A stretch of 55,057 nucleotides of DNA from Piromyces finnis finn (Eukaryota > Fungi > Neocallimastigomycota): positions 1 to 55,057 of the forward strand of contig MCFH01000104.1 of assembly GCA_002104945.1 (NCBI GenBank). The letters are read 5' to 3'. Made by a program: the position numbers and the translations under genes. This document shows positions 1-55,057 of this stretch, piece after piece (position 1 is the stretch's first letter; each line of letters begins with the position of its first letter). The notes under the pieces were generated by a model that saw only the letters and a list, made by a program, of their open reading frames with translations, was not told the DNA's origin and searched no databases.

Positions 1-2605
1 TATAATAATAATTATTACTACTTTTTTTATGATTGAAAATATAAAGATATAAAATAAAATAAAATAAAAGCAAGGATAAAAAAAAAAAGCTATTTTTTTA
101 ATTATATATATATATAAAATTTTAAAGTTATAACAATTATATATTTTACTTATTAAAATTAAATAAAAAACAATTCAATTTAAATATATTATAATCTATT
201 ATACTTTAAAAAAAAAAAGCCAAAAAAAAAACTTTATATGTTAAATTAATAGGTAGAATATATTATAATAAATGACTAATAAATAATACTATTTTCTTAT
301 AATATATTAGAGTCTATTATATTTAAATGCTTTTTAAGGTAATACAAAAAAAATTATAAATGAAAAAATAAAAAATTTAATATAATTCACTATAAATCCA
401 ATAAATATAATATATAATAATTTCTTTTGGTGTATATTAAAATAACTAATAATTAAATAAAAATCAATTACATTTTATATTCTATATATATTAAGACTAT
501 ATACATTTTATATAAAAATCATTGAAATAATTTTATAATCAATATAGTTAATATATAACAAAGTGTATTTAATAAATAAAAAATGTTGTGCAATGTAATT
601 TAAATATTATATTATGGATAATTCATTTTTTTTAAATGAATATAATTCTATTAAATTTATTCAAAATAAATATATATTTTAATAGTATATATAATAATGC
701 ATTAAAAATACGAATTTTAGCCAATGATACCTTAAGATCACATTTTTTTAAATTTCTCATCATTTTTATAGTATTAACAATAGACTAAAAAAAATATTTT
801 ATCTCCATATTCAATTATTTTTAATATAAATAAGGTTTATTATTTTTCATATAATGAATATATTGAAAATATATTATAATATATTTTATGTAAAATAATA
901 ATTAAAAAAATAAATGAATCTTAACACATTCAAATAAATACATTGAATAATGTAGTTCTATTAACGTATTATTTTGTATTTAATATTTATCATAGTATAT
1001 TATATTATATGAAATATAATATATTTAAAAATAGGAATTAACATTAATTAAATAATATATTATAGATAGATGTAAAAATTTGGCAGCCTATCATTAACTA
1101 TAAAATAAATTTAAAAAATTATAATAATATATTATAATATATTTTAATTATACTGAAAATAGAAAAAAAAACTAATAACTATTTAAATAAAGTTTTTTCT
1201 CTAAACCTTTTGTTTATTATTTCCTTTTTTTTTTCTGGTTAAACAAGAGAAAATCTTTTACTTAATAAATGTTATAAAATAAAAATTTTATGGTAAAATG
1301 GGTTGTATATATAAAGAAAGAAAGAAGGAAAAGGGAGATTAAAAAAATTTCATCCTTTTTTTAGGTTTAAGAGAATAAAAAAATAATTATTGAAAAAGCA
1401 CAATTTGAAAAATGGATAAAAAAAATAAAGTATTATCTATATATAAATTATATAAATTTTAACCCAATTATAATATAATAATACAATATAAACCAATATA
1501 TATAGGTTGTTTATTAATTTATTGGTTAATATTAAATTTATTTTCTATTCTATAATATTGATGATTAAAAAGAATACTAAAAATGAAACTTTTTTTCCTA
1601 TTAAAAATTGTCATTCATCTCCTTTTTTTCATTTGTCTAAGGTATTTAGTATTTAGAGTAGTTGTACCTTTTTTTTTTGCAAATAAAAAAACTTTTGCAC
1701 TTTAAAATATGAAAATATTTAAAAAAAAATAATATATATATATAGACTATTAATCTTTCTATTTTACAAAAAATTGAATTAGTTGTTGAAAATATAAATG
1801 TTTTAATTTTATTTTTTTTTTTTTTTTTTTTGCTTTTTTAAGAAAAAAAAATAAAGTATTTAAACTTTAATAAATTATATTAAAATCTTATTACAATTCA
1901 CTTTTTATTAATATAATAATTTATATTAATAGAAATATTATTCATTATCATTAGAATAAAAAAATAATGGATTATTTAATTGAAGGATGCCTTTGAAAAA
2001 TGACAAGAATGAAATAAACTATATATTAATATAATATAAATATGGATTAAAAAAAAGAATATTATAATTATATCTTGAAAAAATATTTTCTTCTAATAGC
2101 ATTAACATAATAAGAATTAAACATTTCATCTTCTTTATAAATATAAAATATAATAGAATCACATTCGAAGAAAGAATGGTAGGATAGATATGAACTTTAG
2201 TCAATAAAACTCTCTTTCTAATAAGTTTTTTTTTAGTTCAAATAAAAAAAAAACAATATAAATGTTCTAATTTAGTTTTAATTGATAAATATAATGATTA
2301 TTTAAAATACTATAAGTTTTAAAATTAGAAAGTTATTTAAGAATGCATCTCTAATGCATTAAATTTATGTAAATAAATGATTATTAATAATAATGCATAT
2401 TTAAGTTTAATATGAATTTTTATTTTTTTTAAAATAGAAATTATTAAAACTTTAGATAATACTTTGTTATAGTTATTTAAAAAAATAGTATAATAATATT
2501 AAAAGTTTAAGAATAATAAATACACTATTATAACATAGCAATTATTAAATAACTGAAATAAGGAATCTTTAAGTTTTTTATTTAGTAGTAGTATTATTAC
2601 TATTA

Positions 2606-2656
<51 letters not shown>

Positions 2657-3147
2657 TCTTCTACTTCATTTCATGGATTATACACTTTCTTTTTTATTTT
2701 TTACTTTATTTTTCTCAAAAATAATTCTTAAAAATGGCTTGGACTTATTTTACTATTGGTAAGGTTGTGCAACCTTTTATTATTAATCTTAAAATAATAA
2801 TAAATATTTTATTTATTGTTTAAAGATTTTTTTTTTTTTTTTTTTTTTTTAATCAATCAAATTTTAGGTTATTAAAAAAAAATTTAAATAATTGTTTTAC
2901 TATAAATGGCAATATTTTATATTAAAATAAAACGATACATTAAAATAGGAAAATGTATTTTTTATTAAATTGAACATATTTATCAATACTATGTATTAAT
3001 TTTCAAAACGCCAATAATAAAAAAAAAATAAATAAATAATAAAGTGTTATATATTATAAATATTATCTTCATATATAAATAGATAAAAGAATTAAAAAAA
3101 ATATTTTATAGATTAAAAGATGATTATTTACAGTAAATAGTATAGTT

Positions 3148-3305
3148 GAAATTGTTGGTAGACTTATTTTCATTTTAAATTGTTATTCTTACAAGTTAGA
3201 AATTGTTGGTAAACTTATTTTCATTTTAAATTGTTATTCTTACATGTTAGAAATTGTTGGTAGACTTATTTTCATTTTAAATTGTTATTCCTACAAGTTC
3301 GAAAT
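3148..3305. repeat. 51-bp tandem repeat, 3 copies
   Basis: Unit gaaattgttggtagacttattttcattttaaattgttattcttacaagtta starts at 3148, 3199 and 3250, with single-base variants. Confidence 0.9.
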
Positions 3306-4029
3306 ATGTATAGTTATTTTTTTTTTAAATATCTAATATTGTTATTTTTTTAATTAGAAAAGTTGATTTCTTTTCCAAATACTAAATTAATTTCAAAATA
3401 AATATAAAATTAATTGATATAGATATATTTATAATAATATAAATGCATGAAATAAACAATAGATTTATGAAATAAATTGTTATTATTATTGCTTTTTTTT
3501 TTTTGCATATTGTTGCTGATTATTATTATTATTGTTTTATTTTACTTATTTTATAATTATCAAAAATAATAATAATAATAATAATAATATACCATCAAAT
3601 TAGAATAGTACATATAGATAATCAAAGGATAAATGGCAAGGACACTAAAAAAAATAAAAAAAAAATTATTAAATAAAAATATTTAAAAAAAAAAAAAAGC
3701 GAAATAATGATTTATATAAAATATATAAAATAAAAAATAAAGTAAAATAGAAATACAACAAAACTGACAAGGGAAACAAAAAGTTTAAAAATGAATGTTT
3801 ATTTTTTTTTTTTAACTGACTTTAAAACTTTAATTTTATAGGTAATATAGGATGATTGTTTCAAATTATTTAAAACAATTATAAAAAATAAATTATATAA
3901 AGTGTGTGGCTAGGTTTGGTATATAGGTAAAGAATGTTTAAACAAAATATTTTTTTTTCTTCTTTCAACTACAAAATTCATTTTTCCCTACTGAAGTAGT
4001 CCTAATAGTATTTATTAAAGAAATGGTTA

Positions 4030-4870
4030 GGTGGTTTTGACCGTCCGGTTTGGCATATTGAATATCCATAAATACAGTTAATTTAAAAAACGCCAATAAT
4101 ATTTTCATATCATTATCATCATTCCAATGTTTCAGTTACTTTAATTAATTCTTTTACTGTTTTACCAATGTATATTTTAAAGTTACCATAACTTCAAACT
4201 AATTGAACAGCCTTAATTCATGTGCATTACATGAATGACATTGTATGATATTTTTAATGGCATCTATATATATAAATAATATGTGACTTGAACATATTAT
4301 TATTAATAATATTAAATTTATAAAGTTTTATTAATGTAATATAAATGTATGACAAATGTAAAAGAATAATGTAGATGTATAATCCATATAGTTCCAGCCT
4401 TATCATTGGACAATTAATTATAAAGTAAATCTCATTAGTATAAATAGACTAGAGAATAATTATTATTAAGGAAACTTATTGTTTTAGTAAAAGTTTTAAT
4501 AGTTAACAACGACAGAGTTACCGTTTTAGTATTTAGACAGAATAAAAATATTAGAACGTAATTAAGTTAATAATAAAAAAACATATATATTATTTAAAGT
4601 TAAATTCTTTCTACATAAAATTAACCAGTATCAATATTAGTCTTATGTGATCATTCGATCATGATCCAATTTGACATGTACCAACCATGTACACTGAATC
4701 CTTAAGGTTAACAAGGATCTATTTCAATATCATATAATATCATTATATCAAAATAAAATCCTAGATTAATACTTATTTAAAATATCATAGCCCTACCTAT
4801 TACAAAAGAAGTCAATGGTTGAATTTTATTATTACTGATACCTGGCTAAGCCATAGAAAATTATTTTCAT
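4030..4870 (-). pseudogene. Possible decayed coding remnant, family unidentified
   Basis: Locally higher GC than the flanks. Minus-strand frames give protein-like patches broken by many stops (PGISNNKIQPLTSFVIG, GFSVHGWYMSNW, GWNYMDYTST). No recognisable motif. Confidence 0.2.
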
Positions 4871-5005
4871 ATTTAAAATGAATATTTTTTATATAGTTAG
4901 TCTTAATATATTTATTGAAATATATAATTATAAGAATATTTATAAATTTGATACCTATTTTAAAACTATTAAATTTTACATAAATTAAAAATTCATTATT
5001 TGTAG

Positions 5006-5190
5006 TTCTTATTATAGCCTGAAAAATACTATTATAAAATATATTCTTTTTTAAAAAATCTTTTATTATATACACTATTAATAAATTATTTCAATGAATT
5101 CTTATTATAGCCTGAAAAATGCTATTATAAAATATATTCTTTTTTAAAAAATCCTTTATTATATACACTAATAATAAAATATTTCAATGA
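5006..5190. repeat. ~93-bp imperfect tandem duplication
   Basis: ttcttattatagcctgaaaaat(a/g)ctattataaaatatattc...atttcaatgaa starts at 5006 and again at 5099. Confidence 0.85.
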
Positions 5191-5553
5191 AGAATATAAC
5201 ATAAAATATTACTTTAACAATAATAATGTTTTTTTTTTATGCAATGATTTATTATATACATTATATAATACATAATTGCATAAATGTATCAATAATAATA
5301 TCCCACAAAATTTTTCTCATAAATACATACATAAATATTTATTTCAACTAGTTAAGGGTTAGTTTTTCATAATACTTAAAAGGTTACAAATAATACAATT
5401 CCAAAAACTATTTTTACATTAAAATCAATAAATGTATATATAAGTAAAATACTCATAAGACAATACCTATTTTATAATACAATTCAAATTTATTTTTTTA
5501 ATACGCTTGTTATAAAAATTACAGTAACATTTATTTTTGTTTTTCAATTCTTT

Positions 5554-5883
5554 AATATTTTTTTATTAATTTTTTTAAATAAAAAAACTTAACCAAATTT
5601 ATTCTCATAATATTTTTTTATTAATTTTTTTAAATAAAAAAACTTAACCAAATTTATTCTCATAATATTTTTTTATTAATTTTTTTAAATAAAAAAACTT
5701 AACCAAATTTATTCTCATAATATTTTTTTATTAATTTTTTTAAATAAAAAAACTTAACCAAATTTATTCTCATAATATTTTTTTATTAATTTTTTTAAAT
5801 AAAAAAACTTAACCAAATTTATTCTCATAATATTTTTTTATTAATTTTTTTAAATAAAAAAACTTAACCAAATTTATTCTCAT
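5554..5883. repeat. 55-bp minisatellite, 6 apparently identical copies
   Basis: Unit aatatttttttattaatttttttaaataaaaaaacttaaccaaatttattctcat at 5554, 5609, 5664, 5719, 5774 and 5829. Confidence 0.95.
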
Positions 5884-8800
5884 AAGAAAAAATAAAGAAA
5901 AAATAACTTTTCGTAATACCATATAACTAAAATTTAAAAAATTTACTAGATATAATAATAATAAAAATTATAATAAACAATTACAATTATTAAAATAGTT
6001 TATTGAATAGATACATATTTAAAAATATTTTCTAATTTATAATTATACTTTTTTTTTTATTAAATTACATACAAAAATTGAATATTTTTAAATTCTTCTT
6101 GGTTTATACTAAATAAAAACTCTCATTAATAATGAATAGTTTATTATTATTAATGAATTAAGCTATTAATTAAAATATATAAAATACAAAATATGAATTA
6201 AATTATTTTAGGAAATTTTTAATATGATAAAGGAAATATATATAATTATTTTGTTATCAATTTTCTAATAATTTTGATAAATTAAATATTAAATATAGAT
6301 AGTAGTAAATAAAAATAGTATTTAAAATAATATAAATAATAATTAAATGATAATAATAGAGTAATTAATGAGGTTTATTCTTATAAAATGAATATATATA
6401 TACTATACATGTAACATTATTTATAATTCCTCATAAAATATATATTTTTCATTTAATATAAAAAATATTTTTTTAAATAAAAAAGATAGAAATAGTAACT
6501 TAAAAAATAATATGTATGTAAAGGAAGATAGAAAGAAATATTAAAAGTGTAACTAAAGAGAAAAAAAATATATTAAAAATTTGTGTTAATTATTAAAATA
6601 TAGGAGTAAATGATATTCCTAGTATATTTATTTGTATAACCTTTCTGATACATTTTTTTATTTTTATTTTTATTTTTTTTTTTTTACATCTGTAACAATA
6701 ATATATATAAATAGTTTATATATAGATATATTAAATGTACCTAATAAATGAATCTGTCATGTTAATGACATAAAATTTTTTATAATATACAAGGTACAAT
6801 TTTTCTAAAATGGAATTTTAATATAATAAATATTATGATTTCTATAAAAAAATAGTAACATTAACAACAATATTAACATCATATTATTTATTTAAAATGT
6901 ATTATTTAAATTTGGGAAATAATAATGGGAAAGAATAAATAATTTTAATAAATTATTATTTCATGAAATGATATTATTTAAAATTATCATAATTATTCAT
7001 AGTCAGAGTTATGATTAAAATTAAATTGTATATTTCACTACATTGTTTTCCAAATTAAGTTAATAGTAGAAGGAGATTACTTTTTTTTTTTTTTATACAG
7101 ATGATAATAAATTTTTATATTATTATATTGTTAAAGAATCTCATTTATTTATAGCTCATTTAGTATTGTTTGTTAATTGAATCACCACATAAAAAAAGTA
7201 AAATATTATGATTTTTCTTTAATCTTTTAAATTTTAATTTATTTCTCATTAACATAAATTATGTTTAAATCAAAATTAATAAAATAAAAAATAATATTAT
7301 TTTTTCTATTAATTTTAGATATGCTATTAATATAAAATACAATTACTCATTTTTTATTTTTCAATTTTAAAGTTATTTTTATTTTCCCTTTAAAATTTTA
7401 TTTGCTCAAAGACTAATTTTATTTTTGAAAAATAAATGAAAAATTTATGATAAAAATAAAATACTTATAATGAAAAAAAGTTAAGGAACAAAAGAAATAT
7501 TAAAATTTATTTTCCTTTTAAAGTTTTATGGATAATTAAAATAATTTTACCCTTGAAAATACATTAAATATTTAATATTTATATTGTGAAATATAAAAAT
7601 AAGGATAGAAAAAAAAGTGTTATATACAATTTCTTTTTTTTTTTTTTTTTTTTTCTATACCTATTTCTTATGATATTCTTGATCTACACAAAATAAATTA
7701 ACTTTAAAATTTTTTTTTTTTTTTATGTTTTAAAAATTCATATATTTTTCACACAATCATTGACATGACAGATTGTGTACTGTGTACATTTCTAAATTAA
7801 AAATAATATATTTATAATATATGAGTATTTATAAATAGTATTTTGGTCGTCGTACCACGTTAAGTTTTTTTTTTTTTTTAAAAAAAGAAGCAAATTATTA
7901 TATTAAAAAATATAATTTTAAAAAATTAATATTATTATATTAAATAATATATTTTATAATAGTTAAATTAATTATTGTATAATATATTATTTATTAATAT
8001 TTTTTTTCAAACAAATAATATTAACGGAATTTAATAAACAATGTACAATAATACTAAAAATATTGTAATCATAACGGATAATAATAACTTTTAAATTTTT
8101 ATTCAATCCTTTAATTTGAAAAAATGTATTTATTTTTGACTAAGCAATTAAATTTATATAGAATCTAAAATAATATATTGAATATTACAATTATACCATA
8201 TATTGTTATATTACTTTCATTTAGTTACAAAATTAAAATAATTTATTTTACTCAATGAATATAACTTTAAATTTTTTTTAATATATTACATTAATTATCA
8301 TGCTCAAAAATGATAATGATTAAAAAACCTTAAATTATATTAAATTGTCATCATGTTCCATAGTGTTACAATAATTAGAACCTTAATTTTTTTAAAGTTT
8401 AAACTTTGAAGATTTGATTTTTAAACAATTTCCCTAACCTCTTAGAAAAAGTAATATATAAACAAGACATTTTTACTTTACTTTTTTTATTTTAAATTGT
8501 AAACTATATTTAATAAATTATATAGAGTTATAATTTATTAAATATATATATTTTTATAACAATAAAAAACAACATAAAGTAATATAAATAAATTGATTTT
8601 ATTTATCCTAATTTAATCTTAATTTAAAGGTAAGAAAAAGATTGTAAAAAAAGATTTTGTTTTTTAAATAAAAGGAAATTTAATGATATTAAAATAAAAT
8701 AAATTGCTAATACATGTCATGAAATGTTTCACAATTATTGAGAAATTTCACGGGAAACAAATTATTATAAAAATTCATAACTATAATTATTAATCATTAT

Positions 8801-8996
8801 TATAAATTAATAATAATAATAATTTATTATTTTATATGTTACTAATACTATTTTTATGTTGAAAATGTTATAATTCTATATGATATATTCATAATAAAAA
8901 TTGGATAAATTGAAATGGACGAATTGAATAATAGAACAACTATTATATAGAAACAAATTTTTAAAAAAAACAAAAACAATTAAAAAAGAAAACAAA

Positions 8997-11900
8997 ATGA
9001 AATTTTCAAAAATAGCTTTATTAGCTATCTCAATATTAAATGTTGATATATCCTTAGCTGCCCGTTGTGGTAAGGATAATGGATTATCATGTCCATCTGG
9101 TTACTGTTGTTCAAAAGATGGACAATGTGGTAAAAATGAAACTTTTTGTGGTGTTGGTTGTCAACCAAATTATGGTTTATGTAACGCACTTCTTATGACA
9201 AAGAAGCCAAAGGCTATTGCCACTAAAGCTCCAGTAACAATTAAGCCAACTGTTAAACCAATATCTAATGATGGTACTTGTGGTCCAAATAATGGTAATA
9301 AAGTATGTTCAAATGATGAATGTTGTAGTAAATTTGGATACTGTGGTAAAGGTGAAGTTTACTGTGGTTCTGGTTGTCAATCTGAATTTGGAAAATGCAA
9401 AACTGAAACTACTAAGCAAGTTTCAAATGGTGCTTGCCCAAGATGTTACAAGTGTATGAAGTGTGATGCTAAGATGGCTCGTCAATGCCCAGATGCTTGC
9501 AAAGAAACTGAAGAAAAGAAGCCAGAAGAAGAACAAATTGCTTGTCCAAGATGTTACAAGTGCATGAAGTGTGATGCTAAGATGGCTCGTCAATGCCCAG
9601 ATGCTTGCAAGGAAACCGAAGAAAAGAAGCCAGAAGAAGAACAAATTGCTTGTCCAAGATGTTACAAGTGCATGAAGTGTGATGCTAAGATGGCTCGTCA
9701 ATGCCCAGATGCTTGCAAGGAAACCGAAGAAAAGAAGCCAGAAGAAGAACAAATTGCTTGTCCAAGATGTTACAAGTGTATGAAGTGTGATGCTAAGATG
9801 GCTGCTCAATGCCCAGATGCTTGCAAGGAAACTGAAGAAAAGAAGCCAGAAGAAGAACAAATTGCTTGTCCAAGATGTTACAAGTGCATGAAGTGTGATG
9901 CTAAGATGGCTGCTCAATGCCCAGATGCTTGCAAGGAAACTGAAGAAAAGAAGCCAGAAGAAGAACAAATTGCTTGTCCAAGATGTTACAAGTGCATGAA
10001 GTGTGATGCTAAGATGGCTGCTCAATGCCCAGATGCTTGCAAGGAAACTGAAGAAAAGAAGCCAGAAGAAGAACAAATTGCTTGTCCAAGATGTTACAAG
10101 TGCATGAAGTGTGATGCCAAGATGGCTGCTCAATGCCCAGATGCTTGCAAGGAAACCGAAGAAAAGAAGCCAGAAGAAGAACAAATTGCTTGTCCAAGAT
10201 GTTACAAGTGTATGAAGTGTGATGCTAAGATGGCTCGTCAATGCCCAGATGCTTGCAAGGAAACCGAAGAAAAGAAGCCAGAAGAAGAACAAATTGCTTG
10301 TCCAAGATGTTACAAGTGTATGAAGTGTGATGCTAAGATGGCTGCTCAATGCCCAGATGCTTGCAAGGAAACCGAAGAAAAGAAGCCAGAAGAAGAACAA
10401 ATTGCTTGTCCAGCATGCCTTCATTGTATGAAGTGTGAACCAAATTCTGAGATGGCTATTCACTGTCCAGATGCTTGTCAAGAAGCTGAAGAAGAACAAG
10501 AAGAAGAACAAATTGCTTGTCCAAGATGTTACAAGTGTATGAAGTGTGATGCTAAGATGGCTCGTCAATGCCCAGATGCTTGCAAGGAAACCGAAGAAAA
10601 GAAGCCAGAAGAAGAACAAATTGCTTGTCCAAGATGTTACAAGTGTATGAAGTGTGATGCTAAGATGGCTGCTCAATGCCCAGATGCTTGCAAGGAAACC
10701 GAAGAAAAGAAGCCAGAAGAAGAACAAATTGCTTGTCCAGCATGCCTTCATTGTATGAAGTGTGAACCAAATTCTGAGATGGCTATTCACTGTCCAGATG
10801 CTTGTCAAGAAGCTGAAGAAGAACAAGAAGAAGAACAAATTGCTTGTCCAAGATGTTATAAGTGCATGAAGTGTGATGCTAAGATGGCTCGTCAATGCCC
10901 AGACGCTTGCAAAGAAACTGGAAAAAAGAACGAAAAATCTGAAAAGAAAGATGAAAAGAAGGATGAAAAATCTGAAAAGAAAATTGAAAAGAATAATGAA
11001 AAAACTGAAAAAAAGAATGAGAAAAAGAAGGAAAAGAGAGAATTTTTCGGTTGCCCAAGATGCTTCAAGTGTATGAAGTGTGATGCTAAGATGGCTCTTC
11101 AATGCCCAGATGCTTGCCAAGATGAACAAGAACAAATTGCTTGTCCAAGATGTTACAAGTGTATGAAATGCGATGCTAAGATGGCTGCTCAATGTCCAGA
11201 TGCTTGTCAAGAAACTAAAGAACCAGAACAAGAAGCTGTTGCTTGCCCAAGATGTTACAAATGCATGAAGTGTGATGCTAAGATGGCTGCTCAATGCCCA
11301 GATGCTTGTCAAGATGCTGAAGAAAAGATTGAAAAGAGAGGAATTTTCGGTTGTCCAAGATGTTACAAGTGTATGAAGTGTGACGCCAAGATGGCTGCTC
11401 AATGCCCAGATGCTTGCCAAGATGAACAAGAACAAATTGCTTGTCCAAGATGTTACAAGTGTATGAAATGCGATGCTAAGATGGCTGCTCAATGTCCAGA
11501 TGCTTGTCAAGAAACTAAAGAACCAGTACAAGAAGCTGTTGCTTGCCCATTATGTCTTCACTGTATGGAATGTGATGCCAAGATGGCTGCTCAATGTCCA
11601 GATGCTTGTCAAGAAACTAAAGAACCAAAACAAGAAGCTGTTGCTTGTCCAAGATGTTACAAGTGCATGAAGTGTGATGCTAAGATGGCTGCTCAATGCC
11701 CAGATGCTTGCCAAGATGTTGAAGGAAAGATAGAAAAGAGAGGTCTTTTTGATCTTTTTGCTTGCCCAAGATGTTACAAGTGCATGAAGTGTGATGCTAA
11801 AATGGCACGTCAATGTCCAGATGCCTGCCAAGATGCTGAAGAAAAGAAGCCAGAACAAGAGGCTGTTGCTTGTCCAAGATGTTACAAGTGCATGAAATGC

Positions 11901-13925
11901 GATGCTAAGATGGCTGCTCAATGTCCAGATGCTTGTCAAGAAGCTGAAGAAAAACCAGTACAAGAAGCTGTTGCTTGTCCATTATGTCTTCACTGTATGA
12001 AATGTGATGCCAAGATGGCTGCTCAATGCCCAGATGCTTGCCAAGAAGAAGAAGAACCAGAACAAGAAGCTGTTCCTTGTCCAGCATGCCTTCATTGTAT
12101 GAAGTGTGAACCAAACTCTGAAATGGCTATCAACTGTCCAGATGCTTGTCAAGAAGAAGAACCAGTACAAGAAGCTGTTGCTTGTCCAAGATGTTACAAG
12201 TGCATGAAGTGTGATGCTAAGATGGCTGCTCAATGTCCAGATGCTTGTCAAGAAGAAGAACCAGTACAAGAAGCTGTTGCTTGCCCATTATGTCTTCACT
12301 GTATGGAATGTGATGCCAAGATGGCTGCTCAATGTCCAGATGCTTGTCAAGAAACTAAAGAACCAGAACAAGAAGCTGTTGCTTGTCCAAGATGTTACAA
12401 GTGCATGAAGTGTGATGCTAAGATGGCTGCTCAATGCCCAGATGCTTGTCAAGAAGAAGAACCAGTACAAGAAGCTGTTGCTTGTCCATTATGTCTTCAT
12501 TGTATGAAGTGTGATGCCAAGATGGCTGCTCAATGTCCAGATGCTTGCCAAGAAGAAGAACCAGAACAAGAAGCTGTTTCTTGTCCAGCATGCCTTCATT
12601 GTATGAAGTGTGAACCAAACTCCGAAATGGCTATCCACTGTCCAGATGCTTGTCAAGAAGCTGAAGAAGAACCAGTACAAGAAGCTGTTGCTTGTCCATT
12701 ATGTCTTCACTGTATGAAATGTGATGCCAAGATGGCTGCTCAATGCCCAGATGCTTGTCAAGAAGAAGAAGAACCAGAACAAGAAGCTGTTCCTTGTCCA
12801 GCATGCCTTCATTGTATGAAGTGTGAACCAAACTCCGAAATGGCTATCCACTGTCCAGATGCTTGTCAAGAAGAAGAACCAGTACAAGAAGCTGTTGCTT
12901 GCCCATTATGTCTTCACTGTATGGAATGTGATGCCAAGATGGCTGCTCAATGCCCAGATGCTTGTCAAGAAACTAAAGAACCAGAACAAGAAGCTGTTGC
13001 TTGTCCAAGATGTTACAAGTGCATGAAGTGTGATGCTAAGATGGCTGCTCAATGCCCAGATGCTTGCCAAGAAGAAGAAGAACCAGTACAAGAAGCTGTT
13101 GCTTGTCCATTATGTCTTCACTGTATGGAATGTGATGCCAAGATGGCTGCTCAATGCCCAGATGCTTGTCAAGAAACTAAAGAACCAGAACAAGAAGCTG
13201 TTGCTTGTCCATTATGTCTTCACTGTATGAAATGTGATGCCAAGATGGCTGCTCAATGCCCAGATGCTTGCCAAGAAGAAGAAGAACCAGTACAAGAAGC
13301 TGTTGCTTGTCCATTATGTCTTCACTGTATGGAATGTGATGCCAAGATGGCTGCTCAATGCCCAGATGCTTGTCAAGAAACTAAAGAACCAGAACAAGAA
13401 GCTGTTGCTTGTCCAAGATGTTACAAGTGCATGAAGTGTGATGCTAAGATGGCTGCTCAATGCCCAGATGCTTGCCAAGAAGAAGAAGAACCAGTACAAG
13501 AAGCTGTTGCTTGTCCATTATGTCTTCACTGTATGGAATGTGATGCCAAGATGGCTGCTCAATGTCCAGATGCTTGCCAAGAAGAAGAACCAGAACAAGA
13601 AGCTGTTGCTTGTCCAAGATGTTACAAGTGCATGAAGTGTGATGCTAAGATGGCTGCTCAATGCCCAGATGCTTGCCAAGAAGAACAAGAAGAACAAATA
13701 GCTTGTCCAAAGTGCTACCACTGTCTTGATTGTGATGCTAAGATGGCTGCTCAATGCCCAGATGCATGCAAACTTAAGAAAACAACAACTATTAAGATCA
13801 AACCAGCCATTAGAACTACTACTATTACCAAAAAAGTTTTATGTCCACTCTGTATCGAATGTATAGATTGTAGAAATAACTCAAACATGGCTAAGAACTG
13901 TAAAAGTGCTTGCAGAAAATTCTAA
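8997..13925 (+). CDS. Secreted protein: signal peptide, 2x CBM18 (hevein-like chitin-binding) domains and 42 tandem six-Cys modules
   Basis: Intronless 1642-aa ORF. Hydrophobic N-terminus MKFSKIALLAISILNVDISLA. Two 8-Cys hevein-pattern domains (CG...C...CCSxxGxCG...CGxGCQxxxGxC). Repeats such as CPRCYKCMKCDAKMAAQCPDAC follow. No C-terminal TM or GPI-like tail (ends ...CKSACRKF). Codon usage resembles the highly expressed SAM synthetase gene. Confidence 0.9.
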   Translation: MKFSKIALLAISILNVDISLAARCGKDNGLSCPSGYCCSKDGQCGKNETFCGVGCQPNYGLCNALLMTKKPKAIATKAPVTIKPTVKPISNDGTCGPNNGNKVCSNDECCSKFGYCGKGEVYCGSGCQSEFGKCKTETTKQVSNGACPRCYKCMKCDAKMARQCPDACKETEEKKPEEEQIACPRCYKCMKCDAKMARQCPDACKETEEKKPEEEQIACPRCYKCMKCDAKMARQCPDACKETEEKKPEEEQIACPRCYKCMKCDAKMAAQCPDACKETEEKKPEEEQIACPRCYKCMKCDAKMAAQCPDACKETEEKKPEEEQIACPRCYKCMKCDAKMAAQCPDACKETEEKKPEEEQIACPRCYKCMKCDAKMAAQCPDACKETEEKKPEEEQIACPRCYKCMKCDAKMARQCPDACKETEEKKPEEEQIACPRCYKCMKCDAKMAAQCPDACKETEEKKPEEEQIACPACLHCMKCEPNSEMAIHCPDACQEAEEEQEEEQIACPRCYKCMKCDAKMARQCPDACKETEEKKPEEEQIACPRCYKCMKCDAKMAAQCPDACKETEEKKPEEEQIACPACLHCMKCEPNSEMAIHCPDACQEAEEEQEEEQIACPRCYKCMKCDAKMARQCPDACKETGKKNEKSEKKDEKKDEKSEKKIEKNNEKTEKKNEKKKEKREFFGCPRCFKCMKCDAKMALQCPDACQDEQEQIACPRCYKCMKCDAKMAAQCPDACQETKEPEQEAVACPRCYKCMKCDAKMAAQCPDACQDAEEKIEKRGIFGCPRCYKCMKCDAKMAAQCPDACQDEQEQIACPRCYKCMKCDAKMAAQCPDACQETKEPVQEAVACPLCLHCMECDAKMAAQCPDACQETKEPKQEAVACPRCYKCMKCDAKMAAQCPDACQDVEGKIEKRGLFDLFACPRCYKCMKCDAKMARQCPDACQDAEEKKPEQEAVACPRCYKCMKCDAKMAAQCPDACQEAEEKPVQEAVACPLCLHCMKCDAKMAAQCPDACQEEEEPEQEAVPCPACLHCMKCEPNSEMAINCPDACQEEEPVQEAVACPRCYKCMKCDAKMAAQCPDACQEEEPVQEAVACPLCLHCMECDAKMAAQCPDACQETKEPEQEAVACPRCYKCMKCDAKMAAQCPDACQEEEPVQEAVACPLCLHCMKCDAKMAAQCPDACQEEEPEQEAVSCPACLHCMKCEPNSEMAIHCPDACQEAEEEPVQEAVACPLCLHCMKCDAKMAAQCPDACQEEEEPEQEAVPCPACLHCMKCEPNSEMAIHCPDACQEEEPVQEAVACPLCLHCMECDAKMAAQCPDACQETKEPEQEAVACPRCYKCMKCDAKMAAQCPDACQEEEEPVQEAVACPLCLHCMECDAKMAAQCPDACQETKEPEQEAVACPLCLHCMKCDAKMAAQCPDACQEEEEPVQEAVACPLCLHCMECDAKMAAQCPDACQETKEPEQEAVACPRCYKCMKCDAKMAAQCPDACQEEEEPVQEAVACPLCLHCMECDAKMAAQCPDACQEEEPEQEAVACPRCYKCMKCDAKMAAQCPDACQEEQEEQIACPKCYHCLDCDAKMAAQCPDACKLKKTTTIKIKPAIRTTTITKKVLCPLCIECIDCRNNSNMAKNCKSACRKF
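9435..13913 (+). repeat. Coding tandem array of 42 Cys-rich modules; 108-bp period in the 5' block, variable spacers in the 3' block
   Basis: Modules 1-10 start every 108 bp from 9435. Head variants are CPRCYKCMKC, CPLCLHCM(E/K)C and CPACLHCMKC; tail variants are DAKMA(A/R/L)QCPDAC and EPNSEMAI(H/N)CPDAC. Confidence 0.95.
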
Positions 13926-14330
13926 GAAATTTAAAAGTTATAAATTTAGAATTTAATATCTTAAATATTAAATTTTATTAAATATAGAATAAGTGATAAT
14001 ATAACTTTATTTTTAATTATTGATTTTATATAAAAAAAGTTTTACAATAATTAAAACATTAAAAAATAAAAAAAAAAAAAGAAATAAAAACTAAAAAAAA
14101 AAAAATTAAAAAGAAATATAAATAATATTTAAAAGTAATTATAAATATAAATAATAAGAAATATAAATAATATTTAAAAGTAATTATAAATATAAATAAT
14201 AAACATAAATAATAAATATAAAATAAATATTAAATTATTTGTAATATATGAATTTTTTTTTTTTTTTTTTTTTTAATTTTTTATATTAAAAGAAATATTA
14301 GTATTAATTAACGTGTATCTCTGTAAATCA

Positions 14331-15368
14331 ATTATGTTATGAATACCCAGAGTTTGCCTATGGCTTCTACTGGGTATTGAAAGCAAGAAGCGGATATAAG
14401 TTGGATGCTAGAGTTGCCAAAGCTGCTAAATTTGTTGATCCAGTTTGTCCTAACTACTGTCCATGCTGCAAGTGTGGTGTTCAAAGTATTAAACATTGGT
14501 TATTAGATTGTCCAACATTTAGAGATATCCGTATTAAACATTATGATTCTATAGTCCATCTATTAAATTTTTTCAGTCAACGTATTTCCAATAGTCCTAT
14601 CAATAATAATGAAATTGATAATGTCAGCAGAGATAGCAATAACAGTAATAGTAATAGTAACAATAGTAATAATAACAATAGTAATAATAACAATAGTAGT
14701 AATAGAAATAATAATATTAGTAATGATAGCAATAGTGATGATAATAATTCTAATTTAGATAGTAATTTAGTTAATGATAGTAATAGTTCTAATAATCCGG
14801 TGAATATTAATGTGTATGATTATTCTAGTGTGTGCAGTAAAATATTTAAATTCCTTCTTGGGGGAAGAAGTTTTAACAATATTAATTACAATTCAAGGGA
14901 ATGGAAAGAACTTTGTAAGCGTCAGATTCAATCTGGTACTAACGAAGAAACACCATTCTTGACGGTAACCGCGGAACTTCTAACCAAAATCATGCCTTTT
15001 GCTATTGGCCAGCAATGGTCAATGTTCAAAAGGTTTGAAGCAACATCCAAGAGCGTCAATGTTGAAGAAACAGTAAGACAGGCCAGGAGGGCCAGCGCAA
15101 CCAATGGAGATCATAATTTTGTTCCATGACAAAATTTTGATCTTTGGCTCGGTGTCCCATTGGAAGTCAAATACAAATATTATACTTTAGTATGATAGTG
15201 GCTTTCTTACTTTAATTAAAATTACTAGAATACATTATACCCAATTTTTATTCATTTGTGTTTATTTAAACATATTTTTTTTTATTTTTATTTTTATTTT
15301 TAATTTTTTTTATTACATGTATTATAATTTTAATTAAATTAATAATAAAGTTTAAAATATTTGATGCC

Positions 15369-15410
<42 letters not shown>
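14331..15410 (+). mobile_element. 5'-truncated copy of LINE family A (zinc knuckle, C-terminus, 3' UTR, poly(A))
   Basis: Near-identical to the reverse complement of about 43094-44197. ORF 14377-15129 matches the C-terminus of the full element. Poly(A) of 39 nt at 15372-15410. Probable short TSD aaatca at 14325-14330 and 15408-15413. Confidence 0.92.
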
Positions 15411-15413
<3 letters not shown>

Positions 15414-15414
<1 letters not shown>

Positions 15415-15760
15415 TTCTAATTTCTAATGGTCATTGCTTATCAAAATCATACCTTATATTATTAATCAATTAATAGGCATTGCTGAAGAATCGATAAAAC
15501 AGGGTTGAGCCAGTGCAATCAATACCGATTATAATTTTGTCTTTTAGTTTAATTTGATCTTGTTCTTTAGTTTTATTGAAATCTAAATCATGATCTTGTC
15601 CTTTAGTTTTATTGAAAGCTAAATCATAATTTTTGTTAAATCAAAGAAAGTTTAAAGAGGTATATTTGAAGAATTCATTAATATGGATCCTGTCTTCAAA
15701 CCATCCTAATATTTTTTTTACAGTCTTATTGACGAAATCACATCTAATAAAACAAAATAT
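15414..15760 (-). pseudogene. Possible decayed coding fragment with a vWA-like DxTGS motif
   Basis: The minus frame reads ...DLAFNKTKGQDHDLDFNKTKEQDQIKLKDKIIIGIDCTGSTLF... with in-frame stops. IIIGIDCTGS resembles a vWA MIDAS strand. Confidence 0.2.
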
Positions 15761-16647
15761 TAATCTAGAAAAGATGCATATTATTTTGGAGGCCCGACTT
15801 GGGGGTCCAAAATGCATCTTTATAATTATATATTGATATTACGGGATCCTAAATCGTTTTATATTTAATATGTTAAAATAATATAGCATAAATGCCATTT
15901 AATATATATATATTTTCGGTATGTATTGAAATTCCTTCTTTTTTTTATTTTTTTTATTTTTTCTAAATTAAATCTTATTAATTTAATATTTTTTACAATT
16001 TGTCCAAACAACTATAAAATATAAAAATTATGTAATTTTTTTTTTTTTTTTTTGATATTTGAGAATATGTTTATTTTGTTAATAGAAGGAATTTTAATTT
16101 ATTAAAGAAATAATTGTGTGGAAAATATATTTAATATTGGCTTTTTTCTTTTTCTTTTTTTCCTTTTTTTAAATTCTCTACATCTCATCATCTATATTTT
16201 TAATTTACTTTCTTAATGTTTTTTGTAAAAAACCTTATATATATATATTCTATATAATTAAAGTTTATGAAATACACTATTTTTTAAATAATTAATACTA
16301 ATAAAGTTTATTTAATATTTGTCATCTGTCTATCCATGTATATATTTATATATAAATTTTTTTAATTTGATATTTTAAGTTTTACAAAAAAAAGATTAAT
16401 AGAACACATTTTAATATATGATTAAAAGAAAATCTTTTAAGTTTTTATTTTAATTTATCTCTCTTTTTTCATAAAGAAAATTTATAATTTTTAAAGATGT
16501 ATTTTAAATTCTTTTTATACCATATTAATATATAAAATATAACAATAATTAGTTAAAACAATCATTTTTAATATAATAAAATATAACAATAATTAGTTAA
16601 AACAATCATTTTTAATATAATACTACTACTACTACTACTACTACTAC

Positions 16648-16701
<54 letters not shown>

Positions 16702-16830
16702 TGTTTTTAAGCAATATAATAATTAAAACATGATAAATTGATATATATAAATACATGTATATATATAGAAGAAAAAACGTCATTTACAAAAATATTCAGA
16801 AAAAGGTTCAAAAAATAAAATAATAATAAT

Positions 16831-19800
16831 ATGCTATTTAACAGAAAAAAAAAAATAATTCCGGTTCCGGAACAACCTTCAGAGAGTCCATATAACAGTG
16901 CATCTTTCTTTTCAAAAATAACATATTCTTGGGAAAATAAATTATTTAGAATTGGTTACAATAGACCTTTACAACCTAACGATATCTATCTTTTACCATA
17001 TCAATTTAAAGAAGAAAATAATGAAAAAAAGTTTTATCATTATTGGAACGAACAAAAAAATATACAGGGAATACCAAGAAGTATATTTAAATGTATGTGG
17101 AAAATATATGGCAATAGTTTTATAATTGCTGGTATTTTAAAACTTATATCTGATATTTCCAGTTTAGTTACACCTATTTTTCTAGAATTATTATTAAATT
17201 TTCTGGAAGATTTTCAAAATGAAAGTTCAATAACGCAGTTACCAATCGAGAATTCTTCAACTATTTCATCTAAATCATGGCAGGAAATATTAAACCCTTA
17301 CATGGGATGGATTTATATTAGTTTAATTTTTATATGTCAATTAATTTATACATTGTGTGGAAATTATTTTTCTAGTATGGTTTTAGACATTGGTCTTTCA
17401 ATATATTCTACCATCAATGGAATTATCTACAATAAAACTCTTCGCCTTACAAATAAGGAAATGCAAAGCATTGGAGGTGGTAAAATTGTAAATATTATGT
17501 CCACTGATTCTTATCGTATATGGCAGCTCTCAGTCTACGGTCATTATATATGGAGTAGCCCTCTTCAACTTTTTATAATTCAGGCCTTATTAATACGATC
17601 TCTTGGTATTTGGTCATTTATTGGTTTATCTATATTTCTTTTTATTATTCCAATTCAATTGCTTGTGATGAAAATATTAATTTCTCTTCGAAAAAAAACA
17701 GCAAATTTAACCGATGAACGTGTTAAGAAAACACAAGAGGTAATTGGTAATATTCGTATCATTAAATATTTTGGTTGGGAAAAAATATTTCAAAGTATTA
17801 TCTTTAAACTTAGAGACAAGGAATTAAAACTTACAAAATATAGCATTATTACCAATTCAATAACTACAGCAGTTTTTAATGTAATTCCTTTTTTTGCTAG
17901 TGCTCTTACTTTTATTGCTTATTCTGCAAATGGTAATATTCTCACAGCTGCAAAAGTTTTTTCTTGTCATGCTTTATTTAATAAGCTTTGTAATCCACTT
18001 ACAAGTCTCTCTACTACATTTAATCAATTTACCAATGGTATTATTGGTTTGAAACGAGCCTCTTACATTATGAACGGTAAAGAGCTTGATAATTTAACAG
18101 AAATAAATCCTATGGCTGAGTTTGGCGTTTCTATTAGGAATGGAAATTTTAATTGGGAAGCCGGAAGACCAGAAGATATTCTTGAAAAAAGTAATAGAGA
18201 AAAAAAACTTAGGCATACGAATAACAAATTGAAAAAAAGACATCAGGAAGAAGAGAAACAAAGTGCATTAAAAATTGAAATGTCAAAGAGACGTCGTTAT
18301 AGTCAAGTTGAATCTCTTTGCAAAGATAATACTGATATCGTTGCGGATAGCAATAATTTAAATGGTGCTATTGCAACAGATGATATGCTTGATCAATCAA
18401 ATAATAATGATAATAATGGATTTTTTGAAAATGTATTAAAATCATTAAATTCTTTTTGTCTTCAAGATATTAATCTTTGTATAAAGAAAGGCTCCTTAAC
18501 AGCTATTGTTGGTGGTGTTGGTAGTGGAAAATCTTCATTAATTAATGCAATAATTGGTGAAATGAAGCAAGAATCAGGTCGTGTTATTATTGGTGGTTCC
18601 TATAGTTATTGTTCACAGAAAGCATGGATTCGTAATGCAAATATTCGTGACAATATTATATTAGGTAAACCGTTTGATAAGACTCGTTACGATGCAGCAG
18701 TTAAATGTTGTGCATTACGTAAAGACTTCCGAATTCTTTCTAATGGAGATATGACTGAATTAGTTGAAGGAGGTGCTAATCTTTCTGGTGGTCAAAAACA
18801 ACGTATTAATTTAGCAAGAGCAGTTTATGATAACAGTGATATTGTTTTTATGGATGATCCATTATCTGCAGTGGATGCCCATGTTAGTCGTTTTCTTTTT
18901 GATAAATGTATAAACGGTGCTCTAGCTAAAAAAACAAGAATCCTTGTCACACATCAACTTCATCTTCTCTCAAAAGTGGACTATATTGTTGTTATGAAGA
19001 ATGGTCGTATTGAGGAACAAGGACAATATAAGGAGCTTTTAATTAAAAATGGTGAACTAGCTCGATTATTGAAAGTCTCGGGTGATAATGAAAGCGAAAC
19101 TAAAGAAAATTACGAAGAATCGTTGGATATTTCAACTATTTCAGATAGTGATATTACCAAATGTGAATTTGATAGTAGTGAAAGTATTGCTAGTAGTATA
19201 AGTGAGGAAGATAATAAGAAGCCTGTTCAAGGTATTATTTCTCAAGAAGAAAGACCTACTGGATCAATAAAAACTAAAGTATATAATAACTATATTAAAG
19301 CCAGTGGTGGATATATTGTATGTATATTCATATTATTATTAGTTGGATTGACTCAAATAATAAAATTAGGTAGTGATACTTGGTTAGTGTATTGGACAGA
19401 GGATACTTTAGGTATGAAGACAAATGATTACATTCTTATTTATTTATTTTGGAATCTTGGTCAAACAATTGTAATTTTTATCTACTATGTTGTTATGGCA
19501 AATGTAGGCATTAAGGCTTCTAAGAGGGTACATAACAATGCAATTGATAGAGTACTGAAAGCACCCATCTTTTTCTTTGATTCTAATCCATTAGGCCGTA
19601 TTATAAATCGGTTTTCCATGGATCAAGACTCACTAGATAATAATTTATTTCCTACTTTACAAGTATTTTTAACTGGTTTTGGCTCTACTTTTTCTACTTT
19701 AGCTTTAATGCTCTATGCCTCCCCTATTTTAGGTGTAGCCGTGGTTCCCTTGCTTATTATTTATTACTTTATTCAACTATTGTATCGTCATACCAATCGT

Positions 19801-21054
19801 GAATTAAAGCGTCTTGATGCTTTGAAGAGATCACCCATTTACAATCACCTGTCTGAAACAATTAATGGTTTATCTACTATTCGTTCTTACCATGAACAAG
19901 AACATTTAATCAAACATAATCAATATTTAATTAATGAAAATAATCGTCCCACTCACCTTATACTAACTGCCGAGAGATGGATGAAAGTTCGTTTAGAATT
20001 AATTGGATCATTTTTAGTCTTACTTAATGGTTGTGCTGGGATGCTTTTAAAGGATTCTCTTTCTATATCTTTATTAGGTTTAAGTTTATCATATGCTATT
20101 CAATTAACATCTAATCTTAACACTTCCGTTCGTAATCTCTGTAAAACGGAAGTATATATGAATTCAGCCGAACGTCTTCTTCATTATGCTGAAGAAATAA
20201 AAATAGAAAAACAGGATGGTAAGGATGCACCACTAGGTTGGCCAACTCATGGGAAAGTTGAAATCAAAAATTTAACTATGAGTTATGCACCATTCCTACC
20301 ACCAACTATTCGTAATGTTTCTTTAAATATTAATTCTCATGAAAAAATTGGTATAGTTGGTCGAACAGGTGCTGGTAAATCTAGTATTATTATGAATCTT
20401 TTCCGAATGGTAGAACCTGAATTAGGTTCATTCGTTGCTATTGATGATATATCCATTCTTGATATGAAACTATCTAATCTTCGAAAAAATATTTCAATTA
20501 TTCCACAAGAACCTGTTCTCTTCTCTGGTACTATTCGTTTCAATATGGACCCACTTAATGAGCATACAGATAATGAAATTTGGAATGCATTAGAAAATTC
20601 TGGTGTGAAGGAATTAGTTATGAATATGGAAAATAAACTAGAAGCAGAGGTTTTATGTCATGGAGAAAATTTTAGTGTAGGTCAACGACAATTATTATGT
20701 TTAGCACGTGCAATGATTCGCAATAGTCATGTTATTATTTTGGACGAAGCTACTGCTTCATGTGATATTGAAACGGATTCTATTATTCAGAAAGCACTTC
20801 GTAATCATTTTAATGAATCAACAATAATAACAGTTGCACATCGTCTTAATACAATTATTGATTATGATAGAATTTTAGTGCTGGATAAAGGGGAGTTAAT
20901 TGAATATGATTCACCAAAAAATTTACTTTTTAAGTATAATTCAAATCAAGAATTAACTCCAATTCATAATACTGAATTTTCTAAATTAGTTGATGAAACT
21001 GGTGTAAGCAATTCTGAATTATTGAGACAAATGGCACTCTATAAAAAAATATAA
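16831..21054 (+). CDS. ABCC/MRP-family ABC transporter (YOR1/YCF1-like, no TMD0), intronless, canonical NBDs
   Basis: 1407 aa, TMD-NBD-TMD-NBD. NBD1: GGVGSGKSS, LSGGQKQR, VFMDD, VTHQL. NBD2: GRTGAGKSS, FSVGQRQ, IILDEAT, VAHRL. Also the N-terminal SFFSKITYSW and TMD2 GRIINRFSMD motifs typical of ABCC. Confidence 0.95.
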   Translation: MLFNRKKKIIPVPEQPSESPYNSASFFSKITYSWENKLFRIGYNRPLQPNDIYLLPYQFKEENNEKKFYHYWNEQKNIQGIPRSIFKCMWKIYGNSFIIAGILKLISDISSLVTPIFLELLLNFLEDFQNESSITQLPIENSSTISSKSWQEILNPYMGWIYISLIFICQLIYTLCGNYFSSMVLDIGLSIYSTINGIIYNKTLRLTNKEMQSIGGGKIVNIMSTDSYRIWQLSVYGHYIWSSPLQLFIIQALLIRSLGIWSFIGLSIFLFIIPIQLLVMKILISLRKKTANLTDERVKKTQEVIGNIRIIKYFGWEKIFQSIIFKLRDKELKLTKYSIITNSITTAVFNVIPFFASALTFIAYSANGNILTAAKVFSCHALFNKLCNPLTSLSTTFNQFTNGIIGLKRASYIMNGKELDNLTEINPMAEFGVSIRNGNFNWEAGRPEDILEKSNREKKLRHTNNKLKKRHQEEEKQSALKIEMSKRRRYSQVESLCKDNTDIVADSNNLNGAIATDDMLDQSNNNDNNGFFENVLKSLNSFCLQDINLCIKKGSLTAIVGGVGSGKSSLINAIIGEMKQESGRVIIGGSYSYCSQKAWIRNANIRDNIILGKPFDKTRYDAAVKCCALRKDFRILSNGDMTELVEGGANLSGGQKQRINLARAVYDNSDIVFMDDPLSAVDAHVSRFLFDKCINGALAKKTRILVTHQLHLLSKVDYIVVMKNGRIEEQGQYKELLIKNGELARLLKVSGDNESETKENYEESLDISTISDSDITKCEFDSSESIASSISEEDNKKPVQGIISQEERPTGSIKTKVYNNYIKASGGYIVCIFILLLVGLTQIIKLGSDTWLVYWTEDTLGMKTNDYILIYLFWNLGQTIVIFIYYVVMANVGIKASKRVHNNAIDRVLKAPIFFFDSNPLGRIINRFSMDQDSLDNNLFPTLQVFLTGFGSTFSTLALMLYASPILGVAVVPLLIIYYFIQLLYRHTNRELKRLDALKRSPIYNHLSETINGLSTIRSYHEQEHLIKHNQYLINENNRPTHLILTAERWMKVRLELIGSFLVLLNGCAGMLLKDSLSISLLGLSLSYAIQLTSNLNTSVRNLCKTEVYMNSAERLLHYAEEIKIEKQDGKDAPLGWPTHGKVEIKNLTMSYAPFLPPTIRNVSLNINSHEKIGIVGRTGAGKSSIIMNLFRMVEPELGSFVAIDDISILDMKLSNLRKNISIIPQEPVLFSGTIRFNMDPLNEHTDNEIWNALENSGVKELVMNMENKLEAEVLCHGENFSVGQRQLLCLARAMIRNSHVIILDEATASCDIETDSIIQKALRNHFNESTIITVAHRLNTIIDYDRILVLDKGELIEYDSPKNLLFKYNSNQELTPIHNTEFSKLVDETGVSNSELLRQMALYKKI

Positions 21055-21760
21055 AAATAAAAAACATGAAAAAGCTATGATAAAATTACATAAATATGAA
21101 AGTTATAAGGTTTAATGAATAAATTTGACAAACTAAATTAATAATATATATTACATTTTTTTTTATTTTTATATACATTAGAAGTAACAAAATATATCTT
21201 AATGAAATTTACTAAAACCTCCTTTTTATAATAATAATCTATTATAGTTAATTTTTATATATATTTAGGCATTATTTATGTATTATTATAATAAAATTGT
21301 AAATAAATGATGTATAAAATAAAATTATATATATATATAAACAAGCATTTATGTAAAATTTCGTTTTTTCTTTAAGCTTCAATGTAATAAAAAATATTGC
21401 ATAAATTTAAGTATTTTTTTTTTTTTTTTCATAAATGATAATTTTTAAATATCATTTATGAAAAAAAAAAAAGTCTTCAAAAAATTTCAATAAATTTATT
21501 TCTATAATATGTCAATTTCAATATATGTTATATAAATCCGATTTAGAAAGTTCTAATTTATCATATAAAGATTTATATATATAAATCCTTATATATATAT
21601 ACATATAAAAGCTGACATTAATTCATTATATCATTTATCATTTATTATCTTTTATACCTTAAAAATATTTTTTTTTATTTTTTTAATTTTCATTTGTTTA
21701 ACTTTATAAAAGTATAATTAAATTAAGTTATTTTATTATTATTATAAAGATATATATATT

Positions 21761-22172
21761 TAGACTAAGAAGAGAATACACTTCTTTTTGTATTTATTTA
21801 TTTAATTTGCTATAATAAATGATAAATAAAAATAATAATAATATATATATATATAAAATAATTATTAAAGTTGCATAATGGTTCAATAACTCTACAATTC
21901 GTACTGTGTGGGATTGGTCCCTACCTAATAAAATGAAATAAAAAAGAAGAGTAACATCAGGTATGATAGTGTGATGTCCACTAAATTCTCTCATGAGCTC
22001 ATAATGTTTTCATTCGAAGAAATACTAACATTGAATCCTGTGTACGGAAAATTTGGAATATTCCTTTGCCATATATTCGGTACGACGTAAAACCTCTACA
22101 TATGGAACATGAGACCCCGATGAACTGTAAAGATGTTCATTCAAATGTCTTTGTTCCACCAAGAAGGAACGT
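21761..22172 (-). mobile_element. Internally deleted 3' fragment of LINE family B
   Basis: Shares long blocks with 40916-41400 and 42030-42480 (agact...agagaatacacttct, ggtccctacctaataa, ttcattcgaagaaatactaacattgaa, acatatggaacatgagaccccgatgaactgtaa). Confidence 0.8.
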
Positions 22173-22291
22173 GATATATATATTTTATTTTAATTTTTTT
22201 TTTTCATTTTAAATAATATATATTTTTTTTTATTATTATTCTTATTATTCTTATTCTTATTCTTTATCTTATTCTTTATCTTATTAGAATA

Positions 22292-22334
<43 letters not shown>

Positions 22335-22577
22335 ATAGATAGATATTTTCAATAATAATTAAAAAGAAAAAAAAGAAAATCTAAAAAATCTTAAGAAAAT
22401 TAGGAAATTAATGATATATTTAATACTACTCTTTATTTTTTTTATATCTCTACTTTTTATTTTCAGAATTTTTTTTTTTTTTTTTTTTTTTGTAAGATTA
22501 ATGGTAATTCTTTTAAATGTTATTTTTATTACTTTCATAAATAAAATCTATAATTTTTTCTTAGACATATGTTATAA

Positions 22578-24766
22578 TTATGAAAAGTCAGTTTTATTTG
22601 GAGTAAATGAGGTAGATGTAGTATTTGGATTAGTGAATACACTTTCTAAAGATTTTGGCATAGCGACATTCATAAAAGACATACTACTTGGAATGGGATT
22701 TGACATATTTAAGGAGTGCTTTGAATGAATGGTACTATCATATTTTTCCTCGATTTTTTCTTTATTTAATGATATTTCTATTTCTTTTATTTTATTCTTA
22801 AATTCAATAATTTGTTTGTCATTATCTGTTTGGTCAAATAATTTAAAAAGATAGCTTTCTGGATTGAGGTAAAGATTTTGTGGTGTATCAAATTCTTTAA
22901 TTTTACCTACAAAATAGTAATTAATTTACATTTACATTTATTAACAAGATTAATAATTGTATATTGATATTTTTTTTATAGTTTTTTTTAAAATAAATAT
23001 AAATTTTCTATATTTATTACCTTTTTCCATAATCATTACACGATCTGCTTTAACTGCATGTCTAAATTTGTTTGAGATGATTACTAAAGTTTTATTTTTA
23101 AACACTGTGTGAATAATTTCTTCTATCTTTTTTTCCGCCATTTCATCTAATGGGACTACTGATTCTATATAACAATAAAAACAATAGATCTTTTTAGTAT
23201 ATTTAAAACTTCATTTTATTTTTTTTTTTGTATTTTTTTTTTTTTTTTTTGTTGATTAATAATGTATTAAATATATTAAGTTCATATCTTACCATCATAA
23301 ACAACAATATTATTGTCCAGTACAACAATTCTTGCTATCATAAATAACATACATTGTAATAATGAAAAGTTTCTTCCGTTATCAATAATAATAGTTTCTA
23401 ATTTTTCAGGCAATAATTGAATGTCATCATATAATGATACTTTTCTTAAAGCTATTAAATATGAATTTAAATATAAACCAATGTGTTAAAAGTTAATATT
23501 TAGTTTATTCGGTATAGTATATTGAATTTATTATAAAATAAAAATGATTATATTACCATCCCAAATTTCCCTATCGGAATGCTCATTAAATGGATCTAAA
23601 TTGGAACGTACAGTACCTCCAAAAAGTACAGGTTCTATTAAAATATTTATAATTAAAAAGGTTGTTTAATAATATTTAAAGTATATATGAAATAATTATG
23701 AGTGCTTTTTTTTCATTATAATGAATATAATAAACAAAACATAATTTTACCTTGTGGAATAATACCAATATTACTTCTTAAAGTTTCTAAACGAATATTC
23801 TTTATATCAATTCCATCAACTTTAATACTACCTTCAGAAAGTTCTAACATTCTAAGTAAACCCATCATGAGGGTGGTTTTTCCACTGCCACTTGATCCAA
23901 GAATACCAATTGTTTCTTTTGGATTAATAGTAAATGATATAGATTTAAGAATAGCAACAGTATACTTATAGTAGCGAACTTCTACATCTTCAAATTCAAT
24001 TTTACCTTCAGTTGGCCAACCTTTTGGCACATTTATGAATTTTTTATCTGAATTTTCTTCCTTTGGTATGCGACTTGTATAATTTTGAAGAGTGGCACAA
24101 CTAGTCATAGCACTATGAACATCATAAATAGTACGGAAAAGCCATGGAAGATAAAGAATAATAGAAACAGCATTAGTTAAACTAAGACCAGCAACAGCTG
24201 GTGTCATTTTTTTAATAAAGAAAGTATTTTCCTTAAATATTACAATAAAGAGAGCTGTTAAAAAAATAAAAAGACTTGAAACAATATCAATATTGAATGC
24301 TTTCCATGTTTGAACGGAAGCCAATGAAAAGAAATATTTATGATTTTTATCAATATAATGCTTGTATTCTTTTTCAAATTCCTTTTGGAGTTGATATATT
24401 TTAATATTACGGAAACCATCTAATGTTGTTGTTAAATGACAGAATATTTCAGTTTTTGATTGCCCTTCTTGAATTTGAAGACGATGTTCTACTGATTTCG
24501 AATATTTTAATATAAGGGCAATAAGAATAATATATATTGGTAATGTTGCCCAGAAGTATGGAACAAATAAACAAACGATTACAACAGTACCCAATATTAA
24601 TGGACAATAATAAAGAAATTGAAGTAACGAATCAGGTAAAAATTCGTCAACCAAAAATAAATGTTTTGCAAATACTGATAAAATAGTACTAATAGGGGTA
24701 TTAGCAAAAAAAACCATAGGAGCATTTAAAATAGCCTATTAATTTTCGGAATAATTTATGTTTTTA

Positions 24767-24799
<33 letters not shown>

Positions 24800-27471
24800 G
24801 TTATTATTATTATTATTATAAAAATAGCATATAATATTAATTCTAAATACTTACTTTTAATATACCATTATGATAAGCAATGCTTTTTCTAAAAATAACC
24901 CAACAAAAGAATAATCCTCTTAATGAAACCCCTAAAACTAATGCTATAGCTAATACAGCATATATATAGATATATTCATTATCGTATTCTCTATCTATAA
25001 ACCATTTTAAATAATAATCTGATATTATAATATTAGTATATTTATTAATAAAATGAAAAATATAAATTAATTTAAATTTAATACTCTTAAAACGTACCAC
25101 TGAAAAATCTAATACCATGAACAGCAAAAAAAACTACAACCAAAAATACAGTAAGTAATGCACCAGGTGATGTTACAATATAACTTTTATAAGCTTCTAA
25201 ATATTTTAATTTAGTTGGAACATTTTCTTCTGATGTATTATTTATTGAATTAACGTTAACACTATTAACTGTGTGAATTGTCATTTGGTTTTGTTCGATA
25301 GTTTTATATAAAGTATCTTGATGAATAGATTTTGGTTTTCTTGTACCATTAATAAATGTGTGATTATTTTCAATAGCTTTGGACATAGTATATTCGTTAA
25401 GTTCATTTGTTTTTAAATTTTGAAGATGACTTACAGTTATTTCATTATCCATTTCAATGTTTGAATGTAAATCCATATCAACATTATATTCTTGTTCACT
25501 TGATTCTTCTTCTAAATTTAAAATATCATTTTGAAGTTGTATAACCTTTAACTTTTTTAATTGATCATAATTATCACACTCTATGATAGCACCGTTATCC
25601 ATAATCATAATTTCGTCAAAAAGTTTTAAATATTTTTTATCCTGGGTAAACATAATGACAGTTTTATCCTTAAAAAAATCTTCAATACAATTTTTATAAA
25701 GAAGACCTTCAATTGGATTTTCAAAAGTAAGGAATGGATCGTCCAAAATAACAATATCAGGTTGACTATAGAGACAACGAGCAATACAAACTCTTTGTTT
25801 AAAATTATTCGAAAGGTTTAAGTTTTCATTTGATATGTCATTAAGATCCTGAGGATCCATACGTGCAACGTCATAGTTAATGAAAGTTAAAGTTAATATA
25901 TGTTTATATAAGATTTCATCAAATTTTTCTCCTAAAATAATATTATCACGAAGAGATCCTTTTATAATCCATGGTTGTTGTGAAATATATCCTACCTTTC
26001 CATTCATATAGGCTGTACCCGATTCCAAAATTAATTGACCTAATAAAGCATCCATTAGATTTATACATGTAGCAATTTCACCAACCACGGCAATTTTATC
26101 TCCTCTTCTTACAATAAGATTAAGATAGCCAAGTTTTAACGGAATATTATTATCATAAATAAATTTTGCATCTTTCATGAAAATAGAAATATCCTGAGTT
26201 TCTCTACCATTTTCGTCTCTAATAATATCATAATTATCAATACCATTATTGAAAGTTTCTGGTAATACAAAGTATTTATCAATTTTTCTTAATGAAAAGT
26301 ATGCATCAATTGCACTTCTAATTGATGTAGGAAGTACTGAGAGTGGATAACGTAAACTATTAAATATTGAGAGAATGGTAAAAGTAATAGCTGGTGACAT
26401 TGACTTTTTTTCAATGGCATAATAAAGTACTAATGAAAAGAGTGTAGATATCATTGGTGCAACAAACACAATGATTAGTGATTTACAACGATTAAATATA
26501 ACCTTTCTGATTTTTTTAATTTCTTTATATCTAATTTCATTAACCTTGTCTTCAAAAAAGCGCTCCCATGAATAGAATTTAATTAGTTTTATAACTGTTA
26601 AAATTTCTGACATTAAACGTACACGATCTCTTATATTCTTTGTTGATTTTAAAGAATAAGTAGATGTTTGAATTGCTAAGTAAATTTGAACTGGTATAAA
26701 AATTATTAAAATAAACCCTATCGCAGGTAAAGATGATTTTTCAATTTCAAAATAAGCTAGTACACATATTACAATTGCTTCCAGTATTGATGACCATAAA
26801 TAATGAAGATTAACACAAACCTCTGCTATTCTATTACAATCATTAGATATTAAATTAACAATAACACCCATTCCATTTGCCAAAGCACTTAATGTTAGTA
26901 ATTTCCTATATATTAAAACCATTAAGCCAGATCTTACCTATGTAATCAATTTATTATATTTATCATTAATAAAGTGAAAAAATTACAAATTATTAAAAAT
27001 CTAATAACTTACCCTCATACCAATTTTTGTACATTGAATATGTAGTTGATTATGGCATATTGTAGAGAAAAGAAAAGTTAGCAGAAAAGCAAATGCATTT
27101 AAGTAGCCCATATATTCATCTGCAATTCCCTTCTTATAACTATCTATATAACATACAGCCTTTTTTACTAAATAATAAAAACCTGTCCATGTGAAAAATA
27201 TCCATAGTATCTCCCATATAGCTAAAAAAGAAAAACTTTTACCAAAAGCTCGTATAATAGCTTTAAATATTGAAGGATTTCCTTGATGTTTTTCAACTTC
27301 TATTCTCCATGCATTATGTAAATCTTTCCCTGTTTTTTTTGATGATTCATTTTTACCTAAATGAAATTTTAATTCTGAAAAATCTTTACTTTTTATTAAA
27401 TATATTAAACGATATACCCAAAGGTATAACATTTCTGATACAAAATTACTTGATAGTGAAATGTGATGCAT
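22578..27471 (-). CDS. ABCC/MRP-family protein with degenerate nucleotide-binding domains, 8 exons, ~1385 aa
   Basis: GT-AG exons that keep frame: 27471-27013, 26937-25098, 25018-24855, 24735-23751, 23634-23557, 23451-23293, 23164-23021, 22906-22578 (4158 nt). ABCC motifs present: [10 protein letters not shown]-like [59 protein letters not shown]. Confidence 0.88.
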
Positions 27472-29236
27472 TTTTTATTTAATATTTATTATGTAAAATT
27501 TTAAATCAGAAAAATGTGTTTTTATTACTTTTGTTGATTTAATATAAGTTTTTTTTTATTATTCTTATTGATTTAAGTTTTTTTTTTTTTATTATTATTA
27601 TTAAAAATCTTTAGTAAACAATTATTTTTTTTAATAATATTTTAAATGCAATTATATATTTTGTTTTGAATAAAATTATTGATTGTATACTAGATTATTT
27701 ACTTAATTTATATATATTTTTTATTTATATGTAATTTTTGGTGGTATATAAATTTTAATCTCAAAATTACATAGAAACTGAAATTGAATGAATAAATATT
27801 AATTATTTTGTCAGTTTATATTATTTAAAATGCAAATAAATATATATATATATATATTTTATAAATGTAAACTGAAATTGTGTATTATTATTCTCAAATA
27901 AATATAAAGAAAATAGATATTATTGATACATAAACAATTTGTGTACGATAATTGAAATATTAATTTTTGCTTCAATATGGTAACATTATTAAAATTTATT
28001 TAATCAATAGTAGAATCATTACCTTCTATTAATAATTAACATTATAGTTTTTATAATTATTAATAAAAGAATAAAATATATCAATAAAAAAATATAATTT
28101 TTATTGAAAATTCTGTATAATTATACAATTTCTAATTATTTTACTGAAATGAATTGGATAAATTCTAATTTTATTGGAAAAAAGTATAATTTTTTTTTTT
28201 TCAATGAATAATAAATTAGTTTATTCTTTCAAAATTATATACTTTAAATGAAATTAAAAAAGATTTGATTAAAGTAAATTAAGTTCAAATTAAATGGAGT
28301 TTATGATATATCGTTGATATAGATTATATATATAAAAGAAAAAAATAATAAAATGATATGTAAAATAAATGATATGTATATGAATTTTTAATAAAGCCTC
28401 ATATATTTAATATAATGATTTTAATTGCTCGATTAAATAATTATTTTTACTATATTATACATATATCAATTTTTAATATGTTCTTACATACATAGACCAT
28501 AATTCTTTTTCTAGAATTTTTATAATATTTTCCTTTTGGTCTTTATTTTTTTTTTTTTTTTTTTTCAAATAATTAAAAAAAAAAGTTTATAAAATTTGTG
28601 TAATATTATTATTATATGACATTTTTTATTAATTATAATTTACTTATAATTAAAATTTATTCACTTATTTAATAATAAAGATTTAGAAAAAACAAATATT
28701 GGTTGGATAAATCATGATATATTGAAAATAGAAAATATGAAGATATTTATTAAATTATATATATGCATAATTTCAAACCAATAATATTGTTCTATTTTTT
28801 ATTTTTTTGTTTTATAATAAAAATAATTATTATAAAGCAAATATATTATGTAAAATTTATTATAAAGATATTATTGAATTTATCATATAATGATATCTTT
28901 TATAATTATAAAAAAAAATATAGAGTTTGAGGTCTTTTTATAACTAAATCAATATTCCATAAAGTTAAAAAACTTTTTTTTATTATTATACAATTAATAA
29001 ATAAGCATAATATATACAAAATATACACTCAATATAATATTTATATAAATATTACACTATTAAATTGTACAGAAAATGCATTGGCTAAGAAAAATTAAAA
29101 ATAATTTAATGTATCAAATGAACAATAAGGGTTAGTTTTATTCAAAAACTTTAAATTACATAAATTTTTAATATAAAACTTATAACTCAATAAATTAATA
29201 ATATAATACATTAATGAAAACCTAATTTTACTCTAT

Positions 29237-29608
29237 TATCACAAATTACATTTATTTGGGATTGTATTATTTAGGAAAGGTGCGTCGTATTTTTGAGGGG
29301 TAGATTTTGATCCCCTCTAAAACGATGCATTTCCTAAATCTTGTATAATTAGATCTTATTAATCTTATTTTATATTTGTTTATGTTAATTTTTTGAAAAA
29401 TGGAATAAATCTAAGAAGGAAGTATCACAAATTACATTTATTTGGGATTGTATTATTTAGGAAAGGTGCGTCGTATTTTTGAGGGGTAGATTTTGATCCC
29501 CTCTAAAACGATGCATTTCCTAAATCTTGTATAATTAGATCTTATTAATCTTATTTTATATTTGTTTATGTTAATTTTTTGAAAAATGGAATAAATCTAA
29601 GAAGGAAG
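29237..29608. repeat. 186-bp tandem duplication covering the 3' end and 3' flank of the acyltransferase gene
   Basis: tatcacaaattac...ctaagaaggaag at 29237-29422 and 29423-29608. Each copy contains a ~70-bp imperfect hairpin (29270-29338 and 29456-29524). Confidence 0.93.
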
Positions 29609-30855
29609 ATTACAGTTGCTGTAGTAGTAAATACTAATGTTCCAAAAATAGGCATCCAGAAAAGTGGATTAAATGAAAGAGATGTTAATTTTGTAAAGCG
29701 AACTATTATATCAAGGACTGCCATATGAGCAAGATATATGCCAAAGGAACATTCAGATAATTTTAATATTAATTTATTAATAAATTTATTGTTTTCCATA
29801 ATATTATTAATCCAATTACTGAGTTTATACTTGAAGAATAAAAATACACCTAAAACTGTCATTGTAATATTTATGTTATTATTCTTGGAAAATTGTATTC
29901 TGTTATGTTTTTTTTGAATATAATTAGTACTAAATCTTAAAACATGCGTACTAATAAAGCCAACAATACCAATTATATAGAAATATGTAATATATTTTTT
30001 GTTTTTAAATTCTTGTGTATTTAATAAATATCCTAAGATATAATAAGCAGAATAATATCCATTTATTTCAAACATATGTTTTTTAATATAATCATCAACC
30101 AAGCTTAGATTAAAGTTAAAGAAAATCTTCATAAAATCAATGAAGGTTGGAATGAAATGGTATATAATAATAAAATAGATTACGAAATACCATGCTACAT
30201 CTCTCTTTTCTGTAATACATTTATAGATTGGTGTGAGTATATATAAGCCTATAACAAAAAATAAATACCATAGATGACCACCATTTTTACCTAAAACAAT
30301 ACCTGTAATAGCTGTTTTACATTCTTCCAAATTAAAATGATGTTCCTTTTTTCCTACATTTACAATATATTCATTAATAAGATTATAATATAATGACCAA
30401 AATACTAGACTGATGAACAATCTACGAATATACTTTCCGTATAAAACTTTCAAAGGTATTTTTTTCTTTGGATTTAAAAAGAGTGAGCCACTAATAAGAA
30501 TAAAAAGTGGAACACAACCTAATGGTAAACCATAATAAATAGATAAAACCATACCATTAAAAGTTTTAACATCAATATTGACGTAAAAAAAAGAACAATG
30601 AAGGAATACAACTAAATAGCAAGCTAATACTCTTAACCAATCAATCCAATAAACTCTTTTTTTTGAGTTTTGATTATTGTTATTATTTTTATTATTGTTG
30701 TTGGAAACATCTGGATTAGTTAATGATTTTAATTGTATATCATTATTGTCATTATTTTCATCATTATTTATAAGTATTTTTTCTTCACTATTATCATCAG
30801 CTATATTAATATTACTATCCTTAATGTAATTTAGTGATTCTGTTGAAACATTCAT
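29566..30855 (-). CDS. Acyltransferase family 3 (OafA/WecH-like membrane O-acyltransferase)
   Basis: Intronless, 429 aa, about 10 hydrophobic segments. Motifs WIDWLRVLACYLVVFLH, VPLFILISGSLFL, HLWYL and SFGIYLAH. Confidence 0.88.
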   Translation of the reverse strand: MNVSTESLNYIKDSNINIADDNSEEKILINNDENNDNNDIQLKSLTNPDVSNNNNKNNNNNQNSKKRVYWIDWLRVLACYLVVFLHCSFFYVNIDVKTFNGMVLSIYYGLPLGCVPLFILISGSLFLNPKKKIPLKVLYGKYIRRLFISLVFWSLYYNLINEYIVNVGKKEHHFNLEECKTAITGIVLGKNGGHLWYLFFVIGLYILTPIYKCITEKRDVAWYFVIYFIIIYHFIPTFIDFMKIFFNFNLSLVDDYIKKHMFEINGYYSAYYILGYLLNTQEFKNKKYITYFYIIGIVGFISTHVLRFSTNYIQKKHNRIQFSKNNNINITMTVLGVFLFFKYKLSNWINNIMENNKFINKLILKLSECSFGIYLAHMAVLDIIVRFTKLTSLSFNPLFWMPIFGTLVFTTTATVIFLLRFIPFFKKLT

Positions 30856-31575
30856 ATTCAGTATTTAAATTATATAAAGTTGAATAAATTTTTGAATTTT
30901 TTTATGAATATTATATATATTTTAAATAAAAGAATAAATTTTTGAATTTTTTTATGAATATTATATATATTTTAAATAAAAAATAAAAAGAACAATGAGA
31001 ACTACTAAATATAAAGACTGAAAAAATATTTTTTAATGAAACAATATCCAATTATATTTATTTTAATCTATATATAAGATAAGTTTTTATTTCCTTAAAA
31101 AAAATATAATATATTATATCTATTTATAATATAATTAATATTAATCTATTCAAACTACTTGTCATTTACATCGTGGCTGAAACACATTCCAATACATTTG
31201 TTATATGTTTCACATATTCACATATAAAATAAACCAGAATGTTTGTAGAAATGTTAATTATATGTTTATGAATATTTATGATTGAATATATAGATAGATA
31301 TTTAATGGTATTGTATATAAATTGACATTATGAATAGTTCTTTTAAAATATAATATTTTAATTTTATATTGGCAATTATAATATATTAATAATAAAATTC
31401 AAAATAATTAGCACCATATTCTCCGTCTACTGTACAAGCAATATTACTTGTTCCGTCCAAACTTTTATATCCATTTGATAATAAACATATCCTTGATGTT
31501 TTTATCTTCACAGTAGATATAGAATGGTTGTGTAATTTTCTCCTTTGGAATAATAGTGTCCGGCATTTTGATTCC

Positions 31576-31611
31576 ACTTCTAAGAATCCTCTTAAGAGGA
31601 TTCTTAGAAGT
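31576..31611. repeat. Perfect 36-bp palindrome
   Basis: acttctaagaatcctcttaagaggattcttagaagt equals its own reverse complement. Confidence 0.95.
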
Positions 31612-32902
31612 TGTTAATTTAGGTTTTTTTAATTATGTCAACTTTATTAATATAATTTATGATAAAGAAACTACTATTGTTACATACTATTCAAATTATG
31701 TGTATTTATATATTATATCGTGGCTTAAATAATTAATAAAAATACAATACATTCAAATATATTTAAATGCATCCAAATACATGAGCCACAATTTCCCATT
31801 TCTTATATTCTTACAAAAATATTACATTCTATAATTATATGTATTAAATTATAGAATGTAATACATAGAAGCTTAGCTTAATTTATTTATCAAATGTTAT
31901 TTGGCAATTATTATAGGATACTTCAAATTTAAATTAAAAAAAGTTAAAGAATCTAAACATTAATAACCAACAAAACTGTAAGTAGAAATTCTTAAAATCA
32001 TTTATTTTTTTACATAATTTTTCTAAATTTAAACACTTATATAATTTAATTATAAATACTTTGAAGATTTTAAATTATTTTTTTTTTTTTTTGTATATTT
32101 CTAAAAGAATCTAAAATTTAATCTATATATCTATATTCAAAAATAGTTATGGTTGTGACTCTAATCATGAATTAACTGTATTAAAATGCTTTTGGAAATT
32201 AATAATATTAAAGTTTATTTTTTAAGCTTAAAAAATCAACTTTAATATTTTTAATTTTCAAATATATAAAAAAGAAATAATTTAAAAAAATGAAATATTA
32301 TAGTAATATAATAAGCAATCAAAGTATTAGAAAGATATATATCCTCAATTGAAATGACAGAAAAATAACAACATTCATACCTAATCTTTTAAATTAAAAT
32401 AGTATAAACTCCAACTTAAAACTTAAAATTTTATATAATAAAAAAATTTTAATTTTTTGCAGGCCGCTTGCCATATATTACTATAAATAAAAATAATTTA
32501 CTAATTAATTTCTAATAAATAAGATATAATTTAATTTATTATTATAACAATATAATATATTCAAATTCGTTTTTGTTTATTTAATTAGAATCAACACTAT
32601 ATTTTAATGTTACACAATTTCGAATTAATATATTTCACATATAATTAATTATTTATTAATATATATAAATTAATTAATATTATATAATAATAAAAAATAA
32701 TAAACCAAAATATTTTATTTCTATATATAAATAAAATTATTCTTTTTTTTTTTTTTTAAAATTTAATTTTTAAGAGTAATTTCTTTTTTTTTAAAATTTT
32801 AATTTTTGAGAGTAAAATAATTTGGCATAATTAGATTAGTATACATTATTAATATACATATAATTGATATTCATAAATTCTTTTACAAAGAAAAATACTA
32901 TA

Positions 32903-34300
32903 ATGAAGAAATTGATTTTTATAACAATATTAGCAGGATTAAATGTATCAAAAATAACTGCTAAAGATTGTTTTTCACTTAAATTGGGTTACCCATGTTG
33001 TTCTACTACTACAACAGTAGTTACTTCAGATAGTGATGGCGATTGGGGTATTGAAAATAATAGTTGGTGTGGTATTGAAAAGAAAATGAAAATTAGTTTC
33101 CCCTTCTTTGGTGGATTTAATTGGAATAATAAAGCAATTAATGCTGCTTCTCCAAACATGAATGTTAATAATTTAAATATCAATAATAATAATAATGCAT
33201 TCAATGGTTGGGCATTCAATCCATGGAATTGGTGGAAAGGTAATTCCAATGCTAACGCCAACTCAAACGTGAATCCAAATACAAATTTTAATAGTAATTT
33301 TAATATCAATAATAATATAAATACAAATACTAATTTAAATACAAATAATAATGCTAATGTAAATTCCAATGTTAATACTAATACAAAAAATCCTAACACA
33401 AATAACAATAATAATATTAATGGAAATGTTAATATCAATAACAAGATTAATAATAATGGTAATACAAATATTAATAAAAATAATAATGCCAATAGTAATA
33501 CAAATACAAATAACGTTAACATTAATAATAATTGGAATACAAATACAAATAATAATGTTAATATTAATAAAAATAATAACACACAAAAGCCAAATTCAAA
33601 TACAAACAACAATAACAATAATAACAATAATAGTAATTCTGTTGGTAGTCTTCCCGATGTTATTGGTGGAAAATCAGGTGTTACTACAGCCTATTGGGAT
33701 TGTTGTGTTGCTTCTTGTTCTTGGGATGCTAACGTTTCGGGTAGTAAGCCAGTTAAAGCATGTCGTAAAGATGGAGTATCTCTTGTTACCGAAGAACTTT
33801 GGAAAGTTAAAAGTGTATGTGATAATGGTGATGCCTATATGTGTAATGATCAACAACCGATTGTAATTAATGAAAAACTTTCATATGGTTTTGCTGCTTC
33901 TCATGATCCATGTTGTTCTTGTCAAAGACTTCAATTTACTTCTGGTCCAATTAAGGGAAAACAAATGATTGTTCAAATTACTAATACTGGTTCTGATGTT
34001 GGTACTAATCATTTTGATATTCAAATTCCAGGTGGTGGTGTTGGTATTTTCAATGGTTGCTCAAAACAATGGGGTGCGCCAAATGATGGTTGGGGCAGAC
34101 GTTATGGTGGTGTAACAACAAAATCTGAATGTAGTCAACTTCCATCCCAGCTTAGAGCCGGTTGTGAATGGAGATTTGGATGGTTTGGTAGTTCTGATAA
34201 TCCAAATGTTGTTTATGAACGTGTTCAATGTCCAAAGGAACTTACTAGGATTTCTGGTTGTGTTCTTCCAGATGATGCTAAGCAAAAGAAAGTTGTTTAA
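32903..34300 (+). CDS. GH45 endoglucanase with an N-terminal fungal dockerin (CBM10/NCDD) and an Asn-rich linker
   Basis: ATG at 32903 gives signal peptide [20 protein letters not shown]. Dockerin [11 protein letters not shown]...[16 protein letters not shown]45 motifs TTAYWDCC and [18 protein letters not shown] retain both catalytic Asp; also WGRRYGG and GCEWRFGWF. Confidence 0.93.
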
Positions 34301-35318
34301 ATTTTTATTTAATTGAAAAATTGTAATATTTTTATTAAAAAATTTAATATTTCTTTCAGATTTCAAATACTTACAGTATTATATATTTTTTTTTATTTAT
34401 ATATATATATATTTAATAATAATTAATAATTTATAACTAAAAATAAATATAAATAAAATTTTGTAAATAAAGAAATTATTTAATAATTAAAATTAGTATT
34501 TTTAATAACATATATTAATGTTTTGTTAATATTCATGTCATAAAATATTATACTAAAAATCTAACCATAATCAATATTTGAATGGTAATAAAAATCTGTT
34601 AAATCTAAATATCATAATACTATATTAACGCTGTATAGCCAATCAATTTTAAGTAATAACCCAATTGATGTTTATTGAACTTTAAGAAAAAAAAAATAAA
34701 ATTTATTTTATTTAACTCTCTTAAAAAAAAATAAAATTATATGTATTAATTATAATAAAAGAAATAAAAGGAAGAAAAATAGATATAATAGAGATAATGT
34801 TATGATTTTGTATTATTATATCTATAAAAAAATAAAAAGTTTATACCCCTTGGTTTTCAAGCCGTTCAATAAATGCACTATTTTGAATGGCTCAGTTCTT
34901 GCTTGGGAATAAAAACAACAATATTTTATAAGATTTTTTGATAGTTTTAAATATATAACTATTAAAATTAAAAATATTGTTAACATTTTTTATAAGAAAA
35001 ATAATTATTTTTGAAACAGAAAAAAATAATATAAGTATTAATTATAGATAATAATTTTATACTATAATTTGAATAATATTTATATTATAAATATATGAAT
35101 ACAAGAAATATTAAAATAAAATAATGATAATAAAAAAAAGTAAGCCAAAAATTAGTTTTAATGTAAAAGAAAATTTTGAGTGTGTATCATAAATTTTTAT
35201 TTGCTGTATAAAATTATTATAAAAAATTTTTTTTATTTCTCTTAGTATTTTTGACTTATGTTAAAAATTAATAAAATAATTGTTTAGTTGATTTTATAAA
35301 AGTTTGTTTTTAATTATA

Positions 35319-40507
<5,189 letters not shown>

Positions 40508-40905
40508 CGTCAAATATTAAATAATTAAATAAATAATTAATTAATTATTTAATAATAATAATAATAATTTAGTGATAATCATTTATAGGAAATAGCAAAA
40601 GAAATTAATTTAAAAAGTTGGTTTTATTAATTATATGGAAATATGTGTATAAATTAATTTAAAATAAAAAATATGTTAAAAAGAACATTTAAGTTTTTTT
40701 TTTTATAGACTTTGAAAATGTGTAATTTTATTTATTAATAATTTAATCAAAGTACACTATATTTATACAAATCGATCATCGTGTAAAAGTCACAAATTAC
40801 AATTCGGAGGAATTCCGCAAGTTCCACAACATAAGAACACGGAAAAGAAGACTCGGAGAAGAAGATTGAAAAATATTATTAATTAATTGTCTTCTTTACC
40901 CTACC

Positions 40906-41840
40906 TTTTTTTTTTAGACTAGAAAGAGAATACACTTCTTCTTGTATCTATTTATTTAATTTGTGATTTTACATTATATTAAGTAATAATACATATTAAT
41001 ATAATAAAAAATCAATAAAAATATTAAAATATATATAGATAAAGATATAAATATAAGATAAAATAAAATTATTATTTAATTTGTAAAAAAGTTCAATGAA
41101 CTCTGCAAGTTGTACTGTGTGGGATTGATCCCTACCTAATAAATTAAATGAAATAAAAAAGAGAAGTAGCATCAGGTGTCTTACTAAGCCTATCAAAAAG
41201 TAGCTTCATAGAGCTACTAATGATAGGGATTGTTTTAGTAAGAAAAGCCGCGGGACCTTCTACATATGGAACATGAGACCCCGATGAACTGTAAGGCTGT
41301 TCATTCAAATGTCTTTATTCCGCCTTATCGATTTATAGCCCATCATAAGCTAAAATTACACTAAGAAGAAGTAAAAATATAGTTATTAATAATTTACTTC
41401 CATTTCAAGGAGTAAGCAAGTAATGAATTGATTCTTATATTTAATTAAAAAAAAAAAGAGTAAAAAAATTGTCAGGAAAGCGAAAAAGTTCTGTATTCAG
41501 AGAATACAGAACATTCTAAAATCCATGCAGACATGAGGGCAATTCTGGTAATGTTTTCATAACCGCATCGAATATGAATAATCCAAGTAATTCCTAAATT
41601 TAAGTGAGGTTTGTTGAAACCGATATGCATCAGGTAATTCGAATTAAGAAATTTATTGGTAGTATATCTGAGGGCTTTACTTCCATTACTTAGGTTATTT
41701 TATTCTAATAACGCTTTCTAATATCTTTAGTACTTTTATTATTTATTCTCATAAGTTTTTTATGCAATAAACAAGAATCATTTAAAATGTTCAACAACTT
41801 TAAATAAACAATTATTGAAAATTAATGAAGATATTTGAAC
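40906..41840 (-). mobile_element. Decayed 3' portion of LINE family B with a short poly(A)
   Basis: T10 at 40906-40915. The minus strand encodes LSNGSKALRYTTNKFLNSNYLMHIGFNKPHLNLGITWIIHIRCGY, which aligns with family A LKGNSIKAQYYDDNKFIETKDFIKLCYEYPEFAYGFYWLLKARSGY. Confidence 0.75.
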
Positions 41841-41881
41841 AATTAAATTTTACTAAATTATTTTTTTTTTTTCATAGAATC

Positions 41882-42627
41882 TTTTTTTTAACGTCATTAA
41901 TTTAATGAAAATTATAATACATGTTATAAAAAAGCAAAATTAAAAATAAAAATAAAAAAATAAAAATAATATATGTTTAAATAAACACAAATGAATAAAA
42001 ATTGGGTATAATGTATTCTAGTAATTTTAAAATAATTATTAAAGTTGCATAAAAGTTCAATGAACTCTGAAATTCGTATTGTGTGAGATTGGTCCCTACC
42101 TAATAAATTAAATGAAATAAAAAAGAGAAGTAAAATCAGGTATGATAGTGTGGTGTCCACTAAACTCTCCCATGAGTTCATAATGTTTTCATTCGAAGAA
42201 ATACTAACATTGAACCCTGTGTACGGAACATTAGGAATGTTCCTTTGTCATATCGGTATAACGTCGGCGCTCTTGATTACGTTAGGTGTCTTACTAAACC
42301 TATCAAAAAGTAGCTTCATAGAGCTACTAATGGTAAGGATTGTTTTAGTAAGAAAAGCCGCGGGACCTTCTACATATGGAACATGAGACCCCGATGAACT
42401 GTAAGGCTGTTCATTCAAATGTCTTTGTTCCGCCTTATCGATTTGTAGCTAAAGTTCTACCAAGAAGGAACGTAAAAATATAGTTATAAATTGTTTTTCT
42501 CACTTTCGTTTCAGGGAGTAAGTAAGTGATGAATTGATTTTTGTATTTATTTTGAAAAAGAGTAAAAAGATCGTCAAGAAAGCTGAGTGAAGAAGCTCTG
42601 TATTCAGAGAATACAGGGCATTCTAAA
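41882..42627 (-). mobile_element. Family A 3' tail (41882-~42030) joined to a family B 3' fragment (~42030-42627)
   Basis: 41882-42030 matches the family A 3' UTR end after a short T8 run. The B part encodes SGSHVPYVEGPAAFLTKTILTISSSMKLLFDRFSKT, similar to family A SGTNEGAPFLTVTAELLTKIMPFAIGQQWSMFKRFEAT. Confidence 0.7.
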
Positions 42628-43089
42628 TTTTTTTTTTTTTTTTTTTTTTTTTTAATGGCATCAAATATTTTTAAACTTTTCTATTAATTTAATTAAAATT
42701 ATAATACATGTTATAAAAAAGCAAAATTTAAAATAAAAATAAAAAAATATGTTTAAATAAACACAAATGTATTCTAGTTTATACTATTTGATTTCCAATG
42801 GGACAACGAGCCAAAGATTAATATTTTATCATAGGACAAAATTATGATCTCCATTGGTTGCGTTGGCCCTGCTGGCCTGTCTTACTGTTTCTTCAGCATT
42901 GACGCTCTTGGATGTTGCTTCAAACCTTTTGACCATTGACCATTGCTAGCCAATAGCAAAAGGCATGATTTTGGTTAGAAGTTCCGTGGTTACCGTCAAG
43001 AATGGTGTTCCTTCGTTAGTGCCAGATTGAATCTGACGCTTACAAAGTTCTTTCCATTCCCTTGAATTGTAATTGATATTGTTAAAACT

Positions 43090-43093
<4 letters not shown>
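42628..43093 (-). mobile_element. Older family A copy (3' end), interrupted by the full-length element; it resumes at 48938-49054
   Basis: T26 at 42628-42653 is followed by the family A 3' UTR and C-terminal coding sequence with substitutions and deletions. 48938-49006 continues the match to 43626-43693, then jumps to the equivalent of 44728-44775. Confidence 0.85.
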
Positions 43094-43137
<44 letters not shown>

Positions 43138-43374
43138 GGCATCAAATATTTTAAACTTTATTATTAATTTAATTAAAATTATAATACATGTAATAAAAAA
43201 TTAAAAAATAAAAATAAAAATAAAAAAAATATGTTTAAATAAACACAAATGAATAAAATTTGGGTATAATGTATTCTAGTAATTTTAATTAAAGTAAGAA
43301 AGCCACTATCATACTAAAGTATAATAATTGTATTTGACTTCCAATGGGACACCGAGCCAAAGATCAAAATTTTG

Positions 43375-46300
43375 TCATGGAACAAAATTATGATCTCCAT
43401 TGGTTGCGCTGGCCCTCCTGGCCTGTCTTACTGTTTCTTCAGCATTGACGCTCTTGGATGTTGCTTCAAACCTTTTGAACATTGACCATTGCTGGCCAAT
43501 AGCAAAAGGCATGATTTTGGTTAGAAGTTCCGCGGTTACCGTCAAGAATGGTGCTCCTTCATTAGTACCAGATTGAATCTGACGCTTACAAAGTTCTTTC
43601 CATTCCCTTGAATTGTAATTAATATTGTTAAAACTTCTTCCCCCAAGAAGGAATTTAAATATTTTACTGCACACACTAGAATAATCATACACATTAATAT
43701 TCACCGGATTATTAGAACTATTACTATCATTAACTAAATTACTATCTAAATTAGAATTATTATCTTCACTATTGCTATCATTACTAATATTATTATTTCT
43801 ATTATTGTTATTATTACTATTGTTACTATTACTATTGTTACTATTACTATTGTTATTACTACTATTGTTACTATTACTATTAATGTTATTACTATCTCTA
43901 CTGATATTATCAATTTCATTATTATTGATAGGACTATTGGAATTACGTTGACTGAAAAAATTTAATAGCTGGACTATGGAATCATAATGTTTAATACGGA
44001 TATCTCTAAATGTTGGACAATCTAATAACCAATGTTTAATACTTTGATCTCCACACTTGCAACATGGACAGTAGTTAGGACAAACTGGATCAACAAATTT
44101 GGCAGCTTTGGCAACTCTAGCATCCAACTTGTATCCGCTTCTTGCTTTCAATAGCCAGTAGAAGCCATAGGCAAACTCTGGGTACTCATAACATAATTTA
44201 ATAAAATCTTTAGTTTCAATAAATTTATTATCATCATAATATTGCGCTTTGATTGAATTCCCTTTGAGATCTTTCCAATAAAAGTTTTTAACTGCTTTAA
44301 CATCTCCATGTTTCTTTAATTTTTTATCAAGTGTCCTACTTGATTTGCACCACGTGTATTTTCTAAATTTAGGAATGTAATTGACAAGGTGTGAGATAAT
44401 ACAATTTGAGTTTTTCCATTTGTTAAAACATCTAACCTGAGCTAACGCACATTTGGCTGACAGTGGAGGAATATTCAAATCTTTTGAAATAGAGTATAAA
44501 GATATAAACGATACAGCTTTATGAACTCCGGCAACCCATCGTATTCCTTTGTTAACATGCTTCTGAGCAATTCTAGACCTAGCTTTGTTGGATCCAAGTA
44601 ATGGTGCAAAGTATGAAACTCTGCTAATCACTTGTGAGTTAAGTACTAGTTTTTTGAAAGGAATAGGAATATTAGGATTTCTTAAGAATTTACTGACTGA
44701 GAAAAGCCCTTTCAAAACCTTGTTATTAAGAGCTTTAATTACTGGTTTAAGGGACAGATTCTTATCAAATGGAACACCAAGATAAGTATAGCAATCAGTA
44801 GTTGGAATGGGTTGTCCTGCTAAGTAAAATGTTGGATCTCTCTTGTTCTGATTTTCTATTGATTCAGGACGAATCACCATCGTTGAACATTTCTGGATAC
44901 CAAATTCCATTTCATTATACAAGGCCCATTCATTAACTCTTCTAAGCATCTTTTTTAAGCATCCTCTTGTTGGAGCACAAATAACTATATCATCTGCAAA
45001 AAGTCCACCACAGCATCGAGTGTCACCTAAACTGACTCCTAGATCTTCGCACTCTCTAAATATATCATTAATAAAGAGATTAAAGAGAATAGGAGAAAGA
45101 GGGCAACCTTGACGGACTCCTTTCTTCACATCAAAAGATTTCGAGAATTGTCCATCTAATTTGACATTAGCCTTAGATGTTAAATATAAATTTTTGATAA
45201 ATTGTAGACTCTTACCTCGGATTCCTAAACAATCTAATTTATGGAGAATATTACCGATTGGGACTGAATCGTATGCTTTCCTGAGATCTAAAAAGGCCAA
45301 ATATGTCTCTTTATTATCTAATTGACGTCTACGGCATATTTCTTGGATTGAAATGAAAAGACTAATACTTTCTTCCTTTTTTCGAAAACCAAATTGTTCA
45401 GGTCTAATGAAATTATTCTTTAAACCATATTCTGAGATTCTAGTGGTGACAATTTTGGAAATCAACTTAATACCATTATTGATAAGTGATATACCTCGAT
45501 AGTTATCACAATCTGTCAAATCTCCCTTCTTAGGAATAGAAACAATACTGGATTCATTCCATGAGTTGGGGAAATCTCCATCCCAAATACGGTTGAATAA
45601 TTTAAGAATAAAATTTAAACCATGAGCATCATTATCTGAAGTAGCATTACCAGAAGAATTATTATCTGTAGCATTATTAGAATCATTACTTGATGGAACT
45701 AATGCTTTGTAAAATTCAATTGGAATACCATCCGGACCTGATGCTTTATAATTTGGAGTAGTGAGGATAGCTGACTTGACTTCATCAATACTAATATCTT
45801 GGTTGATATCCCACTCATCAAGCATAGGAAGTGAAAAACGTTTATTCGTTGGTTCTTCATACCAATGCTCCAAATCAAGACTTATACCACTTGGGTCTGA
45901 TGCAAGATTTTCGAAATGATCATGCCACACATCTAGTTGTTCTTCTGTAGCAACAACTAATTCTCCATTTTTATTTTTAATTGGTTGAGCAATAAAGAAA
46001 GAATCTTTTCCAATTTTTGCAGTTTTCTTGATCCATTTCCAGGCCTTCTTAGGATTATGACTCTTCATATACTCACATCCTGTTTTAATCCAATGAAGAT
46101 ATTCTTGCTTCCTAAATTCATTACATCTTTTGTGGATGTAATCAATGAGTTTACGGTAGATTTTAATTCTTTTAATAAATTCATCTATATCATAAATTCT
46201 TTCTTTTTTAAATCTCTTATACAACTTCATTTTGATTTTTTGAAGATTAAAAATTTGTTGTGAAATATGAAATGAAGACTTTATAACATTATTTGCTGAA

Positions 46301-47899
46301 GTAATACTGAGCTCGTCTGCAATTGAAAAAGCAGTTGAAGTAAACTCTTTGGAAAGTTCATCTGTAGAAACATTAGGATCGTTGAATTTTGCTGAAAGTA
46401 TTTGGAATTTATTATGACTGAGAATAGATTCCTTTTCCTCAATACATTTTAATCTATTCCATTTCAGAATTTTCTTAGGAACATTAAAGTCATTAGAAAA
46501 ATCTTCCATAGGAATAATTTTACCATTAATAAGAAGTGGCTTATGGTCTGACACAGGATAAAAATTATTTATAAATGATCCTGAGTGAATAAGATCTTTC
46601 ATCTTCGAATTGATAAGAGCATGGTCAATGTCGGAAGATTGATCACCTCGAGTCCAAGAGATAGTAGACCCTCTAAGCGGAAGAATTTCCCAATCTCCTA
46701 ATCCATTAGTTGATAACCAGTTGGATAATTTTACTTTAGACATATTAAAATCACCAACAAGAATCGATGGATGGGATGAATGAGTTTGTAACCACAAGCG
46801 AACTTCTAACTTTGCATGATCAACATAGATGTTGTGATGACTATGAGGCATATAAACATTTCCAATCGAGCATTTGAATCTATTCCAGAGACTAAAAGTA
46901 TAAATAGAAATAATATACTTTCCAGAGAAGTTTTCAAGTGAGGCTTGACACGAATTGTGAAAACCTAAATATAAACCTCTCATTCCTGGAACTGATTCGT
47001 CAGCTTTCTTGAAAAAAGTGTCTATAGTTTCGCAAAGTAACACGACAAGGATAATCTGTATTCGAACCAGAACCATTACCAGTTTCTTGGAAACATAAAA
47101 ATAATGGTTTGAAAATAGCTGTGAAATAGCTAATACTATCTCTCTTTTCGTGATTCCACCCATTGGTGTTCCAACTAAGACAAAAAGAAAAGTTATCAGG
47201 CTTGTTGGATGAGGAAGAATCGTTGCTATTATTATTATTATTAAAGTCATCGTTATTAATGGATGATGCATCAGAGGAATAAGTAGAACTATTACTAGAT
47301 GGCTGTGAAACTGAAGAACTATCAACTATTGAACTGTTATCAGAGTTGATAGAGCTATTAGAATTAATTGTTGAATGTTGAGATTGAAATTGTGTTTGCT
47401 GTAGATCTGGAATATTTTCATGATTGGAAACTTGTTGAAGATCTTGTTGAAGATCTAGTTGAAGATCGGATTGTTGATGAGATTGTTGAACTGATTGTTG
47501 AAATGATTGTTGAATAGAATGTTGATGTTTATTAGAAACTAAAATTTTACGTTTGAGAGTGGAAAAAGTGTATTTGTGATTCCTTCTACTACGAGCTGAA
47601 AAGGAAATTGAGGTAACTGAAAGTTTCTTCTTTAACATGTGTAAGATTTTAATACAATCTTTCGATGAACCATGAACCTTGACTAAGAAAAAGTGATCAT
47701 TGAAAGTCTGAAAATATTTAACACTAATAACTGAATTAAATTTATCTTCTAGAATAACCTCGAGTTTTTCCCATAGCATATTTACTGACCATGATCGAAT
47801 ACCACGGATAAAGAAGGAGCGAATATCATTTAAGGGGATACCATAAGACCGGGTACCACGTCTGATATAATTCTTGTCTTTAATATAAAGGACTGACAT
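43375..47899 (-). CDS. LINE polyprotein (N-terminal domain, APE endonuclease, reverse transcriptase, CCHC knuckle); ~1507 aa if a 1-bp frameshift at 47012-47017 is removed
   Basis: APE: SWNTNG, LCFQET, LVGDFN, IDH, SDHKP. RT: KASGPDGIP, NYRGISL, QFGFR, FLDLRKAYDSV, GVRQGCPLSP, FADD, YLGV. Knuckle: CPCCKCGDQSIKHWLLDC. The ORF track splits it into 47899-47000 and 47325-43375. Confidence 0.9.
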
Positions 47900-48546
47900 G
47901 ATAATAAATTCTAATTAAAAATATTGAATATAAAATAAATACTAATAAAAATTATAAATATAACGTGTATGGAAAAAAAATCTGTCTCTCTCTCTCTTCT
48001 TAAAAGTACTGGATAGTACAAAAATTGTTACGATGCTTTGTTTAAAGTTTTTTTTTTTTTTTGAATTCTAGTTGTAAATTTTCTTTAAAAATTCTAGTTT
48101 TGGTTTGTTGTTAGTAAATTCGAATCGCTTTTTGACACTAAACTTGTTTGACTTTACTTTTCATTAAATATTTAAATTGGTAAAAAATTTGAATCAAGAA
48201 TGTCGACACCAGAAAGCTTGTGAATAGTATTTTTACATGATGTAGAGTGAATCAGTCTCTTACAAGAAACAATACAACAATAGCTACATGAATATAAAAG
48301 TACAATGCAAATGCTAAAGTTGACTACATTGGATTCTTACAAGAGAAGAGTAGTACTACATGAATACATGAATAAAAGAAAAAATACAGCAACAAAATGT
48401 ATTACTCTTCTAATTAAATACTATACAAACTTACCTGAATATCAAACATTCAACTTATTCATCAAATACTTAATTCGATGAATAAAATGTTTTTTAATCG
48501 CTCAGTACCATGAGCTTAGTCCTAATAATTTTCCCTTAAAGACTAA

Positions 48547-48792
48547 CCAAGCATCCATTGCGCAATGCTTGGATTTAATTCTTTCTACTCTCTCAGTACC
48601 ATGAGCATGAGTAGACCCCCTTGATAAACTCCATTATTAAATAAATGAAGGCACGTTCCTAAGAGGGCACCAAGCATCCATTGCGCAATACTTGGATTTA
48701 ATTCTTTCTACTCTCTCAGTACCATGAGCATGAGTAGACCCCCTTGAGAAACTACATTTATTAAATAAATGAAGGCACGTTCCCAAGAGGGG
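48547..48792 (-). repeat. Two ~123-bp GC-richer tandem units with multiple hairpins upstream of the LINE ORF
   Basis: ccaagcatccattgcgcaat(g/a)cttgg...aagaggg starts at 48547 and 48670. The sub-motif ctcagtaccatgagc occurs a third time at 48501-48515. Confidence 0.9.
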
Positions 48793-49059
48793 TCCAGAGA
48801 CTAAAAGTATAAATAGAAATAATATACTTTCCAGAGAAGTTTTCAAGTGAAGCTTGACACGAATTGTGAAAACCTAAATATAAACCTCTCATTCCCGGAA
48901 CTGATTCGTCAGCTTTCTTGAAAAAGTGTCTATAGTTTTGTTAAAACTTCTTCCCTCAAGAAGGAATTTAAATATTTTACTTCACACACTAGAATAATCA
49001 TACACAAAGAGCTTTTAATAGCTGGTTTAAGGGACAAATTTTTATCAAATGGAATGGCA

Positions 49060-49135
49060 TCTACTAAACTAACCAATGAGCTCATAATGTTTTTATTCGA
49101 AGAGATACTAACATTGAATCCTGTGAACGGAACAT
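49060..49135 (-). mobile_element. Small LINE family B 3' UTR fragment
   Basis: atgagctcataatgtttttattcgaagagatactaacattgaatcctgtgaacggaaca matches about 21992-22050 and 42172-42230. Confidence 0.7.
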
Positions 49136-49732
49136 AAACTAATCTATATTGATTTTAAAAAACTAACATTTCAAGTAATTTTAATATTGATTTCATAATT
49201 ATAAATAGTTTTAAACTTTTATTTTTTCTTATTTAAACACAAAGCTCTCTAATAACAATTATTTATTATATTTATTATATTTATATATTTTTATTTTTAT
49301 TTGTTTTTCGTTTTTTTTTTTGTTTTTTAATATATTTGCAAATTTTTTAAAGTTAGTTATTCTCATTTTCCATCCTTTAAATTTATTCTAAATTTACATT
49401 TTTATTTTGCATGTTGTTCTTATTTGCAACTTCAAAATATTAAAGGATGAATTTTATATTTACTTTTAACTTCTATTTCAAAATTTTTTAATTTTTTACA
49501 TTTTATATCTAAAAAAAATTGCTATTATTTATGATTAATATTAAATATGAAAATATACATAATTTTTTAATAAATTAATTTAATAAAATATTAATTGAAA
49601 AATGAAATAGCTTTTTGTTTGTATCTTTTGTATTTTTTTAAAGATAGTATAAAGAAATGTTGAAACCTCTTTATATTTTCATAATGATCTGTATGTATTA
49701 TATTATTAATTAATGAGTTCCACATTGTTAAC

Positions 49733-51100
49733 TTAGAACTTAAGTTCCTTTGGTTGTTCCCAAGTGAATTGAGAGCGACCGAAGTGACCGTAACAAGCAG
49801 TTTCTTGGTAAATTGGTCTCCAGAGATCGAGTTCTTGAACAATAACACCTGGACGGAGATCGAAGTTCTTCTTAATGATTTCTAAGATTTCAGCATTGGA
49901 CTTAACACCAGTACCGTAGGTATCAACAAAGATAGAGCATGGTTCAGAAACACCAATAGCGTATGAGATTTGAACTAAGCAACGACGACATAACTTAGCA
50001 TTAACTAAAGACTTAGCAACCCATCTAGCAGCGTAAGCAGCAGAACGGTCAACCTTAGACCAATCCTTACCGGAGAAGGCACCACCACCGTGAGCACCCC
50101 AACCACCGTAAGTATCGACAATAATCTTACGACCAGTAAGACCAGCATCACCTTGTGGACCACCAATAATGAACTTACCAGATGGTTGCATGTGGTAAAT
50201 AGTCTTTTCAGTTAATAAGTTGGCTGGAATAACAGTTTTAACAACCTTTTCAACAAGTTCCTTACGTAATTCTTCAGTAGTAATTTCTGGAGCATGTTGA
50301 GTAGAAATAACAACATTGTGAACACTTAATGGAGTAGTAACACCGTTTTCAATCTTGTATTCAACGGTAACTTGAGTCTTGGTATCTGGACGTAACCATG
50401 GAAGAGTACCATCTCTACGGAGTTCAGCTAACTTAAGGTTAAGCTTGTGAGCTAACATGTGAGAAAGTGGCATTAATTCTGGAGTTTCATCAGTAGCGTA
50501 ACCAAACATAATACCTTGGTCACCAGCACCAATATCTTCGACGTTAGTGGAAACTTGAGTAAGACCTTGAGCAATATCTGGAGATTGTTGTTCAATGGCA
50601 ACTAAAACGTTACAAGTCTTGTAATCGAAACCCTTGGAAGAATCATCATAACCGATCTTCTTAATAGCAGATCTGACAACCTTTTGGAAATCAATTTGAG
50701 CGTTAGTGGTAATTTCACCAAAGACCATAATCATACCAGTCTTGGCAGCTGTGTTATGTTGATAACAATAATTAAATTTTTATTAATATATTTTCATTTA
50801 ATTATTACTAGAAATTCTTAATATTTTTCATTTTAATAAACTCACCAGTTTCACAAGCAACGTGAGAGAACTTATCTTGAGCAAGACAGGCATCAAGAAT
50901 AGCATCAGAAATTTGATCACAGATCTTATCTATTTAATATTAATATTAATATTTATTAATATACTTTGCTTTTATACATATATTCAATTATTGACTTTTT
51001 TTTTTTCTTTTTAATAATATTAATTTATTTACTGATTTAAATATTTACCTGGGTGACCTTCACCAACAGATTCAGAAGTAAAAAGGAAAGTTTCAGCCAT
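49733..51100 (-). CDS. SAM2: S-adenosylmethionine synthetase (methionine adenosyltransferase), 3 exons, 383 aa
   Basis: Exons 51100-51049, 50929-50846 and 50748-49733 (1152 nt). Motifs [62 protein letters not shown] and YGHFG. SAM1 and SAM2 orthology cannot be distinguished. Confidence 0.97.
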
Positions 51101-53887
51101 TGCTTATTTATGAATTAATAAATCTATATAAATATAAAATATATTGTTTATAATTTTTATAATAAATACTCATTAATATCAATATTCATTTTTAATAAAC
51201 TACTTATAACTTTTTCTAATCTTAATATATGCTATTTATACTTCACTTACAAATTAATTTTCTGTGAAGAAAAAAAACAAAAAAAGGGTAATTTTTATCC
51301 TTTTAAATAAAAAATTTGATTTCCAAATATTTTATTTAGACAATATTATATATTGTATTAAAATTACAAAATGTGATAAATACACCAATAATATTTAATT
51401 ATATCCAATCATGAAATTTTTATATATGATAAACTAAAAAGTGATTGGGAAAAATTACTAGTGAAATGGATAATCATATTTACATGATGAATAATAATCT
51501 TTTTTAATTTTGCTATTTCACTACAATTCTATTTAATACTCTTTATATTTTATATATGTTCCCTTGTATTATTAAGTATTAATAATAAAATTTTCTATAT
51601 TTTCTAATTAATATAAATAAAAATCTAGTATTTTTAAAAAAAAATAATTTATAAACTTGGTGGTATAGAGCACCACTAACAATAATTGTTAGTAATCAAA
51701 CAAATCCATAAAAACAAAAAAAATTAAGTTTAAAAAAAACGAATTACAAAATTAATATAATAATAAATGATTTATATAATAATAATATATTCCTTTATTC
51801 ATTATTTATAATTCTATCAATTGTTTTATTTTTTATCTATTAAATATGATAATGTAATGGTTATATATAACTAATTTATAGATTATTATTTCATATGATA
51901 TATTATATTATATTATATTATTAAAATCAATTAAATAATTAATAATATAAAATATTTTGTATAAAAAAATTAATTTGCTTATTGTTAATATAATATACTT
52001 ATATTTTATTTTATTTAATAATAATAAATATTATTATATATTCCTATTATATATAAATATTAATATGATTAAATAAAATTTCTTTAATTTGATTTTTATT
52101 ATTATTATTTATTTCAAACTTTTTGTAATATCGTATTATATTATTTATATATCCTTTTATATATTAAAACATAATGTATATTAATTTAATTTAATTAAAA
52201 TAAAGTAATTAAGCTTTTAATTTAATGGGAACTTTATTAATTATAGAAATTCAATCAAATCTTTGATTCAAAAAATATATTGGCTGCTTTTTTTGCAATA
52301 CTAATTGTAATATCATAGATTTACATTTTAATATCACTTAAAACCTATTCATTTAATAAATATATTTACAATATATTACTTTAAATATACAATTATAAGT
52401 ATTTTTATTTTCTAAAAATTAAAAAGAATGATATAAATTATATGGTTTATGGATGTTGACTTTCTATAATAATCTAATTGATTTTTATTTGCATAATTAA
52501 TTGTATGTCATTAGGTTGGAATAATAAATAAAAAATATAAAAAATAGTATTATAAAACTTTATCCATATAATTCATGTTTTAAGTTCAAGATCTAAAAAA
52601 TTTTAAAATTTTTATAATTATGGAAAAATTATAAATCAAGCCACCAAGTAGCTGTATGAAAAAAGTATCTTTTATTTTTACTTACTTTTGTATTTTGTAT
52701 ATGTAAATTTAAGTTATATATATAGGTAAATTGCTAATAAGCTAAAATATGATTATTTTTTTATTAAAAGCTTAATAAAGTCATATTAAATTAATATTAC
52801 ATCTATTTACTTATCATAATGTATTTATTAACTAATAATTTGTAATATTCTTTTTTTTGTAATTTAATTAACTGTTAACCAATGAAATTTTGACTTATCA
52901 TTTTTTTTATTTAATTCATCCTCATAAAATGGATTATTATTTATGTTTAAAATTTAATAAAATTTTGTTATTGATAAAAGTTAACACATTATGTGTTAAT
53001 AAATATCCAATAAAATTTTGTGTAATTTTATCAAATAATATTAAGTCCTTATTTGTAATATTTAGCAAATAAAATGATCTGGAAAGATAACTTTAATTTT
53101 GTTAATAACAGTCTTTATCATATGTATAATACATTTAATATTAATGTTGTATATTTAAAAAAATTAGAACTTATTATTCTATTATACTGAGTAAGGATGA
53201 TTTTATTTATATTTATACTTCTTGTAATATCATGTTTTTAAAAAAAAAAAAAAAATGAAAATGAAAATTCTGTAGGTACTTATATTTTTAATAATTGAAT
53301 AGATTAAAAAATTTAATATATAAATATATGATAAATATTCTTTTTAATAATCATATAAGAAGATCATTTTATCGGAATTACTTTAATTTTAAAAATGTAC
53401 ATAATATCATTCTGTTTAAACATCATTTTTCATATTATTAGTTTATATTAATTTAAGTGGAAAGAAAATTATTAACTAAAAATGAAAGATTATTTAATTT
53501 TTTATAAAACTTCTTTTCTATTTTCACATTAAAAGACATTTAATATAAAAAAGTTATCATTATTATATTTAATTAATTAATATTAACATAAAATCAAATA
53601 AAAATGTATAAATGAAATAATAAAGAATAAATATTTTATATAGTATTTTAAAACTCAGACTACTTTTTTAAAAAATTTAAAAAAAGTTAAAATATTCTTA
53701 TAATGTAAACATATACATAAATTATAGAACTGTAATAAATGTTACTTATTTTTTTAATTAATAAATACAAAATATTTAATTTTATCAAAATCTATTATTA
53801 TTATAGGCAAGAAAATATAAAAAAAAAAATAAATAAATAATTGTAAAAGTATATAAGATATATATAAATAATAAAAAGGAAATAAAA

Positions 53888-54327
53888 ATGAATGATGATG
53901 ATTATAATGCACAAAGAAAGTCTGTTAGAGAAAGATTACAAGAAAAAATTGGTTTTTGTCCAAAAGGTATATTTTATATAAAAACATTATGTAATTGATT
54001 ATTCTATTACTAAAATATTTATTATTATATATATACTAATTGTTTGTTACTTTCATTATTTTAGACTCTATTGGTTGGTTATATGCAGCAAGAGGATTTA
54101 TAAATTAGAAGATTATCATTCTGTCATAGAATGTATAACACCAGCATTACGTAATGAAAGAACAAAAAGAGAAAGTCAACACTTACTTGCATTTTCTTTT
54201 CTACATACCGGTCAAATTGGAAGCAGCCGCTGGTGCATTTTTTAAAAGTATAAATTTAGGAAACGATACAGATTGGCAACCATTTGTTGAACTTTTAATA
54301 GATAATCCAAAATTAAAATTGAGTTAG
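53888..54327 (+). CDS. Small helical, TPR-like protein (~113 aa), 2 exons, with two compensating frameshifts (sequencing error or pseudogene)
   Basis: Exon 1 53888-53966 (gtatat donor), exon 2 from 54065 (ttttag acceptor). Adding one T at ggattt|ataaa and removing one A at caaattgg gives MNDDDYNAQRK...WLYAARGFYKLEDYHSVIECITPALRNERTKRESQHLLAFSFLHTGQLEAAAGAFFKSINLGNDTDWQPFVELL...; total length of 342 nt is a multiple of 3. Confidence 0.6.
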
Positions 54328-55057
54328 AATAGGAAAAAGTAATATGCAAAAAAAAACATTTTTTTTAAAAATATATCATATTTTTGTAATTAAATTATTA
54401 ATCTTGTAAGTAATTTATCAAAACTTTTATTTTAAAAAGTAATAATATTAAGTAATCTTTTTAATATACCCATTTAATCTATATGTAAATGTAAATAAAA
54501 GATTTACATATATACATATTTATTTAATAATTTTTTTTATTTATTTTGATTTAAAAAATATAAATTCAATAAATAGTTACACAAAAGGGTTAGATTTGAG
54601 TAACAATAGTATAATAAATATTATTAATAAAAAAATATCTTTTTTATATAAGAAATGTGTTAAGCTAATGGCAATAATTTTATTTTATTTAAATATATAT
54701 TCATTAAAAAATATAAAATAATGAAATAAAAATATGATATATTATAAATAAAAATTAGTAAAATATTAATAAAATAAAAACAAGAAAGGTTTAAATATTA
54801 AAATCTAAACCTTTAATTTTTGTGGAAAAAAATCTTTCATTTTTATAAAATCATAAGTAGAAAAAATTAATTATGAAAATGAAATTAGAAAAAAATATAA
54901 ATTATTACATTTTATATATATTAATGAGTAGCTCTTAGAAAATATGCTTATTATAAAAACTAATTTATAATTTTCTTTTCAATAATAAAGAATAATAGGA
55001 TACTTTTTAATGGATTATTAATATTTTTATATTACCAAAGAAAGATATTATGATTAA

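Follow-up and report, generated by a model that had tools for sequence, protein, structure and literature searches.

A six-cysteine module restricted to anaerobic gut fungi, present in 42 copies in a candidate chitin-tethered surface protein of Piromyces finnis

Introduction

The Jacob lectins of Entamoeba, in which chitin-binding domains of six Cys each follow one another in tandem with low-complexity spacers between them, cross-link the chitin of the cyst wall. The VSPs of Giardia are membrane-anchored and are not built of regular 22-24-aa units, and fungi are known to make repeat proteins that Kex2 processes. In the anaerobic gut fungi themselves the large ScaA scaffoldins, as two papers describe them after Haitjema et al. 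2017, exceed 500 kDa and in many cases carry membrane anchors (PMC8262932, PMC7015840). These fungi are among the best degraders of plant fibre, and both their cell surface and the way in which they retain their extracellular machinery are poorly understood.

Here we describe a gene of Piromyces finnis located at positions 8997-13925 of a 55,057-nt contig (the window), whose product joins two CBM18 (hevein) domains to 42 copies of a six-Cys module. With the CBM18 lectin-like proteins of fungi and chytrids it shares a true N-terminal CBM18 pair, a signal peptide and the lack of a catalytic domain, but the other 1500 aa are different, and the module is absent from all the fetched CBM18 proteins from outside the Neocallimastigomycota. 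Like the Jacob lectins, it belongs to an anaerobic gut eukaryote, is secreted, repeats a six-Cys mini-domain in tandem between low-complexity spacers and is associated with chitin; no sequence relationship between the two was found, however (no Pfam match), and chitin binding would here be the task of CBM18. The repeated module, in which aromatic residues are nearly absent, is unlikely itself to bind sugar. The likeness to Giardia VSPs and other CXXC-rich coats, which are CXXC-dense surface proteins of an anaerobic, protease-rich gut, is one of analogy only, with no homology detected. ScaA scaffoldins come from the same group of organisms and are also large, secreted, repeat-rich and non-catalytic, but the protein described here has CBM18 domains and no transmembrane segment.

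Results

Gene and protein architecture

The ORF (8997-13925, + strand) is intact, starts with ATG and encodes a product of 1642 aa and 180 kDa, identical to that of a public gene call in the NCBI record (GCA_002104945.1:MCFH01000104.1). A script count gave 42 non-overlapping matches to the module pattern C..C..C..C-x(7 or 9)-C...C, 36 of them 22 aa long and 6 of them 24 aa, and a total of 268 Cys (252 in modules plus 16 in the N-terminal region). Over the N-terminal 148 aa, Pfam Chitin_bind_1 (PF00187) matched in two stretches with E=2.3e-18 and a score of 66.6 bits (cutoff 27.8), and the 8-Cys hevein pattern gave two regex matches in the same region. The architecture given in the first-pass annotation, namely a signal peptide, two CBM18 domains, 42 modules, acidic spacers and 268 Cys in 1642 aa, is confirmed in every element. 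The features are as follows.

8997..9059, + strand: signal peptide (aa 1-21; MKFSK, then a hydrophobic core, then SLA/A), read from the translation, not from a predictor; the N-termini of full-length relatives are near-identical
9063..9182, + strand: CBM18 / hevein domain 1 (aa 23-62), Pfam Chitin_bind_1; can be aligned to the CBM18 domains of relatives
9276..9398, + strand: CBM18 / hevein domain 2 (aa 94-134), the best Pfam stretch; 12-aa linker to module 1, architecture H-41-H-12-M
9435..10910, + strand: block A with modules 1-14 (aa 147-638); its units measure 108-111 nt and its acidic linkers 13-14 aa, and the net charge is -21
10911..11051, + strand: Lys/Glu-rich spacer of 47 aa (aa 639-685), closed by the first Kex2-like KR (aa 680-681, nt 11034-11039) and then EFFG
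11052..13769, + strand: block B with modules 15-41 (aa 686-1591); its units measure 90-117 nt, and the net charge is -86
11334..11339, + strand: Kex2-like dibasic site 2 (K780-R781), then GIFG; a similar KR-G-x-F occurs in relative P0004
11736..11741, + strand: Kex2-like dibasic site 3 (K914-R915), then GLFDLF
13770..13925, + strand: C-terminal cassette, a basic 24-aa Thr/Lys/Ile-rich linker plus module 42 (24-aa type), which ends 3 aa short of the stop; the cassette has a net charge of +11

The flanks of the ORF have a GC content of 13-25%, and a 5'-truncated copy of a LINE lies ~450 bp downstream of the gene. Positions 13951-13986, together with the locus L001 that spans them, did not enter the later searches and scripts.

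The six Cys positions are invariant across the copies, with TGT and TGC mixed at each, and the array is far beyond chance. The fifth Cys is followed by Pro in 41 of the 42 modules, and by Lys (C-K) in the last. Linkers between modules are acidic and 8-17 aa long, apart from the 47-aa spacer and the 24-aa linker before the last module. The chain of 1500 aa that follows the CBM18 domains is polyanionic, with a net charge of about -83 and a pI of 4.9, and the N-terminus is basic. Three module subtypes are interleaved in block B, the R-type (22 aa), the L-type (22 aa) and the A-type (24 aa); R-type modules carry a net charge of +2 beside acidic spacers, and L-type modules are acidic. Tandem Repeats Finder reported arrays of 108 nt and 102 nt spanning 9431-13771. 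Because neighbouring DNA units in units 1-9 are 96-100% identical, the exact number of modules depends on the assembly.

The module defines a family in anaerobic gut fungi

An exhaustive search of 1.84e9 representative proteins with a profile of the modules returned only 9 clusters at E<=1e-3. A follow-up search from relative P0009 added about a dozen module proteins (from Anaeromyces, Neocallimastix, Piromyces E2 and the JGI/Logan metagenomes), and a reciprocal profile search recovered the relatives with E down to 3e-22. All the named members belong to the Neocallimastigomycota (Pecoramyces, Neocallimastix, Piromyces and Anaeromyces). With a local family HMM the module was found in 31 of 79 fetched proteins and in none of the fetched Dikarya or Globomyces CBM18 proteins; this HMM, made mainly from modules of other species, matches 42/42 modules of the ORF. 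Judged by these searches, the six-Cys module is a previously unannotated domain family confined to anaerobic gut fungi. It is no peculiarity of this ORF, and within that group it usually stands 9 aa after a CBM18.

The canonical module has 24 aa and the consensus C-P-x-C-x-x-C-[IV]-D-C-D-x-x-P-x-x-A-x-x-C-P-S-T-C. The family is here defined by the spacing C-x2-C-x2-C-x2-C-x7/9-C-[P]-x2-C, by a hydrophobic residue and D/N ahead of Cys4 and by a short helix preceding Cys5, together with a profile match; the modules of the ORF fit this definition. Most of them are of a 22-aa deletion subtype, and both the 22-aa and the 24-aa types occur in other genera. Across the family most modules are acidic, not cationic, and positions on the surface other than Cys vary widely, as they do between the R-, L- and A-types. 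Every full-length family member has a signal peptide.

A word-indexed search for full-length homologues gave no match, the relatives being shorter than its length window, and a literature search on the module motif and on cysteine-rich secretome proteins of P. finnis retrieved nothing relevant. We also ran the Cys spacing as a degenerate DNA pattern against JGI metagenome contigs. Among the matches listed (at least 120 loci), 119 of 120 were chance matches by the family HMM, so the bare spacing is unspecific at the size of that database; the one true locus, L113, is a relative of P0001.

Comparison with known domains and folds

The first-pass annotation had been unable to give the module the name of any known domain, and this holds in Pfam, in PDB sequences and among PDB folds. 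Searched at E<=10, Pfam matched neither the array nor any of 46 modules taken singly, apart from 4Fe-4S models far below threshold, and a search of PDB sequences with the module profile had no significant match (best E=1). AlphaFold2, run on an alignment of 46 modules, modelled the single module with a mean pLDDT of 85.5 and one short helix; the 30-aa model matched no PDB fold with Foldseek or VIA-align, and is too short to prove a new fold. Look-alikes in the ESM Atlas all scored <=0.70 and were generic Cys-rich wall proteins, to which we give no weight. The domain search, structure prediction and Foldseek comparison proposed in the annotation as a check yielded a confident model and no match to a characterised family.

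Three candidate identities gave no significant profile match. The idea that the module is a degenerate half-hevein was rejected on hhalign against the CBM18 profile (probability 0.7%, 3 columns). The Opy2 domain (PF09463) is also small, fungal, extracellular and Cys-rich and has the ...C-P-x-x-C stretch in common with the module, and UniRef names relative P0008 after it, but it has 8 Cys with another spacing; at E<=10 it matched neither the protein nor its modules or arrays, and hhalign aligned only 12 columns (26% probability). A 4Fe-4S ferredoxin motif would read C-x2-C-x2-C-x3-C-P, whereas the module reads C-x2-C-x2-C-x2-C with C-P lying 7-9 residues further on; Fer4 models scored 8-9 bits on the modules against cutoffs of 24-27 (E 1.4-4), which is noise.

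Partner domains

A CBM18 followed after 7-13 aa (mostly 9) by a module occurs 28 times in the family, with a conserved C-L-P-x-N-Y junction. AlphaFold2 modelled this pair with a pLDDT of 80.6 and a pTM of 0.63. Over ~41 residues the CBM18 part of the modelled didomain fits domains of wheat germ agglutinin (WGA) and of hevein to within 1.7-2.1 A, and in Foldseek the solved structures match the hevein half only. The full-length matches were the AFDB entries of the family itself, with inconsistent relative orientations (TM 0.54-0.74).

The ORF shares with its relatives the secreted context and a partner domain, CBM18; in the relatives the partners are CBM18, CBM10 and an Opy2-like domain. Its junction between CBM18 and module has no conserved LPxNY linker, so the usual logic of the pairing may not apply there. 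In 10 family proteins a terminal module lies 2-12 aa from the C-terminus, and a Thr/Lys-rich linker before the terminal module, as in the C-terminal cassette of the ORF, is found also in P0004 and P0007. Relative P0001 has an Opy2-like N-terminal domain (28 bits against a cutoff of 22.1) and then 12 modules. In P0002, 5 modules are accompanied by 3 CBM10 dockerins in place of CBM18, which argues that the module is not intrinsically a component of the wall.

The family is therefore an unannotated, phylum-restricted extracellular domain that is regularly coupled to chitin-binding modules and occasionally to dockerins. A Pfam-type entry for the module would annotate dozens of 'hypothetical' proteins.

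Selection on the module

None of the 252 module Cys codons carries a non-synonymous change, while both TGT and TGC occur at every position. For the 22-aa modules pN was 0.069 and pS 0.333, giving a pN/pS of 0.21. These substitution counts indicate that the module cysteines are under purifying selection.

Discussion

A proposed chitin-tethered chain of small domains

We propose that the protein is secreted and serves at the cell surface without enzymatic activity, as a polyanionic chain of folded beads, tethered to chitin, that would coat or cross-link the wall. We put the probability of this reading at roughly 45%. The two CBM18 domains in the basic N-terminus would attach the protein to chitin of the fungus's own wall, and each of the 42 small domains would fold by itself, with short and flexible acidic linkers between one and the next. 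Normally a fixed C-terminal partner of CBM18, the module would here have been amplified alone by tandem duplication, leaving two blocks that may have been homogenised separately. Three disulfides per module, formed in the secretory pathway, would make the beads resistant to proteases, and the chain might then lie over the chitin wall as a charged coat or a matrix that cross-links it, in principle like Jacob-type lectins or the CXXC-rich coats of other anaerobic gut eukaryotes. The secretory route, together with the even number of Cys, makes three disulfides per module probable, and a variant module in relative P0028, which has 8 Cys instead of 7, weakly favours Cys pairing. The function as coat or cross-linker is proposed by analogy only. 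Of four alternatives raised in the first-pass annotation, a wall protein like the Jacob lectins is the best fit, again by analogy. The 42-module protein is, on this proposal, a candidate major component of the wall coat.

A multivalent docking scaffold is an unlikely alternative, in which the modules would bind CBM10 dockerins (the protein then being an analogue of anchoring scaffoldins, with CBM18 as wall anchor) or other copies of the module borne at the C-termini of many secreted proteins, and would thereby recruit partners to the chitin wall. The protein is large, secreted, non-catalytic, highly repetitive and wall-anchored, as a scaffold would be, and the module is portable and often forms a terminal cap (10 proteins). 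The 5 modules and 3 CBM10 dockerins of P0002 recall the cohesins plus dockerin of bacterial adaptor scaffoldins. The cohesin partner of anaerobic-fungal dockerins, moreover, is still called elusive, being unidentified in the literature (PMC8262932). ScaA, however, the sole scaffoldin shown to bind dockerin, has a different unit; the ScaA fragment published for P. finnis consists, on inspection, of units of ~35-40 aa with G-Y-Y and two Cys, not C-x2-C-x2-C-x2-C. This places the protein outside the ScaA scaffoldin family. The surface positions of the module are also too variable for a typical conserved binding face, and the near absence of aromatic residues from the modules of the ORF further speaks against docking. 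A broader version, which we regard as quite improbable, is that the module is a lineage-specific docking unit that caps secreted proteins (CBM18 lectins, the dockerin protein and perhaps enzymes), with the 42-module chain as a hub at the wall, in a second docking system, cohesin-like or homotypic, beside that of dockerins and scaffoldins.

Slightly less probable than the docking scaffold is a thiol, metal or redox buffer at the surface, in which the 252 module Cys would, in the strongly reducing gut, be reduced or bound to metal (Zn, Cu, Fe or Fe-S) and would serve an oxygen-sensitive fungus in metal sequestration or capture or in the scavenging of oxygen and oxidants. Six Cys within 22-24 aa, knuckle-like C-P-x-C and C-x-x-C motifs, acidic linkers and an anoxic habitat would suit such a buffer, as would a tandem array, which favours capacity over specificity, and the only Pfam signals on the modules, far below significance (E 1.4-4), came from 4Fe-4S models. 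Those matches are, however, noise, and the Cys spacing is unlike that of ferredoxin, Zn2Cys6 or zinc-ribbon domains. Proteins routed through the secretory pathway usually form disulfides, and the fungal dockerins of the same habitat are disulfide-bonded. No set of His or Asp ligands is conserved across the family, and the two Met per module stand at positions occupied by Ile, Val, Tyr or Phe in relatives, which fits residues of a small hydrophobic core better than ligands of Cu(I).

We consider it more doubtful still that the protein is a polyprotein which Kex2 would cleave at the three E-K-R sites, and perhaps at others, into soluble multi-module fragments or into single Cys-rich antimicrobial or signalling peptides, with acidic spacers neutralising basic modules as in precursors of multiple antimicrobial peptides (AMPs). 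Tandem repeats in a secreted precursor, acidic spacers and partly basic modules are features of Kex2-processed repeat proteins and AMP precursors; the R-type module (+2) does lie next to acidic spacers, each of the three KR sites is followed by a hydrophobic G/E-x-F motif, and a similar KR-G-D-F is present in P0004. Yet dibasic KR occurs only three times (aa 680, 780 and 914) and flanks no single module, whereas in Kex2 repeat proteins it flanks every unit; three sites for 42 modules would yield at most four large pieces, not 22-24-mers, and no other conserved cleavage motif was found in the linkers. L-type modules and most modules of the family are acidic, and in relatives the module is stably fixed 9 aa after a CBM18 or beside dockerins, which makes it a domain of a larger protein. 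For these reasons the earlier suggestion of a precursor releasing many free 22-24-mers is disfavoured. In the bead-chain reading, the three KR sites may still cut the chain into four multi-module pieces; were such cleavage real, 28 of the 42 modules would lose their CBM18 anchor, and a purely wall-bound role would need disulfides or some other means of retention.

With its 22-24 aa, the module is an easily synthesised target for structural and binding studies, and should it turn out to dock partners or bind metal, protein engineering would gain a compact new part.

Expression and reality of the gene

The gene in which the domain is amplified 42-fold is present in contigs from RNA runs. Three runs that are RNA by guess contain, in their contigs, all of the unique 5' coding part (8960-9440), and a declared metatranscriptome contains 74% of it; for 4 of the 5 runs with such contigs the RNA origin is a guess, and the contigs report presence, not level or strand.

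That the gene is an artefact of assembly or annotation, or a repeat in decay that yields nothing functional, is very improbable: near-identical 108-nt units are hard to assemble and the LINE copy is close by, but the frame stays open over 4.9 kb despite flanks of 13-25% GC, 252/252 module Cys codons are kept amid synonymous variation, the gene is present in RNA-run contigs, and homologous modules occur in other genera.

The codon choice of the array (AAG 76%, TAC 93%) is like that of the SAM synthetase gene and unlike that of the neighbouring ABC transporter and GH45 genes, a bias that is inflated because the 42 copies repeat the same codons. The GH45 at 32864-34300, which bears a dockerin, is encoded on the same 55,057-nt stretch as the 42-module gene.

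Gene and protein

The ORF that encodes the protein is intact and unspliced, and an identical product is already annotated on NCBI assembly GCA_002104945.1, contig MCFH01000104.1. The features of the gene are as follows.

8997-13925 (+): module gene, 1642 aa
10911-11051 (aa 639-685): Lys/Glu-rich spacer of 47 aa that parts Blocks A and B of the array
9423-11531 and 11550-11963 (-): antisense ORFs of 702 and 137 aa inside the repeat array

Counting by script reproduced the 268 Cys and 42 modules of the first-pass annotation. As assembled, 36 modules are 22 aa long and 6 are 24 aa long; together they account for 252 Cys, and the N-terminal region has the other 16. The two CBM18 (hevein-type chitin-binding) domains proposed at the N-terminus were confirmed by Pfam (E=2.3e-18). 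In the mature protein (~180 kDa, pI 4.9, net charge -83, without Trp) the acidic array is flanked by a basic N-terminus, which holds the CBM18s, and by a basic C-terminal cassette. The product is a secreted, chitin-binding, non-catalytic and strongly acidic chain of 42 conserved six-Cys domains.

Block A (modules 1-14) is made of 108-nt units, adjacent ones reaching 100% DNA identity, and Block B (modules 15-41) of units of ~102 nt with three module subtypes interleaved; the blocks on either side of the 47-aa spacer are separately homogenised. The spacer shows EKK/DEKK periodicity, has the first KR site at its end and resembles a hinge or a charged single helix. Each of the three E-K-R sites (aa 680, 780 and 914) has a hydrophobic G/E-x-F motif after it. 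Module 42, preceded by a Thr/Lys/Ile-rich linker, ends 3 aa before the stop. The simplest account of the antisense ORFs is that they arise from the codon periodicity of the repeat and are not genes.

A phylum-restricted module family

The first-pass annotation could not assign the module to any named domain, and our searches agree. In Pfam the module had no match, whether the query was the whole protein, pieces of it or 46 modules taken singly, and with E values of up to 10 allowed; a module profile found no match among PDB sequences; and we found no account of the module in the searchable literature, Pfam or PDB. At E<=1e-3, an exhaustive HMMER search that took the window's modules as its profile yielded no more than nine clusters among 1.84 billion representative proteins. 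Their named sources are Pecoramyces ruminantium, Neocallimastix lanati, N. californiae, N. 'constans' and Piromyces sp. E2, the remaining clusters being JGI/IMG or Logan sequences. With a fetched relative (P0009) as query, Anaeromyces robustus and about a dozen more module-bearing proteins were recovered. Of the 79 fetched proteins, 31 contain the module according to a family HMM, which detects it in none of the fetched CBM18 proteins of Fusarium, Colletotrichum, other Dikarya and the chytrid Globomyces. Among the proteins searched, the family is restricted to one phylum, the Neocallimastigomycota.

The canonical module has 24 aa (consensus CPxCxxC[IV]DCDxxPxxAxxCPSTC). The main 22-aa form of the window is a two-residue deletion subtype found also in P0006 and P0009, and its 24-aa subtype (...EMAIHCP...) is close to Neocallimastix modules; since relatives carry them, both subtypes are older than the window's array.

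Architectures in relatives

The commonest arrangement (28 distinct copies) joins a CBM18 to one module through 7-13 aa, mostly 9, in which C-L-P-x-N-Y is conserved; this pair often alternates several times within one protein. Other fetched relatives are arranged as follows.

P0003, P0006: signal peptide, CBM18, 2-5 modules
P0002: signal peptide, 5 modules, three CBM10 domains (fungal dockerins)
P0001, L113: signal peptide, Opy2-type Cys-rich domain (28 bits), modules on long acidic spacers

The module is thus a portable extracellular domain, and its anchoring or targeting partners are of three kinds: CBM18, CBM10 and Opy2-type domains. Ten proteins have a terminal module 2-12 aa from the C-terminal end; in P0004 and P0007 a Thr/Lys-rich linker precedes it, as in the window protein, and P0004 shows, in addition, a KR-G-D-F site. 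One module is present in P0025, the nearest relative (55% identity) of the N-terminal CBM18 cassette, and the homologue search found no other module protein in the 900-2900 aa range. The window protein is the extreme case of module amplification.

In P0028 (Piromyces sp. E2), aa ~128-159 form a module variant with the C-x2-C ladder two steps longer and 8 Cys instead of 6. P0008 (Neocallimastix californiae ORY30050.1) bears the UniRef name 'Membrane anchor Opy2 N-terminal domain-containing protein'. Neither P0008 nor any module is matched by the present Opy2 model of Pfam, and the name seems to survive from an earlier or less stringent match; the module and the Opy2-like domain have only the C-P-x-x-C stretch in common.

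Predicted structure

AlphaFold2, run on the 46-module alignment, models a single module with mean pLDDT 85.5; the model comprises an irregular Cys ladder, a short helix and, at the C-terminus, C-P-x-x-C. On this model the 42 domains are independently foldable. Foldseek and VIA-align found no PDB fold matching this model, whose 30 residues are too short to prove a new fold. The CBM18-module pair was modelled with pLDDT 80.6 and pTM 0.63, the junction being the weakest block. Matches to solved structures are confined to its hevein half (WGA and hevein, ~2 A over 41 residues), and only the family's own AFDB entries cover both halves, in varying orientation. Derivation of the module from CBM18 was rejected, the two profiles being unrelated.

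Selection and expression

Purifying selection acts on the cysteines and on the whole module. The six Cys positions are invariant in 42 of 42 modules, with TGT and TGC mixed at each (27/15 at Cys3), and among the 36 22-aa modules pS = 0.333 and pN = 0.069. In its codon usage (AAG 76%, TAC 93%) the array is like the SAM synthetase gene and unlike the neighbouring ABC transporter and GH45 genes (AAG 19-30%), a statistic inflated by repetition. Of the words sampled from 8700-14300, 26-56% occur in contigs of several runs whose RNA nature is a guess. Three such runs reach 100% for the unique 5' coding part (8960-9440), and one declared metatranscriptomic RNA-Seq run reaches 74%.

Possible role

Our leading reading, to which we give a probability of roughly 0.45, is that the modules would be three-disulfide beads and that the protein would cover the chitin wall as a charged coat or cross-linking layer. 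Such beads are suggested by the secretory route, by the even number of Cys and by small hydrophobic positions that are conserved; that the 8-Cys variant keeps an even number points weakly to paired cysteines.

A multivalent hub on which dockerins or module-capped proteins dock is unlikely, though it comes next. P0002 mixes modules with dockerins, and the cohesin of fungal dockerins is still unidentified in the literature (PMC8262932); by inspection, the published repeat of ScaA, a cellulosome scaffoldin, differs from the module, and the protein does not belong to the ScaA family. Slightly less probable is a thiol, metal or redox buffer, for which Cys density is the sole positive evidence, the ferredoxin matches being noise. 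Lower still we place a Kex2-processed precursor: the sites would yield four large fragments at most, and free 22-24-mers are improbable since the module serves relatives as a fixed domain, which disfavours the earlier idea of many small released peptides. An artefact is very improbable.

Wall proteins with Cys-rich tandem repeats and chitin anchors are already known, among them Jacob lectins and CBM18 lectin-like proteins. The window protein would be a variation on this familiar type, built on a domain family that is new. There is a modest chance that it represents a new extracellular assembly system.

Genomic surroundings

The window is very AT-rich (GC 13-25% outside genes) and also holds ABC transporters, SAM synthetase and the following.

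32864-34300 (+): GH45 catalytic domain with N-terminal CBM10 fungal dockerin (Pfam, E 3e-62 and 2e-14)
43375-47325 (-): full-length LINE-type ORF with RVT_1 and endonuclease domain
14377-15129 (+): 250-aa ORF, a 5'-truncated LINE copy ~450 bp downstream of the module gene

The dockerin-bearing GH45 bears out the anaerobic-fungal cellulosome context proposed earlier. The truncated copy has 89% aa identity to the C-terminal 258 aa of the full-length LINE ORF, and the element looks recently active.

Follow-up and report, generated by a model that had tools for sequence, protein, structure and literature searches.

Introduction

In the fungal PDR pumps (Pdr5/Cdr1, ABCG), one ATP site is thoroughly degenerate, with the Walker A Lys changed to Cys, and the other site is canonical and drives transport. 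In CFTR, NBD1 binds ATP and a working consensus site is present, made of the NBD1 LSGGQ and the NBD2 Glu and His; the protein also has a phosphorylated R domain. The SURs bind Kir6.x through their TMD0-L0, have both Walker A lysines, and keep the second Gly of the NBD2 signature. It is generally assumed that an ABC exporter requires a canonical ATP site, one at the least, and even the repurposed CFTR and SUR retain one.

For ABCC proteins the rule is a single degenerate site, in which the NBD1 Walker B is followed by Asp instead of the catalytic Glu (PMC7756269). SUR1 and SUR2 (ABCC8/9) are nucleotide-sensing ABCC regulators, not transporters, and the NBD1 H-loop of CFTR also departs from the consensus (PMC7756269). 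We describe here an ABCC gene found in a window of 55,057 nucleotides, that is, the whole stretch of contig MCFH01000104.1 that was analysed. A sequence-only reading of this DNA had proposed a gene of an early-diverging fungus, and the host is indeed one, Piromyces finnis.

Results

The gene lies on the minus strand (27471..22578), as do all the features given below. It is a short ABCC gene of 8 exons, with 1385 codons followed by TAA (4158 nt coding) and seven introns of 75-128 nt each, all GT..AG. RNA contigs of 4.2-4.4 kb, from 4 public runs of 3 studies, splice out exactly the seven modelled introns, and transcript contigs cover 27544..22502. The eight exon translations are found in order in the P. 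finnis protein ORX39513.1 (A0A1Y1UN80, our P0025), which is the same protein. The whole coding region (22578..27471) is therefore backed by the model, by spliced contigs and by identity to the public record, as are the length, exon number and splice sites that the earlier reading had proposed and the splicing that it wished to see confirmed by RNA. Full-length protein analyses were based on the public record, and single exons served as queries in sequence searches.

Some features of this genome would suit a decaying or recently disabled paralogue, or an artefact of the gene model: it holds many ABCC genes besides this one whose motifs are canonical, including one just 1.5 kb away, and an AT-biased mutation pressure favours changes of the Gly-to-Asn type. 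Yet 613 codons in a row without a stop have a chance probability of ~3e-26, given the local base composition, and for a stop-free frame as long as the gene this falls to ~1e-58. Estimated by the Nei-Gojobori method, with dS close to saturation and an extreme AT bias that may distort the values, dN/dS was 0.077 overall against locus L014 (NBD1 0.037, NBD2 0.050, TMDs 0.07-0.08, tail 0.26), 0.065 against L015, 0.062 against Piromyces sp. E2, and 0.18 against Anaeromyces. Across comparisons the NBD1 value was 0.037-0.054, and the NBDs stood at about 0.04-0.05. Between this sequence and a second isolate, 5 of 6 SNPs are synonymous (P = 0.002-0.018). Decay or artefact is made highly improbable by these figures, by transcripts that match the model exactly, and by motif states common to four genera and to metagenomes, in a clade that predates the split between anaerobic fungi and chytrids (see below). 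Specifically, a pseudogene is ruled out by the open frame, from which the sequence-only reading had already argued against simple decay, by the spliced transcripts and by a dN/dS of 0.06-0.08, lower still in both NBDs; a gene-model artefact is ruled out by the spliced contigs and the identical public protein. We conclude that the gene is real, transcribed, correctly spliced, and under strong purifying selection in P. finnis.

The domain order is TMD1-NBD1-TMD2-NBD2, without TMD0. Exon 1 (27013..27471, residues 1-153) encodes an L0-like N-terminus and the TM helices with which TMD1 begins. Exon 2 (25098..26937, residues 154-767), assigned by Pfam and structure alignments, runs from the rest of TMD1 through all of NBD1 and the linker into the beginning of TMD2. 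The model and the transcripts give exon 3 (24855..25018), which carries the TM7 region of TMD2; Pfam and the transcripts give exon 4 (23751..24735), which completes TMD2 and opens NBD2 as far as the Q-loop. The rest of NBD2 is spread over four exons defined by the model and the transcripts, namely exon 5 (23557..23634, the segment past the Q-loop), exon 6 (23293..23451, the signature FSLLQ and Walker B as far as VVYD), exon 7 (23021..23164, the catalytic Glu, D-loop and H-loop) and exon 8 (22578..22906, the end of NBD2, the C-terminal tail and the stop codon).

Pfam detected PF00664 in exon 2 (60.7 bits) and exon 4 (74.5 bits), and PF00005 in both, with 59.1 bits in exon 4 and just 31.6 bits in exon 2, where the match leaves out the Walker A portion of the profile. 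Hydropathy peaks are present in each half of the protein. Exon 2 can be aligned to ABCC2 from end to end, and gives E ~1e-76 to 1e-79 against structures of ABCC2, MRP1 and ABCC4, versus ~1e-43 to 1e-47 against CFTR chains. TMD0 is absent: residue 154 onward aligns from residue 392 of ABCC2 and from residue 169 of ABCC4, so that only about 150 residues precede. The best 150 representatives are all ABCC-like, the P. finnis protein being nested among them with starred support, and the closest non-fungal proteins are ABCC4-like proteins of animals. By homology the protein is classed as a full-size ABCC, with the type IV exporter fold of that subfamily, and as one of the short, ABCC4-like type.

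Two stretches outside the catalytic core are characteristic of the family. The NBD1-TMD2 linker, of about 115 residues, contains, as read from the sequences, two family-specific conserved repeats (25273..25389), one of which reads ..SKAIENNH.. here; in relatives they read ISKMIERNQLSV and TIE.NQLTVHS. Near the C-terminus there is a family-wide motif, MPKSLESVF (22635-22661; consensus MP[KR]SLE..F).

Coordinates of motifs and SNPs were taken from a map of the coding positions. At the Walker A position of NBD1 (GEIATCIN, residues 439-446, 26059..26082), Gly4, Gly6, Lys and Ser/Thr are all substituted, and this domain has no ATP-holding P-loop of the GxxGxGK[ST] form. Its signature, the part expected to close consensus site 2, is LSNNF instead of LSGGQ (residues 528-532, 25801..25815). 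The NBD1 Walker B, IVILDD (25738..25755), has an Asp at the position of the catalytic Glu, which is the usual ABCC hallmark, and the H-loop, FTQDK (25636..25650), has Gln as its switch residue. In NBD2, the Walker A (GSSGSGKT, 23875..23898) and the Q-loop (IPQEP) are intact, and the signature is FSLLQ (23354-23368). Walker B (VVYDE) retains its Asp and the catalytic Glu, whose codon is split by intron 6. The D-loop, SVVPLD (23145-23162), retains its Asp, and in the H-loop, ISNKF (23064-23078), Asn replaces the switch His. Site 2 is therefore not canonical, despite its Walker A, Asp and Glu, as it combines the NBD1 LSNNF with the NBD2 switch Asn. Judged by these motifs, the NBD2 head retains all the residues required for Mg-ATP binding.

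Most of this had been noticed from the DNA: the missing GKS/T and the LSNNF of NBD1, and the intact Walker A, the FSLLQCML signature and the His-less IISNKF of NBD2, are all in the sequence. The same reading took VVYDESVVPLD for a degenerate Walker B/D-loop, wrongly, since Walker B has both its Asp and the catalytic Glu, and the Asp of the D-loop is present too. Its main claim, that both composite ATP sites are degenerate, holds, each site being without residues that are near-invariant in other ABCCs.

A motif survey of 133 representatives, including 125 full-length ABCC representatives outside the clade of this gene, gives the measure of this departure. Outside the clade, the NBD1 Walker A Lys is found in 125/125. 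The second Gly of the NBD1 signature (Gly4) is present in 124/125 outside versus 0/8 inside, Gly4 of the NBD2 signature in 124/124 versus 1/9, and the NBD2 switch His in 122/123 versus 0/9. Inside the clade, the switch His is always replaced by Ser, Thr or Asn, and the consensus NBD1 switch residue is Gln. Other residues are kept: of the 9 members, the 8 that cover the position all have the NBD2 Walker A Lys, and 9/9 have the NBD2 Walker B Asp and Glu (both are invariant in a 40-sequence NBD2 alignment). The Q-loop Gln is missing from two divergent members only. Chytrid members have a signature of the form L[ST]xxQ, with the Ser/Thr and the Gln retained. The loss of the NBD1 P-loop Gly-Lys-Ser is an additional change, seen in the anaerobic fungi. 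Identity to canonical relatives is 44-49% for NBD2, the best-conserved part of the protein, versus 27-35% for NBD1.

Several of these numbers would be expected of an exporter that is still driven by ATP through a single unorthodox site. NBD2 would hydrolyse ATP, Asn (Ser/Thr in chytrids) would play the role of His, the altered NBD1 signature would close the site, and NBD1 would be structural. The Lys, Asp and Glu of NBD2 in every clade member covered, its nearly general Q-loop Gln, its high conservation joined to a low dN/dS, the restriction of the His replacements to three residues, and the Ser/Thr and Gln of the chytrid signature all fit this serious rival. Against it, the near-invariance of the second signature Gly and of the switch His elsewhere implies that pumping strongly selects for both. 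Furthermore, the orthogroup of this gene has LSxNF, the Gln being gone too, and allows position 3 to be bulky or charged (H, Y, R, D); and the ATP 'glue' usual in ABCCs (PMC7756269) would be missing from an ATP-less site 1. We consider such a pump possible, if somewhat doubtful.

In the tree, the clade of this gene comprises Neocallimastigomycota and Chytridiomycota, including Batrachochytrium and Spizellomyces (SH-aLRT 100). It is nested within canonical ABCCs, among the ABCC4-like short ABCCs, and its sister clade has a canonical NBD2 (support 99). The clade is older than the split between anaerobic fungi and chytrids, and on its motifs it is described as double-degenerate, with an NBD1 signature without second Gly and an NBD2 His changed to Ser, Thr or Asn, Lys and Asp-Glu being kept. 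Two anaerobic-fungus copies, A and B, are sisters (support 100); the stem of copy A measures 0.9 substitutions per site versus 0.03-0.18 for the tips. What had first been read as a one-off is instead the most extreme member of an old zoosporic-fungus clade, with a paralogue in the same genome. That second paralogue is on contig C200, without an adjoining ABCC. We considered, and dropped, a functional link to the canonical ABCC neighbour that lies 1.5 kb downstream, as synteny gave no support; in both Anaeromyces robustus and Piromyces sp. E2 the contig ends right at the orthologue, and the downstream side is unreadable.

Nine Neocallimastigomycota orthologues retain GEIATC[IV]N, LSxNF, IISNK and YDES, and the same motif states recur in four genera and in metagenomes. 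Spliced transcripts of orthologues were found at L015 and L016 (metatranscriptomes) and L028 (Anaeromyces). A metagenome scan with the exon-2 alignment yielded one further orthologous contig (L016), the other ten loci being distant ABC genes. The orthologue check proposed by the sequence-only reading thus came out as it had expected, the substitutions being shared by Piromyces sp. E2, Anaeromyces, Orpinomyces and metagenomes under purifying selection. The orthologues read LS[NHYRD]NF at the NBD1 signature, position 3 being hypervariable, and the NBD1 switch position is hypervariable too (Q/S/H/R/C in close orthologues). These two positions correspond to two former gamma-phosphate contacts, and they vary inside otherwise frozen motifs.

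An NBD1 that has lost its P-loop, yet has a dN/dS of 0.037-0.054 and an invariant sequence in place of that P-loop, could also point to a role that is independent of nucleotides: the protein would be a scaffold, a facilitator for lipids or solutes, or a membrane-protein partner, and the NBDs would be folded interaction modules. The non-catalytic linker motifs and the C-terminal motif, conserved across the family, would suit such a role. But the Lys, Asp and Glu of NBD2 should then have drifted like the site-1 residues and have instead been retained, and we regard this explanation as unlikely.

Both NBDs are predicted to retain the ABC fold: AlphaFold2 gave a pLDDT of 91.4 for NBD1 and 92.2 for NBD2, and the predicted NBD1 superposes on NBD1 of CFTR, MRP1, ABCC6 and MRP5 with TM 0.82-0.89.

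Discussion

What could such a protein do? The P-loop of NBD1 should be unable to hold ATP, so that the 'glue' site 1 of ordinary ABCCs would be lost, and Mg-ATP would still be bound by the NBD2 head, and by it only. Site 2 would be unable to close and fire normally, because its switch His is absent and LSNNF faces it instead of LSGGQ. With both defects, the standard cycle of a two-ATP sandwich and hydrolysis at site 2 would be lost or very slow. As the catalytic Glu is kept in all clade members checked, nucleotide presumably still matters, and slow hydrolysis is conceivable. A long-lived nucleotide occupancy of NBD2 may then set the conformation of the transmembrane domains, giving a gate, a facilitator or a regulator rather than a fast ATP-driven exporter, in parallel to the origin of CFTR and SUR from ABCC pumps. 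A duplication inside the anaerobic fungi may have produced this copy, which would have diverged fast and then frozen, a course that fits a new or narrowed role.

We are evenly divided on whether NBD2 occupancy acts as a switch in a gate, facilitator or regulator whose hydrolysis is crippled or very slow. The loss of function is read from motifs alone, and so is the role of sensor, regulator or channel that the sequence-only reading proposed. In some cases, a single substitution in the H-loop or signature of CFTR or P-glycoprotein slows the cycle without abolishing it. The retention of Glu, Asp and Lys in NBD2 speaks against the switch reading, being expected if hydrolysis, and not just binding, is selected; so does the nature of the His replacements, which are small, hydrogen-bonding residues and could partly substitute. 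The constraint on NBD1, its altered P-loop included, suggests some specific role of this domain that is outside the switch explanation. From the sequence, the protein is probably either repurposed or an unorthodox pump.

A more far-reaching reading, for the whole clade, is put forward tentatively, as less likely than not: a zoosporic-fungus family of ABCC4-like origin may have given up hydrolysis-driven pumping, independently of CFTR and SUR, to become a channel, facilitator or regulator gated by ATP occupancy. The anaerobic gut fungi would have gone furthest, being left with one nucleotide-binding head. A literature search that covered part of the subscription papers gave no account of this clade, nor of any full-size ABCC whose two sites are both non-canonical, which falls short of proving novelty. 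Having maintained a full-size ABCC under strong purifying selection from before the split between anaerobic fungi and chytrids, with key residues of both sites replaced, the clade is a natural experiment on the role of NBDs that do not work as a conventional motor. It offers a case either of an ABCC pump repurposed independently for a third time, or of a working ATP site without switch His and signature glycines. It has members in genetically tractable chytrids, Spizellomyces punctatus (SPPG_01856) and Batrachochytrium dendrobatidis (of an amphibian pathogen genus). The labels in current use, 'P-loop NTPase' and 'multidrug resistance-associated protein 1/4', probably overstate the function of the clade.

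Among known systems, pumps of the ABCC4/MRP4 type have the same domain order without TMD0 and the same Asp for Glu after the NBD1 Walker B. They keep GxxGxGKS and LSGGQ in NBD1 and the switch His in NBD2, whereas the P. finnis protein has none of the three. The PDR pumps belong to another subfamily with another topology, and have one canonical site where the P. finnis protein has neither. The comparison with SUR and CFTR made by the sequence-only reading is a distant one: the protein is not close to either, being nested among the ABCC4-like short ABCCs, and it lacks TMD0 and with it the TMD0-L0 module of SUR. It resembles CFTR (ABCC7) in being a candidate ABCC turned non-pump, and the NBD1 of CFTR is among the best structural matches of its predicted NBD1 (TM 0.82-0.85), but CFTR is not its closest relative by sequence (E ~1e-47 versus 1e-79 for ABCC2). 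The closest relatives with a canonical NBD2 are those of the sister clade, from Mortierellomycota, Glomeromycota and Basidiobolus (such as Podila KAF9384264.1 and Rhizophagus), which bear the annotation 'multidrug resistance-associated protein 4' and share with the P. finnis clade both the repeats of the linker and MP[KR]SLE..F at the C-terminus. They already have an NBD1 signature LSLGQ and an NBD1 switch Asn, but differ from the P. finnis clade in keeping the NBD1 GKSS, the second signature Gly, and the FSLGQ, LDEAT and IAHRL of NBD2.

Splicing and surroundings of the degenerate ABCC gene

Stop-to-stop translation of the minus strand revealed an ABCC-type protein in eight in-frame segments. 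The window is a complete and extremely AT-rich (G+C 12-44%) scaffold of 55,057 bases from Piromyces finnis. Reading of the junctions placed the exons, all on the minus strand, at 27471-27013, 26937-25098, 25018-24855, 24735-23751, 23634-23557, 23451-23293, 23164-23021 and 22906-22578. They are separated by seven introns of 75-128 nt, GT..AG in every case, and the coding sequence is 4158 nt long (1385 codons plus TAA). The same exons and introns had been proposed by the sequence-only reading, which had also called for a check of splicing by RNA-seq. Four public runs from three studies, labelled only 'RNA?' in their records, contain 69-79% of the words sampled from the 5.2 kb stretch, which is about its exonic share. 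Each run yielded one contig of 4.2-4.4 kb (two pieces in one run) skipping precisely the seven introns, as modelled; the skipped segments end CT..AC on the plus strand, and the transcript contigs span 27544 to 22502. As these contigs are devoid of all seven genomic introns, spliced RNA is their only possible source. An exhaustive representative search with exon 2 alone returned the public 1385-residue protein P0025 (ORX39513.1 / A0A1Y1UN80), annotated as 'P-loop containing nucleoside triphosphate hydrolase protein', in which all eight exon translations are present, in order. Intron 3 consists mostly of one long (AAT)n-type microsatellite (window 24754-24830, minus strand).

About 1.5 kb from the degenerate gene, in tail-to-tail orientation, there is a canonical ABCC gene that has no introns and encodes 1407 aa (16831-21054, plus strand). 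It is richer in G+C than the degenerate gene (about 0.31 against 0.25). Its motifs (NBD1 GSGKSS, LSGGQKQR and VTHQ; NBD2 GAGKSS, FSVGQRQL, LDEAT and VAHRL) exemplify what the same genome normally encodes. Several other P. finnis ABCC genes are likewise single long ORFs, of 1346-1415 aa. The window also holds a secreted 42-repeat cysteine-rich protein (8997-13925) and a LINE-like retroelement (43375-47325, minus strand), whose open 1316-aa ORF has a reverse transcriptase match and a weak endonuclease/exonuclease/phosphatase match. Three further neighbours are unremarkable and show no obvious connection to the ABCC gene: a membrane protein of the acyltransferase-3 family (29566-30855, minus strand), a GH45 cellulase bearing a CBM10 (dockerin-type) module (32864-34300, plus strand) and an S-adenosylmethionine synthetase (49733-50734, minus strand). 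Nothing among the neighbours in the window suggests a functional cluster around the ABCC gene.

Motifs of the two ATP sites

Each half of the protein has Pfam ABC_membrane and ABC_tran matches; that of NBD1 is weak (31.6 bits) and begins past the Walker A portion of the profile. The motif correspondences are fixed by the alignment of exon 2, over its whole length, to human ABCC2, MRP1 and ABCC4 (E 1e-76 to 1e-79). In NBD1, Walker A (GEIATCIN, expected GxxGxGK[ST]) and the signature (LSNNF, expected LSGGQ) are lost, Gln replaces the switch His, and Walker B (IVILDD) has Asp for Glu, the usual ABCC form. NBD2 retains an intact Walker A (GSSGSGKT, for the same consensus), the Gln of its Q-loop (IPQEP), the Asp-Glu of Walker B (VVYDE) and the Asp of its D-loop (SVVPLD); its signature is altered (FSLLQ, expected [LF]S[VL]GQ), and Asn1260 (in ISNKF) stands in place of the switch His. 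Both A-loop aromatics are retained (FIY, VRY). All the oddities quoted by the sequence-only reading are thus present, except that the NBD2 Walker B and D-loop, which it had counted among them, are not degenerate.

Two family-wide non-catalytic motifs were also seen (window 25273-25389 and 22635-22661, minus strand): a duplicated linker element, which in relatives reads ISKMIERNQLSV.. and ..TIE.NQLTVHS, and a C-terminal MP[KR]SLE..F. Both are common to the degenerate clade described below and its canonical sister clade, and may have a regulatory or sorting-related role.

Conservation and selection in anaerobic fungi

Full-length orthologues of 76-84% identity were retrieved with P0025 as the query: those of Piromyces sp. 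E2, Anaeromyces robustus and Orpinomyces sp., together with five environmental sequences. As the sequence-only reading had suggested examining, the altered NBD1 P-loop, LSxNF and IISNK are kept in nine orthologues. The NBD1 Walker A position reads GEIATC[IV]N, where only Ile/Val varies, and the NBD2 switch region is always IISNK, so that the altered P-loop sequence and the switch Asn are both fixed. NBD2 otherwise shows GS[SN]GSGKT (Walker A), F[ST]L[LIM]QCM (signature) and V[VI]YDESV[VI]P[LM]D (Walker B and D-loop). The NBD1 signature is LS[NHYRD]NF and the NBD1 switch position is Q, S, H, R or C. In otherwise frozen motifs, free variation is seen at two positions which make contact with the gamma-phosphate in ordinary ABC proteins. 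P. finnis also has a degenerate paralogue, P0187 (43% identity, 1475 aa), with GDFASCST, LSPSQ, FVTQQS, FTLSQ, VVLDEP and IIASQL. Its gene, on another contig (G000:C200, about 199,800-207,000, plus strand), has at least 14 blocks and many more introns, and P0187 forms with P0188 and P0004 an orthogroup apart from that of the degenerate ABCC.

Near relatives were found by an exon-2 search of JGI metagenomes, among them L014, a 6.7 kb genomic contig carrying an entire orthologue. Codons were compared exon by exon. Over 1368 codons, dN/dS against L014 was 0.077 (pS 0.52, pN 0.065), with pairwise dS near saturation and an AT-biased composition; by region it was 0.037 in NBD1, 0.050 in NBD2, 0.07-0.08 in the TMDs, 0.11 in the linker and 0.26 in the C-terminal tail. 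Values of 0.065 against the metatranscriptome orthologue L015, 0.062 against Piromyces sp. E2 and 0.18 against A. robustus (where dS is probably saturated) were obtained. The dN/dS below 1 that the sequence-only reading had proposed to look for is found in four orthologue comparisons (0.062-0.18), as purifying selection. A second isolate (run X4) differs from the reference by six single bases, all transitions (window 22606, 23133, 23351, 24235, 25579 and 27211). Five of the six are synonymous (P = 0.002-0.018, given that 20% of single changes, or 33% of transitions, are synonymous), and the sixth, in the C-terminal tail, replaces Phe1377 by Ser. The 613-codon exon is stop-free, with a probability of about 3e-26 at local composition. 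We conclude that decay or artefact is excluded by the spliced contigs, the stop-free frame, the low dN/dS and the identical public protein.

Within the protein, the strongest constraint falls on NBD1 and NBD2. The constraint on NBD1 would suit a nucleotide-independent scaffold, a role which nevertheless fits poorly with the conserved binding residues of NBD2 and which we hold to be improbable.

Intron positions vary among close relatives (L029 also). Intron 7 is missing from L014 (6241-6248), whose orthologue is 89% identical, and the A. robustus gene (L027:10459-14730) appears to retain just two of the seven introns; for the Anaeromyces orthologue, a transcript contig is intron-free and the genomic copy has introns. 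These differences suggest that introns were recently lost or gained among anaerobic fungi.

A degenerate clade of zoosporic fungi

Motifs were tabulated in 133 full-length ABCC representatives, comparing 125 outside the clade formed by Neocallimastigomycota and Chytridiomycota sequences with 9 clade members. The NBD1 Walker A Lys is universal outside (125/125), versus K in 6, R in 2 and I in 1 within. The second Gly of the signature is found outside in 124/125 (NBD1) and 124/124 (NBD2), against 0/8 and 1/9 in the clade, and the NBD2 switch His in 122/123 against 0/9 (S 5, T 3, N 1). At the NBD1 switch, H (98), N (25) or Q (2) outside becomes Q in 9/9. The NBD2 Walker A Lys (125/125 outside; 8/8 in the clade, with a gap in one model) and the Walker B Asp and Glu (124/124 each; 9/9 each) are kept. 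The clade includes Phlyctochytrium, Spizellomyces, Cladochytrium, Chytriomyces, Caulochytrium, Homolaphlyctis, Synchytrium, Gorgonomyces, Batrachochytrium dendrobatidis, B. salamandrivorans, Dinochytrium, Nowakowskiella, Entophlyctis and Terramyces. The member in S. punctatus is SPPG_01856, and tools for genetic work in transformable chytrids are available (PMC7213984, PMC10823177, PMC12595416). Canonical relatives occur in the same chytrid genera, e.g. Terramyces P0250 (LSGGQ, IAHRL), so that the motif pattern is not lineage-wide drift.

In maximum-likelihood trees the degenerate clade forms a single group (SH-aLRT 100). Mortierellomycota, Glomeromycota and Basidiobolus supply its sister group (support 99), which has a canonical NBD2 and an NBD1 that already has LSLGQ and a switch Asn; both groups are nested among canonical short ABCCs. 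Within the clade, the two paralogue groups of anaerobic fungi are each other's sister (100), meaning that the gene was duplicated, and the NBD1 P-loop lost (GEIATC, GDFASC), in the anaerobic-fungus lineage. The stem to the group of the degenerate ABCC measures 0.9 substitutions per site, versus 0.03-0.18 for the tips, which speaks for an episode of rapid change and for tight constraint thereafter.

Predicted fold and mode of action

AlphaFold2, run with family alignments, gave a mean pLDDT of 91.4 for NBD1 (residues 395-625) and 92.2 for NBD2 (1060-1300). The NBD1 model matches the solved NBD1 of CFTR, MRP1, ABCC6 and MRP5 with TM-scores of 0.82-0.89 and an rmsd of about 2-3 Å. The ABC fold is thus predicted to survive in NBD1 even though motifs are lost, a prediction silent on ligand binding.

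In ABCCs, ATP is stably bound at the degenerate site 1 (NBD1 P-loop and NBD2 signature), and hydrolysis takes place at site 2, which combines the NBD2 P-loop, Walker B Glu and switch His with the NBD1 signature (PMC7756269). At site 1 of the degenerate ABCC, the P-loop Lys, Gly and Ser are absent and the opposing signature is altered; ATP would no longer be held there. At site 2, the Mg-ATP-binding residues are all kept on the NBD2 head, the switch His is missing and LSNNF lies opposite; closure and hydrolysis would be lost or very slow. Every clade member with model coverage retains the Lys, Asp and Glu of NBD2, which indicates that nucleotide still has a part in the function. Its long-lived occupancy of NBD2 might set the conformation of the protein. 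From these motifs we favour, at about even confidence, a gate, facilitator or regulator set by NBD2 nucleotide occupancy over a fast pump. The chief alternative, which we consider possible, if somewhat doubtful, is a pump working with a single unorthodox site, where the role of the His would be taken over by Ser, Thr or Asn; the best argument for it is the conserved catalytic Glu. The sequence-only reading is thus borne out in part: the gene is real, conserved and odd at both sites, but 'non-pumping' is still an interpretation of motifs.

Comparison with known ABCC proteins

Sequence and tree alike place the degenerate ABCC with the short, ABCC4-like ABCCs. A CFTR or SUR orthologue was rejected: there is no TMD0, CFTR matches are much weaker, and the nearest non-fungal proteins are ABCC4-like. 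A literature search of incomplete coverage yielded no account of the clade or of its motif pattern. The likeness to CFTR and SUR is limited to one point, that this ABCC, too, may have given up pumping; CFTR and SUR keep a canonical site, the degenerate ABCC none.
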